Made by a program: the position numbers and the translations under genes. Of a stretch of DNA of 64,000 nucleotides, positions 1-64,000 are shown one piece after another; within the stretch, counting starts at the first letter, position 1, and every line of letters starts with the position of its first letter. Source of the stretch: Flavobacteriaceae bacterium (GTDB lineage: Bacteria > Bacteroidota > Bacteroidia > Flavobacteriales > Flavobacteriaceae); NCBI GenBank assembly GCA_050330515.1, contig JBHJNU010000003.1, positions 15,560-79,559 of the forward strand. Direction: 5' to 3'. The notes under the pieces were generated by a model, which saw only the letters and a list, made by a program, of their open reading frames with translations, was not told where the DNA came from and ran no database searches.

Positions 1-801
1 CATTAAAAGTATCCCGATATGAAGTCCGGAAACCGCTAATATATGAACCGCACCTGCATTCTTGTAATTGTCATAGGTAGTTTCTGAGATATCGGCACGT
101 TGACCAAGTAATAGTGCTTGTATGATGCCCAATTCGTCTTGCCCAAAATCGGTTTCCTTAAGTTTAGAACTAATCTTATTTCGGAAAGCGGCCGCCAATC
201 CATAGATGGTAACCGTGCTATATTCTGAAAGCGAATAGTTTTCCTTAGTCAATCGGAGCTCATGGTAGATACCCAAACGGTGCAAATACTTCCGATAATC
301 GAATTGATGTGGGTTCAAGGGAGCCTTTATCTCATCGAGGTGGCCGTATACCAAGAGTTCTTGATCGACTTTCAGATTTAAGTTACTGCTGTCATTTGGG
401 GAGTTTAACATGATTTTACCCGTTGCATGATGACCATCGACTTCGATTAGCATTCCAATATACCTGTTGGTAAAAGCGTTGGGTTTCAGTACCTCTGTTA
501 TCTTGATTCCAAAACCATGGGCCCGCTGAAGATCACTATGCGAATAATGACCTTCCCAATTTTCAGGAAGCCAAAGACTGATGGCTAGAATGCCGATACT
601 TACGGTGGTCGTTAACGTTGCAATACCGAACAAAATAGCATCCCTCTTGACAGATTTTAAGAATAGCCAGCCAAGTAAGCATAGCGAGACCAATGCGGTA
701 AGTAGCGAAAACAGGATGGTGGCCCCTAGATAATTTCCGATCAGGATGCCCACTACCAAAAAGATGGTCAATTTGATGGGTACGAATCGGAGCAACTGCA
801 T
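1..801 (-). CDS. comEC: ComEC/Rec2 family competence protein, N-terminal part (runs off the left edge)
   Basis: Manual translation from the ATG at 801, which overlaps the NlpC stop (TAATG): MQLLRFVPIKLTIFLVVG..., NPHQFDYRKYL, and the ComEC motif GAVHILAVSGLHIG near the edge. Not in the ORF track because it is truncated. Confidence 0.9.
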   Translation of the reverse strand, partial: MQLLRFVPIKLTIFLVVGILIGNYLGATILFSLLTALVSLCLLGWLFLKSVKRDAILFGIATLTTTVSIGILAISLWLPENWEGHYSHSDLQRAHGFGIKITEVLKPNAFTNRYIGMLIEVDGHHATGKIMLNSPNDSSNLNLKVDQELLVYGHLDEIKAPLNPHQFDYRKYLHRLGIYHELRLTKENYSLSEYSTVTIYGLAAAFRNKISSKLKETDFGQDELGIIQALLLGQRADISETTYDNYKNAGAVHILAVSGLHIGILLM

Positions 802-1370
802 TACAGAACCCTTGTGGCCTTTACAAAGGCGGAATTCCAAAAACCCTCGCGCAGCGACGAGACGATAACCCCTCGCGTAGTCGATGCATGAATAAACTTT
901 ATCTCGTCATTTTCTACGGCGACCACCATGCCAACATGGTTGATCCGGCGTGAGCGTTTACTTGTTCTGAAGAAAAGAAGGTCTCCTTTGGTAACTTTCT
1001 TAATTTTTATTTCCATGCCTTCTTCCGCCATTTCATAAGATACTCTAGGTAATTTCACATCGTGTTCGCCGAACGCTACATATAAGAGGCCTGAGCAATC
1101 CATGCCTTTTTTAGTGGTACCACCGTATTTATACCGGGTTCCGGAAAAGGTCAGTGCGGTATTGATGATATCGTTGGCAAGTGAATAGATGTCATTTGGT
1201 ACAGCGGGTTCAATCGGTCTAATTTCCTCTAAAGTTCTAGGGTCTGAAGCTTCTACGGTAACCGTTCTTGTTTTACTGTAAGATTTGCTATCGCTATAAG
1301 TTGTCTTCTTTTTGACGGCTCCGCAACCAACAACAAGCATAGCAAGAATAAGGTAGCGGAGTTTTTGCAT
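801..1370 (-). CDS. NlpC/P60 (C40) cell-wall peptidase, lipoprotein
   Basis: Motifs GMDCSGL, INHVG and FIHAS; lipobox LVVGC. Probable start is the Met at 1370 (track start 1403). Confidence 0.92.
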   Translation of the reverse strand: MQKLRYLILAMLVVGCGAVKKKTTYSDSKSYSKTRTVTVEASDPRTLEEIRPIEPAVPNDIYSLANDIINTALTFSGTRYKYGGTTKKGMDCSGLLYVAFGEHDVKLPRVSYEMAEEGMEIKIKKVTKGDLLFFRTSKRSRRINHVGMVVAVENDEIKFIHASTTRGVIVSSLREGFWNSAFVKATRVL

Positions 1371-1472
1371 TTTCAAGAAGTGTTTGCGGTTCTTGAAGTT
1401 CAAAATTAAAGAAATAATTCAAACATTGATCCCATGTATAGGTACAGGGCGATCATTGTTGGCTTTTTTGTT

Positions 1473-2585
1473 TTAAATAGAGGCATAAATCAATGCCGCT
1501 GTTTTATCGCTGGCACCGGCGCCACCCAGTTTTTTTTCTAGCTCGTCATAGGCCAGTAATTGGCTATTTCGGGCAGGTCCCTTTAAAATTTTGTTGAGCT
1601 CGGTTTTCAACTTCATGGGGGTAAGGTCATTTTGAATCAACTCTTTTACCACTTCTTTTTTCATTATCAAATTGACCAAAGAAATATAATCGAGGGTTAT
1701 GATACGTTTTGCAATTTGATATGATAGCCAATTGGCCTTATAGCATACCACCTGCGGTACGTTGAACAAGGCTGTTTCTAAGGTAGCCGTGCCGCTGGTA
1801 ACAAGCGCTGCGTGTGCCACGCTCAAAAGGTCGTAGGTCTTGTTGGTGACAAAACCCACATTACGGGTAGTAAGAAATTGAGTGTAGAAATCACGGTCTA
1901 GACTAGGGGCGCCTGCAATAATGAACTCATGGTCGGGAAAATCGTTAATTACCGATAACATTATCGAGAGCATTTTTTGAACCTCCTGTTTTCGACTGCC
2001 CGGTAGTAAGGCTATAATGGGTTTGTCATGGCTTATATTATTTTCCTGTCTGAACGCGGTGCCGTCGATTTCCGAACGGTTACCGATGGCATCGATCAAG
2101 GGATGCCCGACAAAATGCACCGGAAAATGGTGTTTTTGTTCATAAAATTCTTTTTCAAACGGGAGTATAACATACATCATATCGATATCGCGTTTGATTT
2201 TTTCAATGCGACCTTCTCGCGATGCCCAAATCTGTGGGGCTATATAGTAACTCGTTTTGAACTTTTTTGCTTTGGCCCATTTGGCAATTCGTAAATTGAA
2301 ACCGGAGTAATCGATAAAGATGATAATATCAGGATCGAACGATGCAATATCGGTCTTGCAGAATGCAATGTTCTTGAAAACGGCGCTAATGTTGGTCGCT
2401 ACCTCAAGGAACCCCATAAAGGCAATCTCTTTATAGTGCTTTACAAGGTCTCCTCCCTCATTGCGCATTAAATCGCCTCCCCAGCAGCGTATATGGGCCT
2501 GGGCATCTTTCAACTTAAGCGCCTTGATGAGGTTGGATCCATGTAGATCACCCGATGCCTCACCTGCTATGATATAGTATTTCAT
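1473..2585 (-). CDS. lpxB: Lipid-A-disaccharide synthase
   Basis: AGEASGDLHG, IDYSGFNLR, LLPGSRKQE and SGTATLE motifs. Confidence 0.97.
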   Translation of the reverse strand: MKYYIIAGEASGDLHGSNLIKALKLKDAQAHIRCWGGDLMRNEGGDLVKHYKEIAFMGFLEVATNISAVFKNIAFCKTDIASFDPDIIIFIDYSGFNLRIAKWAKAKKFKTSYYIAPQIWASREGRIEKIKRDIDMMYVILPFEKEFYEQKHHFPVHFVGHPLIDAIGNRSEIDGTAFRQENNISHDKPIIALLPGSRKQEVQKMLSIMLSVINDFPDHEFIIAGAPSLDRDFYTQFLTTRNVGFVTNKTYDLLSVAHAALVTSGTATLETALFNVPQVVCYKANWLSYQIAKRIITLDYISLVNLIMKKEVVKELIQNDLTPMKLKTELNKILKGPARNSQLLAYDELEKKLGGAGASDKTAALIYASI

Positions 2586-2684
2586 TAAAAAAATTCAAAG
2601 TGCCCTTATCGAAATCAAATTGTTGATTCCTCAACGTAGCGAATTCTATAAACTGTTTTGCACCAACTTTTAAGAAGTAGGCCG

Positions 2685-2966
2685 CTAAAAAACCTTATAG
2701 TACAAAATGATCAAGGCGGTAATTAATGTTGCTATAAGTACCCCCTTTGCCCTATGATCCCTTCGAATTCGCAAGAACAAGAAAAAGGCAAGCAAGTTTA
2801 AAATGGCACCCAAGGCCAGCAGACTGCCTACATGCCCTTGTTGTACCGCTACGTTGAAGGTGTCTTTGATCCCTAAACTTGAAAAAAGTAAAATGTATAA
2901 AAGTGTTCCTAAGGTATTGGCAATGATACCCACCAAAAACCCGATGATAAGTTCTTTTTTATGCAT
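2685..2966 (-). CDS. Small membrane protein of unknown function (about 3 TM helices)
   Basis: Hydrophobic 93-aa ORF overlapping the surE stop, co-oriented between surE and lpxB. Confidence 0.8.
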   Translation of the reverse strand: MHKKELIIGFLVGIIANTLGTLLYILLFSSLGIKDTFNVAVQQGHVGSLLALGAILNLLAFFLFLRIRRDHRAKGVLIATLITALIILYYKVF

Positions 2967-3738
2967 GCAGATTCCAATTATTTATATGTTGTATGGCATG
3001 GTGCGCCGTTAAATCGAATTGTGTGGGCACAATGGAAATGTAGCCGTTGGCCAAGGCCCATTCATCGGTATCCTCACCCTTGTCCAGAAGCTCAAACTCT
3101 CCGGTCAACCAATAATAATCTTTACCCATTGGATTGGTTCGCTTATCGAACTTCTCTTTCCAATTGGCTCTTGCCTGGCGACAAACTTTTATCCCTTTGA
3201 TCTCTCTTTCTGACAGTTTGGGTATGTTGACATTGAGTACGACCCCTTGCGACATGCCATTGGCAATAGCTTCCTTTACAATTTTTTTGATGCTTTCCCC
3301 TGCCTGGTCAAAGTCGGCATGCCATGAATAATCGCATAAGGAGAACCCTATGGCGGGTACTCCTTCAATTCCGGCCTCAATTGCAGCGCTCATAGTACCG
3401 GAGTAGATGACATTGATCGACGAATTTGACCCATGGTTTATTCCACTGACACAAATATCCGGTTTTCTGTCCAAAAGTTCTTGTAATGCCAGTTTAACAC
3501 AGTCGGCCGGGGTACCGCTACAGCTATATTCCTGTTGTGCGCCATGGATGAGATCTGGGGCCATTTTTTTTACAAATAGGGTACTGTCAATAGTAATCGC
3601 ATGACCCATTCCCGATTGAGGACTATCAGGGGCTACAACAATAACATCGCCTATTTCCTTCATAAACCGAACCAAGGCACGAAGGCCTGGAGCGGTAATT
3701 CCGTCATCATTGGTGACCAAGATCAAGGGTTTTGACAT
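2959..3738 (-). CDS. surE: 5'/3'-nucleotidase SurE
   Basis: LVTNDDG, SGMGHAIT, SGTPADCV, SGINHGSN and YSGTMSAA motifs. Start reassigned to MSKP at 3738. Confidence 0.96.
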   Translation of the reverse strand: MSKPLILVTNDDGITAPGLRALVRFMKEIGDVIVVAPDSPQSGMGHAITIDSTLFVKKMAPDLIHGAQQEYSCSGTPADCVKLALQELLDRKPDICVSGINHGSNSSINVIYSGTMSAAIEAGIEGVPAIGFSLCDYSWHADFDQAGESIKKIVKEAIANGMSQGVVLNVNIPKLSEREIKGIKVCRQARANWKEKFDKRTNPMGKDYYWLTGEFELLDKGEDTDEWALANGYISIVPTQFDLTAHHAIQHINNWNLHA

Positions 3739-3907
3739 TTGATATAATTTATGTTGTAAAAATACGTTTTTAATGAAGATATCGCCCCTGGTCTCATTTA
3801 ACGAAAAAATATGTATTTGGTCTATGTACTGGCATGGTTTTTTCAGTACCTTAGGGAAGTACATTGAAAATCAAACTTAAATTGGTCTTCTTGGCCAAAA
3901 AGATAAA

Positions 3908-6079
3908 ATGATATACATGAAGAAGAATTTAACTTTTGTGCTATTTGGAATGCTGGTTGCCGTTGCATCTTGCAGTTTTACGAACAAATCTTTTGAGAAC
4001 GATGATAAAGACAAGTTGTTGCTGGATCTAATAACTTACGTACTCAACAAGGGGCATTATGAGCCCAAAGTGATCAATGACGATTTTTCGGTAAGTGTTT
4101 TCGAAGATTTTATCGACGAACTCGACCCAACAAAACGCTATTTTCTAGAATCGGATATCAAGGAATTCGAACAGCAGAAGTTTCAGATCGATGATCAGAT
4201 AAAGAACACTGATATTACCTTTTTCAACATGGTCTATGATCGGTTGATGAAGCGCATTGACGAGGCAAAGGTAATCTACAAGGAAGTCTTGGAACAACCC
4301 TTCGACTTCAATAAAGATGAAGAAATAAGTATAGAGTATAAAGAAGTGCCCTTTGCGGCATCAAGGCAAGAACTTAAAGAGCGATGGAGACAACAGTTGA
4401 AATATGCTACCTTGAACACCTATGATTCAAAGCTTACGAGTGGCCATGTTCATTCACCTGATGAGGATCCAGACTTTCATGAAAATGATATTGCAGCTGA
4501 AGAAGATGAACCAATGGCACCAAAAGAAGCCGAAATATCAGCTAGGCAATCTACAAGAAAGACCTTGGACGAATATTTTGATTTCATAGCCGATGTTGAG
4601 CGAAAAGATTGGTTCGTTCAGTACATCAATACTATCGTAGATGAATTCGACCCGCATACCTTTTACTTCGCACCAGAGGAGAAAGAAAAATTCGATACCA
4701 GTATGTCTGGCAAATTCGAGGGTATCGGAGCACGTTTGCAGAAAAAAAATGAAGGGGCCATGATCATGGATATAATTTCCGGTGGACCCGTATGGCGAGA
4801 TGCCCGTATAGAAGTTGGCGATATTATTGTCAAGGTGGCGCAAAAAGGCGAAGAACCGATCGACATCGTAGGCATGCGACTTGATGATGCCATCAAAATG
4901 ATCAAAGGTCCAGCAAGTACGGTTGTTGAATTGACCGTGCGTAAAATAGACGGATCCATCGATGTGGTTTCGTTGACTAGAGACGTGGTTGAATTGGAGG
5001 AGTCTTTTGCGAAGTCGGCCAATATCATTAAGGAAGACAAAAAGTATGGACTCATTAATCTACCTAAATTCTATGTGGATTTTGAAGATTACGGAGAACG
5101 AAATTGTGCAACTGATGTAGCGAAAGAAGTGGAGCGCCTAAAACAAGAGGGTGCAGAAGGACTCATTTTAGACCTACGTGATAACGGTGGTGGTTCATTA
5201 AAGACTGTGGTTGAAATGGCTGGACTTTTCATTAAGGACGGGCCCATTGTTCAGGTACAATCTGCCGGTAAATCTAAAGAAGTATACGAAGATAAAGATG
5301 AACGCAGACAATGGGATGGGCCATTGGTAATCTTGGTCAATGAACTTTCTGCATCGGCTTCAGAGATTTTGGCGGCGGCCATGCAAGACTATAAGAGGGC
5401 CATAGTAATAGGAAGTAAACAGACATTCGGTAAAGGTACCGTTCAAAATGTGTTGGATCTAGGGAATATTGTGCGAAGCAACGAGCATGGTGATTTAGGC
5501 GCCATCAAACTGACTACGCAAAAATTCTACCGTATCAATGGAGGCTCTACACAACTTGAAGGGGTTAAAAGTGATGTGGTCGTGCCAGATAAGTATAGTT
5601 ATATAGAGATAGGTGAGCGAGATCAGGCGAACCCTTTGAAATGGGATAAAATTTCCCCCGCGGATTATGACCTATGGGATGGATATATTGATTATGAGCA
5701 AACCCTTGCCAATAGTAAGGCAAGAATGGCCAATAATCCGCAAATAAAGTTAATTGAGGAAAATGCCAGATGGTTGAAATCGCAGCAAGATGAGCATGTT
5801 ATTTCGTTGAGTTATCAAGATTATATAACTGAAAAGGCAAAGGTCAAAGAAAAGTCGGACTATTTCAAAAAACTGTTTGATTACGATTCTAAATTGACCT
5901 TCGAATCTTTAAAATATGAGCGGGAACTTTTTACCCAAGATACGGTTCTTCGTGAAAAAAGAGATCGCTGGCACAAAGACCTGGCCAAAGACGTTTATGT
6001 AGAGGAAGCGGTAAACGTACTGCAAGACTTGAAGACGAACAATATCAGGCAAGCCAAGCTGGCTAGTGTGAAAGGCTAG
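3908..6079 (+). CDS. prc: Carboxy-terminal processing protease (S41A, Prc/Tsp) with PDZ domain
   Basis: FEGIGA (PDZ), LDLRDNGGGSL, SASASEI (catalytic Ser) and FGKGTVQ (catalytic Lys). Confidence 0.95.
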   Translation: MIYMKKNLTFVLFGMLVAVASCSFTNKSFENDDKDKLLLDLITYVLNKGHYEPKVINDDFSVSVFEDFIDELDPTKRYFLESDIKEFEQQKFQIDDQIKNTDITFFNMVYDRLMKRIDEAKVIYKEVLEQPFDFNKDEEISIEYKEVPFAASRQELKERWRQQLKYATLNTYDSKLTSGHVHSPDEDPDFHENDIAAEEDEPMAPKEAEISARQSTRKTLDEYFDFIADVERKDWFVQYINTIVDEFDPHTFYFAPEEKEKFDTSMSGKFEGIGARLQKKNEGAMIMDIISGGPVWRDARIEVGDIIVKVAQKGEEPIDIVGMRLDDAIKMIKGPASTVVELTVRKIDGSIDVVSLTRDVVELEESFAKSANIIKEDKKYGLINLPKFYVDFEDYGERNCATDVAKEVERLKQEGAEGLILDLRDNGGGSLKTVVEMAGLFIKDGPIVQVQSAGKSKEVYEDKDERRQWDGPLVILVNELSASASEILAAAMQDYKRAIVIGSKQTFGKGTVQNVLDLGNIVRSNEHGDLGAIKLTTQKFYRINGGSTQLEGVKSDVVVPDKYSYIEIGERDQANPLKWDKISPADYDLWDGYIDYEQTLANSKARMANNPQIKLIEENARWLKSQQDEHVISLSYQDYITEKAKVKEKSDYFKKLFDYDSKLTFESLKYERELFTQDTVLREKRDRWHKDLAKDVYVEEAVNVLQDLKTNNIRQAKLASVKG

Positions 6080-6103
6080 ATAAAAAGGAAGTAGTTTATA
6101 TAG

Positions 6104-6130
6104 AAAACCTGCCAAGCGGCGGGTTTTTTT
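6104..6130 (+). terminator. Intrinsic terminator after prc
   Basis: AAAACCTGCC-AAGC-GGCGGGTTTT hairpin followed by a T-run. Confidence 0.8.
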
Positions 6131-6212
6131 ATTTTCGCCGGCATTCTTTGGTGCTGGTCCTTGAATTTTTGTAAAGTTGATTTGTTTGCAAAATTGTCGC
6201 ACCTAATTATGT

Positions 6213-6220
6213 TAAATTTG
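6213..6220 (+). promoter_or_regulatory. Bacteroidota housekeeping-sigma -7 element (TAAATTTG) for the endonuclease gene
   Basis: Matches TAnnTTTG, 4 nt before the ATG at 6225. Confidence 0.6.
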
Positions 6221-6224
6221 CGGT

Positions 6225-7046
6225 ATGGCACAGTTGAACTTTTTTTATAAGAACAAGTCGGTTTACGGTATTTTACTTCTGGTTTGCGTTTTGGGCTTCT
6301 GGTTGTTCGAAAATTTTTATACCCCTGATGCCTATACCATTTCAGACGACGAGGTTATTAAGACACCGGTTCCCTCTTTTATAGTGCCCTCTTCAACGGC
6401 CGGGCAGTTAGTGCAACACCATAATTTTATGCTTTCTTATAATGAGAACTTCGAGCAGGCCGAATGGGTTGCCTATGTTTTAAAAAAAAGCCACCTGACC
6501 TCAGATGACCGCAAAAGACCTTACTTCATTGAAGATCCAAAAGTGAAGACCAAATCTGCCGACTGGCGAAATTACAAAGGTTCAGGTTATGACCGCGGAC
6601 ATCTTTGCCCTGCAGGTGATCGGAGATTTTCAGAACAGGCCTATAACGAAACCTTCTATACTAGTAATATAACGCCTCAGAACAAAGATTTCAACGCCGG
6701 CGTTTGGAACCGGTTAGAGATGAAAGTGCGTCAATGGGCAAAACAGCATGGAGAGGTCTTTGTTATAACCGCAGGAGTTCTTGAGCCGGGCTTGGAAGAA
6801 ATTGGCGACGAAGATGTAGCGGTACCGAGGCAGTATTATAAAATAGTTGCAAGGGGAAAGGCTGAAAACCTCAAAGTGCTTGGGTTTCTAATGGATGGAA
6901 AAGAGAGCTCAAAACCGCTGGACGAATTTACCGTCGCTGTTGACCGCATTGAAGAACGCACGGGCATCGATTTTTTTTCAGAACTACCGGATAGTGTAGA
7001 GAAAAAACTGGAAAGCGCCAATAATAGGTCTGCATGGATGTTTTAG
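6225..7046 (+). CDS. DNA/RNA non-specific endonuclease (NucA/Serratia type) with N-terminal membrane anchor
   Basis: YDRGHLCPAGD active-site motif; NITPQ and FNAGVWNRLE. Confidence 0.95.
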   Translation: MAQLNFFYKNKSVYGILLLVCVLGFWLFENFYTPDAYTISDDEVIKTPVPSFIVPSSTAGQLVQHHNFMLSYNENFEQAEWVAYVLKKSHLTSDDRKRPYFIEDPKVKTKSADWRNYKGSGYDRGHLCPAGDRRFSEQAYNETFYTSNITPQNKDFNAGVWNRLEMKVRQWAKQHGEVFVITAGVLEPGLEEIGDEDVAVPRQYYKIVARGKAENLKVLGFLMDGKESSKPLDEFTVAVDRIEERTGIDFFSELPDSVEKKLESANNRSAWMF

Positions 7047-7074
7047 TGTTCAGGCTGAAACTTGGAACCTCATC

Positions 7075-8358
7075 TTAGATTCCCTCCTTTAATCTGTTCG
7101 AATCGAGTTTCAAAAATATAAAGAGCAAAGCTGTAAAACCAAGCATACTCGAACCTCCATAACTTGAAAAGGGCAGGGGTATACCAATGGTAGGAAGTAA
7201 CCCGATCACCATGCCGATATTGATAAAATAGTGAACGAAAAGAATCGAGATTACCCCATAACCGTACATTCTACTGAACGGATTCTTTTGACGCTCCGCC
7301 AAATAGACCAATCTTAAAAGTAGCAGCGTGAAAAGTACAATTACCGTGGTTGCGCCAACAAAGCCCCATTCTTCACCTATGGTGGTGAAAATGTAATCAG
7401 AATGTTGTTCGGGCACAAAATCGCCCTTGGTTCGTGTGCCTTCTAAAAAGCCCTTTCCAAAAAATCCGCCTGATTCTATAGCCTTTTCCGATTGATAGGT
7501 ATTGTAACCAATAGTTTTTCGAATTTCCTCTAATTTGGAGGGGTCCTTCTCTAACCTTAGCCATAGGCTAAAGCGGTCACGGTGCCTTTGCTCAAAGACA
7601 TTATTGAATAAAAAATTTACGGATAGGGAGAACAATATGGTAACAACGGCCATGAAGACCAAAGGGAGCATGGGAATCTTAAAGGTCTTTTTTTTGAACA
7701 AGGCCAAAAGTGCAAGAAGAAGTGAAACCACAATGCTTACCCATATGGTGCCGAATACCAAGGTCATTACAAATACGACTATGGCCAGAAGAACTATCAC
7801 AAGGTAATAGAGGGGAAGGCCCTCTCTAAAGAAAACGAAGGCCATTGCAAAAAAAACAAGGGCACTTCCCGGATCGGGCTGGGGCACGATCAAAATGGCA
7901 GGAATAAGCAGTAACAAGAAAGCGTACATCTGATCTTTTTTGCGTCTAATATCGGTTTGAATATCGCTCAGGTATTTAGCCAGGGCCAGGGCTGTGGCTA
8001 CCTTTGCGAATTCGGAAGGCTGCAGGTTGAAAAAGCCCAGGTCGTACCAAGAGGTTGCACCGGCTATAGTTTTGCCAAACACGAACAGCCCCAGCAATAG
8101 CACAATGGAGATAACGTACATCACGCTTGAAAAGCGTTCGTAAAAGCTTGCCTCCAGGGCTAAAATAACAATGATTGATAAACAACTTGTAACGATAAAG
8201 AAGAACTGTTTACCGTGCAACGTACTAAAATCAAAAATGGAGACGGACTCATCGGTAAAGGTACTTGAGTAAATGTTCACCCAACCAATGGTGATCAATG
8301 CTAGGTAGAAAAGAACAGATAGCCAATCTATACGTCTGAGAGTACTCTTGCCGGCCAT
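7075..8358 (-). CDS. rodA: Rod shape-determining SEDS protein RodA
   Basis: LQPSEFAK, QPDPGSA, VPEQHSDYIF, IGEEWG and SYGGSS motifs; last gene of the mre operon. Confidence 0.96.
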   Translation of the reverse strand: MAGKSTLRRIDWLSVLFYLALITIGWVNIYSSTFTDESVSIFDFSTLHGKQFFFIVTSCLSIIVILALEASFYERFSSVMYVISIVLLLGLFVFGKTIAGATSWYDLGFFNLQPSEFAKVATALALAKYLSDIQTDIRRKKDQMYAFLLLLIPAILIVPQPDPGSALVFFAMAFVFFREGLPLYYLVIVLLAIVVFVMTLVFGTIWVSIVVSLLLALLALFKKKTFKIPMLPLVFMAVVTILFSLSVNFLFNNVFEQRHRDRFSLWLRLEKDPSKLEEIRKTIGYNTYQSEKAIESGGFFGKGFLEGTRTKGDFVPEQHSDYIFTTIGEEWGFVGATTVIVLFTLLLLRLVYLAERQKNPFSRMYGYGVISILFVHYFINIGMVIGLLPTIGIPLPFSSYGGSSMLGFTALLFIFLKLDSNRLKEGI

Positions 8359-8359
8359 A

Positions 8360-10273
8360 CTAGTTAGCTTTAACGGTATCCGGTGCAGGCTTTACGGCAT
8401 GCTGGCTCCAGTCCCTTTCATTTATTTTGAATGGCATTCCACTGTAGGGTTTTGCATACTCGGCCTCCAATGTTCTTTCGAGCATGCGCTTTTCCAAATC
8501 TTTTCGCGTAATTTCTCGTTTGATATATTTTTCAATGAGCAGTGAGGCAATATGCCCGGCATAACGGCCACCGAAATAGCCGTTCTGAATGTAGACGGCG
8601 ATGGCAATTTTAGGATTATCGACCGGTGCAAAGGCAATGAATACCGAGTTATCTGTCAATTGGGTTCGAACGCTATCGATCACCATGAAGTTTTCTACAG
8701 TACCTGTTTTACCTGCAATGTCTATATCGGGTATTTGAACGTTTACCGCGGTTCCTTTTTTATAAACGTCGGCCATACCCTGAATTACGGGGTCAAAATG
8801 TTCCTTCGCGATGGTAGTGTACTTCGGTTCAGTAAATGCAGGGTTGGTTATATCCTTTCCTTCTACCTTTTTTAGGATATGTGGCGTAATGAAATAGCCC
8901 CGATTCGCTATGGCCGCGGTCATATTTGCTAATTGCAATGGGGTGACATTGACCTCACCTTGTCCTATTGCATTCGAATAGGTAGTGGTTGCGTTCCATC
9001 TATTTTCACCGTACCATTTGTCATAGAACGCCTTGTCGGGAATACTTCCGCGCCTACCCGTATGAAGGTCAGAACCCAAATATCCACCTAGGCCGAAACT
9101 TTTCAAGTGGTTTGCCCATACATCCATACCCTCGCCCGGTGTGTCGAAATGGTCAATTATTTTTTTGTAAGTACTCACAAAATAAGCATTGCATGAATTG
9201 AATATGCCCGTGTTCAGATTTCTTGTTCCGCCGCCACAATGGCATCCTTTCTTGTTTCTTCCAATGTAAAACCCACCAAAGCATGATACTGTCGAAGTAG
9301 GGGTAATAGCGCCTTCTTGCAGTGCTATAAGTGCATTTAGGGTCTTAAAGGGCGAGCCTGGGCTCTTTTCAAATGAAATCGTACGGTCGAAGGTCGGTTT
9401 CGCAACCGAATCGTTGTGCAATTTTGTATAGTTTGCCGATCGCTGCCTACCTACCAAAAGTGATGGGTCGTACGTCGGACCAGAAATCATGGTCAAGATC
9501 TCTCCTGATGATGGCTCTATGGCAACAATGCCACCCCACTTGCCGTGCATCAGCAGTTCGCCATATTCTTGTAGTTCTTTGTCTATGGTAAGGTGAATTT
9601 CTTTTCCTTGCTCAGGTTGCACGTCTAGAATGCCATCCTTATACTTGCCAATATCTCTATTGAATCTATCTTTCTGAATATATTGTACGCCTTTGATACC
9701 TCTAAGGGTGTCCTCGTACACTTTTTCGACTCCGGTTCGCCCGGTTAGTTCGCCTTGCACATAATAGGGGTTTTTGGCCAGGTCTGCATCGTTTACTTCA
9801 CTGATGTATCCTAAAACGTTGGCGCCACTGTTGGTATCATAATATCGTAATGACCTCTTTTGAATATAGAACCCTTCAAAATGGCGCATTTTTTCTTGAA
9901 GTCTCGCATAATCTTCTTTTGATAATTGTGGAACGAGAACCGATGGCAGTCTAGGGGAATAGATTCGAGCCTTTCGCAGTTCTTTAACGAACTTTTCTTT
10001 ATCAATGTTCAAAAGGGCACAGAATTCAAGGGTGTCTAAGGGCTTCACCTCCCGGGGAATTACCATCACGTCATAGGCCGGATCGTTGCCCACGAGTAAT
10101 TTGCCATATCTGTCAAAGATATAGCCCCTTTCCGGGTAATCATAGATGGGTTTGATAGCGGGATCCTCCAATACCTGATCCGGGGAAAAACTGAAAACCT
10201 GCAGGTAGCTCAACCTGCCGATAAACGTTATCCCAATGATAATGATAATGGACGATAATAATATTTTCTTCAT
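8360..10273 (-). CDS. mrdA: Penicillin-binding protein 2
   Basis: PGSPFK (SxxK), SCN (SxN) and KTG motifs; lies between mreD and rodA. Confidence 0.96.
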   Translation of the reverse strand: MKKILLSSIIIIIGITFIGRLSYLQVFSFSPDQVLEDPAIKPIYDYPERGYIFDRYGKLLVGNDPAYDVMVIPREVKPLDTLEFCALLNIDKEKFVKELRKARIYSPRLPSVLVPQLSKEDYARLQEKMRHFEGFYIQKRSLRYYDTNSGANVLGYISEVNDADLAKNPYYVQGELTGRTGVEKVYEDTLRGIKGVQYIQKDRFNRDIGKYKDGILDVQPEQGKEIHLTIDKELQEYGELLMHGKWGGIVAIEPSSGEILTMISGPTYDPSLLVGRQRSANYTKLHNDSVAKPTFDRTISFEKSPGSPFKTLNALIALQEGAITPTSTVSCFGGFYIGRNKKGCHCGGGTRNLNTGIFNSCNAYFVSTYKKIIDHFDTPGEGMDVWANHLKSFGLGGYLGSDLHTGRRGSIPDKAFYDKWYGENRWNATTTYSNAIGQGEVNVTPLQLANMTAAIANRGYFITPHILKKVEGKDITNPAFTEPKYTTIAKEHFDPVIQGMADVYKKGTAVNVQIPDIDIAGKTGTVENFMVIDSVRTQLTDNSVFIAFAPVDNPKIAIAVYIQNGYFGGRYAGHIASLLIEKYIKREITRKDLEKRMLERTLEAEYAKPYSGMPFKINERDWSQHAVKPAPDTVKAN

Positions 10274-10779
10274 TCTTTCGAAACACTAAAAAGTGAACTG
10301 AACAACAAACAGAGTACTAAAGTGGCCATACCTATGGCTATAACCTTTTTTATAATTAAGAGAAGATTGCCCCAGCTAAAGATCTCTAAGGTAAAGAAAA
10401 CCATGTGGTGTACTATAATCAATAACGCTAAAAACGTGAATTGTTGTACCCAAGTGGCATTACCTAGTTTAAAACTTTGAAACTCGTAGTTCACACCAAA
10501 AACAAAGCGCATTATTGCCGGCCGTAAATAGGCGATCGTTACCGTGGCGGCTGCATTAAGGGCCATGGAATCGGAGAAAAAATCAACAAACAGGCCCAAG
10601 AAGAAACTAAGGCCGATGAATACGGCCCTGTTCTGTTTGGCTGGATACCAATATAGAAATAGAATGTAGACCATTGGGTTGATGAAACCGAAAAAATTCA
10701 GTCTATTGAACACCAATACCTGGACTAAGACCAACAGGGCAAAGCGGACGATATTTATGATGTAGTAGTTACTGAACAT
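10270..10779 (-). CDS. mreD: Rod shape-determining protein MreD
   Basis: Polytopic membrane ORF between mreC and mrdA. Confidence 0.88.
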   Translation of the reverse strand: MFSNYYIINIVRFALLVLVQVLVFNRLNFFGFINPMVYILFLYWYPAKQNRAVFIGLSFFLGLFVDFFSDSMALNAAATVTIAYLRPAIMRFVFGVNYEFQSFKLGNATWVQQFTFLALLIIVHHMVFFTLEIFSWGNLLLIIKKVIAIGMATLVLCLLFSSLFSVSKE

Positions 10780-11590
10780 TTCTTCTGGTATCTTCTTGTA
10801 ATTTTATGATCTCTGCCCTATTCTTGTTGTTAATAATATAGACATTTTTAAGATTGGTCATATCGTTGAAGAGCACCACATCTATTCGCCAAAAACTCTT
10901 GGTATTGTTCAAATCGAAACTTTTAATGGTTCCGATCGGTATGTTCTCTGGAAAAATACTGCTCATACCCCCCGTAACGATGGTATCGCCTACCTTTAGG
11001 GGCACTAATCTTGGAATGTCGACCAGTTGCACCTCGTAATAATTTTTTTCGTCCCATACCAGAGACCCGAAATGATTGGTGTTCTTTAGTTTTGCGTTGA
11101 TGTTCGAATTCTCGTTCAAGATACTTTGAACACTGGCATACCTGTTCGAAGTGTTTTCAACAATGCCTAGAATTCCATTGGCGGTGATGACGCCCATATC
11201 AGGTTTAACCCCATCTCTTTCGCCTTTGTTTATGGTAATGTAGTTTCTACTATCGGCATAGCTATTTTTGATTACTTGGCCTGAGGTTACGGTATACTTG
11301 GCCTGAACCGAATCAAGGGGTACGGGGTCACCTGGTTTTTGATTTAAGAGAAGGTTTCGGAGTTGCTCGTTCTCTTCTACCAAAATTTTGTTTTCATCTT
11401 GTAGATCAAAATATGAGGTAATATTGAACGATGTCTCATAAATACGCCCCGTAAGCCAACTTGATGAGTTGAAAAACCGCGATTGATGGTACGAATGTGA
11501 TTGAATGGTAAACCCCAAAGAAAGCAACAATAAAAAGACATAGAGAAGAAAGTTCTTATATCTTATGATAAAGTTGATGATTTGCCGCAT
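10769..11590 (-). CDS. mreC: Rod shape-determining protein MreC
   Basis: N-terminal TM helix, coiled coil, ITINKGERDGVKPDMGV and GDTIVTGG...FPENIPIG. Confidence 0.95.
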   Translation of the reverse strand: MRQIINFIIRYKNFLLYVFLLLLSLGFTIQSHSYHQSRFFNSSSWLTGRIYETSFNITSYFDLQDENKILVEENEQLRNLLLNQKPGDPVPLDSVQAKYTVTSGQVIKNSYADSRNYITINKGERDGVKPDMGVITANGILGIVENTSNRYASVQSILNENSNINAKLKNTNHFGSLVWDEKNYYEVQLVDIPRLVPLKVGDTIVTGGMSSIFPENIPIGTIKSFDLNNTKSFWRIDVVLFNDMTNLKNVYIINNKNRAEIIKLQEDTRRNVQ

Positions 11591-11668
11591 GCCATTGAAA
11601 TTTTATGTAATCCTTTATTTGGGCCCAGGATTTAATAAAAAGAAGGATAACCATTTACTTCTAAGCAC

Positions 11669-12697
11669 CTATTTGATCAGTATGCTCTTATAGCGCTCCA
11701 AATTTTTAAGCGCGATACCTGTTCCCCTCACCACTGCTCTTAAAGGATCTTCGGCAATATATACGGGTAAATCTGTTTTTTGGGAAAGTCTTCTATCTAA
11801 GCCCCTGAGCATAGATCCCCCACCGGCCATATAGATGCCCGTGTTGTAAATGTCAGCGGCCAATTCTGGCGGTGTCTGTGAAAGGGTCTCCATAACCGCA
11901 TCTTCAACACGGAGAATTGATTTATCTAGCGCCTTTGCAATCTCTCGGTACGAAATCTGTACTTGTTTTGGTTTGCCGGTCAATAGATCTCTACCCTGAA
12001 CCGATTTTTCGTCGGGCGGGTGCTGCAGGTCTTCCGTAGCAGAACCAATCTCGATCTTTATATTTTCCGCGGTGCTTTCACCAACATATAAATTGTGTTG
12101 TGTGCGCATGTAGTAGATGATGTCATTGGTAAATACGTCTCCCGCAATCTTTACAGATTTGTCACAAACGATGCCACCTAAAGCGATGACGGCAATCTCG
12201 GTGGTACCACCACCAATATCAACGATCATATTTCCCTTGGGTTGCATAATATCAAGACCGATACCGATTGCAGCTGCCATTGGTTCGTGGATCAAATACA
12301 CTTCCTTTCCGTTCACGCGTTCCGCAGATTCTTTTACCGCACGCATTTCGACCTCGGTAATGCCCGATGGAATACAGATGACCATACGCAGCGCTGGGGG
12401 AAACCATTTTTTCTTTAAGGCGGGAATATTCTTGATGAACATATTGATCATCTTTTCAGAGGCATCAAAATCTGCGATCACGCCATCTTTCAGTGGTCGG
12501 ATGGTCTTTATGTTCTCATGGGTCTTGCCCTGCATCATACTGGCCTCTTTGCCGACCGCGATGATCTTACCCGAAATACGGTCTCTAGCTACGATCGATG
12601 GACTGTCAACTACCACCTTATCGTTATGGATAATGAGGGTGTTCGCCGTACCTAAGTCGATGGCGATTTCCTCGGTCAAGAAATCAAAAAATCCCAT
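11669..12697 (-). CDS. mreB: Actin-like rod shape protein MreB
   Basis: IDLGTANT, DGVIADF, DIGGGTTE and AGGGSML motifs. Confidence 0.98.
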   Translation of the reverse strand: MGFFDFLTEEIAIDLGTANTLIIHNDKVVVDSPSIVARDRISGKIIAVGKEASMMQGKTHENIKTIRPLKDGVIADFDASEKMINMFIKNIPALKKKWFPPALRMVICIPSGITEVEMRAVKESAERVNGKEVYLIHEPMAAAIGIGLDIMQPKGNMIVDIGGGTTEIAVIALGGIVCDKSVKIAGDVFTNDIIYYMRTQHNLYVGESTAENIKIEIGSATEDLQHPPDEKSVQGRDLLTGKPKQVQISYREIAKALDKSILRVEDAVMETLSQTPPELAADIYNTGIYMAGGGSMLRGLDRRLSQKTDLPVYIAEDPLRAVVRGTGIALKNLERYKSILIK

Positions 12698-12748
12698 TGT
12701 TAATTCGTTTGGTTATGTTACACGTATGCGTGGGGTGCATTTCACCGA

Positions 12749-12756
12749 CAAAAGTA
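12749..12756 (-). promoter_or_regulatory. -7 promoter element (TACTTTTG) of the mre operon
   Basis: Matches TAnnTTTG on the minus strand, about 50 nt upstream of the mreB ATG. Confidence 0.6.
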
Positions 12757-12847
12757 CTAAAAATCAAGGGTGTTTGGTTTTTTATATTTGCAAATTATAC
12801 CCAAAAAAAGGTACGGCCTACAATTTATAAACTTCCTGACGATTTTT

Positions 12848-14380
12848 TTAATGCTTGAAATGACGCGTGCCCGTCGTTACCATGGCAACACCATTTTCAT
12901 TGCAATAATCAATACTTAATTGGTCCTTTATCGATCCGCCCGGTTGTATAACGGATGCAATGCCACTTTTATGCGCAATTTCTACACAATCTGGAAAGGG
13001 GAAGAAGGCATCGCTGGCCATAACCGCCCCGTTCAGGTCAAAATTAAAGGACCTGGCCTTGTGAATGGCCTGATTAAGGGCATCTACGCGTGAAGTTTGA
13101 CCCGTGCCGCTCGCGCATAACTGTTTGTTCTTTGCAATTACAATGGTATTCGATTTGGTGTGCTTACACAATTTTGAGGCGAAAATCAAATCGTCTAATT
13201 CACTATCGGTAGGTTTCTTAGTGGTAGCATAGGTTAAATCTGCTACGGTATCTGTCTTGACATCTTTGTCTTGAACCAAAATACCGTTTAAGCAGGAGCG
13301 TACGGTTGTCTGTGGCAGTTCAACATCGTTCAGGCTTAAAATGATACGGTTCTTCTTTGCCTTTAGAATTTCTAGTGCCTCATTTGCATAACTGGGCGCG
13401 ATCACTACTTCGCAAAATAGCGCATTGATTTCTTCTGCAGTGGCCTTGTCGATTTCTTTATTGGCTATCAAGACACCTCCGAATGCAGATACTGGGTCTC
13501 CGGCCAAAGCATCTAAATAAGCTTCCAGCAGGGTTTTGCGCGTTGCCAGTCCGCAGGCGTTGTTGTGCTTCAAGATGGCGAAAGTTGCATCGTCATGTTT
13601 GAATTCTAACATCAGGTTTACGGCCGCATCAACGTCTAATAGGTTGTTGTAGGAGAGCTCTTTGCCGTGCAGAATGGAGAACATTGCGTCGAAGTTACCG
13701 AAGAAGAATCCTTTTTGGTGCGGGTTTTCACCATAACGCAATACCTTGCCATCCATCTCGCTTATCTTCAAGGCTGCCAGCTCATGGTTCTTGTTGAAAT
13801 AATTGAAGATCGCCGTATCGTAATGTGATGAAGCGTTGAACGCTTTTGCGGCGAAACGCTTTCGCACCTCCAAGGTCGTACTGCCATTTCCTTCAGATAT
13901 GATTTCTAGAACTTCGGCGTAGTCTTCCATGGAAGAAACACAGAGCACGTCTTGATAGTTTTTTGCAGCTGCTCGAATTAGCGAAATTCCACCGATATCA
14001 ATTTTTTCAATGATATCCTCTTCCGAGGCACCACTTGCAACGGTTTTTTCAAAGGGGTAAAGGTCTACGATAACAATATCCAGTTGGGGAATTTCGAATT
14101 CCTTTAATTGGGCCAGATCACTTTGGTTGTCCTGTCGGTTCAAAATACCACCGAAAACTTTTGGGTGCAGGGTTTTTACGCGTCCGCCAAGGATCGAAGG
14201 GTAACTTGTCACTTCTTCAACAGGTATGACCGCGATGCCTAAATCTTTGATGAATTTTTCAGTTCCGCCCGTTGAATAGATGGTGATGCCCAGTTCGTCG
14301 AATTTTCGAACTATAGGTTCTAACCCATCTTTATGGAATACTGAAATTAAGGCTGAATCGGCTTTTTTGAAGGTGCTCAT
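12848..14380 (-). CDS. purH: Bifunctional AICAR transformylase/IMP cyclohydrolase
   Basis: ALISVFHK, GGRVKTLHP, IDIGGISL, LRYGENPHQ, SDAFFPF and QPGGS motifs. Confidence 0.98.
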   Translation of the reverse strand: MSTFKKADSALISVFHKDGLEPIVRKFDELGITIYSTGGTEKFIKDLGIAVIPVEEVTSYPSILGGRVKTLHPKVFGGILNRQDNQSDLAQLKEFEIPQLDIVIVDLYPFEKTVASGASEEDIIEKIDIGGISLIRAAAKNYQDVLCVSSMEDYAEVLEIISEGNGSTTLEVRKRFAAKAFNASSHYDTAIFNYFNKNHELAALKISEMDGKVLRYGENPHQKGFFFGNFDAMFSILHGKELSYNNLLDVDAAVNLMLEFKHDDATFAILKHNNACGLATRKTLLEAYLDALAGDPVSAFGGVLIANKEIDKATAEEINALFCEVVIAPSYANEALEILKAKKNRIILSLNDVELPQTTVRSCLNGILVQDKDVKTDTVADLTYATTKKPTDSELDDLIFASKLCKHTKSNTIVIAKNKQLCASGTGQTSRVDALNQAIHKARSFNFDLNGAVMASDAFFPFPDCVEIAHKSGIASVIQPGGSIKDQLSIDYCNENGVAMVTTGTRHFKH

Positions 14381-14412
14381 TTTTACGCGCTTGTGGGTTT
14401 TTGTTGAGCAAG

Positions 14413-14420
14413 CAAAAGTA
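14413..14420 (-). promoter_or_regulatory. -7 promoter element (TACTTTTG) of purH
   Basis: Matches TAnnTTTG about 33 nt upstream of the ATG. Confidence 0.55.
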
Positions 14421-14472
14421 ATTTTTTTGCAGGTAACAAACCCCTCAGGTTATCAACAAAACAAGCAAAGTT

Positions 14473-14925
14473 TTAAAGAATGGCAGCTACTTTTTCATTG
14501 ACGAACTCTAAAAACCGCTCATCCTCCTCGGTAAAAGGGTCAGGGGTATTCGAATCAATATCGATTTGGCCTATATTTTCACCGTTGACGAATAGGGGCA
14601 CCACGATTTCCGCCTTTACCGTAAGGCTGCATGCAATGTAGTTATCTTGGGCCTTTACATCGGGCACTACAAAATTTTGATTTGAAACGGCGACTTGGCC
14701 GCAGATACCCTTTCCAAAGGGAATAATGGTATGATCGGTAGGTTCGCCGACGTAGGGTCCGAGTTTCAATTCTTCCTTTTCTCCATTCCTAAAATAAAAT
14801 CCTACCCAATCATAGTGGGGCACGTTTTTTTGTAATAGTTCGCAGAGTTGTTGTAATCTGGTATCGGGGTCGGTCCCGGTATTATTTAAAATGGTCTCCA
14901 CTTTGGGTTTAAGGGCTGCTAGCAT
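14473..14925 (-). CDS. GAF-domain protein, free methionine-(R)-sulfoxide reductase (fRMsr/MsrC)-like
   Basis: WVGFY, GKGICG, YIACS, EIVVP and IDIDS. Probable start is Met 14925. Confidence 0.85.
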   Translation of the reverse strand: MLAALKPKVETILNNTGTDPDTRLQQLCELLQKNVPHYDWVGFYFRNGEKEELKLGPYVGEPTDHTIIPFGKGICGQVAVSNQNFVVPDVKAQDNYIACSLTVKAEIVVPLFVNGENIGQIDIDSNTPDPFTEEDERFLEFVNEKVAAIL

Positions 14926-15043
14926 AGAATTGTCTTTCAGTTTTTTTTTCAAAAGTCGATGTTTGGCTTAAAAGTTACAATACGATACCCCCTAAATATT
15001 CGTTAATATATGATCATGACATAACGGCCCATGGAATATTTCG

Positions 15044-15051
15044 TATTTTTG
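15044..15051 (+). promoter_or_regulatory. -7 promoter element (TATTTTTG) for the HYC_CC_PP locus
   Basis: Matches TAnnTTTG, 5 nt before the ATG at 15057. Confidence 0.55.
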
Positions 15052-15056
15052 CATTA

Positions 15057-15473
15057 ATGAAAGCGGTACTTCATAAGATAGCTTCAATGGCGATGGCCCT
15101 TTTGCTTTTGCTTTCCACGACCTCTTGGAAGGTGGAGAAGCATTATTGCATGGGTCGTTTGATCAATGTCGCCCTTTTCGTTCATGTCGATGATTGTGGA
15201 ATGGGTATGGACCTGGTCGGTAACCCGGAATCAAAATTACAAAATAGGAATTCGTGCTGCGACGACAATGTCGTTTTGATCGAAGGCCAGGATGATCTGA
15301 AAATATCTTTCAATGACCTTGACGTCAATGGGCAAACATACTTCATTGGCCAAAGCTACACTTTTAGTTATAGGGGTCTGATATTAACGCACAAAGCCGT
15401 TTCCCAAAAAACGTACCCGCCCCCGATTTTGGTCAAGGACATTCAGTTGCTTGACGAAGTTTTCTTGATTTGA
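15057..15473 (+). CDS. HYC_CC_PP family protein (exported, Cys/His motifs, C-terminal PPP)
   Basis: N-terminal hydrophobic segment followed by KHYC, DDCG, SCC and YPPP motifs. Confidence 0.85.
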   Translation: MKAVLHKIASMAMALLLLLSTTSWKVEKHYCMGRLINVALFVHVDDCGMGMDLVGNPESKLQNRNSCCDDNVVLIEGQDDLKISFNDLDVNGQTYFIGQSYTFSYRGLILTHKAVSQKTYPPPILVKDIQLLDEVFLI

Positions 15474-15478
15474 TACGT

Positions 15479-15566
15479 TGGTTTTTCCTTCCCACAAGTT
15501 TGGGAATTTGCCCATTTAGCTGCAAATAGGGCAGGGTGTCTTAGAGCACCTTGGAAAAAGTAACCA
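15479..15566 (+). ncRNA. Candidate structured cis-regulatory RNA (three hairpins closed by an outer stem)
   Basis: Base pairing found by eye: TTTTTCC 15482-88 with GGAAAAA 15553-59; TTCCCA with TGGGAA; TGCCC-ATTT with AAAT-A-GGGCA; GGTG with CACC. Confidence 0.4.
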
Positions 15567-15579
15567 TCAAATAAAAATC

Positions 15580-16305
15580 ATGAAACATACATACAGTATA
15601 ACCGGTATGACCTGCACTAATTGCGTGGCCTCGGTTGTTGCCGAACTTTCTAAAATAGAAGGTGTTACCCATGTTGCCGTAAGTCTGGAAAAAGGAGAGG
15701 CCGAAATGGAGATGGAAAGACATATTCCATTAGGGATCCTACAAACTGCCTTATCTAAGAAATACAGCATCAGCGTAAAAAGAAGTGGTGCTACCGATAT
15801 AATTGTCGACGGCGTTTCCGAAAAATCGAAACTACAGCAGTTGAAACCCTTGCTGTTGATCTTTTTGTACCTATTTGCTGCAGCTTTTCTGCTCCATATC
15901 AAGAATTGGAATACTGAAGAAGCCATGCTCGACTTTATGGGCCTTTTCTACATTGTTTTTAGTTTCTTCAAGTTATTGGACCTGAAGGGTTTTCCAGAGA
16001 GTTTTCGCATGTACGATCCCTTGGCGAAGTTAATGCCCGCCTATGCATGGGCCTATCCTTTTATTGAGCTTGTTCTTGGCCTGTTGCTGTTAATGCGTTT
16101 TCAAATCAACGCCGCGCTTTTTATCACCGTTGTAGTTCTTGGAATTACAACTATCGGGGTTTCTAGAACCTTATTGGATAAAAAAAGTATTCGGTGCGCT
16201 TGTTTGGGTACGGCGTTGAAACTTCCTATGACGGAGGCCACTTTCATCGAGAACACAATCATGCTGGTAATGGCGCTGACCATGCTGGTACAGAATTTTA
16301 TTTAA
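15580..16305 (+). CDS. Heavy-metal-associated (HMA) domain fused to a MauE/DoxX-like membrane domain
   Basis: GMTCTNC at the N-terminus, about 5 TM helices, and a CACLG motif. Confidence 0.9.
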   Translation: MKHTYSITGMTCTNCVASVVAELSKIEGVTHVAVSLEKGEAEMEMERHIPLGILQTALSKKYSISVKRSGATDIIVDGVSEKSKLQQLKPLLLIFLYLFAAAFLLHIKNWNTEEAMLDFMGLFYIVFSFFKLLDLKGFPESFRMYDPLAKLMPAYAWAYPFIELVLGLLLLMRFQINAALFITVVVLGITTIGVSRTLLDKKSIRCACLGTALKLPMTEATFIENTIMLVMALTMLVQNFI

Positions 16306-16394
16306 ATCACAAAAAACAGAAAACGGGTCGCATCTGGGTCAATGGTAATCTACCCACGCTGAGGTTAAATGCGCTCTAAATCAATATAGAATAA

Positions 16395-18653
16395 ATGAAA
16401 ACATACGTATATATACTAATCATACTGTTTCCGCTGCTTTCTTTTTCACAAGAAAAGGTAGAAGGCATGATCATGGAAGCGAACAGCACAAAAGAACATA
16501 TCGGCCTTTCAGGGGCCAATGTGTACTGGATGGATTCTCAAATAGGCACCATCACCAATGAAGAGGGGCTTTTCTCCATTCCTTATAAAAAGGAATACAA
16601 CAAATTGATCATTAGCTATGTTGGGTTCAGGTCAGATACCTTAACCATCAACCAACCAAAGGTAATCCATCATTCATTGCAGTCATCCAGTGCATTGGAT
16701 GAAGTAGTGGTTGAGCAAAAACGCGAGGCGGTTCAAAAGGCGTATTTCAGCTCTCAAAATGTGATTACGATAAATAGTGCCGAATTGTTAAAGGCGGCCT
16801 GTTGCAACCTTTCGGAGAGTTTTGAGACGAATCCCGCTATCGATGTCAATTTCTCTGACGCCCTAACAGGCACTAAACAGATTCAGATGCTGGGTTTGAC
16901 GAGTCCGTACCTGTTGATCACTCAAGAGAATATTCCTATGGTGCGCGGCGCTTCACAGGCCTACGGCTTGACGTTCACACCAGGTACTTGGGTAGAGAGT
17001 ATTCAGATTACCAAAGGAGCTGGTAGTGTGGTCAATGGCTATGAGAGTATATCGGGCCAGATCAATACAGAACTGGTCAAACCGTTCAATGACAACCCAC
17101 TTTTTGTGAACGGTTATTATAATTTTATTGGTCGGATGGAACTGAATACGCATTTGAACCATAAAATAACCGATAAGTGGGGTACGGGCCTTTATATACA
17201 CGGTAATAAAATAGGTCAAAAGGAAGAGAATAACAATGATGGATTCTTGGATGTTCCCTTGGCGGATCAGATCAATGTAATGAGCCGTTGGCAGTATCAA
17301 AATGCACAAACAGGATGGGTAAGCTTCTTAAGTTTGCGGTATTTGAACGACCAAAAACAAGCCGGTCAAATTGATTTCGACCCTGGTACCGATAGGCTTG
17401 GTTCTAATGTCATAATTACAGGCAACGAAGTTTGGGGAAGTGAAATAGATACTCAAAGGTTCGACTCTTCACTGAAAGTAGGTTATGTTTTTCCAGAGCT
17501 TCCTTTTCAAAGTTTTGGTTTTCAAGCCTCGTTCAGCAGTCATAGGCAAGATTCTTATTTTGGTGTTAACCGCTATGATATCGATCACCAAAGCGTGTTT
17601 TCGAACCTCTTGTTCAACTCGATCATCGGCGATACCCAGAGCAAGTTCACTACCGGATTGACCTTTGCCTATGATGGCTACGAAGAATTGGTCAACACAC
17701 AGCTTTTTACCAGGGAAGATTCGTCGGTAGGGGCCTTCTTTGAGTATAGTTATACCAATCTAGAAAAGTTGAGCTTAACGGCAGGTTTGCGGGTCGATAA
17801 TCACAACCGGTTGGGTACATTTATGACGCCAAGAGTGCATGTCCGCTATTCTCCTTGGGAAAAGGCAAGTCTGAGGGGTTCTTTCGGAAGGGGGCGAAGG
17901 GCTGCCAATATTTTTGCCGAGAACCAGCAGTTGTTCGCCTCTTCAAGGCAAATTCAAATACTCGATACCGAGGGAAGCATTTATGGTCTGGATCCAGAAG
18001 ATGCATGGAATTATGGTTTTAGTTTTCTTCAGGGGTTTACTTTTCTGAACCGGCCAGGAAACGTCACGATCGATTTCTATAAAACAGATTTTAAAAATCA
18101 AGTTGTGGTAGATTGGGAAAATCCGAGGGTAGTATCCTTTTATAATCTAGACGGGAAAAGTTATGCCAACAGTTTTCAGTTCGAGGTCAACCACGAGATA
18201 TTGAGCAATTTAGAGTTACGCACGGCCTACAAGTATTATGATGTCAAAACTGATTATCGAAGTGGTTCATTGCAAAAGCCCTTACAGGCTCAACACCGGT
18301 TTTTTGCCAATTTAGGCTATGAAACAGCCCTTAAGGATAATGGCTCGCAATGGAAGTTCGATTATACCGTTCATACCTTAGGAAAACAACGTCTACCCAA
18401 TACCGATGCCAATCCGCCCGAATTTCGATTAGGTGATTTCTCGGACCCTTATAGTCTAATGAATGCACAGGTTACCAAAGTCTTTTCCAAGAATTTCGAA
18501 ATGTATGTAGGGGGAGAGAATTTAACTAATTTTATGCAAAATAACCCCATTCTAGGTGCCGATAATCCTTTTGGTTCAAATTTTGATACGAGTATCGTGT
18601 TTGCACCTATAATGGGTAGAATGTTTTACACAGGATTTAGATATAAGATTTAA
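16395..18653 (+). CDS. TonB-dependent outer-membrane receptor with a Cys-Cys plug motif
   Basis: Signal peptide, carboxypeptidase-regulatory-like N-domain, LDEVVV TonB-box-like segment, KAACCNLSESFE plug, IQITKG, C-terminal GRMFYTGFRYKI. Confidence 0.93.
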   Translation: MKTYVYILIILFPLLSFSQEKVEGMIMEANSTKEHIGLSGANVYWMDSQIGTITNEEGLFSIPYKKEYNKLIISYVGFRSDTLTINQPKVIHHSLQSSSALDEVVVEQKREAVQKAYFSSQNVITINSAELLKAACCNLSESFETNPAIDVNFSDALTGTKQIQMLGLTSPYLLITQENIPMVRGASQAYGLTFTPGTWVESIQITKGAGSVVNGYESISGQINTELVKPFNDNPLFVNGYYNFIGRMELNTHLNHKITDKWGTGLYIHGNKIGQKEENNNDGFLDVPLADQINVMSRWQYQNAQTGWVSFLSLRYLNDQKQAGQIDFDPGTDRLGSNVIITGNEVWGSEIDTQRFDSSLKVGYVFPELPFQSFGFQASFSSHRQDSYFGVNRYDIDHQSVFSNLLFNSIIGDTQSKFTTGLTFAYDGYEELVNTQLFTREDSSVGAFFEYSYTNLEKLSLTAGLRVDNHNRLGTFMTPRVHVRYSPWEKASLRGSFGRGRRAANIFAENQQLFASSRQIQILDTEGSIYGLDPEDAWNYGFSFLQGFTFLNRPGNVTIDFYKTDFKNQVVVDWENPRVVSFYNLDGKSYANSFQFEVNHEILSNLELRTAYKYYDVKTDYRSGSLQKPLQAQHRFFANLGYETALKDNGSQWKFDYTVHTLGKQRLPNTDANPPEFRLGDFSDPYSLMNAQVTKVFSKNFEMYVGGENLTNFMQNNPILGADNPFGSNFDTSIVFAPIMGRMFYTGFRYKI

Positions 18654-18687
18654 AAAGAATTTTTAAGAACAAAGACAAATTACAACT

Positions 18688-19044
18688 ATGAAAAAAGCAA
18701 TAACAGTGATTGTGCTCGCACTTCTTACGGCAACAACTTTTGCGCAAGAAAAAAACAAAAAGGTAACTATGGAAGTTGACGGTGTTTGTGAAATGTGTAA
18801 AATACGCATCGAAAAGGCCGCTTTGGGCGTTAAAGGAGTAAAATATACCATATGGGATATTCCTTCGCATCAACTATCGTTAATTATTGATGAAAACAAA
18901 ACGGATCAAATGCAGATCAAAACGGCATTGGTGACTGCAGGCCACGATACCAAAGAATTAAAGGCAACAGAGGAAGCCTATAACAAGGTAATGCCATGTT
19001 GTAAGTACCGTGATGAAAATGTGGTGAAGGACCATAAGAACTAA
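18688..19044 (+). CDS. Exported heavy-metal-associated domain protein
   Basis: Signal peptide ending TFA-Q, DGVCEMC (CxxC), C-terminal PCC. Confidence 0.88.
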   Translation: MKKAITVIVLALLTATTFAQEKNKKVTMEVDGVCEMCKIRIEKAALGVKGVKYTIWDIPSHQLSLIIDENKTDQMQIKTALVTAGHDTKELKATEEAYNKVMPCCKYRDENVVKDHKN

Positions 19045-19099
19045 TCGACGCAGACCATTTACGATCCACTGCCTTTTTTCCGGCTTTTTTTCCGGTCAA

Positions 19100-19107
19100 T
19101 ACATTTG
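19100..19107 (+). promoter_or_regulatory. Orphan -7 promoter element (TACATTTG)
   Basis: Matches TAnnTTTG, but no ORF of 60 aa or more starts in the next 430 nt. Confidence 0.35.
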
Positions 19108-19261
19108 CAATCTACTTTCACCTAAAGTAAACCTTGTTCGAATTGGCTTTCTTTAACAGAAACCATTCAATAAATGATGGTGGTACCTGAAGTTAACATC
19201 ACCTGCAACTGGTGGGTGGTCTTTACATAAAAGTAAACTCAGTTATCTTTACACATTAAAG

Positions 19262-19288
19262 AAGATGACCATCGGGTCGTTTTTTTTT
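19262..19288 (+). terminator. Intrinsic terminator
   Basis: ATGACC-ATCG-GGTCGT hairpin followed by a T-run (19280-88). Confidence 0.65.
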
Positions 19289-19545
19289 AAACGGACCAGG
19301 GGGTAATCTAGATTTAGAAACACATTAGTTTCGCAGTGCTATTGTACAATGGTTGAGTGTGTTATCGATGAAATGCAACATACTAAAATTAAAAAGCCAA
19401 CGTTTTGTTGACAACACTATGCATTATCTTAAGTAATAGTGGGTTTAATGATATTTCTCGACGAATAAATATGGTTGATAAATATATTTTTAAAAAAGAA
19501 TCGACTTAAGAAAAAAAGATAAGTTTAAAATAAAACTTTACATCA

Positions 19546-19998
19546 ATGGCAACAGCAAAAAAAGCGGCTCCAAAAGCTGCGAGTAAAAAAACGGCCCCAA
19601 AGGCAGCAGCTAAGAAAGCAGCTCCTAAGGCGGCAAAGAAAGCGGCCCCTAAGGCAGCGGTAAAGAAAGCGGCTCCAAAGGCAGCGGCAAAGAAAGCGGC
19701 ACCTAAGGCGGCGGCAAAGAAAGCGGCACCTAAGGCAGCGGCAAAGAAAGCGGCACCTAAGGCAGCGGCTAAGAAGGCGGCACCTAAGGCAGCGGCTAAG
19801 AAGGCGGCACCTAAGGTAGCAGCTAAGAAAGCGGCCCCAAAGGCGGCGGCGAAGAAGGAAGCCCCAAAAGCTACGGCGAAGAAAGTAGCTCCTAAGGCGG
19901 CCCCAAAGGTAGTGGCTAAAAAAGCGGCTCCTAAGGCAGCGGTCAAAAAAGTGGCTCCAAAGGCAACGGCCAAAAAGGCTGCGGTCAAGAAGAAGTAA
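19546..19998 (+). CDS. Histone H1-like Lys/Ala/Pro-rich repeat protein
   Basis: About 16 copies of a 9-aa unit (AAAKKAAPK consensus); no globular domain; own terminator downstream. Confidence 0.85.
   Translation: MATAKKAAPKAASKKTAPKAAAKKAAPKAAKKAAPKAAVKKAAPKAAAKKAAPKAAAKKAAPKAAAKKAAPKAAAKKAAPKAAAKKAAPKVAAKKAAPKAAAKKEAPKATAKKVAPKAAPKVVAKKAAPKAAVKKVAPKATAKKAAVKKK
19549..19995 (+). repeat. Coding tandem repeat with a 27-bp unit
   Basis: Unit GCRGCDAAGAARGCGGCHCCWAAG-like, varying mainly at synonymous positions; five consecutive identical peptide units in the centre. Confidence 0.9.
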
Positions 19999-20043
19999 CT
20001 TACTATTGACCTATGAAATAGGTATTTGATTTAAAAAAAACAG

Positions 20044-20074
20044 ACCATCCAAGTTCTAAAGGATGGTTTTTTTT
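20044..20074 (+). terminator. Intrinsic terminator of the histone-like gene
   Basis: ACCATCC-N10-GGATGGT followed by a T-run. Confidence 0.8.
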
Positions 20075-20112
20075 GTCCGATTTTCAATCGTGTAGTGTTT
20101 ATATTGCGGGTA

Positions 20113-20233
20113 TATCTTTGAGGAATCTCCCACTAAAAAGAAGATTTTGAACAAGGAACATTTTTTCGAAGACCGGCTTTGCCGCCGCTGAAACTATGTA
20201 TTATTCAATGCCAGCGAAGGCTGGCCCTTTTTT
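20113..20233 (+). ncRNA. Candidate small RNA (about 110 nt) with its own promoter and terminator
   Basis: TATCTTTG at 20113-20; GCCAGC-GAAG-GCTGGC hairpin (20210-25) plus T6; bounded by the terminators of both neighbouring genes. Confidence 0.4.
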
Positions 20234-20286
20234 GTTGTGACAGGTAGAACGCCTTGTTCAAGCCAACAGAATCCTTACCGTAAAGA

Positions 20287-20320
20287 AAAACCCGTTTCCA
20301 GATTTTCGGAAACGGGTTTT
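20287..20320 (-). terminator. Intrinsic terminator of groESL
   Basis: Perfect 13-bp stem AAAACCCGTTTCC/GGAAACGGGTTTT, A-tract on the left. Confidence 0.85.
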
Positions 20321-20363
20321 AGCGAATTTAAATAGAGCTACCGATTGCCATCGGCACCTAGGA

Positions 20364-22022
<1,659 letters not shown>

Positions 22023-22111
22023 TTAATACCAAATTATGAAGCCCAAATTCCTATACGAACTGTTCGAATTTGGTACTTGGTATTCGGTAAGTAGAATTTA
22101 ATTTTTTTGAT

Positions 22112-22390
22112 TTAGATAATTGCTAAAATGTCACTTTCGCGCATCATTAGGTAATCGATACCCTCTAATTTTAGCTCGGTGCCGGCGTATTTCCCGTACA
22201 GAACGGTATTGCCCACTTTTACCGTGATTTTTTCATCCTTGGTACCTGGACCAACTGCGACGACTTTTCCTTTTTGTGGTTTTTCTTTTGCGGTGTCTGG
22301 AATGTATATGCCAGATGCGGTTTTAGTCTCAGCGGCCATAGGCTCAATAAGAACCCTATCTGCCAATGGTTTAATGCTAACTTTAGCCAT
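22112..22390 (-). CDS. groS: Co-chaperonin GroES
   Basis: [25 protein letters not shown] and RESDILA. Confidence 0.99.
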
Positions 22391-22435
22391 AGTATTCAGT
22401 TTTAAATTGATTTATTGTTAATGAATCTTTATATG

Positions 22436-22450
22436 GCAGAAACTATGCCA
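22436..22450 (-). promoter_or_regulatory. Sigma-54 (-24/-12) promoter candidate upstream of groES
   Basis: The minus strand reads TGGCATAGTTTCTGC, with GG and GC at the exact TGGCACGNNNNTTGC spacing. Confidence 0.6.
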
Positions 22451-22462
22451 CTACGCAGAAAC

Positions 22463-22475
22463 TGACATTTTGTTA
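22463..22475. promoter_or_regulatory. TGACA-N3-TGTCA-like palindrome next to the groES promoter
   Basis: TGACATTTTGTTA, one mismatch from a perfect palindrome; a second copy is at 27270. Confidence 0.4.
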
Positions 22476-22477
22476 AA

Positions 22478-22510
22478 CAAAAAATGCCAGCTTGTCATTC
22501 AGGCTGGCAT
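22478..22510 (-). terminator. Intrinsic terminator after secG
   Basis: ATGCCAGC...GCTGGCAT stem with an A-tract on the left (U-tract on the minus strand). Confidence 0.7.
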
Positions 22511-22531
22511 CTTAATTTAAGGAAACTATTT

Positions 22532-22897
22532 TTATATACTATCCGATGGCGTTACTTCACCCGATGGCGTGTCTGTTGATGGGGCAACTTCGGGTACAAC
22601 GGCGGGTATTTCGGTATTGATTTCATCACCGTTCAATAATTTTGATTCTTCAGTGCCGAAAGCACCTTTGAGCGCCACGTTAGAAGCTAAAATAAGAACC
22701 ACTACGATGATCCCAAGTGTCCAGGTGCTTTTATCCAAGAAGTCCCCGGTTTTTTTTACACCACCAACAACTTGATTGCCGGCGCCACCGAACGAGGATG
22801 ATAATCCACCCCCTTTTGGGTTTTGAACCATGATGACAAGCATCAATAAAAAGCAAACTATAACGATCAAAACCAGAAATATTGTAAACTCATTCAT
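22532..22897 (-). CDS. secG: Preprotein translocase subunit SecG
   Basis: Two TM helices and VQNPKGGGLSSSFGG...LDKSTW. Confidence 0.95.
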   Translation of the reverse strand: MNEFTIFLVLIVIVCFLLMLVIMVQNPKGGGLSSSFGGAGNQVVGGVKKTGDFLDKSTWTLGIIVVVLILASNVALKGAFGTEESKLLNGDEINTEIPAVVPEVAPSTDTPSGEVTPSDSI

Positions 22898-22903
22898 CGG
22901 TCT

Positions 22904-23812
22904 CTAACTATTTTCTTGTTGAATTTTTTCTACCATTTTTATTCGGTCTGCAAAGAAACCACTTTTTTCCGGATATTTCAAACTTAAAATTTTGTAGGCT
23001 TGCACCGCTTTTTTATACTTTTTTTGCTCTAAATAAACCTTTGCCAGCGTCTCGGTCATCAGTTCGTTTTTATCAAAGGTCTCGTGGGCTATTACGTCTA
23101 TTTTGACCGCGGGTTTATCGGCTGGACCTATTTTTGGATTCTCGGAGATGAACTTATCGATAAGGTCGAACTTTCTCTTTTTCAGAACCGCCTCCTCTAA
23201 ATCAAAATTATCAAACTCTTTTTCGGGTACGGTAACCTTATCAGTATCTCTATCGATTCTTGTTTGGGAAGTCAGTTGCAACCATTCGCTAAATGAATAT
23301 TTTTCTTGCTTTGTAAAGGATAGCGGTTGACCTATGTCTAATGCTGTTCTTTCGTTTTCAATTTTTTCGGATGCACTTGAATCTTTCGATATAAAAAGCG
23401 CTGGATCAAGAATGTTGTTCGCATCGGCAACCGTTTGCGGTAGCGGCCCGTCAACGGATCCTTCGACAAGCAACTTATCGGTCGATTTTGTTGCAATCGC
23501 TTCAGTGGTGTTTTGGGTTTTCGGTAAAGAGGCAGATTTACCTGCTATGGAATCTGCTATGGTATGTTGTAAAAAGTCTTTAGAGGTAATGAAATCAAAA
23601 AGTACATCGCGATCGGTGGTATGGGCGGCCGTAACCTTGAGCGCATCGTTGTATTTGAAGCTGTTCAGCCTTTTAAGTCCCTTTAAGTGAACTGCCCTGG
23701 CGGCCTGAAAATATGGATATTCCGACAATACTTCTTCAAGCTGTTTCGTCTGCGATGCCGAGACCAACTTGTCAGGGTGTTGAAGTAGGTATGTAAAATC
23801 CTTTACGTTCAT
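22904..23812 (-). CDS. Conserved hypothetical protein with a C-terminal TPR-like helix pair
   Basis: YPYFQ at the N-terminus and TETLAKVYLEQKKYKKAVQAYKILSLKYPEKS at the C-terminus. Probable start 23812 (track start 23836). Confidence 0.8.
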   Translation of the reverse strand: MNVKDFTYLLQHPDKLVSASQTKQLEEVLSEYPYFQAARAVHLKGLKRLNSFKYNDALKVTAAHTTDRDVLFDFITSKDFLQHTIADSIAGKSASLPKTQNTTEAIATKSTDKLLVEGSVDGPLPQTVADANNILDPALFISKDSSASEKIENERTALDIGQPLSFTKQEKYSFSEWLQLTSQTRIDRDTDKVTVPEKEFDNFDLEEAVLKKRKFDLIDKFISENPKIGPADKPAVKIDVIAHETFDKNELMTETLAKVYLEQKKYKKAVQAYKILSLKYPEKSGFFADRIKMVEKIQQENS

Positions 23813-23898
23813 TTCTTTGATAAGGGTGCCATGCACCTTATTATTTGTACATTACAAGTTGAACTTCGCAGCACGCACTTCCAGTTCCACCCCTATTT

Positions 23899-24429
23899 TT
23901 ACCAATCGGCCAGCGACTCGTTAAAAATATCTTGGGTTAAACGTTCAAAAATAACTTCATGCGCTTGGCTTTTAATGGCCGATAACTGCGCATTTGCATC
24001 ATAATCGAAAAAGAACGAGAAGCGCTGGTCGAAATCTTTAGATCCATCTTCAACGGTGTTGTTATAAAACCGCACCTTTACCGCTATGGAAAGTCTATTC
24101 TGGGCTGCCGTTGATTGGGCCGTGGCACTCATGGGCGAAACACGGTATTCTACAATTTCGCCTTCGTATATAAGATCGGCGCCAGATCCAATAAGATCCA
24201 AACTGGTTTGATTCAAGATCCGATCTTGAAGGGCTAGCGTAAAATCACGATCCATACCCGGTTCGAACGTAGATCCCGGATTTTGGGGGGCATAGTTCTG
24301 AAAATAATTCACTTGAAAAGTTTGGGCCGTACCTACATTACCACCTGTAAAATTATAAATGCCACAGCCTTGCAGGGTTAGTGCTACCAAAATTAGAACG
24401 CCGCAAAAGGGATACTGTTTAAATTTCAT
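23899..24429 (-). CDS. lptE: LptE family LPS-assembly lipoprotein
   Basis: Lipobox LQGC, GIYNFTG, and a C-terminal QDIFNESLADW typical of Bacteroidota LptE. Probable start 24429. Confidence 0.8.
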   Translation of the reverse strand: MKFKQYPFCGVLILVALTLQGCGIYNFTGGNVGTAQTFQVNYFQNYAPQNPGSTFEPGMDRDFTLALQDRILNQTSLDLIGSGADLIYEGEIVEYRVSPMSATAQSTAAQNRLSIAVKVRFYNNTVEDGSKDFDQRFSFFFDYDANAQLSAIKSQAHEVIFERLTQDIFNESLADW

Positions 24430-24451
24430 TTCTTTTTTTGTTTTCAAGAGG

Positions 24452-25720
24452 CTATAGATCGTACTGTTTTATCTTTCTGTACAAGGTGCGTTCTGAAATA
24501 CCCAGTTCAGAAGCGGCTGCCTTGCGTTTTCCGCGATTTCGGTCAAGCGATTTTTTGATCAGTTCGATTTCCTTCTCGTGTAAAGATAGGGTTTCTTCCA
24601 CATCAATTTCCTCGGCGAAGTGGTACTTATCTTCTTGAACTGACCTATGCACAGCATGTTCCATTTGCTTTTCAGGTAATTGTAACATCTCCATCGGGTC
24701 GTCGTCCTCATCATCAATATTTTGGGCATTTTGCCCGTAAATTTTTCTGATCAGCTTTTCGTTTTCCTCTTGAACCTTCTCGGTGTCGTTGTTTTTTAAT
24801 AGTTCCAGGGTAAGTTTCTTCAAGTCGTTTAAATCGCCCTTCATATCAAAAAGAACTTTATAGAGAATTTCGCGTTCTGTACTAAAGTCGCTTTCTTTTT
24901 TATCCTTTCCCACTATTGCGGGCAGGTTGGTACTACTGGCACTGGGTAGGTAACCGTTCAGGGTTGCCGCTGAAATAGTTCTACTTTCCTCAAGCACCGA
25001 AACTTGCTCGGCAATATTGCGCAGTTGCCTGATATTACCGGGCCAACGATATTTGATCAAAAGTTGGGCGGCTTCATCGGTCAGGCGAATGGTGGGCATT
25101 TTATATTTCTGGCCAAAATCTGAGGCGAATTTTCGAAATAACAAATGAATATCCTCTTGTCTCTCACGAAGGGGGGGAATGTTGATTTCAACGGTACTCA
25201 ACCTATAATAAAGGTCTTCACGGAATTTCTCTTTTTTTATCGCCTCGAACATTTGAATATTCGTCGCGGCGACTATACGCACATCGGTTTTTTGTACTTG
25301 TGAAGAACCTACTTTTAAAAACTCCCCATTCTCTAAAACCCTGAGCAAGCGCACCTGGGTGGTCAAGGGTAGTTCGCCGACCTCGTCTAAAAATATAGTA
25401 CCACCATCGGCAACTTCGAAGTAACCGCTCCGGGTGGCGGTAGCCCCTGTAAATGCGCCTTTTTCGTGCCCGAAAAGTTCACTATCTATAGTGCCTTCGG
25501 GTATGGCGCCACAGTTGACCGCAATATACTTTGCATGTTTTCTATGCGAAAGGGCATGTATGATTTTTGGTAACGATTCTTTACCTACACCACTTTCACC
25601 AGTTACCAAGACCGAAATATCGGTCGGTGCAACCTGAATGGCCTTTTCAATGGCACGGTTAAGTTTGACATCGTTGCCGATAATCTCAAAACGTTGTTTT
25701 ATTGATTGTATACTTTCCAT
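24452..25720 (-). CDS. Sigma-54 enhancer-binding protein with no N-terminal sensory domain (AAA+ plus Fis HTH)
   Basis: GESGVGKE (Walker A), GAFTGA loop, FLDEVGE (Walker B), FREDLYYRL, WPGNIRQL, GISERTLYRK. Confidence 0.95.
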   Translation of the reverse strand: MESIQSIKQRFEIIGNDVKLNRAIEKAIQVAPTDISVLVTGESGVGKESLPKIIHALSHRKHAKYIAVNCGAIPEGTIDSELFGHEKGAFTGATATRSGYFEVADGGTIFLDEVGELPLTTQVRLLRVLENGEFLKVGSSQVQKTDVRIVAATNIQMFEAIKKEKFREDLYYRLSTVEINIPPLRERQEDIHLLFRKFASDFGQKYKMPTIRLTDEAAQLLIKYRWPGNIRQLRNIAEQVSVLEESRTISAATLNGYLPSASSTNLPAIVGKDKKESDFSTEREILYKVLFDMKGDLNDLKKLTLELLKNNDTEKVQEENEKLIRKIYGQNAQNIDDEDDDPMEMLQLPEKQMEHAVHRSVQEDKYHFAEEIDVEETLSLHEKEIELIKKSLDRNRGKRKAAASELGISERTLYRKIKQYDL

Positions 25721-25756
25721 GTATAATATTCTTGCATTCGCAGGAAGCTGTTTTTC

Positions 25757-27205
25757 TTAACTGTTATTTTTGCCGTAACCTATTGCTTGCCCTATAAGTG
25801 TGGCCGAAGTACAATCATTGATCTGTACTGAAACGAAATCGCCCACCTGATAGTGCTCTTTTGGAAATACTGCTACGGTATTCTGGGAATTTCGCCCCAT
25901 CCAATGGGCATCTGATTTTTTTGAGGGGCCTTCAACGAGTATTTCCTGTATTTTTCCCAAATGTTGTTTGGTTCTGAATTCACAATGTTCTCTTTGCAGT
26001 GCGATAATTTCTGAAAGTCTCCGTTGTTTTATTTCCGCCGGCACATCATCTTCCATTTTTCGGGCAGCCATAGTTCCGGGTCTTTCGGAGTACAGATACA
26101 TATATCCGAAATCATATTTGATGCGTTCCAAGGCCTTAAGGGTATCCTTATGGTCTTGTTCAGTTTCAGAAGGGAAGCCTGAAATCATATCTTGAGAAAT
26201 GGCACAATCAGGAAGTATTCTTCGAATAGTATCGATAAGTTCAAAGTATTCTTCAATGGTATGCAAGCGGTTCATTTTCTTTAAAATTCGATTGCTTCCA
26301 CTTTGCAGCGGGAGATGAATGTGCTCACAGATATTATCATATTTTGCCATGGTCTCGATAACACCCAATGTCATATCTTGTGGGTTCGAGGTCGAAAAAC
26401 GGATGCGCATTTTAGGTTGCGCCAAGGCGACCGTTTCAAGAAGGTCCGAAAAATCGACCGCGGTTGCCTTTTGCATTTCCGAAGCTCTTTCGAAATCTTT
26501 TTTCAATCCGCCACCAAACCATAGATAGCTATCAACATTTTGACCAAGAAGGGTGATTTCTTTGTATCCTTTAGTACTTAAATCGTTAACCTCGTCTACA
26601 ATAGACTGCGGATCACGGCTCCGTTCGCGACCCCTTGTGAACGGTACAACACAAAAGGTGCACATATTATCGCAGCCGCGGGTGATCGATACAAAGGCGC
26701 TTACTCCATTGGTCTGTAAACGAACCGGTGCGATATCGCCATAGGTCTCGTCTTTACTCAAGACCACGTTCACGGCATCACGGCCCGCGTCAACTTCTTG
26801 AATCAGGTTGGGTAGGTCTTTGTAGGCATCAGGGCCTACGACCATATCCACTATTTTTTCCTCGTCGAGCAGTTGATGCTTTAGTCTTTCGGCCATGCAC
26901 CCTAGTACGCCAACCTTCATGTGGGGGCGACGTTTTTTAACGGCGTTGAATTTCTCCAGCCGCTTTCGAACGGTCAACTCGGCCTTCTCTCTAATGGAAC
27001 AGGTATTGACCAGTACCAGATCGGCATCTTCGAGATTCTGTGTGGTATTGAAACCCTCGTTCGCTAAAATGGAGGCCACTATTTCACTATCTGAAAAATT
27101 CATGGCGCACCCATAACTTTCAATGTAAAGTTTACGAGTGTTACCGACACTTTTTTCAAGTGTTAGCGAGGTGCCCTGAACAAGTTCGTTAATGGTCTTC
27201 TCCAT
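25757..27205 (-). CDS. miaB: tRNA-2-methylthio-N6-dimethylallyladenosine synthase
   Basis: SYGCAMN, NTCSIRE, GCMAE, radical-SAM CDNMCTFC and a C-terminal TRAM domain. Confidence 0.97.
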
Positions 27206-27243
27206 TTTTGTTGTAATTTTGGATACGGGGTTTTATGGGGCAA

Positions 27244-27251
27244 CAAAGATA
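27244..27251 (-). promoter_or_regulatory. -7 promoter element (TATCTTTG) of the miaB-EBP-lptE-secG operon
   Basis: Consensus match about 40 nt upstream of the miaB ATG. Confidence 0.6.
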
Positions 27252-27269
27252 GTACTAATTACAAAAAAG

Positions 27270-27282
27270 TGACAAATTGACA
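27270..27282. promoter_or_regulatory. TGACA-N3-TGTCA-like site over the -33 region of the miaB promoter
   Basis: TGACAAATTGACA, one mismatch from the palindrome. Confidence 0.35.
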
Positions 27283-27334
27283 GTTAAATGTTTGTCAAAA
27301 AAATCACAGGATCAAGGGTGAAATGAAATGACAT

Positions 27335-28075
27335 ATGCTTAAAACAATACTGAAAAAAATCATCCCTTCTGGCCTGTGGTCCATTTACGAGAAGCGGAAA
27401 ATAAGAAGACGGGCCCTAAACGATAGTAAGTACACAGACCATTCGGTGAAAGAGGTCATGTCTCTTATTTATAAAGACAACCTGTGGGGCGGTAAGGAGC
27501 ATGATTTTTATTCAGGGGTCGGATCCCACACTACAAAAATAGTGGAGCCCTATGTGCAGCGAGTTGCCGCATGGTTAGATTCTCATGAAAACAAATTGGT
27601 GGTCTGCGATCTTGGTTGTGGCGACTTTAATGTAGGTAGCCAATTAGTGGAACATACCGCTGCCTATATTGGGGCAGATATCGTAGATGAGCTCGTAAAA
27701 AGAAACAGAAGTCTGTTCAAGAAAGACAATTTGGAGTTTACCTGTGTCGACATTGTGAACGATGACCTGCCAATGGCCGACTGTGCATTGGTAAGGCAGG
27801 TATTGCAGCATCTTTCAAACGCGGAAATCGGCAAGGCTTTGGTCAAATTGAAAAAGTACAAATACCTTATCGTTACCGAGCATGTGCCCTATGGCAAGTT
27901 CACCCCGAACGTTGATAAATCGTCGAGTCCCGATACCCGTGTTTATAAAAAAAGCGGCATTGTTCTCACCGAAGATCCATTTAACCTGAGGCCCCTTGTG
28001 GAGAAGGAAATGCTCAGGGTCGATTTCAAGAAGAAGCAAAGCGAGATCGTCACCACCTTATATCAACTTTTTTAG
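27335..28075 (+). CDS. Class I SAM-dependent methyltransferase
   Basis: VCDLGCGDF (motif I), GADIV, VDIV and RQVLQHL. Confidence 0.9.
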   Translation: MLKTILKKIIPSGLWSIYEKRKIRRRALNDSKYTDHSVKEVMSLIYKDNLWGGKEHDFYSGVGSHTTKIVEPYVQRVAAWLDSHENKLVVCDLGCGDFNVGSQLVEHTAAYIGADIVDELVKRNRSLFKKDNLEFTCVDIVNDDLPMADCALVRQVLQHLSNAEIGKALVKLKKYKYLIVTEHVPYGKFTPNVDKSSSPDTRVYKKSGIVLTEDPFNLRPLVEKEMLRVDFKKKQSEIVTTLYQLF

Positions 28076-28221
28076 GAAGCTTGGCTACCCTTTCCAAGTG
28101 GTGCTGCACACTGATTCTCGGGCATTTTTTGTTTAAAATGCCGCAAAGATATTCGTATCCGCCTCTAAACAGGTTATTTCGTAAATTCCCAGACAGTTCA
28201 TAAGAACTTTCCGCTTTTGAC

Positions 28222-28246
28222 GCAACCTATTTGTGATTACGACATC
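28222..28246 (+). promoter_or_regulatory. ECF-sigma-type promoter candidate for the LVIVD lipoprotein
   Basis: GCAAC-N16-CATC, about 30 nt upstream of the ATG at 28276. Confidence 0.35.
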
Positions 28247-28275
28247 TTGCTACTAAACCGATAAATAGTGAAGAA

Positions 28276-29574
28276 ATGAAAAATACTCTTTTGGTACTAC
28301 TTTTTGTGGCCAGCCTCGCTTTTTTGTCCTGTGAAGACAAAGACGATTCCGAATACGTCAGCTACCTGGTGGCCACCCCTATCAAGGCAGATTTGTTGAC
28401 ATTTAAGACCGAAGCTGTTGACGTGACCGAACCAGTTCCTATGGTGGAGTCGGGCAAGATTTATGCTTATAAAAATTATGTTTTCGTCAACGATGTTGGC
28501 AGAGGTTTTCATGTGCTAGATAATACGGATCCCTCCAATCCGAAGAGCATTTCATTTATTCAGCTAGAGGGCAATTTTGATATCTCGATAAAAGACGACC
28601 GGTTGTTCGCCGATAGTTACGGGGATCTTGTTATACTAGATATTTCAGATATCAATAATATAGGAGACGCCAAAAGGATTGAAAATGCAATCTACCAAGA
28701 ATTTTGGTGTACCGTTGGGTGGGATGTGGCATGGCCAGAGGCTGATTTTTATGATTATAGTGGTTTCGATGCCAGTAAGGAGGCTATTGTCGGGTGGGAG
28801 GTAAGCACAGAGCGCCTAACAAAGAACGAGTTTGAAACTAGGGCAGGGTATTATAATTTGGCCTTGAGTGACGCTTCATTTTCCGTAGGGGCTGAAGCCA
28901 GCGCGGCACCATCAACATCTACAACTGGCCAAGGTGGTTCGTTCGCGCGGTTTAAAATAGTCGGTGACTATTTGTACGCCATTGAATGGGCCAGCATCAA
29001 TGTCTTCGATATTAGTAACCTTGATGACCCTAAAGTATTGGAGGAAGTATATACCAATGGTGTGATCGAAACCATTTACAATCAAGGCGATATTCTTTTT
29101 CTTGGTGGCACACAAGGCATGTATATTTATGATATCACCACGCCCGATAAACCAACTTATGTCTCTGAATTTGTTCATGGTAGGGCCTGTGACCCGGTTG
29201 TTGTTGATGGCGACTATGCGTTCGTGACCCTAAGAAGCGGTAATACGTGTGGTGATACCGAAAGCGGATTGTACATCGTAGACGTTGCTGACCTCACCAA
29301 CCCAACACTTAAAAAGTTTTACGAGATGGATGATCCATATGGGCTGGGTATCAAACAAGAAAAATTGTTCATCTGTGACGGCGCTTCGGGCCTCAAGGTA
29401 TTTGATAAGAGCGATATAAATAATCTACAGTTGCTCAACCATTTTAAAGACATTGTCACCTACGATGTTATTCCTTTACAGAATTCGTTATTAATGATAG
29501 GTAATAAAGTGTTGTACCAATACGAATATCTAGATAACGAAATTCGATTGTTGAGTACTTTCGCTTTGAACTAG
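28276..29574 (+). CDS. LVIVD-repeat lipoprotein (beta-propeller)
   Basis: Lipobox FLSC; repeats FHVLDNTDPSNP, LVILDISD, INVFDISNLDDP, MYIYDITTPDKP and LYIVDVADLTNP. Confidence 0.88.
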   Translation: MKNTLLVLLFVASLAFLSCEDKDDSEYVSYLVATPIKADLLTFKTEAVDVTEPVPMVESGKIYAYKNYVFVNDVGRGFHVLDNTDPSNPKSISFIQLEGNFDISIKDDRLFADSYGDLVILDISDINNIGDAKRIENAIYQEFWCTVGWDVAWPEADFYDYSGFDASKEAIVGWEVSTERLTKNEFETRAGYYNLALSDASFSVGAEASAAPSTSTTGQGGSFARFKIVGDYLYAIEWASINVFDISNLDDPKVLEEVYTNGVIETIYNQGDILFLGGTQGMYIYDITTPDKPTYVSEFVHGRACDPVVVDGDYAFVTLRSGNTCGDTESGLYIVDVADLTNPTLKKFYEMDDPYGLGIKQEKLFICDGASGLKVFDKSDINNLQLLNHFKDIVTYDVIPLQNSLLMIGNKVLYQYEYLDNEIRLLSTFALN

Positions 29575-29579
29575 GTATG

Positions 29580-29610
29580 CGAACGCCCGGTATTTCTGGC
29601 CGGGCGTTCG
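29580..29610. terminator. GC-rich hairpin between convergent genes
   Basis: Perfect 11-bp stem CGAACGCCCGG/CCGGGCGTTCG; no clear U-tract on either side. Confidence 0.55.
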
Positions 29611-29634
29611 ATTACTTGTCTTCTCGGTAAAATT

Positions 29635-32600
29635 CTAGTCTGAAGAAATTAGCTGTATCTTTTCTGTGGTGACCAAGTTGTTGATCTTGCTGACACTTTC
29701 GTTCATTAGCTTGTTCAGGGAATTTATTTCTGTATCGAGTTCTTTGACGATTTCAGAGAAGAATTCGAGCGACTGGTCGGTAGGAGGGTAATCACCACGC
29801 TGCGAATCGGCAAGCAGAAATGCCAGACGGTTGTTTATACGAATACCATAATTCAATGGATCCTGGCTGCTCTGGTTCTTAGTCATATGAATAGTGTTCT
29901 CGATCACTTCCATTTTTGTTCTGAAATTGGTAATGAGTTCTTTCAATGTTTCATTCCCTTTAGATTTGGTGCTTAAATAGTCCAAATCTTTTTTAACGGT
30001 TCTAATATCGGTTATGGCCTGATTTGCTCTACTGACTTGGTCACGTACTTTCATCAAAAATTCGAACTGGTTCTTGAAATCTAGCTCACTGTTCGGTAAT
30101 CTTGGGTCTTTAACTATGGTGAATTGTTGCTCTTGGCTCGTTCCGTTGTAGGTCAGCCTTACCTTATAATCGCCCGGCACCGCCTTTGGGCCTATATTCG
30201 GCGAGGAATATAGAATCATACCTTCGAAGCTTTTGAAACCTGGGTAGCGCATATTCCAAATGAAACGGTTACCTCCCGTTTTTACATTGAGCTTTTTCGG
30301 AGCACTTTGGTCGGTTTTGTTTTCCTTAGCTGTAGTTGAAAAACGTTGGATCAGGGTTCCATCTATTTCTAAAATATCGAGGTGTACTGAATCAGTTTTT
30401 TCACTTTTGGCTATATAATAGTTTATAATGGCCCCATTGGGGTGGTTTTCTCCCTCTAATTTTAAATCAGCAGCGCCATAACCTGACTGCTGCATTCGAT
30501 ATGCCCTATCTGGTTTATACAAAAAAGCGTCATTATTGACCATGTCGGATCTCAGCTGATGAAGCGGGGTAAGGTCGTCGATGATCCAAAAGCTTCGCCC
30601 GTGTGTTGCGGCAATCAGATCGTTATCACGAACCTCGAGGTCGCGAATGGCGGTAATCGGCAGGTTTAGTTGAAAGGGCGACCAACTTACGCCATCATCG
30701 AAGGAAATGTACATACCCCATTCGGTACCGGCATAGAGTAGGCCTTCTTGAACTTTGTCGGTTCGCACGACCCTGGTATAATGGTTCGATTTGATCCCAT
30801 TGGAAATTAGTTTCCAGGTTTTTCCGTAATCTGAAGTCTTGTATAGGTAAGGCGTATAATCGCCGAACTTATAGGAAGTAGCGGCAACATAAGCCGTACC
30901 TTTCTCAAACGGACTCGGGTCTATGCTGTTGAACATAGTGAGTTTTGGCGAAATGCTTGAAGGGGGCGTAATGTTTTCCCATGTGCTACCGTAGTCCTTG
31001 GTTATATGAATCAAGCCATCATCGGTACCTACCCAAATCACCCCTTCTTCCAAGGGAGATTCATTGATTACAAAAATATTCGAGTAAAATTCAGCTCCGG
31101 TATTATCTTGAGTTATAGGGCCACCAGATGACTTGATGGTTTCTGGAATGGCTCGCGTCAAATCGGGTGAAATGGTCTTCCAACTCTGACCTTCATTGGT
31201 GGTCATATGCAAGAAATTGGAACCAGCGTACAATTTGTTGTCATCGTGAATACTGAATTTAACCGGAAAATTCCAGTTAAAACGATACTTCATTACCTCT
31301 ACCCCAGATCCCGCAGGATTGTCTGGCCAAATATTTACAGAGCGGGTTTGTCCAATGGCATGGTCTTCACGCATCATATACCCTTTAAAGGTGCCACCAT
31401 AGACAACATCATTATTTTTTGGGTCTGGGGCGAGGTGGGCGCTTTCACCGCCGGCCGTTTCTTCCCAATCGTTTTCGCCAATTGAATTGCCCGCAGTTCT
31501 GTGATAGATTCGAACGGTACTATTGTCTTGTTGCGCTCCATATATCCGGTATGGAAAAGTGTTGTCGGTTGTGACGCGATAAAACTGTGCCGTGGGTTGG
31601 TTATGGTATGTAGTCCAATTATTGCCCCCATCATTTGAAATCTGGGCCCCGCCGTCATCAGCTATGATCATACGGTTGTTATTGGCCGGGTCTATCCACA
31701 GATCATGATGGTCACCGTGGGGTGCGTTTTTCAGCGTAAAGGTTTTGCCGCCATCGGTTGAAACCCCATAGCTGACATTCATTACATAAACCTTATCTAC
31801 ATTTTGTGTGTCGGCCGTAATACGGCTGTAATACCAAGCTCTTTGCCGGAGCGCTCGATCTTCGTTCACCTTTTGCCATGTTTTACCTGCATCGTCGGAT
31901 CTATATACACCACCTTCTTCTGCTTCGATAATAGTCCATATTCTATTTGAATCTACAGGCGATATTGCGATACCAACGATACCCCAAAGACCTTTGGGGA
32001 GGCCGGGAAGTGCCGTGATATCAGTCCAGGAATCACCCCCATCGGTACTTTTGAAAAGTTTACTATCTGGCCCACCACTATCCATACGATAACCATTTCT
32101 TTTCATCTGCCAGGTGGCGGCATATAGTATTCTCGCGTTATTGGGATCCATGATTAAGTCGCCGGCCCCTGCCACATCACTTACGTAAAGTACTTTTTCC
32201 CAGGTACTGCCCCCATCTTTTGACCGATAGACCCCGCGGGTCTCGTTCGGTTTCCAAAGATTTCCTATGGCTGCCACGTACACGAGGTTGGGATCATTGG
32301 GGTGTATTCTAATTCGAGAAATATGCTCAGATTGCTCCAACCCTATGAATTTCCAGGTTACCCCGGCGTCCATGCTCTTCCAAATTCCGTTTCCGGAAGA
32401 CACGTTTCCTCTTAGTGTTTGCTCACCTTCGCCTACATAAATGATATTCGGGTCTGATTCTGATACGGCCACAGCACCTATCGATCCTCCAAAAAAGCCA
32501 TCGGAAATACAATTCCATGTGCTTCCGCCATCGGAAGTTTTCCAAACACCGCCTCCGGCGGTACCCATGTAATAGAGATTAGTGTCGTCTACCACCCCCG

Positions 32601-32775
32601 CTACGGTTCCTGCCCTACCACCTCTGAACGGCCCAATTAGCCGCCATTGCATACCGTTGTAAAGCGATTCATCAAAGCTCTTGGTAATCTCCTTCGTTTT
32701 TTTTCTTTGGGCATTGTTTGATTGGAAGGGAAAGATAAAGAGTAGCGCAACTAGGGTTAAATACAAGGTTTTCAT
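29635..32775 (-). CDS. VPS10/sortilin-like BNR (Asp-box) repeat protein, secreted
   Basis: Signal peptide, WRLIGPFRGGR, and many S/T-x-D-x-G-x-T/S-W Asp boxes. Confidence 0.9.
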   Translation of the reverse strand: MKTLYLTLVALLFIFPFQSNNAQRKKTKEITKSFDESLYNGMQWRLIGPFRGGRAGTVAGVVDDTNLYYMGTAGGGVWKTSDGGSTWNCISDGFFGGSIGAVAVSESDPNIIYVGEGEQTLRGNVSSGNGIWKSMDAGVTWKFIGLEQSEHISRIRIHPNDPNLVYVAAIGNLWKPNETRGVYRSKDGGSTWEKVLYVSDVAGAGDLIMDPNNARILYAATWQMKRNGYRMDSGGPDSKLFKSTDGGDSWTDITALPGLPKGLWGIVGIAISPVDSNRIWTIIEAEEGGVYRSDDAGKTWQKVNEDRALRQRAWYYSRITADTQNVDKVYVMNVSYGVSTDGGKTFTLKNAPHGDHHDLWIDPANNNRMIIADDGGAQISNDGGNNWTTYHNQPTAQFYRVTTDNTFPYRIYGAQQDNSTVRIYHRTAGNSIGENDWEETAGGESAHLAPDPKNNDVVYGGTFKGYMMREDHAIGQTRSVNIWPDNPAGSGVEVMKYRFNWNFPVKFSIHDDNKLYAGSNFLHMTTNEGQSWKTISPDLTRAIPETIKSSGGPITQDNTGAEFYSNIFVINESPLEEGVIWVGTDDGLIHITKDYGSTWENITPPSSISPKLTMFNSIDPSPFEKGTAYVAATSYKFGDYTPYLYKTSDYGKTWKLISNGIKSNHYTRVVRTDKVQEGLLYAGTEWGMYISFDDGVSWSPFQLNLPITAIRDLEVRDNDLIAATHGRSFWIIDDLTPLHQLRSDMVNNDAFLYKPDRAYRMQQSGYGAADLKLEGENHPNGAIINYYIAKSEKTDSVHLDILEIDGTLIQRFSTTAKENKTDQSAPKKLNVKTGGNRFIWNMRYPGFKSFEGMILYSSPNIGPKAVPGDYKVRLTYNGTSQEQQFTIVKDPRLPNSELDFKNQFEFLMKVRDQVSRANQAITDIRTVKKDLDYLSTKSKGNETLKELITNFRTKMEVIENTIHMTKNQSSQDPLNYGIRINNRLAFLLADSQRGDYPPTDQSLEFFSEIVKELDTEINSLNKLMNESVSKINNLVTTEKIQLISSD

Positions 32776-32979
32776 GGTTAGGCAGGTATTAAGTGCCAGA
32801 CCGATAGGTTTTACTTGGCACTACAGGTTAAACGTACAGTTAGCTTGGTTTAAAAATAGCGAAATTATTGGGCATTCTAATGTGGAAAAAAACAAATTCA
32901 TGGTTTTTCGCTTGGCTTAGTTACCATGGCTTTTATAGGTCATATATATAAGGTATGGTCGCAAATTAAAAAATTCGAC

Positions 32980-32987
32980 TACTTTTG
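32980..32987 (+). promoter_or_regulatory. -7 promoter element (TACTTTTG) of topA
   Basis: Consensus match 20 nt upstream of the ATG at 33007. Confidence 0.6.
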
Positions 32988-33006
32988 TTCTTGCAAAAAC
33001 CAATCA

Positions 33007-35490
33007 ATGGCCAAGAATTTAGTGATAGTGGAGTCGCCTGCGAAGGCGAAAACGATAGAAAAATTTTTAGGGAAAGACTATAAGGTAGAGTCCAGCTTCG
33101 GGCATATCGCCGATCTTCCGTCCAAAGAATTGGGCGTAGATGTAAATAATGGTTTCAAACCAAAATATATTGTTGACAAGGATAAGGAAGCCCTGGTGAA
33201 AAAGCTCAAAGACCTGGCCAATAAAGCCGACACTATTTGGCTGGCCAGTGATGAAGACCGAGAGGGGGAAGCCATTTCTTGGCATTTGGCCGAAGAATTG
33301 GGGCTGAATAAAAGCAAGACCAAACGTATCGTCTTTAATTCCATTACCAAGAGTGCCATTCAAAAGGCGATCGAAAACCCGCGTGATATTAATTATGATC
33401 TGGTAAACGCCCAACAGGCACGAAGGGTCTTGGACCGTTTGGTAGGGTATGAACTATCGCCGGTACTATGGAAAAAAATAAAACCGGGCCTATCTGCTGG
33501 CCGGGTGCAATCTGTTGCCGTCAGGTTGATCGTTGAGCGTGAACGTGACATCGAGGTATTCATCCCTGAAGCATCGTTCAAGATTTCGGCGCAGTTCAAG
33601 ACAGTAGACGGAAACGTTTTTACCGCCAAGATGAACACTGCCTTTAACTCGAAAAAGGAGGCGGAGGTTTTTCTTAAAAAGAATATCGGGGCTGAATTCA
33701 CGGTAGGAAGTTTGGATAAAAAGCCCGCTAAAAAATCTCCCTCCGCGCCATTTACCACATCTACGCTGCAGCAAGAAGCATCCAGAAAATTGTATTTCTC
33801 GGTAGGTCGAACCATGCAGGTTGCACAACGTTTATATGAGGCTGGGTTGATTACCTATATGAGAACCGATAGTGTGAACCTTTCAGGTGAGGCCATTACT
33901 GCCGCTAAAGATGCCATCATCTCAAATTATGGGAAGGAATATAGCAACATCAGGAACTTCACCGGGAAGTCAAAAGGAGCTCAAGAGGCCCACGAAGCCA
34001 TACGACCGACCGATATGATGTTGCAATCACCATCGCTGGAACGCGACCAGAGCAAACTTTACGAGCTGATATGGAAACGAACCATTGCGTCGCAAATGAG
34101 TGATGCCGAGCTTGAACGTACCAATATCAAGATTGTGACCAAAGCCCATACCGAAGAATTCGTGGCCAATGGGGAGGTCATCAAATTCGATGGTTTTCTG
34201 AAGGTATATATGGAAGGATTGGATGATGAGGATGTAGCCGACGAGCAAGAAGGAATGTTGCCGGCGATGAAAGTGGGCGAAGCCCTCAAGAACAATTACA
34301 TCACGGCCACGGAGCGTTTTTCAAGACCGCCGTATCGTTTCACGGAAGCATCCCTCGTTAAAAAATTAGAGGAACTCGGTATTGGAAGACCTTCAACCTA
34401 TGCACCTACGATTTCTACGATTTTGGCCCGCGGCTATGTTGAGAAAGGAACCATTGAAGGTGCCGAACGAAGCTACGTGCAATTTACCTTAGAGGCCGGG
34501 GCGGTTCGAGAAAAACAGCTTACCGAACTTATAGGTTCAGATAAAGGCAAGATGGTGCCGACCGACATAGGTATGATCGTGACCGATTTTTTGGTGAGTA
34601 ATTTTGCTACGATACTGGATTATAATTTTACCGCTAAGGTCGAGGAAGATTTTGATGATATAGCTGAAGGTAATCAAGATTGGCAGAAAGTGATGAAAGC
34701 CTTCTATAAAGACTTTCACCCCAAGGTCCTTGATGTTGAAGAGAATGCCGATCGTGCCAGTGGTGAACGTATTTTAGGGGAGGATCCCAAGACCGGAAAG
34801 CGGGTCTCCGTACGGTTGGGCAGGTTCGGACCAATGGTACAGATAGGCACCGTTGACGATGAGGAGAAACCTGTTTTTGCAAGTCTCCTGCCCGAACAGT
34901 CGTTAACAACCATTACCTTCGAAGAGGCGATGGATCTTTTCAAACTTCCCAGGAAGTTAGGGGTATATAAAGGAGAAGAAGTACAGGCGAATGTAGGCAG
35001 ATTTGGCCCGTATGTCAAGTTTGGCGAAAAGTTCATTTCTATGGACAAAGACGAAAATGCCATGGAAATAGAGCTTGAAAGAGCCATTGAATTGATTCTT
35101 GCCAAAGAAAAAGCAGAAGCACCGGTGGCTGTCTTTGAAGGTAAGGATGTCGTGAAGGGAACAGGCCGTTTCGGACCTTTCATCAAGTGGGACGGAATGT
35201 TCATCAATGTCAATAAAAATTATGATTTCGATAACCTTACCCAAGCTGACATCACTGAATTGATCGAGAGCAAAAAGCAAAAGGAAATCGATAAGGTGGT
35301 TCAAGATTGGTCAGAGGAAGGTATACGGATCGAGACGGCACGATGGGGCAGACACACGATTTTAAAGGGCAAAATCAAGGTAGAACTGGCCAAAACTGTT
35401 GATGCATCAAAAATTTCTCTTGAACAGGCCAAAGCATTGATTGAGAAGAACGCCCCTATGAAAAAAACGAAAGCTAAGGGCAAGAAGTAG
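33007..35490 (+). CDS. topA: DNA topoisomerase I
   Basis: LVIVESPAKAK, ASDEDREGE, SAGRVQS, GLITYMRTDS (catalytic Tyr) and GRFGP C-terminal repeats. Start reassigned to 33007. Confidence 0.98.
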   Translation: MAKNLVIVESPAKAKTIEKFLGKDYKVESSFGHIADLPSKELGVDVNNGFKPKYIVDKDKEALVKKLKDLANKADTIWLASDEDREGEAISWHLAEELGLNKSKTKRIVFNSITKSAIQKAIENPRDINYDLVNAQQARRVLDRLVGYELSPVLWKKIKPGLSAGRVQSVAVRLIVERERDIEVFIPEASFKISAQFKTVDGNVFTAKMNTAFNSKKEAEVFLKKNIGAEFTVGSLDKKPAKKSPSAPFTTSTLQQEASRKLYFSVGRTMQVAQRLYEAGLITYMRTDSVNLSGEAITAAKDAIISNYGKEYSNIRNFTGKSKGAQEAHEAIRPTDMMLQSPSLERDQSKLYELIWKRTIASQMSDAELERTNIKIVTKAHTEEFVANGEVIKFDGFLKVYMEGLDDEDVADEQEGMLPAMKVGEALKNNYITATERFSRPPYRFTEASLVKKLEELGIGRPSTYAPTISTILARGYVEKGTIEGAERSYVQFTLEAGAVREKQLTELIGSDKGKMVPTDIGMIVTDFLVSNFATILDYNFTAKVEEDFDDIAEGNQDWQKVMKAFYKDFHPKVLDVEENADRASGERILGEDPKTGKRVSVRLGRFGPMVQIGTVDDEEKPVFASLLPEQSLTTITFEEAMDLFKLPRKLGVYKGEEVQANVGRFGPYVKFGEKFISMDKDENAMEIELERAIELILAKEKAEAPVAVFEGKDVVKGTGRFGPFIKWDGMFINVNKNYDFDNLTQADITELIESKKQKEIDKVVQDWSEEGIRIETARWGRHTILKGKIKVELAKTVDASKISLEQAKALIEKNAPMKKTKAKGKK

Positions 35491-35741
35491 TATTGGCATG
35501 CGATGGGTCTGCTGAGGTAGGGGATAATTGTGGTTGTAGTCATGGGTCACCGTTTGTTACCATGTAGCTAGTTGTCAGCAGGGTTTCGTAATCAAAAAGA
35601 GGTAGGCAAAAAACGTTGAAATTCTTATAATCCGTAGCTAAATTGTTTAAGTTCTAGCACACTAAAAATATATATCGCACTAGTTTACGAAATTCAGACG
35701 GCTAGTTGCCTAACCCAAAACCCGAAATCTTTTTACAATAC

Positions 35742-36899
35742 ATGGCATTCGATTTTTTAGTTCCTATAGAAGACAAAGTTCTGGCGCATACCGAGCTACT
35801 TCCCTCGCAATCTTTAGGCAAGAATATATATAAACATACCGTTCGTGACGGGCTTCCGGTAATAGCCCTGGCATCGATCGCCATTGTTGGTGTTAAAGAA
35901 TCAAGAAATGCCTACGTTAAAAAAAAGGAGAAGCTGGATGTTTCTGGCATACGTATACAATTGTACAAATTATTAATGGGCAATTGGAACTCTACCATCG
36001 TCGATATGGGCGATATTGAAGAGGGCGAATCGGTAGAGGACACTTATTTTGTGGTTAAGGAAATTATTGCCGGCCTTTTAGAAGAAGACATTATACCGGT
36101 TATAATCGGTGCGACTCAAGATATAACTTATCCGGCTTATCGTGCGTTTGATGGTGTTAAAGACCTGGTCAATATTGTGTCGGTAGATAGCCGTTTTGAT
36201 TTTGGTATGGATGATGAACTTATTTCATCGAATTCGTACATGAGCAAAATTATAACGGACAAACCCAACAATCTATTCAATTTCTCGAACATCGGTTACC
36301 AAAGTTATTTTAATGCCCAAGAGGAAATAGACCTCATGGAACGTCTTTTCTTTGATGCCTATCGCCTTGGAGACCTTATATACGACATCAAGCTGGCAGA
36401 ACCTGTGATGCGAAGCGCTCATATGGTAACCTTGGATGCCCGCGCTATCAAAGCTAGTGAGATGGGGTATTCTGATAGTTTTTCTCCTAACGGTTTTACG
36501 GGAAGGGAAATATGTGCCATCGCCAGATATGCCGGTATCAGTGACAATGTCCGTGTTTTTGGAATTTACGAAATGGAGAACTCCTCACAGTCCAACCAGT
36601 TAATGGCGCAGATCATTTGGTATTTCATAGAAGGGTCAAATTACAGGGTAAAAGAGTCTCCTTACGAAAACGAAGCTAATTTTACAAAGTATACCGTACC
36701 TACCGAAACAGAGCAGTTAATCTATTATAAGAGTCATTTCACCGATCGCTGGTGGGTTGAGGTGCCATCCATTCTTCCTTCAAATACTAAATTTAGATCA
36801 ACTTCGTTATTACCCTGCACAGAAAAGGACTATCTGGACGCATGTGACCAGAACATTCCCGAAAGGTGGTTTAAAGCTTATAAAAAGGGCTTTAATTGA
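35742..36899 (+). CDS. Arginase/formimidoylglutamase-fold protein with degenerate metal ligands
   Basis: Ureohydrolase-like order of motifs (DMGDI, GATQD, VDSRFD, PNGFTGRE). Probable start 35742. Confidence 0.8.
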   Translation: MAFDFLVPIEDKVLAHTELLPSQSLGKNIYKHTVRDGLPVIALASIAIVGVKESRNAYVKKKEKLDVSGIRIQLYKLLMGNWNSTIVDMGDIEEGESVEDTYFVVKEIIAGLLEEDIIPVIIGATQDITYPAYRAFDGVKDLVNIVSVDSRFDFGMDDELISSNSYMSKIITDKPNNLFNFSNIGYQSYFNAQEEIDLMERLFFDAYRLGDLIYDIKLAEPVMRSAHMVTLDARAIKASEMGYSDSFSPNGFTGREICAIARYAGISDNVRVFGIYEMENSSQSNQLMAQIIWYFIEGSNYRVKESPYENEANFTKYTVPTETEQLIYYKSHFTDRWWVEVPSILPSNTKFRSTSLLPCTEKDYLDACDQNIPERWFKAYKKGFN

Positions 36900-37022
36900 A
36901 CCAGAATATTTTTAAAGTATAATTGCGCATGATACAATAATTTACACAAAACGTAGTTTTAGAGTGTAGAAGAAATAAATCAGTTTGCAGTTTATAACCA
37001 TAATCGAAATTTAACCTAAAGT

Positions 37023-38393
37023 ATGAAGAAGCTATTGTTATCATCTATAGCGTTTGTTTTTTTGCTCACCAGTTGTGGATCTAAAACAAAAGGAGAACTT
37101 ACCGGCGTCCAAGGTAAAAAGTGGTATCCCGAAAAACCTTATGGAATGGAGCTTATTCCTCGCGGTTCGTTCATAATGGGTAAATCTGAAGAAGACCAGG
37201 CCAAAGTTCTTAACGCCCCTACGAAGACAGTGACCGTACGATCCTTCTACATGGACGACACGGAGATTACCAACAGTGAATACCGCCAGTTCGTCGAATG
37301 GGTGAAAGATTCAATTGTTAGAACCAGATTGGCCATGCTTGCCGATGAGCTTGGATTGGGACCAGATGATGGCGGCATTGGCGAATTCGCGTTCAAGGAT
37401 GCCGATACCACAAAGTCTTCCGTTTATGACAAGTACATGTTAGACAACTATTCGGGCATGGGTGAGACCGGTTTCGAAGGCAGAGGGTTGAACAAAGATG
37501 AGGAACTTGTATGGGATACTTCTGATTACCCTGATGAATATTATACAGAGGTTATGGATTCGTTGTACATTCCCGAAGAGGAGTCGTACAATGGTCAGCG
37601 AACCATAGATGTTACCAAATTGAAATACAAATATAGTTGGATGGATATCGAAGCTGCGGCAAGATCTAAAACTGGCAGAAGAAAAGATTTCATCCGTCAA
37701 GAAGAATTAGAGATCTATCCCGATACGACTGTATGGATCCGTGATTTCGAATACTCTTATAACGAGCCGATGCACAATGACTATTTCTGGCATGATGCAT
37801 ATAGCGAATATCCTGTTGTAGGTATTACCTGGAAACAAGCGCAAGCTTTTTGTAATTGGAGGACCAAGTTCAAGAACGACGACCAGAAAAGCAAGGGAAA
37901 ACAGTTTGTGAACAAGTTCAGATTACCTACCGAGGCAGAATGGGAATATGCTGCAAGAGGTGGCATCGAGGGCGGTACCTATCCATGGGGCGGGCCTTAT
38001 GTGATAAGTGATACGGGTTGCTTCATGGCGAACTTTAAACCACAGCGGGGAGATTACGCAGCAGACGCAGCACTCTATACCGTAGAAGCCAAGTCCTACG
38101 AGCCAAACGATTTCAATTTGTACAATATGGCCGGTAACGTTTCTGAATGGACCAACTCAAGCTACGACCCAAGTTCTTATGATTACGTTTCTACCATGAA
38201 CCCTAACGGTGGCGATGGGGCTAATAAGAGAAAGGTAATACGAGGGGGATCTTGGAAAGATGTTGCCTACTTCCTACAAGTTAGTACCAGAGATTATGAG
38301 TATGCCGATTCAGCCCGTAGCTACGTAGGTTTCAGGACCGTTCAAGATTATATGGGCGAGGAAGACTCCCCATCAAGCATCAACGGACTATAA
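37023..38393 (+). CDS. gldK: Gliding motility/T9SS lipoprotein GldK (PorK)
   Basis: Lipobox LTSC, SUMF1 fold (RLPTEAEWEYAARGG, NMAGNVSEW, RGGSW); first gene of KLMN. Confidence 0.95.
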   Translation: MKKLLLSSIAFVFLLTSCGSKTKGELTGVQGKKWYPEKPYGMELIPRGSFIMGKSEEDQAKVLNAPTKTVTVRSFYMDDTEITNSEYRQFVEWVKDSIVRTRLAMLADELGLGPDDGGIGEFAFKDADTTKSSVYDKYMLDNYSGMGETGFEGRGLNKDEELVWDTSDYPDEYYTEVMDSLYIPEEESYNGQRTIDVTKLKYKYSWMDIEAAARSKTGRRKDFIRQEELEIYPDTTVWIRDFEYSYNEPMHNDYFWHDAYSEYPVVGITWKQAQAFCNWRTKFKNDDQKSKGKQFVNKFRLPTEAEWEYAARGGIEGGTYPWGGPYVISDTGCFMANFKPQRGDYAADAALYTVEAKSYEPNDFNLYNMAGNVSEWTNSSYDPSSYDYVSTMNPNGGDGANKRKVIRGGSWKDVAYFLQVSTRDYEYADSARSYVGFRTVQDYMGEEDSPSSINGL

Positions 38394-38585
38394 TATAGTA
38401 GAAGACCGCTATCAAAAGAGACAAGTTATTAGGTATTCCATTTAGTCGATGTGCTACCTAAATTTTATAAAAGCGTAAACACAAAAAGTACCAAATACAA
38501 AATCCAAATACATCCGATTAGCGTCGGAACAAACGTTAACCAAATACTTATTATTAACATTAAATCTTAAATTAAAACTTTTATT

Positions 38586-39236
38586 ATGGCACAGTCAAAA
38601 TCAACAAAGAAACTTTTTAACATGGCCTACGGCCTTGGAGCATCGGTAGTAATTATAGGTGCGTTATTTAAAATCCTTCACTGGGAGTTTGGCCCACTTA
38701 ATGGTGGTATTCTTCTTGCAATAGGTCTTATTACAGAGGCACTTATTTTCGCGATCAGTGCGTTCGAACCCGTAGATGACGAATACGATTGGTCATTGGT
38801 ATACCCAGAATTGGCCGGCGGTGCATCTCAATTGAGAAGCAATGAGGCTGCCGAGATCAAAGAAGCCGAAGCTTCGTTATCGGCTAAATTGGACAACCTT
38901 TTGAAAGAGGCCGGTGTTGATGCTAGCTTGATGGAAAGTCTAGGTACCAGTATCAGAAACTTCGAAGGTGCTGCCAAAGGTATCGCCCCTACAGTCGATG
39001 CAATGCAATCTACCAAGAAATACTCTGATGAAATGGTACATGCCGCGGCTCAAATGGAATCGTTGAACAGTCTTTATAAAGTACAGTTGGAAAGTGCTAG
39101 CAAGCAGGCTTCCGTTAACGCAGAAGTCGTTCAGAACGCAAGCGCCTTAAAAGATCAAATGGCTTCAATGGCTACTAACCTATCTTCATTGAACGGAGTC
39201 TACGGTGGTATGTTATCTGCAATGTCAAGAAACTAA
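38586..39236 (+). CDS. gldL: Gliding motility/T9SS motor protein GldL (PorL)
   Basis: YGLGASVVIIGALFKILH, TEALIF and WSLVYPEL. Confidence 0.97.
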   Translation: MAQSKSTKKLFNMAYGLGASVVIIGALFKILHWEFGPLNGGILLAIGLITEALIFAISAFEPVDDEYDWSLVYPELAGGASQLRSNEAAEIKEAEASLSAKLDNLLKEAGVDASLMESLGTSIRNFEGAAKGIAPTVDAMQSTKKYSDEMVHAAAQMESLNSLYKVQLESASKQASVNAEVVQNASALKDQMASMATNLSSLNGVYGGMLSAMSRN

Positions 39237-39296
39237 TTTAGAACTTTAGTTAAATAAACCCCAAATCAATTATTAATTAAAATCTAAATAGAAAAC

Positions 39297-40859
39297 ATGG
39301 CAGGAGGAAAAGCAACACCACGTCAGAAGATGATCAACCTTATGTATTTGATCTTCATCGCGATGTTGGCCCTAAATATGAGTAAAGAAGTTCTAGCGGC
39401 TTTCGGAATCATGACCGAAAAGATGGAATCTTCTAACGCAAAGACCACGGAAAGTAACCTAGCTTTCTTAGACGGTCTTGCTACAAAAGCGTCTGAAGAT
39501 GCGGCCAAATACGGCCCACTTTATGACAATGCAAAGAAAATCAAAGAAATGTCGCAAGAGTATTTTGATTACCTACAAGCTCTTAAAGATGGCATGATCG
39601 AAGGTCTTGAAGACCCAAAAGATTACCAAGTGATGGACAAGTCTGATTTTCTCGACGGGAAGTTCTGGCAAGGGGATAATCTTACCCCTGAAGGTGAAGA
39701 TTTCCTAAGGCGAATCAATGACTACCGTGATGGTGTTGTGAAGCTTGTCAACAATAAGGATGTTAAATCCTCCGTTGTGGCGCGTTTCCAGACCGGTGAC
39801 GAGAATGGTAAGGTGGAGAACCGTAGCGGCGAAAAGGTCGATTGGCTCAATTATCACTATGAAAGATTTCCTTTAGTAGCTTCTTTGACCAAATTGACCG
39901 CCTTACAAGCGGATATCAGGGCAACCGAAGAAGACGCCTTGAAAACCATGTTGGCCGGTGAGTTGACCGAACAAGTTTCGCTAAAGAACTTTGCCACCTC
40001 ACTGTTCGCCCCTAAATCGGCTTATTATACCGGTGAGAAATATGATGGCAAGATCGTGATCAGTAAAACGGACAACACGTCTACACCTGTAAGGGCCGAG
40101 TTGACCCTTGACGGTAGAAAACTAGCTGAAGGAACCGACTATAAATTGGAAGCCGGTGGCGTAAAAATGTTGATCAGTTCAGGCAACGCCGGCGACCACG
40201 AAGTAGCTGGTACGCTGTTCTTCATGCAAGATGGGGCAGAAATACCGGTTACGGTGAAGAACTCGTTCGCAACAATCTCTAAGCCAAATGCCGCATTGAT
40301 CGCTGCCGACAAGATGAACGTTGTTTATCGTGGGGTAGCCAACCCAATGTCGATCTCGATTCCAGGTATACCTAACAACAAAGTAACCGCATCGGCGCCC
40401 GGTCTGAAAGCAGTTAATGGTAGCCAGTACATAATGAACCCTGGTACCGGAAGAACAGTAACCATAACAGCTTCAGGTACCTTACCAGACGGGCAAAAGG
40501 TTTCTTCTAATTCTGAATTCAGAATTAAGGATATACCAAGACCAGAAGGTTCTATCAGTAAGCAAACAGGCAGTGTGAAATTGCCACGTAACAATGTTGA
40601 GATCGCTACCATAGGCGCCGTATTGGAAGACTTTGATTTTGACCTTAACCTATCGGTAAGCGGCTTCAAGTTCAAAGTGCCCGGCCAACCAACGGTTGTG
40701 GTGAACGGTAGTAAATTGAACGCACAGGCTATCTCTGCCCTAAAGAGGGCCACTAGGGGAGATGCCGTACAGATCTTTGATATTGAAGGTTATATCAGCA
40801 ACAACAAAGAATATAAATTGAAAAAGGTATCTCCGATCATCATCGAGATCACCAATTAA
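39297..40859 (+). CDS. gldM: Gliding motility/T9SS motor protein GldM (PorM)
   Basis: MAGGKATPRQKMINLMYLIFIAMLALN and ADKMNVVYRGVANP. Confidence 0.97.
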   Translation: MAGGKATPRQKMINLMYLIFIAMLALNMSKEVLAAFGIMTEKMESSNAKTTESNLAFLDGLATKASEDAAKYGPLYDNAKKIKEMSQEYFDYLQALKDGMIEGLEDPKDYQVMDKSDFLDGKFWQGDNLTPEGEDFLRRINDYRDGVVKLVNNKDVKSSVVARFQTGDENGKVENRSGEKVDWLNYHYERFPLVASLTKLTALQADIRATEEDALKTMLAGELTEQVSLKNFATSLFAPKSAYYTGEKYDGKIVISKTDNTSTPVRAELTLDGRKLAEGTDYKLEAGGVKMLISSGNAGDHEVAGTLFFMQDGAEIPVTVKNSFATISKPNAALIAADKMNVVYRGVANPMSISIPGIPNNKVTASAPGLKAVNGSQYIMNPGTGRTVTITASGTLPDGQKVSSNSEFRIKDIPRPEGSISKQTGSVKLPRNNVEIATIGAVLEDFDFDLNLSVSGFKFKVPGQPTVVVNGSKLNAQAISALKRATRGDAVQIFDIEGYISNNKEYKLKKVSPIIIEITN

Positions 40860-40873
40860 TAACCCTTGAATTG

Positions 40874-40898
40874 CCGGGTATGCGACAAGCATGCCCGG
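40874..40898 (+). other. Intergenic hairpin between gldM and gldN
   Basis: CCGGGTATGC-GACAA-GCATGCCCGG, 10 bp with one G-U pair, no U-tract. Confidence 0.55.
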
Positions 40899-40920
40899 TT
40901 ACTTTTAAATGATTAGAAAA

Positions 40921-41823
40921 ATGAATTGGAAGAATGTTTTAGTAATCTCAGCAGTTAGTCTACTACCTGTTTCCTTAATGGCGCAAGCGAACATCTTGAA
41001 CGCGAAGAAGCCGCAGGAAATCGGGGTAAAGACCGAAGCACAAAGAGCGGAGGACAATGATGCTCCCTTAAAGTACGGTTACGTCGATGATCGCGATATC
41101 CTTTGGTCGAAGACCGTTTGGGAGGTGATCGACCTTGACGAGCGCGTGAATTTTCCGATGTACTATCCTACCGATACCATTGATATTGGTGCCGATAGAA
41201 GGTCATTGTTCGACGTGCTAATCAAGAACATCAAAAACGGTAAACTTGAAGACGTTTACGTAGATTCATACTTTACCGAGAAAAGGGTGTTCTCTGAGTT
41301 GGCCGCGACCTTGAAAAAACGTGATACGCTAGAGTACGGGTACGAACAGATCAATGCCGGCGAGGAATTGTCTCCTGAATACGTTGTGGAGCGTGAACTT
41401 TCGGCTGCCGATATCGAAGAGTACCGAATAAAAGGTATCTGGTATTTTGACAAACGTCAAGGAGAGCTGAAATACCGTCTTTTAGGTCTTGCTCCCGTTG
41501 CACCAGACGTTAACTTTATCGACGATGAGTCTATGGATCCAAATGATGCCAAAGTTGAACTTTTCTGGGTGTGGTACCCAGGTGCCAGGCAGGTGTTACA
41601 CGAAGCGAAGGTTTTTAACCAACGTAATTCGGCGCAGCCCATATCTTTTGACATGTTGTTGAACGCAAGAAGGTTCCAAGGCACCATTTACAGAGAAGAT
41701 AACGTTCATGGAGACCGCAAGGTAACCGACTATATTGCAGACAATGCTTTGTTCCAATTGCTTGAGGCCAACAGAATTCAAGAGGTCATCAGAGATAGGG
41801 AACAAGATATGTGGAGTTATTAA
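40921..41823 (+). CDS. gldN: Gliding motility/T9SS protein GldN (PorN)
   Basis: DILWSKTVWEVIDLDERVNFPMYYP and IKGIWYFDKRQGELKYRLLG. Start is 40909 or 40921. Confidence 0.96.
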   Translation: MNWKNVLVISAVSLLPVSLMAQANILNAKKPQEIGVKTEAQRAEDNDAPLKYGYVDDRDILWSKTVWEVIDLDERVNFPMYYPTDTIDIGADRRSLFDVLIKNIKNGKLEDVYVDSYFTEKRVFSELAATLKKRDTLEYGYEQINAGEELSPEYVVERELSAADIEEYRIKGIWYFDKRQGELKYRLLGLAPVAPDVNFIDDESMDPNDAKVELFWVWYPGARQVLHEAKVFNQRNSAQPISFDMLLNARRFQGTIYREDNVHGDRKVTDYIADNALFQLLEANRIQEVIRDREQDMWSY

Positions 41824-41931
41824 GAGGAGAGGCTAGCACTTTTATGTTGGCACCTCCAATCAACCCGTAACCTATCGGAATCCACTTAAACATTTTATAG
41901 ATTATTTTAGAATTCCAATTCGAAATAATAG

Positions 41932-41965
41932 AAGAGCCGCATCGAAAGTTGCGGCTCTTTTTTTT
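41932..41965 (+). terminator. Intrinsic terminator of the gld operon
   Basis: AAGAGCCGCA/TGCGGCTCTT stem followed by a T-run. Confidence 0.85.
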
Positions 41966-41993
41966 GCCATTGTCACGTCTCTTGACAATTCTC

Positions 41994-42001
41994 TACCTTT
42001 G
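41994..42001 (+). promoter_or_regulatory. -7 promoter element (TACCTTTG) of the FAD oxidoreductase gene
   Basis: Consensus match 4 nt before the ATG at 42006. Confidence 0.55.
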
Positions 42002-42005
42002 CGCG

Positions 42006-43061
42006 ATGTTAGATTATTTAATCGTCGGTCTAGGGCTTGCAGGAATTTCATTCTGTGAACAATTGGAAGAGAACGGAAAAACCTATCAGGTGATTTCCGA
42101 TGGTTCACAAACATCTTCCTCAGTTGCCGGTGGGCTGTACAACCCGGTTATCTTGAAGCGTTTTACGTTGGCCTGGAACGCCGGTGAACAGCTCGAAAGA
42201 GCGATTCCATTCTACCAACAATTGGAGAACAAGCTGAATGTCAAACTAGATTTTAAACTTCCTATTTTAAGGCGATTCGCGTCTATAGAAGAACAGAACC
42301 TGTGGTTCGACGCGATGGATAAACCGGGACTGGAGCGGTTTCTGTCCCCCGAAATACTCCCCAACGATAACCTGAATATCGAAGCCCCGTACGGTTTTGG
42401 AAAAGTACTGCATACCGGACGGTTGGACACGGGGCTATTACTGGTAAGGTATGCTGATTATCTTAAGACCCTGGGCCTTTTGATATCGGAAGGTTTTGAT
42501 CATAGTTTGATCGAGATGCATGACGGTTATGTTTCCTATAAAACAATTACAGCCAAACGGATAGTTTTTGCGGAGGGCTTCGGAATAAGAAATAACCCGT
42601 ATTTCAACTATCTTCCCCTGTACGGAACCAAAGGGGAATATATCATCATTAATGCCCCTGACCTGAAGGAATCACGCGCCATCAAATCGTCTATTTTCTG
42701 CATCCCTTTAGGAGACCATACCTATAAAATTGGTGCTACCTACGAGCAGAAAGATAAATCGAACATGGCCACCGCAAAGGCCAAGGATGAATTGATGAAA
42801 AAATTAGAGAGCTTTGTCAAGTGTGACTATACCGTTGTGGATCAAATGGCAGGGGTCAGGCCTAGCGTAGGTGACAGAAAACCGGTGGTAGGCCGACATC
42901 CCCGTTATGATAATATGCTAGTATTGAATGGCCTAGGCTCACGGGGTGTTCTAATTTCGCCCTATGTTTCGCTAGAATTGTTTGAACATGTCGAACGGTC
43001 GAAAACCCTACTTCCGGCCATAGATGCGAACCGTTTTACCCGTAAGTATTTTAAGGGTTAG
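42006..43061 (+). CDS. FAD-dependent oxidoreductase (DAO/MnmC C-terminal-like)
   Basis: IVGLGLAG Rossmann motif, SSVAGG, AGVRP and GLGSRG. Probable start 42006. Confidence 0.9.
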   Translation: MLDYLIVGLGLAGISFCEQLEENGKTYQVISDGSQTSSSVAGGLYNPVILKRFTLAWNAGEQLERAIPFYQQLENKLNVKLDFKLPILRRFASIEEQNLWFDAMDKPGLERFLSPEILPNDNLNIEAPYGFGKVLHTGRLDTGLLLVRYADYLKTLGLLISEGFDHSLIEMHDGYVSYKTITAKRIVFAEGFGIRNNPYFNYLPLYGTKGEYIIINAPDLKESRAIKSSIFCIPLGDHTYKIGATYEQKDKSNMATAKAKDELMKKLESFVKCDYTVVDQMAGVRPSVGDRKPVVGRHPRYDNMLVLNGLGSRGVLISPYVSLELFEHVERSKTLLPAIDANRFTRKYFKG

Positions 43062-43440
43062 TTTGCTTTGCCTTTGGGTCGAACGAAAAGAAAAAGTTGA
43101 TCCAGATATTGCGCGATAGGCGCATGATCACAGGCATGAAAAAAATCATCGTAACGACGATGGCGATAAAGGTGTTGATCAATGATATACCGAAAAACAA
43201 TCTTGCGATTACAAAAGCGGCGACCGCGAAAGCGATGCCGACCCCATAGCTGACATACATTGCACCGTAGAAAAAAGAGGGTTCGATTTTGTACTTTGTG
43301 TTACATTGTGAACAGCGCTCGTGCATTTTGAAGATCTTGCCCACATGATAAGGGTTTGCGTCAATATACATACTCTCTTCATGACATTTAGGACAACTTC
43401 CTGTTAAAATGCTGTATAGTTTGTTTCCTTTTTTTAACAT
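43051..43440 (-). CDS. DUF983 family protein (CxxC Zn-ribbon plus 2 TM helices)
   Basis: CPKC and CSQC, EPSFFYGAMYVSY, RLSRNIW. Probable start 43440; TACCTTTG promoter at 43456-43463 on the minus strand. Confidence 0.85.
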   Translation of the reverse strand: MLKKGNKLYSILTGSCPKCHEESMYIDANPYHVGKIFKMHERCSQCNTKYKIEPSFFYGAMYVSYGVGIAFAVAAFVIARLFFGISLINTFIAIVVTMIFFMPVIMRLSRNIWINFFFSFDPKAKQTNP

Positions 43441-43577
43441 TTGCAAAACTTTGCACAAAGGTACGTTATATCGGCGTTTTTAACCGTAACATTGGTCACA
43501 CATCACGTTTCAGGTTTTTGAAGTTTGAGGTTGCCGAACCTGACCCTGAAGCTAAAGAAATTATAAACCATTTTAGA

Positions 43578-45488
43578 ATGCTGAACATCCATAACCTTTC
43601 TGTTTCTTTTGGAGGTGAATATTTATTTGAGGAAATTTCATTTCGATTGAACGGCGGAGACCGCGTAGGCCTTATCGGTAAGAACGGTGCAGGCAAATCG
43701 ACCCTTTTGAAATTGCTGACCAAAGACATGGCCTTTGATACGGGTACCATAGCCATGGAAAAGGATGTAAAAATAGGTTTCCTGCGCCAGGACATCGATT
43801 TTGAACAAGGTAGAACCGTCTTGGAGGAGGCGTACCAAGCCTTTGAGGAAATCAAATCGTTGGAAAAACAGCTGAACAAGATTAACGAACAATTGACAGA
43901 GCGAACCGATTATGAAAGTGAGCTTTACAACCAACTGATGATCGATTTGAGCGAAATTGGCCACCACTATGAGATACTAGGAGGATATAATTATCAAGGG
44001 GAGACCGAGAAAATACTTCAGGGTCTAGGTTTTAGAAGGGAAGATTTCGATAAAAGAACGGATACCTTTTCGGGGGGGTGGCGAATGCGTATCGAACTGG
44101 CCAAGCTCTTGTTGCAAAGTAATGACGTACTGTTGCTAGATGAGCCTACGAACCACCTAGATATTGAGTCGATCATTTGGCTCGAACAGTTCTTGAAGAA
44201 CTACGCTGGCGCGGTAGTCATCGTTTCGCATGATAAGATGTTCTTAGATAACGTAACCAATAGAACCATTGAAATTTCCTTGGGCCGTATTTACGACTAT
44301 AACAAGCCCTATTCGAAATACCTTGTACTTCGCAACGAGATGAAACAACAGCAGTTGAACGCCCAAAAGAACCAAGAGAAGGAGATTCAGCAGGCAGAGC
44401 GGTTAATCGAGAAGTTCAGGGCGAAATCTACCAAGGCCTCGATGGCACAATCACTGATCAAGAAGCTCGACAAAATCGAACGCATAGAGGTCGATGAAGA
44501 TGACAATAGTGTGATGAATGTTCGTTTCCCAGTTTCCATTGTACCGGGTAGAGTAGTAACCGAAATTGAGAACGTTAGTAAAAGTTACGGTAACAACCAC
44601 GTGCTCGAAGGTATTGATTTACTGATCGAACGTGATAGTAAGACAGCGTTCGTGGGCCAAAACGGACAAGGAAAGTCTACCTTGGCAAAAATTATAGTTG
44701 GCGAGTTATCGCATGGAGGTCATTTAAAGCTAGGGCATAATGTTCAAATTGGCTATTTCGCCCAAAACCAGGCAGAGTACCTCAATGGTGATAAAACCGT
44801 TTTAGATACCATGATCGACGCCGCCAACGAGAAGAACAGGAGCAAAGTGCGCGATATCCTAGGGTCCTTTCTGTTTCGGGGTGACGAGGTTGAAAAATTT
44901 GTAAAGGTGCTTTCAGGAGGAGAACGAAATCGATTGGCCCTTGCCAAGATGTTATTGCAGCCCTTCAACGTGCTGGTAATGGATGAACCAACCAACCATT
45001 TAGATATCAAGTCGAAGAATGTACTGAAACAGGCATTGCAGAATTTCGAGGGAACATTGATATTGGTTTCGCATGATAGGGATTTTCTGCAAGGACTTAC
45101 AAACAAGGTGTATGAGTTCAAAGATCGCAAGATTAAAGAGTACCTGGGCGATATCGATTTTTACCTAGAGCAGCGTAAAGTGGCCGATTTCAGGGCGATT
45201 GAAAAGAAGAGCGAAACACAACAGAAGAAAGAAAAACCCAAGGCCAACGCGAATAGCTTTGAAGACCAAAAACTACTGAAATCGTTAAAGAACAAGTTAA
45301 GCAACCTAGAGGGCGATATTGCGACCCTTGAAAAAGAGCTCGCGGAAATAGATCATGACTTGCTTATGGATTATGATAAAACCATTGCCAAGCCCCACTT
45401 TTTTGATACGTACCAAAAGAAGAAGAAACACTTGGAAGTTTTGATGAAAAACTGGGAAAAACTTACCTTGGAATTGGAGCGTATTTAG
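43578..45488 (+). CDS. ABC-F family ATP-binding protein
   Basis: Two NBDs (GKNGAGKST/FSGGW/DEPTNHLD and GQNGQGKST/LSGGE/DEPTNHLD), no TM segment, C-terminal coiled coil. Start 43578. Confidence 0.96.
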   Translation: MLNIHNLSVSFGGEYLFEEISFRLNGGDRVGLIGKNGAGKSTLLKLLTKDMAFDTGTIAMEKDVKIGFLRQDIDFEQGRTVLEEAYQAFEEIKSLEKQLNKINEQLTERTDYESELYNQLMIDLSEIGHHYEILGGYNYQGETEKILQGLGFRREDFDKRTDTFSGGWRMRIELAKLLLQSNDVLLLDEPTNHLDIESIIWLEQFLKNYAGAVVIVSHDKMFLDNVTNRTIEISLGRIYDYNKPYSKYLVLRNEMKQQQLNAQKNQEKEIQQAERLIEKFRAKSTKASMAQSLIKKLDKIERIEVDEDDNSVMNVRFPVSIVPGRVVTEIENVSKSYGNNHVLEGIDLLIERDSKTAFVGQNGQGKSTLAKIIVGELSHGGHLKLGHNVQIGYFAQNQAEYLNGDKTVLDTMIDAANEKNRSKVRDILGSFLFRGDEVEKFVKVLSGGERNRLALAKMLLQPFNVLVMDEPTNHLDIKSKNVLKQALQNFEGTLILVSHDRDFLQGLTNKVYEFKDRKIKEYLGDIDFYLEQRKVADFRAIEKKSETQQKKEKPKANANSFEDQKLLKSLKNKLSNLEGDIATLEKELAEIDHDLLMDYDKTIAKPHFFDTYQKKKKHLEVLMKNWEKLTLELERI

Positions 45489-45664
45489 CACTTTGTATTT
45501 CTTCACGAAAGGTTCAAGTTAATTATCACAACAGTTTTTTTATATTTCACAACAAAAGCGAACGGTTACGTATCAATTCATGCATTTAGTAAGCATGTAT
45601 ACGAAAATTATCGTTTATTTGTAGGGTAAATCTTATATAAATTGCTGCAACATCAAATCTGACA

Positions 45665-46555
45665 ATGAAAAAGCCACTTCAAATAATAGTATTCCTTTTC
45701 GCTTTTCAAGGTTCATTTGCCCAGGTTCCGGTGAAGGAGAAACAGGTACTGATTGATCTTTACAATAGTACAAATGGCTCGAACTGGACCGAAAGGTGGG
45801 ATTTGTCTAAACCTTTATCAACCTGGAATGGTGTTCAACTGGAGGATAACCATATTGTATCCCTTAACCTAATGAACAATGGTCTAGATGGAGTTCTACC
45901 AAGCTCCATTCATAATCTTAAACGGCTACGGGTGTTGAACTTGGCGTTCAATGCTATTCATGGAGATTTGCCCGAGAATATGGTGCTATTACAAAACTTA
46001 GTTGTCCTAAAGTTGGGAAAGAACCAGATAGAAGGTAGTATTCCTGAAACTATTGGTAACTTAAAGCAGCTAGAGGTTCTAGACCTTTATAGTAATAAGA
46101 TTTCAGGTAACCTACCAAGAAGTCTAGGGGCAATAAAAAGGTTGAAGGTAATTTCGATTTCTGATAATGCCATCGATGGTGCACTACCTGAGGAACTTGG
46201 AAATTTAAAATCCTTGGAACGTTTAGAACTTGCCGACAATAGGATGGAAGGTACCATACCCGAGGCCATAGGTAGCCTTTCTAATTTGAATATCCTTGTA
46301 TTGGCAGAGAACAGGTTAACGGGGAACTTTCCCACCACTGTATTTACATTACCCAAGTTAAGGGTATTGCAGCTACAGAATAATGATTTCGACAAGGCCC
46401 ATTTAAAGAAAAGTGTTCCGATACAGACAGATTTGGCACTTTTTGAGTTCGAGGATACCGTTTTTGATATAGAATCAAAGGCCTTTAAAAAATTATACTC
46501 GAAAAGTGATGTAAGAATGGCCGACACGAAATTTGATGATGATAATGACAATTAG
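45665..46555 (+). CDS. Exported plant-specific-type LRR protein 1 (8 LRRs)
   Basis: Signal peptide ending SFA-Q, N-cap LYNSTNG..W...W.GV, 24-aa repeats LxxLxLxxNxLxGxIP, tail RMADTKFDDDNDN. Confidence 0.9.
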   Translation: MKKPLQIIVFLFAFQGSFAQVPVKEKQVLIDLYNSTNGSNWTERWDLSKPLSTWNGVQLEDNHIVSLNLMNNGLDGVLPSSIHNLKRLRVLNLAFNAIHGDLPENMVLLQNLVVLKLGKNQIEGSIPETIGNLKQLEVLDLYSNKISGNLPRSLGAIKRLKVISISDNAIDGALPEELGNLKSLERLELADNRMEGTIPEAIGSLSNLNILVLAENRLTGNFPTTVFTLPKLRVLQLQNNDFDKAHLKKSVPIQTDLALFEFEDTVFDIESKAFKKLYSKSDVRMADTKFDDDNDN

Positions 46556-46564
46556 TAGATACCT

Positions 46565-47464
46565 ATGAACTTAGAGAACCCATCTTATAAAATACGAATA
46601 TTTTTACTGACCCTTTTCTGTCCCTTCACCTATGGTATGTTGGTTTTTGGGCAGGTATCGGATCAAGAAAAAAAAGTACTCTTAGAACTTTACCATGCAA
46701 CTAGCGGTAAAGACTGGAACAATGTTTGGAATCTGAACCAGCCCCCATCTACTTGGTACGGGGTGAAGGTCGAAGACAACAAAGTAACGGAGCTTAACCT
46801 CTTCAGAAACAATCTATCAGGAGTTCTACCTGAAAGTATAGGCCAGCTTGAACATTTGAAGCACTTGAATCTAGCTTTCAATTCAATAACCGGTTTACTG
46901 CCAAAGGATATCGTCAATTTGTCAAATTTAAAGGTGTTGAAATTGGAAATGAACCGTATCAAAGGAGCACTTCCTGATGATATCGGCAAAATGGGAAATT
47001 TAGAGGAATTTTCCGCATTCAATAATTTTTTGGAAGGGTCTATTCCTGAAAGTCTTGGTTCGATCAAGACCTTGCGCATTTTGAATTTATCAAGCAATAA
47101 TTTGAACGGTTTGATTCCCAAATCTTTGGGAAGTCTAGAAAAATTAGAAAGTCTAGGTCTTTTTGAGAATGTTTTAGAAGGTTCAATTCCCCCCGAAATC
47201 GGAAAGTTGAGTAGGTTAAAAGAACTGGTTTTGGCCAATAATCAGCTGGGCGGGGCTATACCGGCTGAATTTGGCCAATTGGCCAGTTTAAAGGTCTTGC
47301 AGATTCAGAATAACAAATTCGATTCATTCAAGAATCTTGAATATGTGAACCTAAATGCCCTACTTGCGTTCGACTTTGATAGAGACCGTGCTACGGATTT
47401 TAAGCACATAGATTTGAACAAAACAAGAATGGCCGACACGAAGTTCGACGATAACGATAATTGA
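46565..47464 (+). CDS. Exported plant-specific-type LRR protein 2 (8 LRRs)
   Basis: Same architecture; tail RMADTKFDDNDN. Confidence 0.9.
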   Translation: MNLENPSYKIRIFLLTLFCPFTYGMLVFGQVSDQEKKVLLELYHATSGKDWNNVWNLNQPPSTWYGVKVEDNKVTELNLFRNNLSGVLPESIGQLEHLKHLNLAFNSITGLLPKDIVNLSNLKVLKLEMNRIKGALPDDIGKMGNLEEFSAFNNFLEGSIPESLGSIKTLRILNLSSNNLNGLIPKSLGSLEKLESLGLFENVLEGSIPPEIGKLSRLKELVLANNQLGGAIPAEFGQLASLKVLQIQNNKFDSFKNLEYVNLNALLAFDFDRDRATDFKHIDLNKTRMADTKFDDNDN

Positions 47465-47525
47465 TATTCAAGTTTCTAAAATAAAGGGAAAATAAATTCT
47501 TTTTTCTAGTTAGTAGTTTGGTTTT

Positions 47526-47558
47526 AGGGGGTGCGAGAGCATCCCCTATTGGTTTTTT
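47526..47558 (+). terminator. Terminator-like hairpin after LRR protein 2
   Basis: AGGGGGTGC-GAGA-GCATCCCCT (GNRA loop) followed by ATTGGTTTTTT. Confidence 0.65.
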
Positions 47559-47608
47559 ATCGAAGAATGCAAGAAATCTTACTTTACTTATCAGAAAACA
47601 GCAAAATG

Positions 47609-47661
47609 TACGTTAGAAATATACAAAACGTACGAAACGTCCTCACGAATTATACGTTAAA
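47609..47661 (+). promoter_or_regulatory. Three direct repeats with an exact 22-bp period upstream of LRR protein 3 (LytTR-type site candidate)
   Basis: TACGTTAGA (47609), TACGAAACG (47631) and TACGTTAAA (47653). Confidence 0.45.
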
Positions 47662-47718
47662 ACAAGTTTGTCATGCTGTTCTTAATGGCGATGGTACTAT
47701 TTATTGAAATAAAGCCGA

Positions 47719-48600
47719 ATGAAAAAAACATTATTTTTTTTTAACCTGCTGCTCCTTCTTTTCTATTTCGGTTCTGCAAGTGCGCAGATAAGCAAAAAAG
47801 AGAAAAACGCGCTACTGGATCTTTATGAAGCTACCCATGGCGAATTATGGACGATACCTTGGAATTTGAATGTACCTGTCAGCGAATGGCACGGTGTTCA
47901 AATCGACAAGGATCGCGTGGTAGGGCTACGGTTATACAAGAATAATTTAACAGGAACCCTACCGCATAGCCTAAAAAAACTTGAACATCTTGAGGTACTT
48001 GATCTTGGCTTTAATAAGCTTACAGGGCATCTACCCGAAACGCTAACCGAGCTTACCACTTTGAAGGTGTTAAAACTTGAAATGAACCAATTCAAGGGTG
48101 GGCTACCGTCCGACATGTCCAATTGGGTACATCTTCAAGAACTTTCCTTGTTCAATAATTTTTTAGATGGGAGCATTCCAGAAAGTATTGGTAAAGCTCA
48201 AGACTTGGAGGTTATTAATTTTTCAAGTAATATGCTATCAGGAAGGCTTCCAAAAAGTATGGAAGATTTAACGAAACTAAGGAGCTTTGGTATTATGGGC
48301 AACCAATTAGACGGCACCATCGATTTTAGTTTTTCAAAAATGACCAACTTGTCTGAATTGGTCCTGTCTCACAATCATTTTGAAGGACCGTTACCTGAAA
48401 GCATCGCAACATTGAAACAACTTAAATTCGTTCAATTTCAAGGTAATAAATTTGATTCGTTCAGGGGACTCGAAATGATGCAGAGCCTACATCTTTCGGC
48501 TTTTGATAGCGATAATAAGCAGTTGGACAGAAGATATGGCAAAGTAGATTTCAGCCGAACACGGTTGGCGGAAACGAAGTTTTCAGAGGAAGATAACTAA
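47719..48600 (+). CDS. Exported plant-specific-type LRR protein 3 (8 LRRs)
   Basis: Signal peptide ending ASA-Q; same architecture; tail RLAETKFSEEDN. Confidence 0.9.
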   Translation: MKKTLFFFNLLLLLFYFGSASAQISKKEKNALLDLYEATHGELWTIPWNLNVPVSEWHGVQIDKDRVVGLRLYKNNLTGTLPHSLKKLEHLEVLDLGFNKLTGHLPETLTELTTLKVLKLEMNQFKGGLPSDMSNWVHLQELSLFNNFLDGSIPESIGKAQDLEVINFSSNMLSGRLPKSMEDLTKLRSFGIMGNQLDGTIDFSFSKMTNLSELVLSHNHFEGPLPESIATLKQLKFVQFQGNKFDSFRGLEMMQSLHLSAFDSDNKQLDRRYGKVDFSRTRLAETKFSEEDN

Positions 48601-48627
48601 AAGCTAGCTCAAAATTAAAAGTATTTT

Positions 48628-48661
48628 AAAAAGGGATGTGCCTATCGCATTTCCTTTTTTT
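48628..48661. terminator. Probable bidirectional terminator
   Basis: A-tract, imperfect stem GGGATGTG/CGCATTTCC, T-tract, between convergent genes. Confidence 0.55.
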
Positions 48662-48705
48662 ATCCTTTAAATTCTTGATAACCGATTTTCTTTAACAAAT
48701 CGGAA

Positions 48706-49386
48706 TCAATCAACGATTTCGATCTTGCCACCGAAAACCTTGTCCTTTTCCACATCTTTTGGGTTTCCATAAATATAGATGTAACCTCCTGCGCGAACTT
48801 TGGCATTCACTTTTTGAGAAGCGTTGACGTCTGCGCGGCCACCAGCATTCACCACCACTGTAGTTTCTTCTGTACTTAGGGCTTTATTGTAGATTTTTCC
48901 TCCGGTATTCACCATTACCTCTTGAAGCCTTGCATTGCCTGTTAGGGTAACCTCACTGCCTGATATAGACTTTGCATAAAGATCCGCAATAGCTACATTC
49001 AAATCGATGACACCGCCTTCCTGTGCTTTGATTTCAACCCGGTCGCCCTTTATGGTTTCATCTGATTTTATCTTGGCGTTTTCGTTGGCATCAATAAGTT
49101 CAAGGGGCTCGGTGAAGTACAGGGTGGCTTTCGCTTCGTTGCCATCCATAAAATTGTCGAACTCCATTTTAATTTTAAGTATACCATCAGTGTTCGAAAT
49201 ACTTACTTCATCCTTATCATCGCCACTGATAACTAACTTATTTTCAGTACTCTTGACCAAAGTCACCACAATACGATCGTAGGCTTTTACCATGGTGAAC
49301 TTATCGAGTTTCTTGGTATTCTCTTTTTGTGCAAATACAGTAGACATAAGTGCGAGGAGTAGCAAAGGTAAGATTGTGTTTTTCAT
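48706..49386 (-). CDS. DUF2807/head-GIN-type beta-helix protein, exported
   Basis: Signal peptide ending VFA-Q, repeated short beta strands (AQEGGVIDL, SISGSEVTL, NTGGKI, NAGGRA, RAGGYIYIYGNPK). Start 49386 or 49404. Confidence 0.8.
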   Translation of the reverse strand: MKNTILPLLLLALMSTVFAQKENTKKLDKFTMVKAYDRIVVTLVKSTENKLVISGDDKDEVSISNTDGILKIKMEFDNFMDGNEAKATLYFTEPLELIDANENAKIKSDETIKGDRVEIKAQEGGVIDLNVAIADLYAKSISGSEVTLTGNARLQEVMVNTGGKIYNKALSTEETTVVVNAGGRADVNASQKVNAKVRAGGYIYIYGNPKDVEKDKVFGGKIEIVD

Positions 49387-49591
49387 TGTTTTCATTTTAC
49401 GCAATTGTTGAATGATCCAGATGTACCATGAAGTGTGCCAAATTTAGTATAATCGGCCAAAATTTACACGAAATCTTTCCATTGATTTCGAATAGATTTG
49501 AATGCGATGCTTTTTAGGTTGTAAAGAATGATTGTTTAAAAGGAAATCATTGGAAAGGTTTATTTTTATATTTTTAATGAAAATACAATTG

Positions 49592-50656
49592 ATGAATTTC
49601 AAATCTAAAAAAGCAGTTTTTACCTTTTTTGTTTTAGGAGGATTACTTCAGCTCACCCATTCCTGCAAATCAACTACTACAACCGTACAGAAAGAGGCAG
49701 GACCCGAAAAATCAGTAGAGAAAACCGGTCGAATTGAACAAGGTAAGGCCATGGCAACCCAGACCGGCTACACCGAAACGGTGCCTGGCGCAGGGTTATC
49801 GTTTGAAATGGTGGCCATACCAGAAGGTAAGTTCATGATGGGCAGCCCCGATTCGGAAATTGGCCGAAAGGCCGATGAAGGCCCGCAAAGGGAGGTAGGG
49901 TTAGACGCTTTTTACATGGCAAAATACGAACTCACATGGGAGCTTTTTGAACTCTTTTTTAAACAGAACAAAGAGCTGTTCGTAACATTGGAAGATGATA
50001 AGGTCATAAAAATAGACGCGATAACAAGACCAAGTCCGCCTTATGAAGACCCTTCTTATGGCATGGGTAAAGATGGGTATCCTGCCGTTAGCATGTCGGC
50101 CTATTCTGCTTTGGTCTTTTGTAAATGGCTGAGTACGGTAACCGGCAAATTCTATAGACTTCCAACCGAAGCCGAATGGGAATACGCCGCACGCGCTGGA
50201 AGCAACACAGCCTACAGCTTTGGCGATACTACTGAAAGTATTGATGATTATGCGGTGTACTACAAAAATTCGAACAATGTGTATGCGAAGGTAGGAAGCA
50301 AAAAGCCCAATGCTTGGGGACTTTACGATATGCATGGAAATGTTGGCGAATGGACATTGGATGAATACAAGGAAGATGCTTATACAACCTTAGAATCTAA
50401 AAGCCCATGGATGATACCGCAGGTAATTCATCCACGTGTTTACAGAGGTGGATCTTGGGACGATGACGCTGGTAAACTGCGCGCTGCAGCTAGAACGGGG
50501 TCAAGTTTGAAACAACAAAAGCGCGACCCTCAGATTCCTAAAAGTTTTTGGTGGTTCACAGATTCCAACTATGTAGGCTTCCGGTTGGTAAGTCCGGTAG
50601 TGCAGCCAAGCCAAGAAGATCAAAAGAAGTTTTGGCAACAGGTTTTAGACGAATAA
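49592..50656 (+). CDS. SUMF1/FGE-sulfatase-fold lipoprotein lacking the FGE catalytic cysteines
   Basis: Lipobox THSC, RLPTEAEWEYAARAG, GLYDMHGNVGEW and RGGSWDD. Probable start 49592. Confidence 0.88.
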   Translation: MNFKSKKAVFTFFVLGGLLQLTHSCKSTTTTVQKEAGPEKSVEKTGRIEQGKAMATQTGYTETVPGAGLSFEMVAIPEGKFMMGSPDSEIGRKADEGPQREVGLDAFYMAKYELTWELFELFFKQNKELFVTLEDDKVIKIDAITRPSPPYEDPSYGMGKDGYPAVSMSAYSALVFCKWLSTVTGKFYRLPTEAEWEYAARAGSNTAYSFGDTTESIDDYAVYYKNSNNVYAKVGSKKPNAWGLYDMHGNVGEWTLDEYKEDAYTTLESKSPWMIPQVIHPRVYRGGSWDDDAGKLRAAARTGSSLKQQKRDPQIPKSFWWFTDSNYVGFRLVSPVVQPSQEDQKKFWQQVLDE

Positions 50657-50689
50657 TAACGGCGTAACAGCACATTTTTAAATCAAGGC

Positions 50690-51217
50690 ATGAAGAAAAT
50701 AATGGTTTTATTTTTAGCCTTTGTCGCTTTTGGCTCGGCACAGGAAACGTATAGGTTGGCGGATAAAAGCTCCCTGACCATCAGCGGTTCGTCTACGGTT
50801 CATGATTGGACCGTATCGGCCAATGCAATGAACGGAACCCTTAGCGCGGCGAAAAACACCCCGAAAGAGATCACTTTTGAAGTTGCGGTAGCAGATATTC
50901 AAAGCGAGCGTGGCCCAACAATGGATAATAAGATGCATTCCGCACTTAAAAGAGCGGAGCATCCGAAAATAACTTTTACCCTGAACGAGGTAAAAGGCAC
51001 ATCTATTTTGGTCGGAACACTCAGAATTGCGGGAGTCGAAAAGCAGGTTGACCTAGAAACTGAGATTACTTCCTTGGCGAATGGATTGGCACTAAAGGGG
51101 GAAACCAAGATTATTCTGCAAGATTATGGTATCGAGCCACCAACGGCTATGTTCGGTCAGATTATAGTGGGCGACGAGGTAAGCGTAAAGTTTGACCTGG
51201 TTTTTGCCTCCCTGTAA
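50690..51217 (+). CDS. YceI family lipid/isoprenoid-binding protein, exported
   Basis: Signal peptide, ISGSSTVHDW, HPKITF, GTLRIAGV and DYGIEPP. Confidence 0.88.
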   Translation: MKKIMVLFLAFVAFGSAQETYRLADKSSLTISGSSTVHDWTVSANAMNGTLSAAKNTPKEITFEVAVADIQSERGPTMDNKMHSALKRAEHPKITFTLNEVKGTSILVGTLRIAGVEKQVDLETEITSLANGLALKGETKIILQDYGIEPPTAMFGQIIVGDEVSVKFDLVFASL

Positions 51218-51328
51218 CTATTGGTTTGGTGTAGAACTCCTTTTTGCTGCTTGACATGTTGCAGGGCCGTTTTGAGTTTTATAAACTTAAAATTAGTATC
51301 TTAGAAAATTAGATCGGGTGTAATCGCT

Positions 51329-53668
51329 ATGAAGAACAAGATCTTGCTTTTAGGTATTCTTGGGGTATTGACCATGCTGATATGGGCCTTGACCTCAGGC
51401 AGTTTTACGAGTAGGAGTGATGAGTATGCAAGTGTAAAGACACCCGATATCATCGACTACAATTTCCATATCAAACCGCTACTTTCTGATAATTGTTATA
51501 AATGCCATGGGCCGGATGCCAATAAACGTAAAGCCGGTTTGCGTTTGGATATGGAATCAGATGCTTTTTTAGAATTGCCCGAGAACCCCGGTAGCTATGC
51601 ATTGGTTCCTGGGAAACCTAACCAGAGTGAGTTATATAAACGGTTGATCACCGAGGAAGCCTCGCAGGTAATGCCGCCACCTGATTCGCAGTTGAGTTTA
51701 AGCCCATATGAAAAGGAACTTATCAAAAAATGGATCCAGCAGGGCGCCAAATTCGACAAGCATTGGGCGTTCAAATCCCCTGAAAAAAAAGAACCCCCCA
51801 AGACACAACAAGTAGATTGGGCGCAGAATGAAATAGATGCTTTTATACTGGGAAAGTTAGAGGAAAACGGTTTACAACCTTCCCCAAAAGCTTTAAAAGA
51901 AGTACTTATCCGTCGCATGGCACTTGATCTAACAGCGCTACCCCCATCTTCGGAAATCATTCAAAAATTCGCATCCTTAGAAACTATAGACTATGCAACG
52001 GTCATCGACGAACTTATGGCAACCAAGGCCTATGGGGAGCGAATGACCCAAGCGTGGCTCGATGTAGCCCGTTACGCCGATTCGCATGGCTACCAAGATG
52101 ATAGCTACCGTACCATGTGGCCTTGGCGCGATTGGGTAATTCATGCGTTCAATGAGAATCTGCCCTATGATGAATTCATAACCTGGCAACTCGCGGGCGA
52201 TTTGCTGCCCAATGCCACACCAGAGCAGGTTTTGGCTACGGGTTTCAATCGCAACCACCCCATTACCCAAGAAGGTGGGGTTATACATGAAGAGTATCTT
52301 TCCTATTACGTCACCGATAGAACCAATACCTTGGGCAAGGGCATCCTGGGTCTGACCCTTGAATGTGCGAAATGTCATGATCACAAATACGATGCAATTT
52401 CTCAAGAAGACTATTACCAAGTCTATGCTTTCTTCAACAATGTGGATGAAAAGGGATTGCAAATGGATGCCGTACAGGCCGCCAACCAAAAGTTTTTTGC
52501 AGATCCGCCGTACATGACGGTTACCGATAAGGAAACAGAGGGTCTCCTTTCCTTTATAAACAAACCCGAGGGTGAAACCGTTAAGATCATGGTCATGAAC
52601 GATTCACTGCCAAGGCAGACCTATATTTTGAATAGGGGCGATTACGATAACTTGGGCGATAGCGTTGGTGTAGGTGTGCCCGAAGCCATTTTGTCTTTTT
52701 CTTCGGATTTTCCTAAAAACCGTTTAGGACTTGCAAAATGGGTCACAAGCGAAAAAAACCCTTTGACCGCCAGGGTTTTCGTGAACCGAATCTGGGCGAT
52801 GCTCTTCGGAAATGGATTGGTGAAAACGGATGAGGATTTCGGTGTACAGGGAAGCTTACCGACCCATCCGGAGTTATTGGATTGGCTGGCCGTAGATTTT
52901 GTTGAAAACGGATGGGATATTAGATACCTACTCAAAAAAATTATGCTGTCGGCTACCTATCAACAAAGCTCTGAGCTTACCCCTGAACTTATTAAGGCAG
53001 ATCCCGAGAACAGGTTGTTGGCCCGGGCGCAACGTTTTCGAATGAGCGGTGAAATGATCCGTGACTATATTTTGGCGACAAGTGGTTTGCTCAATCGCGA
53101 AATAGGAGGCCCGAGCGTAAGACCCTACCAACCGGCAGGCCTTTGGGAAGAAACAAACGCGGGCGGAAACCGGGGTACACTGACAACCTACGTGCCTGAT
53201 ACTGGCGATAAGTTGTATCGCCGTTCGTTGTATACTTTTTGGAAACGCACCTTGCCACCCGCGAGCATGTCCATTTTCGATGCACCTACCCGTGATCTCT
53301 GTGAGGTACGGCGGCAAAAGACCAATACGCCCTTACAGGCCTTGGCCTTACAAAATGATATTCAGGTTCTGGAAGCCGCCCGTGTGCTGGCGCAAAATAT
53401 CGTGGCGGGTTCAGACAATGATAGCACGGCCGTAAAAGAAGTTTTCGAAAAAATTTTGGTGCGTACCCCCAAGGCGGAAGAATTATTGGTGCTTGAAAGT
53501 TACTATCATGACGCGATCGAAAAATTCAACAACGGAACGGAGGACGCCGAAAAATTGGTTGCCCTGGGCGAATATCAAAAGTTGGAAACCGATCCCGTAA
53601 AGACTGCGGCCTTGATGTTGACCGCCCAGATCATCTATAATCTTGACGAAACGATAACTAAAGAATAG
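51329..53668 (+). CDS. Planctomycete cytochrome c + DUF1549 + DUF1553 domain protein
   Basis: N-terminal TM helix; CYKCH and CAKCH heme-c motifs; WLDVARYADSHG, NPLTARVFVNRIW, PTHPELLDWLA, YRRSLYTFWKRT and TPLQALAL. Confidence 0.92.
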   Translation: MKNKILLLGILGVLTMLIWALTSGSFTSRSDEYASVKTPDIIDYNFHIKPLLSDNCYKCHGPDANKRKAGLRLDMESDAFLELPENPGSYALVPGKPNQSELYKRLITEEASQVMPPPDSQLSLSPYEKELIKKWIQQGAKFDKHWAFKSPEKKEPPKTQQVDWAQNEIDAFILGKLEENGLQPSPKALKEVLIRRMALDLTALPPSSEIIQKFASLETIDYATVIDELMATKAYGERMTQAWLDVARYADSHGYQDDSYRTMWPWRDWVIHAFNENLPYDEFITWQLAGDLLPNATPEQVLATGFNRNHPITQEGGVIHEEYLSYYVTDRTNTLGKGILGLTLECAKCHDHKYDAISQEDYYQVYAFFNNVDEKGLQMDAVQAANQKFFADPPYMTVTDKETEGLLSFINKPEGETVKIMVMNDSLPRQTYILNRGDYDNLGDSVGVGVPEAILSFSSDFPKNRLGLAKWVTSEKNPLTARVFVNRIWAMLFGNGLVKTDEDFGVQGSLPTHPELLDWLAVDFVENGWDIRYLLKKIMLSATYQQSSELTPELIKADPENRLLARAQRFRMSGEMIRDYILATSGLLNREIGGPSVRPYQPAGLWEETNAGGNRGTLTTYVPDTGDKLYRRSLYTFWKRTLPPASMSIFDAPTRDLCEVRRQKTNTPLQALALQNDIQVLEAARVLAQNIVAGSDNDSTAVKEVFEKILVRTPKAEELLVLESYYHDAIEKFNNGTEDAEKLVALGEYQKLETDPVKTAALMLTAQIIYNLDETITKE

Positions 53669-53673
53669 GAAGC

Positions 53674-55137
53674 ATGGAGGAAGAAAGAAAGGACCCCAAT
53701 GAAAACCCCCTAAAGGTCAATCGACGCCATTTTTTCTCGCAGTTGAGCGTAGGTATCGGGTCTTTGGCATTAGGATCCCTATTGATACCCGATTTATTCA
53801 AAGGTGGTGCGGAAGCATTGGCAAGTCACCAACTGGGTATTCCGCATTTTGCCCCAAAAGCGAAGCGGGTCATCTATTTGTTCCAGGCAGGGGCACCTTC
53901 GCAATTCGAGACCTTTGAGCATAAACCCACGCTAAGGAAACGTAAGGGGGAAGACCTACCGGATTCCGTTCGTAACGGACAAAGACTAACGGGCATGACC
54001 GCCGGGCAAGAGAAATTCCCGCTAATGCCACCGAAGGTCAATTTTCAGCAACATGGCGAAGCACGTACATGGATCAGTGATTTCTTTCCCCATATGGCCA
54101 AGATTGTCGATGATATTTGTGTGATTCGCAGTTTGCATACCGAGGCGATCAATCATGATCCCGCGATTACATTTTTCCAAACGGGAAGCCAACAATCGGG
54201 TCGCCCCAGTATGGGCTCTTGGATGAGTTATGGACTGGGAAGCGAGAATAAAAACCTACCCTCCTTCGTGGTCTTGACCTCGCGAGGAAAGGGCAATAGC
54301 CAAGGACTATATTCAAAATTATGGTCTAGCGGTTTTTTAGATTCCAAGCACCAAGGGGTACTATTGAGGGCCGGCAAGAATCCCGTACTGTATTTGAACG
54401 ACCCGGAAGGCATTTCACGTTCCGACAAAAGACATTTGTTGGATCAGGTATCCTCTCTCAATAAATTACATCATGTTGAAACGGGGGATGACGAAATCGA
54501 ATCGCGCATCGCCCAATATGAAATGGCGTACCGTATGCAGATGTCGGTGCCCGATGTAATGGATATTTCGAAAGAACCACAATCGATCATCGATCTCTAT
54601 GGCGAAGATTGCCAAGTGCCCGGTACGTATGCCGCCAATGCACTACAAGCAAGACGGCTTGCCGAAAATGGGGTTCGCTTTATACAGTTGTACCATCAAG
54701 GTTGGGACCAACATGGTAATTTGCATAATGAAATGGAAGGGCAGGCCAAAGATGTTGACAAGGCCTCCGCGGCCCTGGTATTGGACCTGAAGCAGCGCGG
54801 CATGTTAGAAGATACACTTGTGGTTTGGGGAGGCGAATTCGGTCGCTCGAACTATGCACAAGGAAAATTCGATGAAAATAATTATGGCCGTGACCATCAT
54901 CCGAGAGCCTTTAGCATTTGGATGGCAGGTGGTGGGATAAAACCCGGAATGAACTATGGCCAAACAGATGAATTTGGCTATAATATTGTCGAAAATCCTG
55001 TTCATATTAATGATTTCCATGCTACAATGATGCATGTAATGGGGCTGAACCACGAACAAATGATCTACAAATACCAAGGCAGGCGTTTTCGATTGACCGA
55101 TGTTGCTGGCAATGTGGTTAACGATATCTTGGTATAG
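53674..55137 (+). CDS. DUF1501 family protein with a Tat signal
   Basis: NRRHFF twin-arginine motif, AKRVIYLFQAGAPSQ, WDQHG, WGGEFGR and GRDHHP. Confidence 0.92.
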   Translation: MEEERKDPNENPLKVNRRHFFSQLSVGIGSLALGSLLIPDLFKGGAEALASHQLGIPHFAPKAKRVIYLFQAGAPSQFETFEHKPTLRKRKGEDLPDSVRNGQRLTGMTAGQEKFPLMPPKVNFQQHGEARTWISDFFPHMAKIVDDICVIRSLHTEAINHDPAITFFQTGSQQSGRPSMGSWMSYGLGSENKNLPSFVVLTSRGKGNSQGLYSKLWSSGFLDSKHQGVLLRAGKNPVLYLNDPEGISRSDKRHLLDQVSSLNKLHHVETGDDEIESRIAQYEMAYRMQMSVPDVMDISKEPQSIIDLYGEDCQVPGTYAANALQARRLAENGVRFIQLYHQGWDQHGNLHNEMEGQAKDVDKASAALVLDLKQRGMLEDTLVVWGGEFGRSNYAQGKFDENNYGRDHHPRAFSIWMAGGGIKPGMNYGQTDEFGYNIVENPVHINDFHATMMHVMGLNHEQMIYKYQGRRFRLTDVAGNVVNDILV

Positions 55138-55140
55138 TTT

Positions 55141-56571
55141 ATGGCTTCAAACCCTAAAAATGGCTGGGCCGATTATGCGATTTTTGGGCTGTCGGTATTC
55201 TTGATTTTCTGTTTGATTTTTGAATCGCACATCGCCTTGCCTACACTGGTGGCATGGTTGGGGCGATGGCATCCTATGGTGCTCCACTTTCCGATCGTAC
55301 TCTTGTTGATCGCCATTTTTTTAGGTTTTACCGGGAAACAAATCCCAAGGGTATTGCTCACAACAGCCGTCCTGTCCGCCTTGATAACCGCCATATCGGG
55401 ATTCTTTTTGGCTACGGGATCGGGTACAAGGGGCAATCTGCTCTTCTGGCACCAATGGCTAGGTGCCGCCACCGCTTTGATCGCCGCACTATGGTATTAC
55501 GCGGAGGGTAGGGGTATGGCAAGGTCTAGCTACGCCAAAAGCCTACCAATGGGGTTGGCGGTTTTAATAGGATTCACGGGCCATTATGGTGGAATGGTGA
55601 CCCACGGTGAAGAGTACTTGGCATTTCCAACAAATAGTACAGACCATGTAATGCCAGAAAACCCATTGATCTATACAGATGTCGTAGCTCAAATTTTAGA
55701 TAATCATTGCGTAAAATGCCATAACCAGAATAAATTGAAAGGTGAATTGTTGATGACCAATATGGCAGGGCTCTTAAAAGGCGGTGAAAGCGGCAAGACC
55801 CTTATTCCTGGAAATTATGAGGAAAGTGAGTTGATCGTTCGCATGCACCTTCCCTTAGAAGATGAAAAGCACATGCCGCCCGAAGGCGAAACACCCTTAT
55901 CGCAGAACCAGATCAAGATTCTAGAGCGTTGGATCGCCCTAGGAGCTTCTGATACCTTGAAGTTGAGCCACTTGGATAATAATGAGCCGTTGGTCGCACA
56001 TTTAAATAGTTTGATAAAACCAGATCCGAGCGAAAAATGGAAGCTCTTGCCCGCCGTTGCCGATAGCACGATTAGCCGATTGAGTTCTGATTACCTAACC
56101 ATTCGCCGATTGGCCGGCGGGGCAAATGCGTTAAGCATCAATATGTATATGCCACCGGCATATGACCCAAGTTTGATCACGGGTTTAAAACCGCTCGCCA
56201 AAAATATAATCGAAATGGATGTTAGTGGTCTACCCTTAGGTCAAGAAGAGATGAACCTGATAGCTTCCTGTCAAAACTTAGAATGGCTAGAAGTCGATAG
56301 AACGCCCATTACCGATGTGGAAGCGGACACCCTAAAGAGTTTGTCCAACTTGAGAATACTGAAGATTTATGATACAAAAATTGGAAACAAAAGTATTCCC
56401 GTCTTAAAGAAGATACAATCCCTTCGGCAGGTATATCTTTGGAACACGTCAATTTCTCCAGATGTTTTGAATACCCTTAAAAAAGAAAATCCAACTCTTT
56501 TTGTAGATACAGGGATCGATCAAGAACTGCAGACTTTGTTTACTGCAAAAGATTCCATTCCGAAAATCTAG
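55141..56571 (+). CDS. DUF2231-like membrane domain + cytochrome c + LRR protein
   Basis: HPMVLHFPIVLL and about 4-5 TM helices, CVKCH heme motif with HMPP distal Met, C-terminal LRRs (LEWLEV, LRILKI, LRQVYLWNT). Confidence 0.85.
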   Translation: MASNPKNGWADYAIFGLSVFLIFCLIFESHIALPTLVAWLGRWHPMVLHFPIVLLLIAIFLGFTGKQIPRVLLTTAVLSALITAISGFFLATGSGTRGNLLFWHQWLGAATALIAALWYYAEGRGMARSSYAKSLPMGLAVLIGFTGHYGGMVTHGEEYLAFPTNSTDHVMPENPLIYTDVVAQILDNHCVKCHNQNKLKGELLMTNMAGLLKGGESGKTLIPGNYEESELIVRMHLPLEDEKHMPPEGETPLSQNQIKILERWIALGASDTLKLSHLDNNEPLVAHLNSLIKPDPSEKWKLLPAVADSTISRLSSDYLTIRRLAGGANALSINMYMPPAYDPSLITGLKPLAKNIIEMDVSGLPLGQEEMNLIASCQNLEWLEVDRTPITDVEADTLKSLSNLRILKIYDTKIGNKSIPVLKKIQSLRQVYLWNTSISPDVLNTLKKENPTLFVDTGIDQELQTLFTAKDSIPKI

Positions 56572-56611
56572 CCTATATTTAAGCCTAATAGTAAATGAAA
56601 TACTTTGTAAT

Positions 56612-57388
56612 ATGAAGTTCGATCTCAATGGAAAAACGGCGATAGTCACAGGTGGTGGCAGTGGTATTGGTAAGGCCATTGCAAAGGCCTTGGCTGAAAA
56701 TGGAGCCAAAGTTCATATTTTTGATCTGAAACAAGAGGCTGCCGATGACGTTGCCAAAGAAATCAACGGCGAGGGTGGTTCTGCGATTGCCCATTCGTGC
56801 AATGTGGCCGTACAAAAGGAAGTTGAGGACAAAGTGTCGCAAATAAGCGCATCAGGATCAATAGACATATTGATCAACAATGCCGGAATCGCCCACATCG
56901 GAAATGTTGAGCAAACTACCGAAGACGATTTAGACCGAATTTATAAAGTTAACGTGAAAGGGGTCTACAATTGTGTTCGTGCGGTACTTACGAATATGAA
57001 GGAAAAGGGAGGCGTTATTTTGAATATGTCGTCTGTAGCAGCATCCGTCGGTATTCAAAACAGATTTGCCTATTCGATGTCAAAAGGTGCGGTCTTGACC
57101 ATGACCTACTCTTTGGCAAAAGATTATTTAGCATATAACATTAGATGTAACAGTATTTCGCCGGGCCGGGTGCACACCCCATTTGTAGATGGTTACCTTA
57201 AGGCCAATTTTCCTGGGGAAGAGGAAAAAATGTTCGATAAACTATCGAAAACACAGCCCATAGGACGAATGGGAAAACCAGAGGAAATAGCGAACCTGGC
57301 ATTGTACCTATGTTCAGATGAAGCCTCTTTTATTACCGGAACTGATTTTCCGATAGATGGTGGATTTATAAAACTAAACGGTAATTAG
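56612..57388 (+). CDS. SDR family oxidoreductase (2-keto-3-deoxy sugar-acid dehydrogenase-like)
   Basis: TGGGSGIG, NNAG, YSMSK and PGRVHTP. Confidence 0.9.
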   Translation: MKFDLNGKTAIVTGGGSGIGKAIAKALAENGAKVHIFDLKQEAADDVAKEINGEGGSAIAHSCNVAVQKEVEDKVSQISASGSIDILINNAGIAHIGNVEQTTEDDLDRIYKVNVKGVYNCVRAVLTNMKEKGGVILNMSSVAASVGIQNRFAYSMSKGAVLTMTYSLAKDYLAYNIRCNSISPGRVHTPFVDGYLKANFPGEEEKMFDKLSKTQPIGRMGKPEEIANLALYLCSDEASFITGTDFPIDGGFIKLNGN

Positions 57389-57414
57389 TATACTTAAAGA
57401 AGAAAGACCTAACT

Positions 57415-58272
57415 ATGAAACTAATACGATTTGGAGCCGTAGGAAACGAAAGACCAGGGGTTCAATTAGAAGATGGAACACGACTTGATGTCTCGGCATT
57501 TGGCCAAGATTATAATGAAGATTTCTTTGGAGGTGATGGCTTGCCAAGACTTTGGGCCTGGTTGGCGTCGAATGCCGGTAGCTGCCCTAAAGTCGACGCG
57601 GGTATTCGGCTAGGACCACCTTTGTGCCGCCCATCAAAAATAATCTGTATAGGGCTGAATTATGCCAAGCATGCCCAAGAATCGGGAATGGACATCCCCA
57701 AAGAACCCGTTCTGTTCTTTAAGGCAACATCGGCGATAGTGGGGCCGAATGACGATGTGATCATCCCGAAAGGAAGTAAAAAAACAGATTGGGAGGTCGA
57801 ATTGGCAATTGTTATCGGCAAGAAGGCATCGTATGTATCTGAAGAAGATGCGATGTCGCATATTGCCGGTTATGTGCTTCACAACGATTATAGCGAACGT
57901 GAGTTTCAGATCGAGCGCAGTGGGCAATGGGTAAAGGGCAAGAGCTGTGATACATTTGCGCCTTTAGGCCCTTTTATAGCGACTACCGACGAAATTACCG
58001 ACCCGCATAACTTGAATCTTTGGTTAAAACTGAATGGTGAAAAACTTCAAGATAGCAATACGTCCGATTTTGTATTCGATATTCCAACATCGATAAGCTA
58101 TATCAGTCAGTTCATGACGCTGCTACCGGGTGATGTGATCTCTACCGGTACCCCTTTCGGGGTGGGCTTAGGCTTCAATCCACCAAGGTATTTAAAGGCT
58201 GGTGATGTTGTTGAACTGGGTATCGACGGTTTGGGCAGTTCTAAACAGGTGGCAAGAAAATATGCCGAATAG
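57415..58272 (+). CDS. Fumarylacetoacetate hydrolase family protein
   Basis: KIICIGLNYAKH, DWEVELA, HNDYSER, KGKSCDTF and GDVISTGTP. Confidence 0.93.
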   Translation: MKLIRFGAVGNERPGVQLEDGTRLDVSAFGQDYNEDFFGGDGLPRLWAWLASNAGSCPKVDAGIRLGPPLCRPSKIICIGLNYAKHAQESGMDIPKEPVLFFKATSAIVGPNDDVIIPKGSKKTDWEVELAIVIGKKASYVSEEDAMSHIAGYVLHNDYSEREFQIERSGQWVKGKSCDTFAPLGPFIATTDEITDPHNLNLWLKLNGEKLQDSNTSDFVFDIPTSISYISQFMTLLPGDVISTGTPFGVGLGFNPPRYLKAGDVVELGIDGLGSSKQVARKYAE

Positions 58273-58466
58273 TTAATTTGAATTTAAGGTTGTTAGCTAT
58301 TTCTTTAAGGAGGTTTTCTCAAGTTTACCAAGAGCATGGGGTGAAACGGCATCTTTATAAAATCGACCTTGTTATTTTCGCCGTTATGTACCACTACACT
58401 AATGCTAAGCTTTAATTTATTAAGGCCATTAGGTATTGAGCCAAATCATTAAAAGAAAGTTAGACT

Positions 58467-58931
58467 ATGGTGACATGGAAAGATGTAATCAGTTTTTGCG
58501 TAAATGGTAATCCAAAACCGGATCGAAGAGTGGAAAGAACCGAAGACGAATGGCGGCAAATGCTAACTCCTGAACAATATAGGGTAACCCGAAAAAAAGG
58601 AACCGAAGCACCACATACCGGCGCTTTGTGCGGTATTCATGAAGCGGGTAAGTACCATTGTGTATGTTGTGATGCCCCTTTGTTCGATTCTACGATCAAG
58701 TTCGAATCTGGAACAGGTTGGCCCAGTTTTACCCAGCCCATCAAGGAAAATGCCATTCAATACATAAAGGATAGTTCTTTCGGTATGGTACGGGTAGAAG
58801 TACTATGTAATACATGCGATGCCCATCAGGGCCATGTTTTTCCTGATGGTCCTGAACCAAGTGGCCTGCGCTATTGTATCAATTCGGCGTCGATGACCTT
58901 GCAAATACAACCGGCGATCAACGAAGAATAG
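58467..58931 (+). CDS. msrB: Peptide-methionine (R)-S-oxide reductase
   Basis: Two Zn-binding CxxC motifs, GTGWPSF, GHVFPDGP and RYCINSA. Confidence 0.96.
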   Translation: MVTWKDVISFCVNGNPKPDRRVERTEDEWRQMLTPEQYRVTRKKGTEAPHTGALCGIHEAGKYHCVCCDAPLFDSTIKFESGTGWPSFTQPIKENAIQYIKDSSFGMVRVEVLCNTCDAHQGHVFPDGPEPSGLRYCINSASMTLQIQPAINEE

Positions 58932-58959
58932 CAATCACATCGAGATCAACACCTAGCTA

Positions 58960-60588
58960 GTGGTTAAACATCATACTTTTGTGGCTAACTTTGTAGCCAA
59001 CAAAAAGAAGGGCGGTATTTTGGTATCAAAACTGAACATACAAGATAGATTCAACATAGAGCTTCCTGCAGATCCTATTATTGCAAATGGCAGAAGGCAA
59101 GTGGCCAAGGCCTGTTTTTCGTTTGTTAACCCCAAGAGAACGGCAGATCCTAAAATACTCCATGTTTCCCCTGAGATGCTCTCGGCGATCGGTTTGTCTG
59201 AAGAAGATGCCATGGGCGATGGGTTTTTAAAGGTATTTACGGGTAATGAAATCCTTCCGAACACCAATCCGTACGCAATGTGCTATGGTGGGCACCAGTT
59301 TGGCAATTGGGCCGGACAATTAGGAGATGGCCGGGCCATTAATTTGGCCGAAGTGGAGCACGAAGGAAAGATATGGGCGTTGCAGTTAAAGGGTGCCGGC
59401 GAAACCCCTTATTCAAGAACGGCTGATGGTTTGGCGGTCTTGCGATCGTCGATACGCGAGTACCTGTGCAGTGAGGCGATGTACCACTTGGGCGTGCCTA
59501 CTACTAGGGCATTGTCTTTAGCGCTTTCGGGCGATCAGGTATTACGTGATGTAATGTATAATGGTAATCCCGCCTATGAAAAGGGCGCCATCGTTTGTCG
59601 GGCAGCTCCGTCTTTCTTGCGTTTCGGTAATTATGAGATTTTTGCTTCCCGGGAAGACAACCAAACCTTGAAGACCTTGGTCGATTACACCATCAAACAT
59701 CATTATTCACATTTAGGGGAGCCTGGCAAAGAAACTTATTGTAACTTTTTAAAGGAGGTTGTAGAGAATAGTTTAGAGATGGTAATCCATTGGCAGCGTG
59801 TGGGTTTTGTGCACGGTGTGATGAATACCGATAATATGTCGATTCTAGGATTGACCATAGATTATGGCCCCTACGGTTGGTTGGAAGGCTATGACCATGG
59901 ATGGACACCAAATACGACCGACAATGCGCACAAGCGCTATCGCTACGGCACTCAGCCCCAAATTGTACTGTGGAATTTGTATAAACTCGCCAATGCACTG
60001 TATCCGCTCATTGAAGAAACGGAGCCTTTGGTCGCCGTTTTAAATTCTTATCAAGAGCGTGTCGATCAAGCCTACATTGAAATGATGAAGTCTAAAATAG
60101 GACTTTATGAACACGATGCCACCGACCCCGATCTAATTACCGCCCTCGAAATTGCATTACAACGCTCAGAAACTGATATGACCCTTTTCTTTAGGTTATT
60201 GGCCAATGTAGAAATAGAGGGAAATGGCGATATGCTTCAAATTTGTAACGCGGCTTTTTATTTTCCAGGGGAAATAAATGGAAAAATTGAAGCGGAATGG
60301 AAACTGTGGTTTTCCAGATATATACTCCGGTTGAAAAAAGAGAAAAGAGTCGATGCGGAGCGCAAGAAAGCCATGAATGCGGTAAACCCCAAATACGTAT
60401 TGCGAAATTATATGGCGCAATTGGCCATCGATGCTGCCGATGTGGGAGATTATGGGTTAATCGATGAGCTCTTCAAGGTACTTAAAAAACCGTACGACGA
60501 GCAGCCTGAAAATGAAAGGTGGTTCGCCAAGCGACCCGATTGGGCAAGGAGTAAAATTGGCTGTTCAATGCTGTCATGTAGTTCTTGA
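58960..60588 (+). CDS. selO: SelO/YdiU protein adenylyltransferase (pseudokinase AMPylase)
   Basis: GQLGDGRA, QLKGAG, RSSIREYLCSEAM, HGVMNTDN, IDYGP and C-terminal CSMLSCSS. The true start may be about 20 codons later. Confidence 0.95.
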   Translation: MVKHHTFVANFVANKKKGGILVSKLNIQDRFNIELPADPIIANGRRQVAKACFSFVNPKRTADPKILHVSPEMLSAIGLSEEDAMGDGFLKVFTGNEILPNTNPYAMCYGGHQFGNWAGQLGDGRAINLAEVEHEGKIWALQLKGAGETPYSRTADGLAVLRSSIREYLCSEAMYHLGVPTTRALSLALSGDQVLRDVMYNGNPAYEKGAIVCRAAPSFLRFGNYEIFASREDNQTLKTLVDYTIKHHYSHLGEPGKETYCNFLKEVVENSLEMVIHWQRVGFVHGVMNTDNMSILGLTIDYGPYGWLEGYDHGWTPNTTDNAHKRYRYGTQPQIVLWNLYKLANALYPLIEETEPLVAVLNSYQERVDQAYIEMMKSKIGLYEHDATDPDLITALEIALQRSETDMTLFFRLLANVEIEGNGDMLQICNAAFYFPGEINGKIEAEWKLWFSRYILRLKKEKRVDAERKKAMNAVNPKYVLRNYMAQLAIDAADVGDYGLIDELFKVLKKPYDEQPENERWFAKRPDWARSKIGCSMLSCSS

Positions 60589-60683
60589 AAAAATTGTTAA
60601 TCAAGTATTTAGGAGCTTTTTTTTGGAAATCGCGAAAAAGTAAGGTCATAAAGTCAAGAAGAATAATTAGTAAAAAAAGATAA

Positions 60684-61178
60684 ATGGAAAATTATAAAAA
60701 AGCATATCTAGCTGGTGGGTGTTTCTGGGGAATGGAAGAGCTTTTCAGAATTCGACCGGGAGTGGTGGATACCGAAGTGGGCTACATTGGAGGGAAAAAT
60801 GAAAGTCCAACCTATAAAAATCATCCCGGACATGCAGAAGGACTTGAAATTGTGTATGATCCGAACAAAACGTCGTTCAGGCATTTACTGGATTATTTTT
60901 TTAGAATCCATAATCCGACTACCGTAGATCGCCAAGGAAATGACATTGGGTCAAGCTATCGATCTGCCATATTTTTTCAGAACCAGCAAGAAAAGGAAGA
61001 TTCGCAAGAAATGATAAAAATTGTAAACGATTCAAAAAAATGGGACGCACCCCTTGCAACGACCCTAGAGCCGTATACCACTTTTTGGCCTGCCGAACCC
61101 GAGCATCAAGATTACCTGCTCAGAAAACCCAATGGATACACCTGTCACTTCGAAAGATTCGCTGAAAGCTTTATTTAG
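60684..61178 (+). CDS. msrA: Peptide-methionine (S)-S-oxide reductase
   Basis: GGCFWG, GYIGG, HAEG, RQGNDIGSSYRSAIF, AEPEHQDY and GYTCH. Confidence 0.96.
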   Translation: MENYKKAYLAGGCFWGMEELFRIRPGVVDTEVGYIGGKNESPTYKNHPGHAEGLEIVYDPNKTSFRHLLDYFFRIHNPTTVDRQGNDIGSSYRSAIFFQNQQEKEDSQEMIKIVNDSKKWDAPLATTLEPYTTFWPAEPEHQDYLLRKPNGYTCHFERFAESFI

Positions 61179-61183
61179 ATACT

Positions 61184-61191
61184 GGAGGTGA
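61184..61191 (+). promoter_or_regulatory. Strong Shine-Dalgarno sequence (GGAGGTGA) before the second msrA
   Basis: 8-nt anti-SD complement 5 nt upstream of the ATG at 61197. Confidence 0.45.
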
Positions 61192-61196
61192 TTTGA

Positions 61197-61715
61197 ATGG
61201 AAGAAAAGCAATCGGCCAAAATAGGTTTCGGAGGCGGATGTCATTGGTGTACGGAGGCCGTATTTCAACATGTGCTGGGTGTTCAGGGTGTTGAACAGGG
61301 TTGGATCGCCTCTGTGGGTTCTGATGCCGCATTTTCGGAGGCGGTAATCGTATATTTCGACCCAGGGATAGTTCCATTGGCGGTGCTTGTTGAAATTCAT
61401 CTACGCACGCATCAAAGTACAAAGAGGCATAGCATGCGAACTAAATATCGATCGGCTATTTATATTTTTTTCGATGGGCAGCGGGAAGAGGTCATGGCAC
61501 TATTAAAGGTGCTACAAAGCCAATTTGAAGAAGAATTGATTACCAAGGTAATGCCGTTTCAGGCTTTTAAGGGATCGGGGGAAGAATTGCGAAACTACTA
61601 TTTGCAGAACCCGCATAAACCTTTTTGCGAAACGTATATCAACCCCAAGCTGAGCATGCTGATAGAGAAATATGCCGCATTTACAGCTTCAGCAAAGTTG
61701 GCTCATTTAAGATAA
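61197..61715 (+). CDS. Divergent second MsrA-family protein
   Basis: GGGCHWCTEAVF, EAVIVYFDP, YRSAIY and NYYLQNPHKPFCETYINPKL. Confidence 0.85.
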   Translation: MEEKQSAKIGFGGGCHWCTEAVFQHVLGVQGVEQGWIASVGSDAAFSEAVIVYFDPGIVPLAVLVEIHLRTHQSTKRHSMRTKYRSAIYIFFDGQREEVMALLKVLQSQFEEELITKVMPFQAFKGSGEELRNYYLQNPHKPFCETYINPKLSMLIEKYAAFTASAKLAHLR

Positions 61716-61925
61716 TATCAACCATGGCCGTAATTGTGAAAGACAAAGTATTCTAGGCACTTTTCCACGGCCATCCCTTCGGTAAGCTATCTATTTAACA
61801 TGTCTTTATCTGGTCATATACTAAATAAAGGAAGGCTAAAAGAAGAAGGCTAGAGCGCAACGTACCGGTTTGATGATGTCCTTCGAATTGCCTATCTTGA
61901 ACCTTTCTCAAAATACCTTATCCCT

Positions 61926-62525
61926 GTGAAGACAACCTCCGATCTTGATTATCTGCAAAACCTAAAAAGAAAGGTGCTTTCGTATACCGAAATCGATCAA
62001 GCCATGCTCGATATGCAAATGCGCATGTACCATCGACTAGATCTTAAGAAGGGAGAGACTTTGGTCGTTCCTGGGCAACTGGTCAAACATTTTTACTATG
62101 TTGCCACAGGCTGTATTTGTTATTATAAGATGGAACAAGGCGAACCAAAGGTGATGGAGTTTTATACTGACGACGTTTTCTTTACAGATCTGCCCGCTTA
62201 CGTAAAAGGTACGCCTTCGAATTATTTTCTCAGGGCTTCTGAAACTACTGTGGTTTATGCCATTAAAAAGACCGATGCCGAAAACTCGTTCAACACCTCT
62301 CACCAGTTAGAACGTTTTGGAAGACTGTCGATGCAGGAAGCCTTCATGAAAATTTTCACGAGGGTGGAGCGGCTCAGTAGCCGAAGTAATGAAGAGCGCT
62401 ATCTGCGTTTATTGGAAAAAAGGCCCGACCTCTTTCAACGTGTACCACAATATTTGATCGCTTCCTATTTAGGCCTTACCCCTGTAGGTTTATCAAAAAT
62501 CCGAAAACGATTGGGTAAAGGGTAG
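61926..62525 (+). CDS. Crp/Fnr family transcriptional regulator (Bacteroidota type)
   Basis: cNMP-binding-like N-domain and C-terminal QRVPQYLIASYLGLTPVGLSKIR HTH. Confidence 0.92.
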   Translation: MKTTSDLDYLQNLKRKVLSYTEIDQAMLDMQMRMYHRLDLKKGETLVVPGQLVKHFYYVATGCICYYKMEQGEPKVMEFYTDDVFFTDLPAYVKGTPSNYFLRASETTVVYAIKKTDAENSFNTSHQLERFGRLSMQEAFMKIFTRVERLSSRSNEERYLRLLEKRPDLFQRVPQYLIASYLGLTPVGLSKIRKRLGKG

Positions 62526-62598
62526 TTCTTGAAAATGGTTCTTCAAAGGCGAATTTTAGTTATGTCCTCTAGAATGCTTTACTGATCGCTTCCATTTA

Positions 62599-62612
62599 TT
62601 AAACCAGTTTAA
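62599..62612. promoter_or_regulatory. Perfect palindrome TTAAAC-CA-GTTTAA, candidate operator for the adjacent Crp/Fnr regulator
   Basis: Lies between the regulator and the acyl-CoA dehydrogenase, about 55 nt upstream of the ATG. Confidence 0.5.
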
Positions 62613-62668
62613 CGAGATTGCCCTGAATAAATCTTAACTTGGAGATCCACAAGATGAAGATACGCACC

Positions 62669-64000
62669 ATGGCAAATCAGTATGTCGATTTAGAAACCTT
62701 GAAATTTTTGTTGTTCAACGTACATGACCTTAAAAGTGTGTTGGCGCAAGAGCGATTTTCCGATTACGATGAGGAATCTATAGAAATGCTCTTGAATGCC
62801 GTCAAGGATTTTTCGGATAAAGAGTTGTACCCCTATTTCCGTGAGATGGATGAGCATCCGGCCCATTTTAAGGATGGTGAGATCATTGTACATTCACAGG
62901 TTAATAATTTCATGCGGGCCGGTGGGGAAATGGGTTTCATTTCAGCCCCTTTTGCCCATGACGTGGGCGGTATGCAAATGCCGTCTATGGCCTATAACGC
63001 CTCGGGTTTCATTCAAGAAGCGGCCAACAACCATTTACCGGGCTATATCGGGTTGACCATAGGTGCAGCGGAACTCATAGTACATTTTGCCAATGAAGAA
63101 CTAAAGAATACCTACGTACCTAGAATGCTTGCGGGGCAATGGGGCGGAACCATGTGTTTGACCGAGCCTCAGGCCGGGAGTTCGCTTTCAGATATCGTAA
63201 CATCGGCAATACCTGATGGCGATTGCTATAAGATCCATGGACAAAAAATATTCATTTCCGCTGGCGACCGACAAGGCGCCGAGAACATTGTGCACCTGGT
63301 CTTGGCGCGCATTAAAGATGCCCCGGCCGGCACCAAGGGAATCTCCCTTTTTATAGTGCCCAAAAATAGACCAACCACGGGTGGGGGTTTAACTAAAAAT
63401 GACGTTACCACAGTGGCCGACTTCCAGAAAATGGGCCAAAAAGGGTACTGTACCACGCACTTGTTCTTCGGCGATAAGGAAGACTGCAAAGGTTGGTTGG
63501 TCGGTGAAGCAAATCAAGGACTCAACTATATGTTCCTCATGATGAATAGTGCACGTATTGGTGTCGGCAGGGGTGCGGCCGCTATCGCTACCGCTGCGTA
63601 CCAGGCCTCATTGAATTATGCTAAAGAAAGGCCGCAAGGCCGCCAGTTGACAAGTTCAGGCAAAAAAGATGCCGCGCAAGAACAGACCTTGATTATCAAC
63701 CACCCAGATGTGCGCAGAATGCTGTTATTGCAAAAAGTAGTTACTGAGGGTGCCTTGAGTTTGATCTTGTTGGCCTCGCGCTACCAAGATTTATCGCAGT
63801 CGCTGCCCGATAGTGCAGCTAGGGAAAAATACAAGTTGCTGCTTGAGATCCTGACACCTGTCACCAAAACCTATCCCTCTGAAATGGGTATAACCTCGGT
63901 TAACGCCGGGGTACAGGTATTAGGAGGATATGGCTTCTGTTCTGACTACATCTTACAACAATACTTGAGGGATATCCGCATTTCAGCCATTTATGAAGGT
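62669..64000 (+). CDS. Acyl-CoA dehydrogenase (runs off the right edge)
   Basis: Manual translation: MANQYVDLETLKFLL..., MCLTEPQAGSSL, GQKIFISAG, GISLFIVPK, NSARIGVG and RDIRISAIYEG. Alternative in-frame start at 62654. Confidence 0.93.
   Translation, partial: MANQYVDLETLKFLLFNVHDLKSVLAQERFSDYDEESIEMLLNAVKDFSDKELYPYFREMDEHPAHFKDGEIIVHSQVNNFMRAGGEMGFISAPFAHDVGGMQMPSMAYNASGFIQEAANNHLPGYIGLTIGAAELIVHFANEELKNTYVPRMLAGQWGGTMCLTEPQAGSSLSDIVTSAIPDGDCYKIHGQKIFISAGDRQGAENIVHLVLARIKDAPAGTKGISLFIVPKNRPTTGGGLTKNDVTTVADFQKMGQKGYCTTHLFFGDKEDCKGWLVGEANQGLNYMFLMMNSARIGVGRGAAAIATAAYQASLNYAKERPQGRQLTSSGKKDAAQEQTLIINHPDVRRMLLLQKVVTEGALSLILLASRYQDLSQSLPDSAAREKYKLLLEILTPVTKTYPSEMGITSVNAGVQVLGGYGFCSDYILQQYLRDIRISAIYEG

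Follow-up and report, generated by a model that had tools for sequence, protein, structure and literature searches.

Leader reading frames whose nascent chains sense metals have come to light only recently, and so far they comprise a single protein family in Proteobacteria that use Shine-Dalgarno sequences, with CutF and CruR as the described cases. In CutF the PPP motif occupies residues 114-116 of 118 (bioRxiv 10.1101/2025.02.05.636593). Öztürk et al. reported 5,334 CutF-like proteins, 19% of them from Bacteroidota, with AcrB-type and TonB-type neighbours (PMC9973294). The locus described here lies in a stretch of 64,000 nucleotides from a Flavobacteriaceae bacterium (the window; all features given below are on its plus strand) and consists of a small gene of the HYC_CC_PP family, a folded intergenic RNA and an operon of metal-related genes. 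Judging from comparative sequence analysis and RNA folding models, the chances are about even that the HYC_CC_PP gene and the helix that follows it form a translation-coupling switch heading metal operons. Our search of the literature found no mention of HYC_CC_PP, DUF8199 or NF047658.

The HYC_CC_PP (DUF8199) gene spans 15057..15473, encodes 138 aa and ends in TGA at 15471-15473; the coordinates of this reading frame and of the gap after it, as given in a preliminary description of the locus, all agree with the window sequence. The protein is laid out as an N-terminal hydrophobic export segment, H-Y-C (H29-Y-C31), C47 (within D46-C-G48), CC67-68 (within S66-C-C68), a spacer of fixed length, Y-PPP (Y120-PPP123) and a conserved tail that runs to the TGA. 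PPP is encoded at 15417-15425, and 15 residues remain before the stop. In a profile search the protein matches NCBIfam NF047658 (HYC_CC_PP) across positions 1-131 of 131 with 92.4 bits, against a cut-off of 28, and its precomputed Pfam match is PF26622, that is DUF8199; it is thus a true member of the family, as had been proposed. The motifs that give the family its name, H-[YF]-C, CC and PP, are all present. Across 59 HYC_CC_PP sequences H29, C31, C68, P122 and P123 are invariant and C67 nearly so; M32, C47 and M49 are conserved beside H29, C31 and C68. PPP as a whole is not invariant, only Y-x-P-P being so.

The N-terminal hydropathy maximum of the family averages 1.59, and this is the sole segment hydrophobic enough for a membrane or signal segment. 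Hence the sequence describes a protein of less than 150 aa with a Cys/His metal motif and a predicted export signal. A second transmembrane helix, which would place the tail in the cytoplasm, was rejected, as the corresponding hydropathy maximum averages 0.87 and none of the members reaches 1.6. AlphaFold2, run with the 59 sequences, gave no confident fold for HYC_CC_PP, and a globular fold was rejected on the same values (pLDDT 56.6, pTM 0.23). In every locus 71-77 aa separate the CC motif from the C-terminus, and the sequence in between is the least conserved part of the protein.

The preliminary description had regarded the gene as an analogue of the DUF2946 leaders that is unrelated to them in sequence, and this holds in three comparisons. 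A search of 15 HYC_CC_PP members by hmmscan yielded no match to PF11162 (DUF2946) at E<=10, a six-frame search of 41 related genomes yielded no DUF2946 match, and profile-profile alignment (hhalign) of HYC_CC_PP with six DUF2946 proteins from Bacteroidota returned a probability of 2%. Genuine DUF2946 proteins do exist in other Bacteroidota; their C-terminal ends read RAPP plus 2-4 residues, and they form a separate family.

To follow the locus across the phylum we combined the 41 related genomes with a GTDB scan, in which 507 relatives were confirmed, and a phylum-wide sample; together these gave 97 non-redundant loci and 27 more distant ones. The relatives in the GTDB scan assign the window to the genus Maribacter. 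HYC_CC_PP is present in 77 of 301 sampled Bacteroidota genomes and in 21 of 22 Flavobacteriaceae, and in none of 14 control genomes. In 96 of the 97 loci a gene follows on the same strand, 10-330 nt away and mostly at 75-170 nt, the remaining locus lying at a contig edge. The metal-gene context noticed at the window is general, since the gene next on the same strand is metal-related in 96/97 loci and of six different kinds: HMA-MauE (33 loci), an AcrB-family CzcA/CusA-like pump (20), a TonB-dependent receptor (18), a 257-aa outer-membrane-like protein (9), an HMA-like gene with an AraC regulator (8) and an HMA P-type ATPase (4), with 5 loci classed as other. In the window the operon consists of an HMA domain fused to a MauE/DoxX-like membrane domain (15580..16305; Pfam HMA 1.9e-8, MauE 1.1e-16), whose start region is predicted to be masked, a TonB-dependent receptor (16395-18653) and a small HMA-like secreted protein (18688-19044). 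One small gene standing before many unrelated metal genes is the pattern expected, from gene order, of a portable cis-acting module.

The gap 3' of HYC_CC_PP is 106 nt long and the next ATG lies at 15580. The minimum free energy (MFE) fold of 15465-15590 is a four-way junction of -38.7 kcal/mol, compared with -24.8 +/- 3.5 for 200 dinucleotide shuffles (z -3.9, 0/200 as good), and it returns the outer stem and the hairpins given in the preliminary description. The 5' arm, ATTTGAT-ac-GTTG-g-TTTTTCC (15468..15488), faces the 3' arm, GGAAAAA-g-TAAC-c-ATCAAAT (15553..15572): TTTTTCC (15482-88) pairs with GGAAAAA (15553-59) and GTTG (15477-80) with TAAC (15561-64). A further pairing, absent from the preliminary description, joins ATTTGAT (15468-74), which holds the stop codon, to ATCAAAT (15566-72). 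The closing helix thereby extends from 3 nt ahead of the stop to 7 nt short of the ATG. Within it lie hairpin 1 (15489..15506, TTCCCA/TGGGAA), the sole internal hairpin kept within the HMA-MauE class, and hairpins 2 (15509-33) and 3 (15534-51), which together (15509..15551) are lineage-specific filler. The junction is retained in relatives of 91% and 82% protein identity, both of which have hairpins 2 and 3; these are missing in a relative of 66% identity. No tRNA-like gene was found in the gap. The operon's next gap, which separates the HMA-MauE gene from the gene for the TonB-dependent receptor, shows no unusual degree of structure (z -0.31).

The conserved RNA feature is the closing helix, not the cloverleaf. 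The cloverleaf drawn in the preliminary description does not persist across the loci: hairpins number between 1 and 5, and the 66%-identity relative has an entirely different interior, a stretch of 155 nt enclosed by ends that still pair, GATGTATTGTCAT with ATGACAATACATC. The long-range helix from stop to start, seen again in about 115 loci of several Bacteroidota orders, is about 12-25 bp long and encloses 1-5 fast-changing hairpins, most commonly two. In most loci the 5' arm sets in at a position from -6 to +5 relative to the stop codon. The 3' arm stops 1-14 nt short of the next ATG. The arm sequences differ wholly between classes and orders, yet the pairing is kept, and the helix is also found in loci from the Flavobacterium-type branch and from other orders, among them some that stop with TAA or TAG. 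The 8 loci that precede an AraC-type regulator have weak helices (mean z -1.8).

Some end-to-end pairing appears in the MFE folds of about 40% of ordinary gaps, so folds of single loci are weak evidence and the case rests on family-wide statistics. In 87/90 loci the MFE fold has 6 bp or more between the 32 nt that begin 9 nt ahead of the stop and the final 42 nt ahead of the ATG. A closing stem of at least 10 bp is present in 79/90 loci, as against 122/561 same-strand gaps of the window's genome, and the mean fold z-score of the HYC_CC_PP loci is -4.45. Duplex energy between the region from stop-9 to +22 and that from ATG-45 to -1 averages -13.9 kcal/mol in the 90 HYC loci and -8.6 kcal/mol in 620 same-strand gaps of the same genome (Mann-Whitney p = 2e-20); the window locus ranks 8th of 620. 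A 5' arm binds the 3' arm of its own locus more strongly than it binds the 3' arms of unrelated loci (-9.4 vs -6.5 kcal/mol, 26/90 being in the best 5%). On the sense strand the fold is 4.3 kcal/mol more stable than on the antisense strand (88 loci vs 25, p = 4e-11), and this speaks for a structure in RNA over a palindrome in DNA. Counting of ungapped pairs around the stop codon was dropped, as 49% of shuffles reached the threshold.

Covariation, which had been called for as a check on the intergenic structure, is found both in the class linked to RND pumps and in the window's own class, none of 500 shuffles reaching the observed score in either. Plain MAFFT alignments of the gaps misplace the 3' arms, and covariance models (R1 and R2) were used instead; antisense matches were left out because the helix is palindromic at the DNA level. 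Among the 20 gaps of the RND class, realigned by covariance model, 92.8% of cells are paired, with compensatory changes at 10 of 22 pairs, whereas slid controls reach at most 48%. The window's class, with 16 sequences of which the window is one, has a covariation score of 0.258, compared with 0.124 for shuffled alignments; hairpin 1 is paired in 96.9% of cells and 4/4 of its modelled pairs covary. The outer helix of this class is paired in 67-75% of cells, being less cleanly aligned because register and bulges differ between lineages. Since the model structure guided all these alignments, the pair counts are biased upward.

How is the transcript likely to begin? A promoter box of the Bacteroidota -7 type, TATTTTTG (TAnnTTTG), lies at 15044..15051, 5 nt before the ATG of HYC_CC_PP. 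Such a box is found within 150 nt upstream in 78/90 loci, starting mostly at -12 to -16 from the ATG (mode -13), and at -48/-49 in loci whose true start looks like an upstream GTG. A box that adjoins the start codon implies a leaderless or nearly leaderless mRNA, and the HYC_CC_PP message accordingly appears leaderless, its start being placed by the published promoter consensus. About 45 nt 5' of the box sits a conserved element, ATACGAT...TTCGTTAA (14980..15006, with TTCGTTAA at 14999-15006), a candidate activator or operator site; the pattern TT[CA](T/G)?GTTAA stands at a fixed distance in 58/97 loci, against a background of 0.008 per 160 nt. An internal promoter in the gap was considered and rejected, as only 6/90 gaps 3' of HYC_CC_PP carry a -7 box.

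Bacteroidia ribosomes do without Shine-Dalgarno pairing; what tunes their initiation is the structure of the mRNA, which has to be open ahead of the start, together with A-rich positions upstream (PMC6847099, PMC7797042); masking of a start should therefore be effective in these bacteria. By partition-function folding, the probability of being unpaired over -18..+3 of the downstream ATG averages 0.31, compared with 0.50 for 150 control genes of the same genome (p = 2e-26). In the same thermodynamic prediction it rises to 0.60 on average when a ribosome footprint is held on the HYC_CC_PP stop, and at the window from 0.40 to 0.77. Hence the earlier suggestion that the structure masks the downstream start and that a ribosome at the end of the leader unmasks it fares well as a prediction (0.31 to 0.60). 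The helix is predicted to be within reach of a ribosome on the stop codon, and out of reach of one on the PP codons.

Taken as a coupling switch, the locus would work as follows. The promoter box suggests that the mRNA begins at the HYC_CC_PP start codon or within a few nt of it, where ribosomes would load. In the computed folds the ~25 nt that lead up to the next ATG are taken up in a helix of about 12-25 bp, whose other strand comprises the last codon, the stop and the ~20 nt beyond it; a compact, variable hairpin cluster would thus be looped out and the downstream start region buried. On reaching the last codons and the UGA, a ribosome would unwind the 5' arm and free the 3' arm; with the start codon tethered nearby, the same ribosome or a new one could initiate downstream. 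Downstream output would then track ribosome flux and dwell time at the HYC_CC_PP stop. A spacer of about 100 nt is not needed for simple coupling, and the coupling model does not account for the retained hairpins.

Control at the 3' end of the upstream gene is suggested by several of its features. Conservation in HYC_CC_PP is highest over the last 19 residues, Y-x-PP-x-L-V-K/R-D-I-Q-L-L-D-x-V-F-L-I, which in the window read YPPPILVKDIQLLDEVFLI (codons at 15414..15470). The amino acids of this tail are kept while synonymous codons are free, Leu at -2 and Leu at -7 each using all six codons; such free variation of synonymous positions indicates selection on the peptide. The last codon alone is fixed in nucleotides, ATT in 82/91 loci, and it lies inside the helix. 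So does the UGA stop (15471..15473), which is paired: TGA is used in 90/97 loci (93%), 88 of them reading TGAT, as opposed to 19.5% of reading frames of at least 200 aa in the same genome. Selenocysteine insertion with a SECIS element, read-through or fusion at this UGA was rejected because what follows the stop is random in both frame and length: the median distance to the next in-frame stop is 16 codons, with a wide spread, and the downstream ATG shares the frame of HYC_CC_PP in 29/90 loci, the one third expected by chance. The conserved tail may just as well have its role in the mature HYC_CC_PP protein.

Where, then, would a pausing ribosome have to stand? PP lies at -17/-16 from the stop in 94/94 loci with an alignable tail, and in the Flavobacterium-type branch it lies 12 residues from the C-terminus. 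A stall at PPP, which the preliminary description had invoked to open the helix, fails on distance: with PP 16-17 codons (~48 nt) 5' of the stop, the ribosome ends about 30 nt short. PP is too distant from the stop for a stall of the CutF type to open the helix, and a helix-opening pause must therefore be at or near the stop codon. By analogy, we infer that a pause on the last codons or the UGA would be closer to termination control of the TnaC type or to tunnel compaction of the VemP type. Dwell might be set by the nascent tail (xPP-x12-15-stop), by the near-universal UGA and by metal on the exported motifs, and the metal would bind the His/Cys/Met motifs of the nascent chain as in CutF; this step is speculative. 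That HYC_CC_PP is a nascent-chain metal sensor acting at termination, and unrelated to DUF2946, is a plausible but tentative proposal drawn from analogy, and we put it well below even odds. While the ribosome stands on the UGA, the exit tunnel would be occupied by the conserved xPP-x12-15 tail, and the fixed spacer of about 72 residues would put the H/C/M motifs just outside the translocon. Metal binding would alter the time that the ribosome spends on the stop and hence how long the helix stays open, permitting initiation of the pump, ATPase, receptor or HMA-MauE gene.

The main rivals of the coupling switch are an RNA processing or stability element and a transcription attenuator; a riboswitch, a SECIS element, a repeat element and chance are disfavoured. 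The helix might be cut, for instance by RNase III, or block an exonuclease, and so part an abundant HYC_CC_PP message from a scarcer downstream one, HYC_CC_PP itself being an ordinary exported metal-binding protein. Long helices (12-25 bp) that bracket GC-rich hairpins in an AT-rich genome would suit such a role, the interior turns over freely as filler would, and the conserved residues (H29, C31, M32, C47, M49 and C68) fit a functional metal binder. Yet processing leaves unexplained the fixed anchoring of the 5' arm at the stop and of the 3' arm at the next ATG whatever gene follows, and likewise the UGA bias and the low accessibility of the downstream start. RNase III sites typically have about 20 uninterrupted bp, and most of the helices are bulged and fall short of this; we consider the processing element unlikely. 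Alternatively, transcription might stop at hairpin 1 or at a Rho-dependent site in the gap, except when a ribosome at the end of HYC_CC_PP prevents this, as in CruR/bfrG or TnaC. Hairpin 1 is GC-rich, lies directly 3' of the 5' arm and covaries, and CruR provides the precedent of a TonB-dependent transporter operon (PMC9426467). Against attenuation, however, a terminator scan found no plus-strand intrinsic terminator within 15474-15579, relatives have no consistent U-tract after hairpin 1, a highly structured gap is unfavourable for Rho loading, and pairing of the 3' arm beside the ATG would go unexplained. An attenuator thus seems to us quite improbable.

A four-way junction upstream of metal genes also brings to mind a ligand or metal riboswitch, such as the four-helix NiCo (czcD) or yybP-ykoY RNAs. 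No family of Rfam 15, which includes the metal riboswitches, matches the gap at E<=10 apart from noise, the sole match being a eukaryotic lncRNA model (E = 2, 21 bits against a gathering score of 45). Neither junction nor loop sequences are conserved, hairpins number anything from 1 to 5, and with the interior exchanged in the 66%-identity relative only the closing helix and, in one class, hairpin 1 persist; a riboswitch is very hard to reconcile with these data. Chance, a palindrome at the DNA level or a miniature transposable element might also produce arms that pair. Indeed, AT-rich arms pair easily and shuffled 3' regions often reach 10/13 ungapped pairs. But the gap element is present in one copy in its genome, which rules out a repeat or mobile element, and the energy contrast with 560-620 real gaps is highly significant. 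The compensatory changes, the preference for the sense strand and the presence of the helix across orders likewise speak against chance and against a palindrome, an origin to which we assign hardly any probability.

Were a coupling switch with metal sensing to prove right, HYC_CC_PP would add to the CutF and CruR family a second, unrelated one, widespread in Bacteroidota and present in nearly every Flavobacteriaceae genome. Its RNA signature is unusually clear and differs from theirs in being a covarying helix that runs from stop codon to start codon. DUF8199 would gain a function, and the control of copper/zinc-type pump, ATPase and TonB receptor operons in marine Flavobacteria would be explained. 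The locus would also offer a natural system for translational coupling and re-initiation without Shine-Dalgarno pairing. Should the metal-sensor reading be true, Bacteroidia, which are blind to Shine-Dalgarno sequences, would gain a portable, leaderless, post-transcriptional metal switch.

Among the described systems, CutF-cutO of Rhodobacter capsulatus resembles the locus in that a small exported protein with a Cys motif and a C-terminal PP heads a metal operon (PMC9973294). Moreover, an intergenic RNA structure shields the next start and is opened by the leader's ribosome, as is predicted here, and CutF-like genes also precede RND pumps and TonB-type genes. HYC_CC_PP, however, shares neither sequence nor profile similarity with CutF. 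The PPP of CutF lies 2-4 residues from the end, so that the stalled ribosome touches the stem-loop, whereas the PP of HYC_CC_PP precedes the stop by 16-17 codons. CutF has a simple stem-loop over a Shine-Dalgarno site, whereas HYC_CC_PP has a stop-to-start helix around 60-150 nt of spacer; its mRNA is apparently leaderless, and its lineage makes no use of Shine-Dalgarno sequences. CruR (bp2923)-bfrG of Bordetella pertussis likewise combines an upstream reading frame with a Cys motif, a TonB-dependent transporter operon and a long gap (162 nt) (PMC9426467). It acts by release of an arrest at RAPP and by Rho-dependent termination (PMC9426467), while HYC_CC_PP lacks RAPP and is followed by a tightly folded gap.

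SecM-secA, MifM-yidC2 and VemP-secDF2 share with HYC_CC_PP an exported nascent chain, a conserved C-terminal segment and a downstream structure that hides the next start; in these systems the nascent chain governs the melting of that structure. They differ in sensing the export machinery and not metals, and their arrest sites have been mapped experimentally, whereas arrest in HYC_CC_PP is hypothetical. TnaC-tnaA offers a lead, since a peptide conserved to its last residue and a preferred UGA suggest control at termination; TnaC, unlike HYC_CC_PP, has 24 aa, is cytoplasmic, senses tryptophan and acts on Rho. In classical translational coupling through long-range mRNA pairing, as in MS2 coat-replicase and in L35-L20 (infC-rpmI-rplT), a start is locked by pairing with sequence inside or at the end of the upstream cistron and opened by ribosomes on that cistron. 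In HYC_CC_PP, by contrast, the pairing partner is the region of the stop codon, and the putative lock is a portable module carried on a dedicated small gene before unrelated operons.

Upstream of the HYC_CC_PP gene (15057-15473, + strand), which heads the metal operon, we find a conserved element, ATACGAT ... CTAAATATTCGTTAA (14980-15006), whose core, TT[CA](T/G)?GTTAA, is present at a constant spacing to the start in 58 of the 97 non-redundant loci from related Bacteroidota, where 0.008 occurrences are expected per 160 nt. The element is a candidate binding site for a transcription factor common to these loci. In some loci an HMA-like + AraC regulator is encoded immediately 3' of HYC_CC_PP. 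The divergently oriented gene upstream (14473-14952, - strand) encodes a 159-aa free-standing GAF-domain protein, and it adjoins HYC_CC_PP in several related genomes as well.

Given that the -7 promoter box TATTTTTG (within 15044-15056) ends 5 nt 5' of the HYC_CC_PP ATG, the sequence suggests that the mRNA is leaderless when translated. At loci initially called with a later ATG, a GTG with matching spacing to the box looks like the true start. Within the protein, 71-77 residues separate the CC motif from the C-terminus across the 97 divergent loci; this segment (residues 67-138, 15255-15473) keeps its near-constant length even though it includes the part of the protein with the lowest sequence conservation.

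Strong pairing of a stop region with the region preceding the next start is not a genome-wide property, because the mean duplex energy over 620 same-strand gene gaps of this genome is -8.6 kcal/mol. A few further same-strand gene pairs outside the window pair strongly, including those on contigs C97 (13538-13629) and C99 (22763-22909) of this genome; on C97 the two ORFs involved are each about 280 aa long.

Two closely related loci from other Bacteroidota, L122 (1765-1850) and L127 (1759-1845), carry genuine RAPP-type genes of DUF2946, the family of the CutF and CruR leaders, which is not detectably related to HYC_CC_PP; their folds are weak (z -1.8 and -0.85, respectively). Their proteins terminate in ...RAPPHNA* and ...RAPPQQA*, and the proline codons CCUCC are paired with GGAGG 5 nt 5' of the next AUG, such that in the predicted folds the arrest site itself would carry the 5' arm of the bracket.

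Follow-up and report, generated by a model that had tools for sequence, protein, structure and literature searches.

Organization of the locus

The window, which is the whole stretch of 64,000 nucleotides that was analysed, carries a tandem trio of leucine-rich repeat (LRR) genes of a marine flavobacterium, named here LRR1, LRR2 and LRR3 (Table 1). LRR1 and LRR2 are probably co-transcribed, since LRR2 starts only 9 nt past the LRR1 stop codon. The terminator-like hairpin past LRR2 closes this transcription unit, and LRR3, which is followed by a hairpin of its own, appears to be a separate unit. The one match to a known RNA element, Plasmid_RNAIII, falls on a terminator hairpin, has 31.8 bits against a gathering score of 60, and was discarded as spurious. 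An apparent ACGAA..TTAT.CGTT element, considered as a promoter or operator common to LRR1, LRR3 and the genes of the small proteins described below, failed to reproduce.

The ABC-F ATPase gene lies directly upstream of the LRR gene or genes in 18 of 20 loci of other genera, and in most carrier genera it is the LRR2-type orthologue that stands beside it. The type IX secretion (T9SS)/gliding core operon is found three genes upstream of the LRR genes. Both adjacencies are taken as context only. The neighbours of the LRR locus (ABC-F, a Zn-finger protein, an FAD oxidoreductase, MarR-RND-TolC, DUF2807, an FGE-like protein and YceI) were considered as partners and rejected as inherited synteny only, and the same applies to the neighbours of the small genes (TerC, HPF and a 106-aa helical protein that has no Pfam match above threshold). 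The conserved neighbours of the two kinds of loci include no peptide-receptor-like gene.

Table 1. Coordinates in the window of the LRR genes, their C-terminal elements and adjacent features
Feature	Position	Strand	Description
gldK-gldL-gldM-gldN	37023..41823	+	T9SS/gliding core operon; three genes upstream of the LRR genes, conserved synteny
ABC-F ATPase	43518..45488	+	Immediate upstream neighbour of the LRR gene(s)
LRR1	45665..46555	+	296 aa; signal peptide, Cys-free N-cap, 8 x 24-aa LRR (aa 64-255), linker, tail
LRR1 tail	46514..46552	+	RMADTKFDDDNDN
LRR2	46565..47464	+	299 aa; LRR repeats aa 74-265; canonical LRR2-type orthologue
LLAFDFD	47360..47380	+	Last beta-strand of the LRR2 solenoid, the real C-terminal cap
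LRR2 tail	47426..47461	+	RMADTKFDDNDN; AF2 pLDDT ~50
Hairpin past LRR2	47525..47548	+	Terminator-like; 10-bp stem, then T-run
LRR3	47719..48600	+	293 aa; LRR repeats aa 67-258; LRR3-type subfamily (FDSD cap)
LRR3 tail	48562..48597	+	RLAETKFSEEDN
Hairpin past LRR3	48633..48653	+	Terminator-like

The LRR proteins

Each protein contains eight LxxLxLxxNxL units, which begin at residues 64, 74 and 67 of LRR1, LRR2 and LRR3, respectively, and are spaced by exactly 24 residues. The Pfam families LRR_8, LRR_1, LRR_4 and LRR_14 match strongly, with E-values of 1e-14 to 1e-25. The open reading frames, the Pfam matches and the repeat phase agree with the original prediction of three paralogues of 293-299 aa, all with a signal peptide, a Cys-free N-cap and 8 repeats of 24 aa. 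The N-cap keeps the helix-plus-W/G motif and has no match to PF08263 (LRRNT_2, the cap with a Cys pair) at E<=0.01; it is a Cys-free variant of the cap, and the mature chains are free of Cys as well.

Signal peptidase cleavage is predicted from the sequence at SFA|Q in LRR1, VFG|Q in LRR2 and ASA|Q in LRR3, and AQ is the consensus around the predicted site in the alignment of the LRR family. According to the Q-rule, cleavage of Bacteroidota Sec/SPI substrates exposes an N-terminal Gln (PMC5837995, PMC10653852), and LRR1-3 as well as the small tailed proteins would conform to it. A lipobox is absent from all three proteins: LRR1 and LRR3 have no Cys at all, and the sole Cys of LRR2, in TLFC|P, has Phe at position -1. 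The expected lack of a T9SS C-terminal domain (CTD), a catalytic domain and a transmembrane anchor was borne out by Pfam and NCBIfam at E<=0.01. LRR1-3 are predicted to be plant-type LRR binding proteins, exported by Sec and signal peptidase I.

With the ectodomains of plant LRR receptor kinases and with polygalacturonase-inhibiting proteins (PGIP) the three proteins share the 24-residue LxxLxLxxNxLxGxIP repeat in exact phase, the N-terminal capping helix and the curved solenoid. The top Foldseek matches are the ectodomains of MIK2, PSKR, PEPR1, FLS2 and HAESA (E ~1e-15, 25-38% identity), and the TM-score against PGIP, normalised to the target, is 0.67. These matches, the repeat phase and the Pfam results support the earlier assignment to the plant-type class, although of the two hallmarks of the plant-specific (PS) class LRR1-3 have the 24-residue repeat and not the Cys-pair N-cap. 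They differ from the plant proteins in having only 8 repeats, caps without Cys pairs and neither a transmembrane segment nor a kinase or island domain. They are also bacterial, with predicted Sec/SPI export and a Gln past the predicted cleavage site, and end in an RMADTKF-acidic tail, which the plant proteins do not have.

Similarity to the Xanthomonas type III effectors XopL, XopAC/AvrAC and XopAE is limited to the LRR part. The NCBIfam scores are 42-92 bits, with family cut-offs of 450-600, and there is no E3-ligase or Fic domain, so that membership was rejected. Unlike these effectors, LRR1-3 bear Sec signal peptides, and a type III secretion system is not known in this lineage. Two further groups, the tandem LRR paralogue arrays of Flavobacterium psychrophilum and the BspA-type LRR proteins, are considered to be surface adhesins. 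The arrays resemble the present trio in being tandem exported LRR paralogues of a flavobacterium but use another, BspA-like, LRR class, and the RMADTKF tail is not known from these proteins.

From the same phylum come the LRR surface proteins with a T9SS CTD, which have a homologous plant-type LRR domain and a signal peptide. Five related Bacteroidota LRR proteins (P0059, P0060, P0087, P0097 and P0120) carry PF18962. The T9SS-CTD proteins are 445-524 aa long and end in Ig-like domains plus a CTD of ~80 aa, whereas in LRR1-3 a cap and spacer of ~30 residues are followed by a tail of 12-13 residues. Only ~45 residues follow the last full repeat, AF2 places no domain there, and Pfam/NCBIfam find no match in LRR1-3 to the T9SS cargo CTDs (PF18962, TIGR04183 and TIGR04131, Ig-like domains of ~70-100 aa).

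Conservation and predicted flexibility of the C-terminal tail

The tail has the consensus R-hydrophobic-A-[DE]-T-K-F-[ED]-[ED], followed by 2-16 further, mostly acidic, residues. It is carried by 51 of the 58 members of the LRR family in the public protein collection, in which 4-18 residues (median 6) with a mean net charge of -3.9 follow the Phe. No other segment of the LRR family is as conserved as the tail. In 50 family members, the frequency of the top residue is 0.80 in the tail core, 0.66 in the LRR and 0.39 in the linker; the entropy is 0.95 in the tail core and 2.66 in the linker, and the Arg is invariant (50 of 50). The near-invariance first noticed in the three tails of this locus is, therefore, conservation far beyond chance. 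The 18-nt identity between LRR1 and LRR2, AAGAATGGCCGACACGAA, was found again (46513-46530 and 47425-47442); by chance, 0 such matches would be expected. Across genera, the codons of the tail differ at every synonymous position. This indicates selection for the peptide itself rather than for its DNA, and rules out a DNA-level cause of the conservation. The motif is undescribed in the literature, Pfam and NCBIfam, and a full-text literature search with the peptide strings and with the LRR proteins of the carrier genera returned nothing relevant.

The segment between the repeats and the tail, originally described as a divergent linker of ~35 aa, consists of two parts, and the description holds for the second of them only. 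The solenoid receives its last beta-strand from the first ~18 residues, FxxLxxxxxxxLLxFD[YF]D, a semi-conserved part; in this strand the F and both D are 94-96% conserved. The next ~13 residues are truly variable. In the AF2 model of LRR2, built with an alignment of 50 sequences, the pLDDT is 97-99 to about residue 260, the last strand is formed by residues 268-270 (FDF), and the pLDDT drops to 59, 50 and 54 over residues 271-299. The tail is accordingly modelled as flexible and as not packing on the solenoid, although low pLDDT is weak evidence, since AF2 can overlook intramolecular contacts that are real.

A second family with the same tail

A search for non-LRR carriers of the motif, as suggested in the original prediction, found the same tail at the end of an unrelated family of exported three-helix proteins of ~111 aa. 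The copies in this genome are on contig C126, where a tandem pair comprises a 113-aa exported non-LRR protein, with the end LLADTKFEDIEE, and a paralogue that ends in FIVETKLEDD... When the LRR and small families are compared by hhalign, just 19 tail columns align (P=6.6e-6), and the heptapeptide ADTKFED is identical at the same terminal position in LRR and small all-helical proteins. The small family comprises ~177 clusters at 50% identity, has no Pfam match and consists, among the matches listed, of standalone proteins of 62-169 aa. AF2 predicts helices at residues 52-74, 79-92 and 96-106, and its confidence drops again at the tail (61, then 44). There is no significant PDB match to the fold, the best being generic three-helix bundles (E=0.17). 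Cleavage is predicted at AHA|Q and LFA|Q, and the Gln is invariant in the alignment of the small family. The strict tail motif is present in 27 of 150 representatives of the wider small family, in which the tail has drifted considerably; the constraint on it thus differs between the LRR and small families.

Within 12 residues of the C-terminus the generalised motif occurs in exactly 5 ORFs of this genome, the three LRR and two small ones, compared with 0.58 expected by chance, and all 5 have signal peptides. Among 201 Flavobacteriaceae genomes the LRR-tail family is found in 33 and the small family in 26, both being present in 24 (Fisher p=1.6e-21, a statistic that ignores kinship). Much of this co-occurrence may stem from common descent within one subclade. 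The tail is found in about 16% of Flavobacteriaceae genera. A class-level search of 401 genomes, ~387 of them outside Flavobacteriaceae, detected no C-terminal motif in the ~387 genomes of other families; all 8 matches there fall inside unrelated proteins (M16 peptidase, glycosyltransferase, flavoprotein) or in tiny ORFs. Of the in-family genomes in that search (13 sampled, mostly of one heavily sampled genus), this genome is the only one with a tail match. The sole family-level match that is neither LRR nor small, considered as an extra carrier family, has the motif inside an 896-aa protein, and short 'fragment' matches in one genome are contig-end artefacts of a 7-copy expansion. The tail is confined to one bacterial family, where it is found on two unrelated exported families.

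Is the tail a part of the LRR fold?

The null expectation, that the tail is an LRR C-cap which packs on the last repeat and occurs in orthologues only, failed on both counts, because AF2 leaves the tail unpacked and the same tail ends an all-helical non-LRR family. The two results uphold the proposal of an independent, undescribed element outside the LRR fold. A broader structural role, in which the tail is a C-cap or a solubility or stability tail without a partner and the small family acquired its copy by convergence or old recombination without a shared function, is improbable. By inspection of the sequence, FKDINFSKTRM can be taken for a degenerate LxxLxLxx(N/T)xL unit, but this unit would begin just 13 residues past the previous strand, and a solenoid turn needs more. 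Pairing is conceivable between the invariant Arg and the DxD of the FDYD strand, itself nearly invariant, and acidic tails commonly aid solubility; against this, the tail is unordered in AF2 and is conserved above the level of the LRR scaffold, and a beta-solenoid cap would hardly account for ADTKFED at the same end of an all-helical protein.

Concave faces of the three subfamilies

LRR1, LRR2 and LRR3 represent three old paralogous subfamilies, LRR1 being a member of the LRR1-type one. The identity of their concave faces is 0.28-0.56, and the tails, kept by all three subfamilies, are nearly identical. In 34 orthologues of the LRR2 type, for which alone conservation within a subfamily was computed, the concave face is conserved to the same degree as the hydrophobic core (entropy 0.50, compared with 1.95 at convex positions). 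A face that is conserved among LRR2-type orthologues and differs between paralogues supports the earlier suggestion of diversified binders. The divergence of the faces and the retention of the tail in all subfamilies fit common docking joined to different binding functions.

The best structural matches of the LRR proteins are ectodomains of plant peptide-hormone receptors (MIK2, PSKR, HSL1, PEPR1, FLS2, PXY and HAESA; E ~1e-15 to 1e-13), which hold extended peptides on the concave face. The tail itself might be such a ligand. It could bind the groove in cis or head-to-tail between LRR proteins, resulting in auto-inhibition or chaining, or the small tailed protein could be the cognate ligand of LRR 'receptors', as peptide hormones are in plants. 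The small family is almost never found without the LRR family, which occurs alone in 9 genomes, and the three paralogues agree at several concave positions, namely F in repeat 2, V and K in repeat 3 and two Q in repeat 8. Near-identical tails are, however, difficult to reconcile with faces of such low identity; the face is net acidic or neutral (2-3 K+R, 4-5 D+E) and suits an acidic tail poorly, and the tail is undocked in the AF2 model. No covariation signal could be extracted, the tail being nearly invariant. A groove ligand is, on balance, unlikely. Of the original interpretation, the independent functional tail and the diversified binders stand, and the tethered ligand is weakened.

A probable role in docking or sorting

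The tail is probably an undescribed docking or sorting tag. The preferred reading, to which we assign a probability of about 0.4, is that of a docking peptide recognised in trans by a common partner in the cell envelope. Past the FD[YF]D cap strand and the variable spacer of ~13 residues, each protein ends in the tail, a short linear motif that is predicted to be flexible. The envelope partner would grip it in trans; probably the tail would add a beta-strand to this partner, its conserved Ala, Thr and Phe would share one face, and its acidic run would steer the binding. One site could in this way tether different modules, the three LRR proteins with their separate specificities as well as the unrelated three-helix protein of the small family. 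Short, flexible, conserved terminal peptides on otherwise unrelated proteins, with one partner presumed, also include the TonB box and the acidic C-terminal tail of SSB, where an acidic run is joined with a key Phe. The comparison with the RMADTKF tail is by way of working only; the tail has no sequence similarity to either, is extracytoplasmic, and its binding to a partner is presumed. An argument against docking is that two carrier families are few for a general docking or sorting system.

Alternatively, the tail could be a signal for sorting, secretion or processing that is read once, for export beyond the periplasm to the surface, vesicles or medium, or for cutting by a protease, for instance after the Phe, and that holds the protein at no site. 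The position of the motif at the extreme C-terminus of two unrelated Sec-exported families agrees with such a signal, as does the presence of the PF18962 CTD at the equivalent position of P0059, P0060, P0087 and P0097, and the residues past the Phe are variable and acidic, as expected of a discarded pro-piece. The conserved synteny with gldKLMN points in the same direction, but the intervening FAD oxidoreductase and ABC-F have no role in secretion, and the synteny may be plain inheritance. T9SS is regarded as general in Flavobacteriaceae, whereas the tail is restricted to a small part of the genera, and two client families are very few for a secretion route. The solved T9SS CTDs are reported to be seven-stranded Ig-like sandwiches whose architecture is essential (PMC11285876); on that description a tail of ~13 residues could not form a CTD, and no CTD model matches. 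The hydrophobic or basic segment of PEP-CTERM, LPXTG and GlyGly-CTERM signals is missing too: no hydrophobic segment follows the tail Phe, and no signal of the sortase or exosortase type was matched. On balance, a sorting signal is less likely than docking.

Few post-Sec addressing routes of Bacteroidota are known, namely lipoprotein export signals, T9SS C-terminal domains and beta-barrel signals. If docking in trans is correct, a portable C-terminal peptide on unrelated exported proteins would extend these routes by a new kind of docking or sorting element in the envelope; if the tail is merely a stabilising appendage, the finding shrinks to a well-annotated pair of lineage-specific families. 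The tail also offers a way to approach the role that plant-type LRR proteins play in marine flavobacteria associated with algae, in which three conserved, distinct binding faces suggest three defined ligands. More speculatively, the RxADTKF-acidic tail could serve marine Flavobacteriaceae as a new extracytoplasmic address tag, specific to this lineage and read by a dedicated envelope receptor that positions or exports a few binding proteins. In a variant of this proposal, the tailed three-helix protein and the LRR proteins would pair as peptide and receptor in a bacterial analogue of plant LRR signalling.

O-glycosylation of the tail Thr was considered separately. The general O-glycosylation sequon of Bacteroidota is D-(S/T)-X, with any residue but R, H, K, W or Y as X (PMC10897501). 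The tail has D-T-K; even the broadest form of the sequon that has been published does not admit Lys as X, and the candidate was rejected. Upstream of the tail, the invariant D-T-[M/L] of the small family fits the sequon.

The LRR trio and its C-terminal tail

The window encodes three tandem exported proteins of the plant LRR type, LRR1, LRR2 and LRR3. All three give strong LRR matches in Pfam. In agreement with the original prediction, they have a signal peptide, eight LxxLxLxxNxL units in exact 24-residue phase and a mature chain free of Cys; there is no lipobox, and Pfam and NCBIfam detect no catalytic domain, TM anchor or T9SS C-terminal domain. The near-invariant tail and an 18-nt identity between LRR1 and LRR2 were also confirmed. 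The three C-termini are RMADTKFDDDNDN, RMADTKFDDNDN and RLAETKFSEEDN, respectively. As a bacterial plant-type LRR, the LRR domain is unremarkable, and its fold is matched by Foldseek to ectodomains of plant peptide-hormone receptors and to PGIP. What is undescribed is the common tail, together with the small family that co-occurs with it: the motif is found nowhere in the searched literature or in the Pfam and NCBIfam models.

Features of the window and of the second tail-bearing locus
Feature	Position	Strand	Remark
gldK-gldL-gldM-gldN operon	37023-41823		complete; all four genes above NCBIfam cut-offs
LRR1	45665-46555	+	296 aa
18 nt identical to LRR2	46513-46530		in LRR1
LRR2	46565-47464	+	299 aa
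18 nt identical to LRR1	47425-47442		in LRR2
Hairpin after LRR2	47525-47548		strong, terminator-like
LRR3	47719-48600	+	293 aa
Hairpin after LRR3	48633-48653		terminator-like
PSCyt1/LRR_8 protein	55141-56571		476 aa
Two tandem small-family genes	contig C126:1068-1890	-	outside the window; also loci L057, L083

The signal peptides end in A or G followed by Q (SFA-Q in LRR1, VFG-Q in LRR2, ASA-Q in LRR3), and the putative cleavage sites agree with the 'Q-rule' that describes signal peptidase I substrates of Bacteroidota (PMC5837995, PMC10653852). Since only 9 nt separate the LRR1 stop from the LRR2 start and hairpins follow LRR2 and LRR3, the likely transcription units are LRR1-LRR2 and a separate LRR3. 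A sub-threshold Rfam match to Plasmid_RNAIII (47460-47553; 31.8 bits against a gathering score of 60) coincides with the LRR2 hairpin and is almost certainly spurious. The G+C content of the region containing the trio and a DUF2807 gene (45000-49500) falls to 0.375-0.39, compared with 0.42-0.45 in the flanks, which may be due to the Asn-, Lys- and Leu-rich composition or to a foreign origin of the LRR genes.

Relation of the tail to the LRR fold

The tail had been thought to follow a divergent linker of about 35 residues. This is correct for the last ~13 residues only; the first ~18 are semi-conserved and supply the last beta-strand (…LLxFD[YF]D), so that the truly variable spacer is ~13 residues long. 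In an AlphaFold2 model of LRR2 built on a 50-sequence family alignment, the solenoid has a pLDDT of 97-99 up to about residue 260, the last strand comprises residues 268-270 (FDF of LAFDFD), and for residues 271-299 the pLDDT drops to 59, 50 and 54. No segment of the protein is better conserved than the tail core (top-residue frequency 0.80, entropy 0.95 in the 50 sequences; LRR region 0.66 and 1.42, spacer 0.39 and 2.66), and its Arg is invariant (50/50). The tail codons vary across genera at every synonymous position, which points to selection on the peptide. A segment that is highly conserved yet unpacked in the model has the hallmark of a short linear motif, one that would become ordered on a partner. 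The possibility that the tail is the LRR C-cap is contradicted by this lack of packing and by an all-helical non-LRR protein that carries the tail too. The occurrence on an all-helical protein, and conservation of the tail above the level of the scaffold, also make a purely structural role improbable. O-glycosylation of the tail Thr is unlikely, as D-T-K falls outside the broadest published sequon (PMC10897501).

A second family carrying the tail

Whether the tail also occurs on non-LRR proteins was asked in the original prediction. When the 13,012 ORFs of the 3.45-Mb assembly were all scanned by regex and PSSM, the tail was found on the three LRR proteins and on one 113-aa exported non-LRR protein. 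The latter is encoded on contig C126 and terminates in …KVLLADTKFEDIEE, and the copy in its tandem paralogue is degenerate (…FIVETKLEDD…). The motif generalised from both families lies within 12 residues of the C-terminus in exactly five ORFs of this genome, against 0.58 expected by chance, and each of these ORFs encodes a signal peptide.

In a set of 1.84 billion proteins the small family accounts for ~177 clusters at 50% identity, and no Pfam model matches it; the 150 matches listed are all standalone proteins of 62-169 aa. The predicted fold consists of three helices, with confidence falling at the tail as in LRR2, and has no significant PDB neighbours. When the LRR C-terminal region is compared with the small family by hhalign, only the 19 tail columns align (P=6.6e-6). 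Together with the other evidence of portability, this sequence comparison indicates that two otherwise unrelated exported families have a terminal peptide in common. Across the small family as a whole the tail is less constant (consensus hydrophobic-A/V-D/E-T/I-x-F-E-D/E), and its strict form is present in 27 of the 150 representatives.

Small-family proteins of ~111-121 aa have a conserved core, (I/L)(I/L)DT(M/L)xIS...RKRRKLLKDLYKN, whose invariant D-T-(M/L) matches the Bacteroidota O-glycosylation sequon. Their ...KDLYKN... ahead of the tail resembles the ...(F/L)xxLY(K/S)(N/K)... found a few residues before the tail in C-termini of the LRR1 subfamily (window 46475-46552; locus L004:646-1533). 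The module common to these two groups may thus span ~25 residues rather than 12; the hhalign alignment does not reach this upstream segment.

Distribution

Of 201 Flavobacteriaceae genomes, 24 contain exact ADTKFED, on 25 LRR proteins of ~295 aa, two small proteins and one spurious internal site; the reversed-pattern control gave no matches. Searched with a profile that covers the LRR C-terminus and the tail, 33 of these genomes show the LRR family, always in open frames of ~290-360 aa except for contig-end fragments, and a profile search finds the small family in 26. Both are present in 24 genomes, the LRR family alone in nine and the small family alone in two, one a weak match (Fisher p=1.6e-21, uncorrected for phylogeny). 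No C-terminal tail was found in ~387 genomes from the other families in the class, where every match to a looser pattern was either internal to an unrelated protein or in a tiny ORF. Named public homologues, from Maribacter and Cellulophaga, carry no annotation beyond hypothetical or LRR protein. The tail is present on 51 of 58 LRR-family members of the protein collection, and most of the others come from truncated or frameshifted contigs. One genome (G046) has seven matches to the LRR C-terminus-plus-tail profile (e.g. C86:16562-16750, C73:35324-35512, C102:1488-1673), several of which break contigs, suggesting recent expansion of the LRR family in its genus.

Possible function of the tail

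In a tree of the LRR domain only, LRR1, LRR2 and LRR3 fall into three separate clades, each of which spans multiple genomes and keeps the tail. Among 34 orthologues of the LRR2 subfamily, the solvent-exposed concave face equals the hydrophobic core in conservation (entropy 0.50 vs 0.42), and convex positions are variable (1.95). Concave-face identity between the three paralogues is 0.28-0.56. This is most simply read as a distinct, conserved ligand for each paralogue and one tail function common to all three. Binding of the tail in the groove of the LRR, either in cis or as part of the small protein, is unlikely, given that the concave faces are divergent and non-basic while the tail is identical, and that AF2 leaves the tail undocked.

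The preferred reading, with a probability of about 0.4, is that the tail is a docking peptide common to several exported binding modules, which a putative partner would recognise in trans. The conserved Ala, Thr and Phe stand at alternate positions, as expected of a strand joining the partner's sheet, and are followed by the acidic run; the tail may bind in this manner. A one-time sorting or processing signal is a less probable alternative, against which speak the small number of client families and the lack of any CTD-like domain in Pfam and NCBIfam searches (PMC11285876).

Gene neighbourhood

The conserved block runs hutG-like, gldK, gldL, gldM, gldN, FAD oxidoreductase, Zn-finger protein (opposite strand), ABC-F and one to three LRR genes, usually followed by MarR-MFP-RND-TolC, DUF2807, an FGE-like gene and YceI. 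Of 20 loci in other genera, 16-18 have the LRR block, and at least 16 genera keep the order from gldKLMN to LRR. The LRR locus of this genome lacks the efflux cluster and contains three copies of the LRR gene. The striking closeness to the T9SS core operon is treated as inherited synteny because the tail families occur in only ~16% of genera and the intervening genes are unrelated to secretion. The small genes lie, in conserved synteny, between TerC and a ribosome-hibernation-factor gene, and no evident partner was found among their neighbours. Elsewhere in the window, and unrelated to the tail family, is a protein with a Planctomycete cytochrome C domain (PSCyt1) and a weak LRR_8 match, encoded after DUF1549/DUF1553 and DUF1501 genes.

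Follow-up and report, generated by a model that had tools for sequence, protein, structure and literature searches.

The window, a 64,000-nt stretch of a Flavobacteriaceae contig, carries seven open reading frames on the + strand between positions 49592 and 58272 (Table 1). ORF calling reproduced the layout given in the original prediction, i.e. seven co-oriented genes with distances of 5, 3, 40 and 26 nt across the last five (33 and 111 nt for the first two gaps), and Pfam searches confirmed its domain assignments. Its reading of all seven genes as one module did not withstand comparison with relatives' loci, in which only three are conserved together. This trio (PSCyt1/PSCyt2/PSD1, DUF1501 and DUF2231-PSCyt1-LRR), found across Bacteroidota, is the sole part conserved everywhere and is a member of the long-known, uncharacterised PSCyt/PSD1-DUF1501 system. 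Given gaps of 5 and 3 nt, its genes are probably translationally coupled. In other genera the trio is maintained in 12 of 12 orthologous loci (gaps of 3–5 nt where checked), and it is also intact in a group of 61–66% identity, in Chitinophagaceae and in Cyclobacteriaceae, where the flanks are unrelated.

Table 1. Features of the locus, in window coordinates.
Feature	Position	Strand	Evidence or remark
FGE/SUMF1-fold lipoprotein-like protein	49592..50656	+	Pfam FGE-sulfatase 2e-43
YceI-like periplasmic protein with signal peptide	50690..51217	+	Pfam YceI 5.8e-18
PSCyt1-PSCyt2(DUF1549)-PSD1(DUF1553) protein, 779 aa (core gene 1)	51329..53668	+	Pfam PSCyt1 1.5e-15, PSCyt2 6e-81, PSD1 2e-102
DUF1501 protein, Tat-exported, 487 aa (core gene 2)	53674..55137	+	Pfam DUF1501 1e-155
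Membrane protein, 476 aa, PSCyt1 and C-terminal LRR (core gene 3)	55141..56571	+	Pfam PSCyt1 6e-11; LRR below cut-off
SDR, probable 2-keto-3-deoxy-L-fuconate 4-dehydrogenase ('SDRa')	56612..57388	+	Pfam adh_short_C2 5e-64
FAH-family hydrolase, probable 2,4-diketo-3-deoxy-L-fuconate hydrolase (pyruvate + L-lactate)	57415..58272	+	Pfam FAA_hydrolase 1e-73
Conserved 11-mer CTATATTTAAG	56573..56583	+	one base past stop codon of core gene 3

All three Pfam domains of the 779-aa protein exceed their cut-offs. It contains the haem-c motifs CYKCH at residue 56 and CAKCH at residue 346, both invariant among 16 homologues, and its PSCyt1 part is weakly similar to the dihaem cytochrome FoxE (E 1e-3). A third motif, CVKCH, lies at residue 190 of the 476-aa protein; the predicted count of three CxxCH motifs is therefore correct, whereas their distribution over two membrane-anchored proteins is uncertain for the 779-aa protein, in which a single N-terminal hydrophobic segment represents either a signal peptide or an anchor. 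Pfam detects no carbohydrate-binding domain in the window-type PSCyt protein. The PSCyt/PSD1 gene lies upstream of the DUF1501 gene in every orthologous locus where the contig permits, at a distance of 5 nt in the window.

The DUF1501 protein begins with a twin-arginine signal (NRRHFF) in which RR17-18 and F20 are invariant among 23 homologues. Other invariant residues are G73xPSQ77, T156, N160-H161, D345xH347 (WDxH), E388 and R406DHH409, and C149 is nearly so. A motif scan for [CS]x[PA]xR was empty in all seven proteins, in agreement with the prediction of a Tat-exported DUF1501 protein that lacks the sulfatase CxPxR motif. The protein does not match Pfam Sulfatase, has no N-terminal DD metal pair (its first beta-strand ends in GAPSQ), and a sequence search found no PDB relative. 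Foldseek comparison of its AlphaFold model (pLDDT 62.8, pTM 0.70; moderate confidence) with the PDB gave 97 matches at E ≤ 1e-3, the top ones being S1 sulfatases and alkaline phosphatase (E 2e-6 to 1e-4, TM ~0.33, 10% identity). On the strength of this model, DUF1501 is assigned to the alpha/beta fold of the alkaline-phosphatase/sulfatase superfamily, with the sulfatase motifs missing. The core fold is shared with S1 sulfatases and E. coli alkaline phosphatase (6b0j, 6prm, 3dyc), and a weak profile alignment places the DUF1501 'GGEFGR' on the sulfatase 'TSDHG' block, whereas DUF1501 differs from S1 sulfatases in having neither CxPxR/SxPxR nor the DD pair and in its export by Tat instead of Sec. 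Its orthologues are 80–91% identical in 12 other genera and 68–75% identical in Cytophagales and Chitinophagaceae.

The 476-aa protein has five predicted transmembrane helices, the last four forming a DUF2231-type bundle, and one PSCyt1 cytochrome c domain. Against Pfam DUF2231 it scores 18.2 bits, below the cut-off of 26.4, whereas three paralogues match (E 8e-9, 1.7e-8 and 2e-4) and one of them reaches 40 bits with its N-terminal domain alone; the DUF2231 assignment thus holds through these paralogues, which share five invariant histidines with the window protein. H44, H49, H104, H148, H155 and C190xxCH194 are invariant in its homologues, and the motifs HPMVLH, WHQW and GHYGG..H are so among 25 of them, which bears out the earlier description of a His-bearing polytopic domain fused to a cytochrome and LRRs and, more broadly, of three core proteins that face the periplasm and together carry three c-haem motifs plus a membrane domain rich in His. 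In the structural model (pLDDT 75.9; helices 5-26, 44-63, 70-93, 99-123 and 130-154) the five histidines sit at the ends of TM1, TM3 and TM4 (helices 44-63, 99-123 and 130-154). When the model is oriented with its K/R-rich loops (64-70 and 120-133) inside and its cytochrome c domain outside, this predicted topology places all five on the periplasmic face. A two-haem transmembrane cytochrome b (b561/Ni_hydr_CYTB type) was rejected, since this topology offers no His pairs near both faces, and a transmembrane haem relay is likewise not indicated; the sole sequence hint of a cytochrome b type is a weak DUF4079 match of one paralogue (E 1e-3). A PDB fold search with the model gave matches restricted to the LRR part, and no relative of known function could be detected for the membrane domain. 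In the genome-collection sample, 55 of 62 loci have the membrane cytochrome gene preceded, within 3.5 kb, by a co-oriented DUF1501 gene; the gap in the window is 3 nt.

The genome contains five full DUF1501 genes, each adjoining a PSCyt/PSD1 gene, which refutes the description of the locus as a 'compact single copy'; four of the five pairs own a DUF2231-cytochrome-LRR partner. The window trio is one of these five paralogous modules and falls in the most conserved orthologue group of the PSCyt/PSD1-DUF1501 system. Accessory genes differ between modules (NHL propeller and FMN_dh; NHL and Gfo/Idh/MocA; Gfo and sulfatases; AP_endonuc_2 TIM barrel and Na/sulfate-type symporter), three paralogous PSCyt proteins have a LamG-type sugar-binding domain, and one module lies amid sulfatases. 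A 'conserved genetic module' of DUF1501 and PSCyt1/PSCyt2/PSD1 has been described in Planctomycetes, Verrucomicrobia and Lentisphaerae, with its function given as unknown (Kamneva et al. 2012, PMC3542564; also He et al. 2017, PMC5615132). The roles proposed for it are electron transport and targeting to the membrane, and richer clusters add a further PSCyt1 protein with a WD40 protein-interaction repeat (Kamneva et al. 2012, PMC3542564). Common to that module and the window trio is a twin-arginine DUF1501 protein adjoining a PSCyt1/PSCyt2/PSD1 protein with CxxCH, an arrangement that every orthologous and every paralogous locus examined has retained. The window trio differs in its Bacteroidota (Flavobacteriaceae) host, in a third protein that combines a DUF2231 bundle, PSCyt1 and LRR instead of PSCyt1/WD40, and, as an orthologue group, in the absence of a Big_2 or LamG insert and an unusually conserved DUF1501 (68–75% between classes).

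We favour, at a probability of about 0.55, a reading in which the region consists of three units, the core trio, the FGE-like and YceI genes, and the SDR and FAH genes, with the following mechanism for the trio. The DUF1501 and PSCyt2/PSD1 proteins would act as a catalytic pair on a small periplasmic substrate, and the LRR domain would dock this pair to the membrane protein. Electrons may move along the c-haems, either towards or away from a cofactor with His ligands (a single haem b or a metal) on the periplasmic side of the DUF2231 bundle, which would link them to the respiratory chain, a flow whose direction and purpose we infer. Sox thiosulfate oxidation employs the SoxAX dihaem cytochrome and the Tat-exported hydrolase SoxB, a dimetal phosphoesterase-type enzyme. 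The trio could be analogous in combining a periplasmic dihaem cytochrome with a Tat-exported metallohydrolase, but is related to Sox by neither sequence nor fold, and no SoxYZ-type carrier is encoded at the window locus. Enzymes of the alkaline-phosphatase superfamily normally catalyse hydrolysis or group transfer and not redox reactions, so this fold does not account for three haems, which counts against a redox relay.

The dihaem protein MauG matures methylamine dehydrogenase, and by that model the two-haem PSCyt/PSD1 protein might instead be the dedicated maturase or redox activator of its own DUF1501 partner, itself a plain hydrolase of glycan sulfate or phosphate esters, with the LRR membrane protein only a tether and no respiratory electrons involved. 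The strict 1:1 pairing of PSCyt/PSD1 and DUF1501 in each of the five paralogous modules and in every relative would fit such activation, as would the hydrolase-type fold, the LamG-type domains, the module among sulfatases, and a His cluster that lies on one membrane face only and is ill-suited to transmembrane electron transfer. We nevertheless consider it improbable, because Tat export suggests that folding of DUF1501 and any cofactor loading precede arrival in the periplasm, no conserved Cys was identified in DUF1501 (C149 is only nearly invariant), nor a pair of Trp residues of the kind found in oxidatively built cofactors, and the third conserved cytochrome c, on the membrane protein, would be superfluous for maturation.

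Upstream of the trio, the FGE-like ORF opens at TTG 49532, and a start at ATG 49592 yields a signal peptide ending in LTHSC. Its top NCBIfam match is PvdO, at 135 bits against a cut-off of 500, with the other NCBIfam matches also far below their cut-offs. True FGEs possess a Cys pair in the stretch following a conserved RGGS; in the window protein and six orthologues this stretch reads RGGSWDDDA, without the catalytic pair, and the only cysteines of the window protein are residues 45 and 197 (numbered in the TTG-start frame). A role as catalytic FGE was therefore rejected, although the domain is present. Roughly half of the orthologous loci in Flavobacteriaceae have the FGE-like gene upstream of the trio; in one genome (G106) it is located away from the trio, and it is conserved jointly with the YceI gene in the same loci. 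In relatives an ApbE or M20 peptidase gene is often inserted between YceI and the trio, where the window has just the 111-nt gap. Judged by gene order, the FGE-like and YceI genes are variable syntenic neighbours outside the core, shared by only some Flavobacteriaceae; left-flank genes for ABC-F, LRR proteins and DUF2807 (opposite strand) show similar conservation.

Downstream, the SDR and FAH genes had been predicted to encode late enzymes of a non-phosphorylative deoxy-sugar pathway, and their orthologues do occur in AraC-FucD-SDR-FAH-SDR-MFS-LldD clusters with GH29/GH95 fucosidases. In the non-phosphorylative L-fucose/L-rhamnose route of Xanthomonas, Sphingomonas, Azotobacter and Burkholderia, a 2-keto-3-deoxy acid 4-dehydrogenase (SDR) is followed by a 2,4-diketo-3-deoxy acid hydrolase (FAH family; LRA5/LRA6-type). 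The window SDR shares 66% identity with an SDR of the G001 fucose cluster whose gene is flanked by FucD and FAH. The FAH scores 339 bits over its full length against NF053535 (NCBIfam 2,4-didehydro-3-deoxy-L-rhamnonate hydrolase; cut-off 500) in a library without a fuconate-specific model, and its orthologues (66–81% identity) belong to FucD-SDR-FAH-SDR-MFS-FMN_dh clusters that also contain GH29/GH95 genes. These clusters share the SDR-then-FAH order with the oxidative L-fucose route and bring together FucD, a second SDR, an Amidohydro_2 lactonase, an MFS permease, an FMN-dependent lactate dehydrogenase and GH29/GH95; in most relatives SDR and FAH belong to such a cluster, (AraC-)FucD-SDR-FAH-SDR-FucP(MFS)-LldD, far from any module. 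The two enzymes, neither of which has an export signal, thus probably catalyse the final two reactions of the oxidative L-fucose route in the cytoplasm. In contrast to the classical clusters, the window and seven other genomes have SDR-FAH detached, behind the trio.

Among approximately 29 orthologous loci, SDR and FAH follow the trio in eight and SDR alone in three more (11 in total), so that roughly one in three of the marine flavobacterial relatives has the link. On the trio tree the 11 loci do not group together (6 changes needed, at least 5 forced), and the gap from the membrane gene to SDR is 0–48 nt in ten of the 11 and 167 nt in one. The junction seen in the window therefore recurs in other genera, and its scattered, sometimes 0–6 nt-spaced occurrence indicates a link that is old, recurrent and optional. 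The position behind the trio may give co-expression, as distinct from a demonstrated metabolic hand-over. It could also be that the trio, FGE-YceI and SDR-FAH share just an inherited order in one flavobacterial lineage, with the trio unrelated to sugars. The left-flank genes conserved about as well as FGE and YceI, the loss of the SDR/FAH link in about two thirds of the loci and the window-type PSCyt protein devoid of a carbohydrate-binding domain would suit this explanation, which we regard as unlikely, though the least so of the alternatives, given that SDR starts 0–6 nt past the membrane cytochrome gene in four genera, that the genes 3′ of FAH are reshuffled and different in every locus yet SDR-FAH is still attached, and that most accessory genes in the paralogous modules encode sugar-type oxidoreductases, isomerases or sulfatases.

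Fifteen of 33 FAH-bearing genomes have no DUF1501 match, and FAH is adjacent in only 2 of the 18 with both; SDR/FAH are thus independent of the module's product. Conversely, an FAH orthologue is present in 12 of 13 genomes with the window trio type, versus 21 of the 108 remaining genomes of the family sample, and in 9 of 10 further trio-type genomes, a near-universal presence that leaves room for a functional tie of the trio to fucose use. Enolase-type FucD was absent from all seven searched genomes with SDR and FAH at the trio (L090 was left out), and a UxaA-type dehydratase was present in both genomes of this kind examined for it (G048 and G000); in G048 it belongs to another locus with AraC, GH29, a lactonase, an SDR and an MFS permease. 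The earlier fucose steps of the genome under study are encoded on contigs C34 (UxaA-type dehydratase), C25 (lactonase, second SDR and MFS permease) and C95 (L-lactate dehydrogenase).

In the pipeline that follows from the original prediction, the periplasmic Tat enzyme, the cytochromes and the membrane domain would oxidise or hydrolyse a sugar derivative, and SDR/FAH would complete the breakdown of the sugar acid once it is imported, all seven genes making up one catabolic system. The tree-scattered and tightly spaced SDR junctions, the missing FucD, the regular presence of FAH in trio-type genomes, and the fact that the other fucose genes here adjoin two other modules, on C25 and C95, all speak for such a pipeline. 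It is nonetheless the least probable of the explanations considered: most relatives keep FAH/SDR in a complete cytoplasmic FucD cluster distant from modules, fifteen genomes carry FAH without DUF1501, the absent FucD is explained by the UxaA-type dehydratase in a fucose-like cluster, trio orthologues outside Flavobacteriaceae have unrelated flanks, and the cluster is without a transporter gene. Feeding of SDR/FAH by the module is thus not upheld, as the two enzymes are not exported and their substrate is accounted for by the separate cytoplasmic fucose cluster.

Separation of the trio from SDR is further suggested by a candidate near-consensus −7 box between them in the window. The conserved 11-mer (Table 1), which is TAnnTTT-like, could on its sequence serve as this box in an internal promoter for the SDR gene. 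It occurs only three times in the 3.45-Mb genome. L092 and L095 have CTATATTTAAG at the equivalent position, whereas L042 has the shorter CTATATTTA there and a full copy upstream of the PSCyt gene.

The locus comprises seven co-oriented open reading frames with successive gaps of 33, 111, 5, 3, 40 and 26 nt, encoding in order an FGE-like lipoprotein, a YceI protein, a PSCyt1/PSCyt2/PSD1 protein (779 aa), a DUF1501 protein (487 aa), a DUF2231-PSCyt1-LRR membrane cytochrome (476 aa), an SDR (probable 2-keto-3-deoxy-L-fuconate 4-dehydrogenase) and an FAH protein (probable 2,4-diketo-3-deoxy-L-fuconate hydrolase). The original prediction of this content is confirmed, as Pfam returns every domain called (FGE-sulfatase fold, YceI, PSCyt1 with PSCyt2 (DUF1549) and PSD1 (DUF1553), DUF1501, PSCyt1 and LRRs after a polytopic N-terminus, SDR and FAH), and the three CxxCH motifs, the twin-arginine NRRHFF and the absence of C/S-x-P-x-R are as stated. 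The nearest named relatives of the window are Maribacter, Ulvibacterium, Zobellia, Kriegella and Eudoraea, and a search of positions 44000–64000 found no Rfam families. The unit that is conserved across relatives is the trio of PSCyt/PSD1, DUF1501 and membrane cytochrome genes.

In a family sample of 121 Flavobacteriaceae genomes, 28 give a DUF1501 match at E ≤ 1e-50, and orthologues of 80–91% identity occur in twelve other genera. Wherever the contig allows, 12/12 of these genera retain PSCyt/PSD1, DUF1501 and membrane cytochrome-LRR in that order, with gaps of 3–5 nt in the loci checked, and the same order is found in a group of 61–66% identity. Orthologues in Chitinophagaceae, Cyclobacteriaceae and another Bacteroidota lineage also keep the trio order, with unrelated flanks outside Flavobacteriaceae (ribonucleotide reductase; an enolase-family gene other than that for the L-fuconate dehydratase FucD; an FAD/TPP enzyme pair). 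In a separate genome-collection sample, a co-oriented DUF1501 gene lies at most 3.5 kb upstream of the membrane cytochrome in 55 of the 62 relatives of this protein that have at least 5 kb visible upstream. The window-type unit lacks a sugar-binding insert, and its DUF1501 protein is 68–75% identical across Bacteroidota classes. Thousands of DUF1501 and PSCyt/PSD1 proteins are spread over Planctomycetota, Verrucomicrobiota and Bacteroidota; to our knowledge, they have been assigned no function since being named in 2004–2012, and our literature search on DUF1501, DUF1549, DUF1553, DUF1800 and DUF2231 yielded no functional study. Kamneva et al. 2012 (PMC3542564) already reported the PSCyt/PSD1-DUF1501 pair as a conserved module whose function was unknown, and He et al. 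2017 (PMC5615132) agree.

The locus had been taken for a single compact copy; the genome of the window (3.45 Mb in 147 contigs, 94% complete) instead holds five full-length DUF1501 genes, each adjoining a PSCyt/PSD1 gene, and four of the five modules have their own DUF2231-PSCyt1-LRR paralogue. Accessory genes vary from one module to the next (see table). In the module on contig C32, an AP_endonuc_2 xylose-isomerase-like TIM-barrel gene lies between DUF1501 and the membrane cytochrome, as it does at nine further loci (L113, L129, L133, L140, L153, L154, L157, L162 and L165); carriers include Chitinophagaceae, Sphingobacteriaceae, Pedobacter and Segetibacter, and in Dyadobacter the gene comes after that for the cytochrome. 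In the module group of 57–66% identity, including those on C95, C56 and many others, this place is taken by an NHL/six-bladed beta-propeller gene, which is absent from the window-type trio. On C56, a gene for a DUF7133+HEAT+cytochrome c protein ('PVC-type membrane-bound dehydrogenase') adjoins that for the glucuronate isomerase UxaC, 3 kb upstream of the PSCyt/DUF1501 module.

Coordinates of the features discussed and accessory genes of the paralogous modules.
Feature	Sequence	Coordinates	Strand
topA	window	32926-35490	
gldK/L/M/N	window	37023-41823	
ABC-F ATPase gene	window	43518-45488	
Three tandem LRR-protein genes	window	45665-48600	+
Seven-gene locus	window	49532/49592-58272	
Putative -7 box CTATATTTAAG	window	56573-56583	
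msrB, selO, msrA, MsrA-like gene	window	58467-61715	+
C-5 cytosine methyltransferase and HpaII-type restriction endonuclease	L042 (same genus as window)	13269-15625	
AraC and UxaA-type dehydratase	C34	13360-18906	
Lactonase, second SDR, MFS permease	C25 (L010)	27-3953	
FMN-dependent (lactate-type) dehydrogenase	C95 (L008)	15789-16952	
NHL/six-bladed beta-propeller	C95 (L008)	13307-14389	
NHL/six-bladed beta-propeller	C56 (L009)	10784-11857	
DUF7133+HEAT+cytochrome c	C56 (L009)	768-3035	
AP_endonuc_2 TIM barrel	C32 (L011)	15133-16011	
Module accessories: NHL beta-propeller, FMN-dependent dehydrogenase	C95		
Module accessories: NHL propeller, Gfo/Idh/MocA oxidoreductase; UxaC and DUF7133-cytochrome c protein upstream	C56		
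Module accessories: Gfo/Idh/MocA genes, two sulfatases, full-scoring FGE-domain gene (Pfam 244 bits)	C25		
Module accessories: xylose-isomerase-like TIM barrel, Na/sulfate-type symporter	C32		

The DUF1501 protein has no PDB relative that could be found by sequence, and its structure model is of moderate quality (pLDDT 62.8, pTM 0.70). Compared with PDB folds, the model matches S1 sulfatases and alkaline phosphatase (E 2e-6 to 1e-4, ∼10% identity, TM ∼0.33), and a weak profile-profile alignment (probability 10%) sets its 'GGEFGR' on the sulfatase 'TSDHG' block. By its predicted fold DUF1501 belongs to the alkaline-phosphatase superfamily, but it is not a formylglycine sulfatase. Residues invariant in orthologues and paralogues are RR17-18, G73xPSQ77, T156, N160-H161, R177PS, W344DxH347, E388 and R406DHH409. 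The PSCyt1 domain of the 779-aa protein bears a weak likeness (E 1e-3) to the dihaem cytochrome FoxE; the searches gave no match for PSCyt2/PSD1. The membrane protein model (pLDDT 75.9) has helices at 5–26, 44–63, 70–93, 99–123 and 130–154, followed by the cytochrome c domain and an LRR solenoid, and a fold search with the whole protein matched on the LRR part only. Across PDB sequence and profile searches with the three core proteins and the membrane domain alone, nothing usable emerged beyond the LRR and weak FoxE matches. Five His residues of the membrane protein (44, 49, 104, 148 and 155) are invariant. Because the loops at 64–70 and 120–133 are rich in K/R and a periplasmic position is required for the cytochrome c domain, the predicted topology would put all five at the periplasmic face, an arrangement that one haem b or a near-surface metal site appears to fit better than a two-haem transmembrane wire.

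We favour a mechanism, to which we give about one chance in three, in which the DUF1501 and PSCyt2/PSD1 proteins would act together in catalysis, docked to the membrane protein through its LRR domain, and the c-haems would relay electrons to or from a His-bound cofactor of the DUF2231 bundle, and onward to the respiratory chain. What the analysis itself shows is periplasmic location signals, the three c-haem motifs, a Tat enzyme of alkaline-phosphatase fold, a tight 1:1:1 gene coupling and conservation. Three less probable rivals are a MauG-like activating role of the dihaem protein, the single pathway of all seven genes as first proposed, and pure synteny with no link to sugars.

The annotation of SDR and FAH as late deoxy-sugar enzymes was right, because the usual context of their orthologues (AraC, FucD of the enolase family, SDR, FAH, SDR, MFS permease and an FMN-dependent dehydrogenase, with an Amidohydro_2 lactonase and GH29/GH95 fucosidases nearby) is, as annotated, the oxidative L-fucose route. 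FAH orthologues occur in 33 of the 121 family-sample genomes, 15 of which have no DUF1501 match; among the 18 with both, FAH is adjacent to a module in two and within 10 kb of a different paralogue in two. SDR and FAH directly follow the window-type trio in the window, in the genome G048 and at six other loci (L090; L091, Ulvibacterium; L092, Maribacter algarum; L095; L096; L108), SDR without FAH follows it in G071 (same genus), at L093 and at L101 (Euzebyella marina), and neither follows it at 18 loci. In G071 the methyltransferase and restriction endonuclease genes listed in the table lie directly after SDR, at the place of FAH in the window, and FAH sits within the FucD cluster, which there lacks its first SDR. 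On the trio-protein tree the linked loci are scattered, clustering no more than shuffled labels, and six changes are needed, at least five of them forced by well-supported branches. The gap from the membrane cytochrome gene to SDR is 0–6 nt in four genera, 27–48 nt in six loci and 167 nt in one, and the genes beyond FAH differ at every linked locus. The link therefore dates far back and has recurred, in some genera with co-transcription almost certain, yet about two thirds of the lineages have lost it. A view based on 12 genera, that the linkage is essentially not conserved, is revised in the light of the wider sample and the tree, with their 11 linked loci scattered over the clade.

Co-transcription of the trio with the two fucose-pathway enzyme genes is probable in Maribacter algarum, Ulvibacterium and Euzebyella marina. 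In the window, the sequence CTATATTTAAG, a near-consensus Bacteroidetes -7 box, begins one base past the membrane cytochrome stop codon. Two further genera have it at the same position, and a third has the shortened form CTATATTTA there; G071 has a further full copy upstream of its PSCyt gene. The sequence, which could be a promoter -7 box, has only three copies genome-wide (C3, C26 and C64). Given its closeness to consensus and shared position, SDR and FAH may possibly have their own transcription start here. A sigma-70 promoter and terminator scan and a count of Bacteroidetes -7 motifs both gave results at chance level.

FucD is absent from 7/7 searched genomes with SDR and FAH at the trio. 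At another locus, G048 carries AraC, a UxaA-type dehydratase, GH29, a lactonase, an SDR and an MFS permease, and in the window's genome the same fucose-type genes are split between the end of C34 and the start of C25. The idea that the trio supplies the SDR/FAH substrate in place of FucD is therefore unneeded, and an MR_MLE gene beside the trio at two loci (L063/L064) is not a FucD orthologue at only 26% identity. The C25 genes adjoin a sulfatase-rich PSCyt-LamG/DUF1501 module, and on C95 the FMN-dependent dehydrogenase gene starts 10 nt after another module's membrane cytochrome gene; in relatives these dispersed genes form a single cluster.

The window-type trio may have a functional tie with the utilisation of L-fucose, or of a 6-deoxyhexose that is sulfated or modified in another way; it would then be co-expressed with the dehydrogenase and hydrolase and act on a fucose-derived substrate in a redox-coupled step in the periplasm. 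We consider this tie unlikely, but it stays alive because the linkage is both old and recurrent, with overlap in some cases, because other fucose genes of the window's genome adjoin two further modules, and because FAH accompanies the window-type trio in 12/13 family-sample genomes versus 21/108 others, and in 9/10 further genomes, counts that overstate independence as the genomes are interrelated. If true, the tie would give the very large DUF1501 and PSCyt/PSD1 families their first substrate context. The locus is in any case a well-delimited, experimentally approachable example of a known, uncharacterised system: since the minimal conserved unit is now delimited to three genes and cultivable carriers can be named (Maribacter algarum, Ulvibacterium and Euzebyella marina, with the trio itself also in Zobellia), a deletion test on fucose, fuconate and fucoidan is feasible.

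Incidental neighbours can now also be told apart from recurring ones. The FGE-like lipoprotein and YceI genes precede the trio in about half of the Flavobacteriaceae orthologous loci, and since plainly unrelated left-flank genes (DUF2807 on the opposite strand, LRR proteins, ABC-F ATPase) do so likewise, the pair looks like inherited synteny. At the position of the catalytic pair the FGE-like protein reads RGGSWDDDA and so lacks Cys, and its matches to NCBIfam all fall far under cut-off. ApbE or an M20 peptidase is common in relatives, either separating YceI from the trio or, in Arenibacter and the genome G041, lying downstream of the membrane cytochrome; both are absent at the window locus, with only distant homologues elsewhere in the genome (30% and 34% identity). 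Flavinylation of YceI, an idea drawn from the neighbouring ApbE, was rejected, as the motif of YceI orthologues is [DSE]G[ST]ST and not of the SGAT type. In the window the three LRR-protein genes are tandem paralogues (296, 299 and 293 aa) behind the ABC-F ATPase gene, and this ABC-F/LRR/DUF2807 flank appears again in Maribacter algarum and two uncultured Flavobacteriaceae. The run beside FAH, of msrB, selO (YdiU protein adenylyltransferase), msrA and a second, divergent MsrA-like gene, looks like an oxidative-damage repair cluster and is kept next to FAH in none of the relatives examined.
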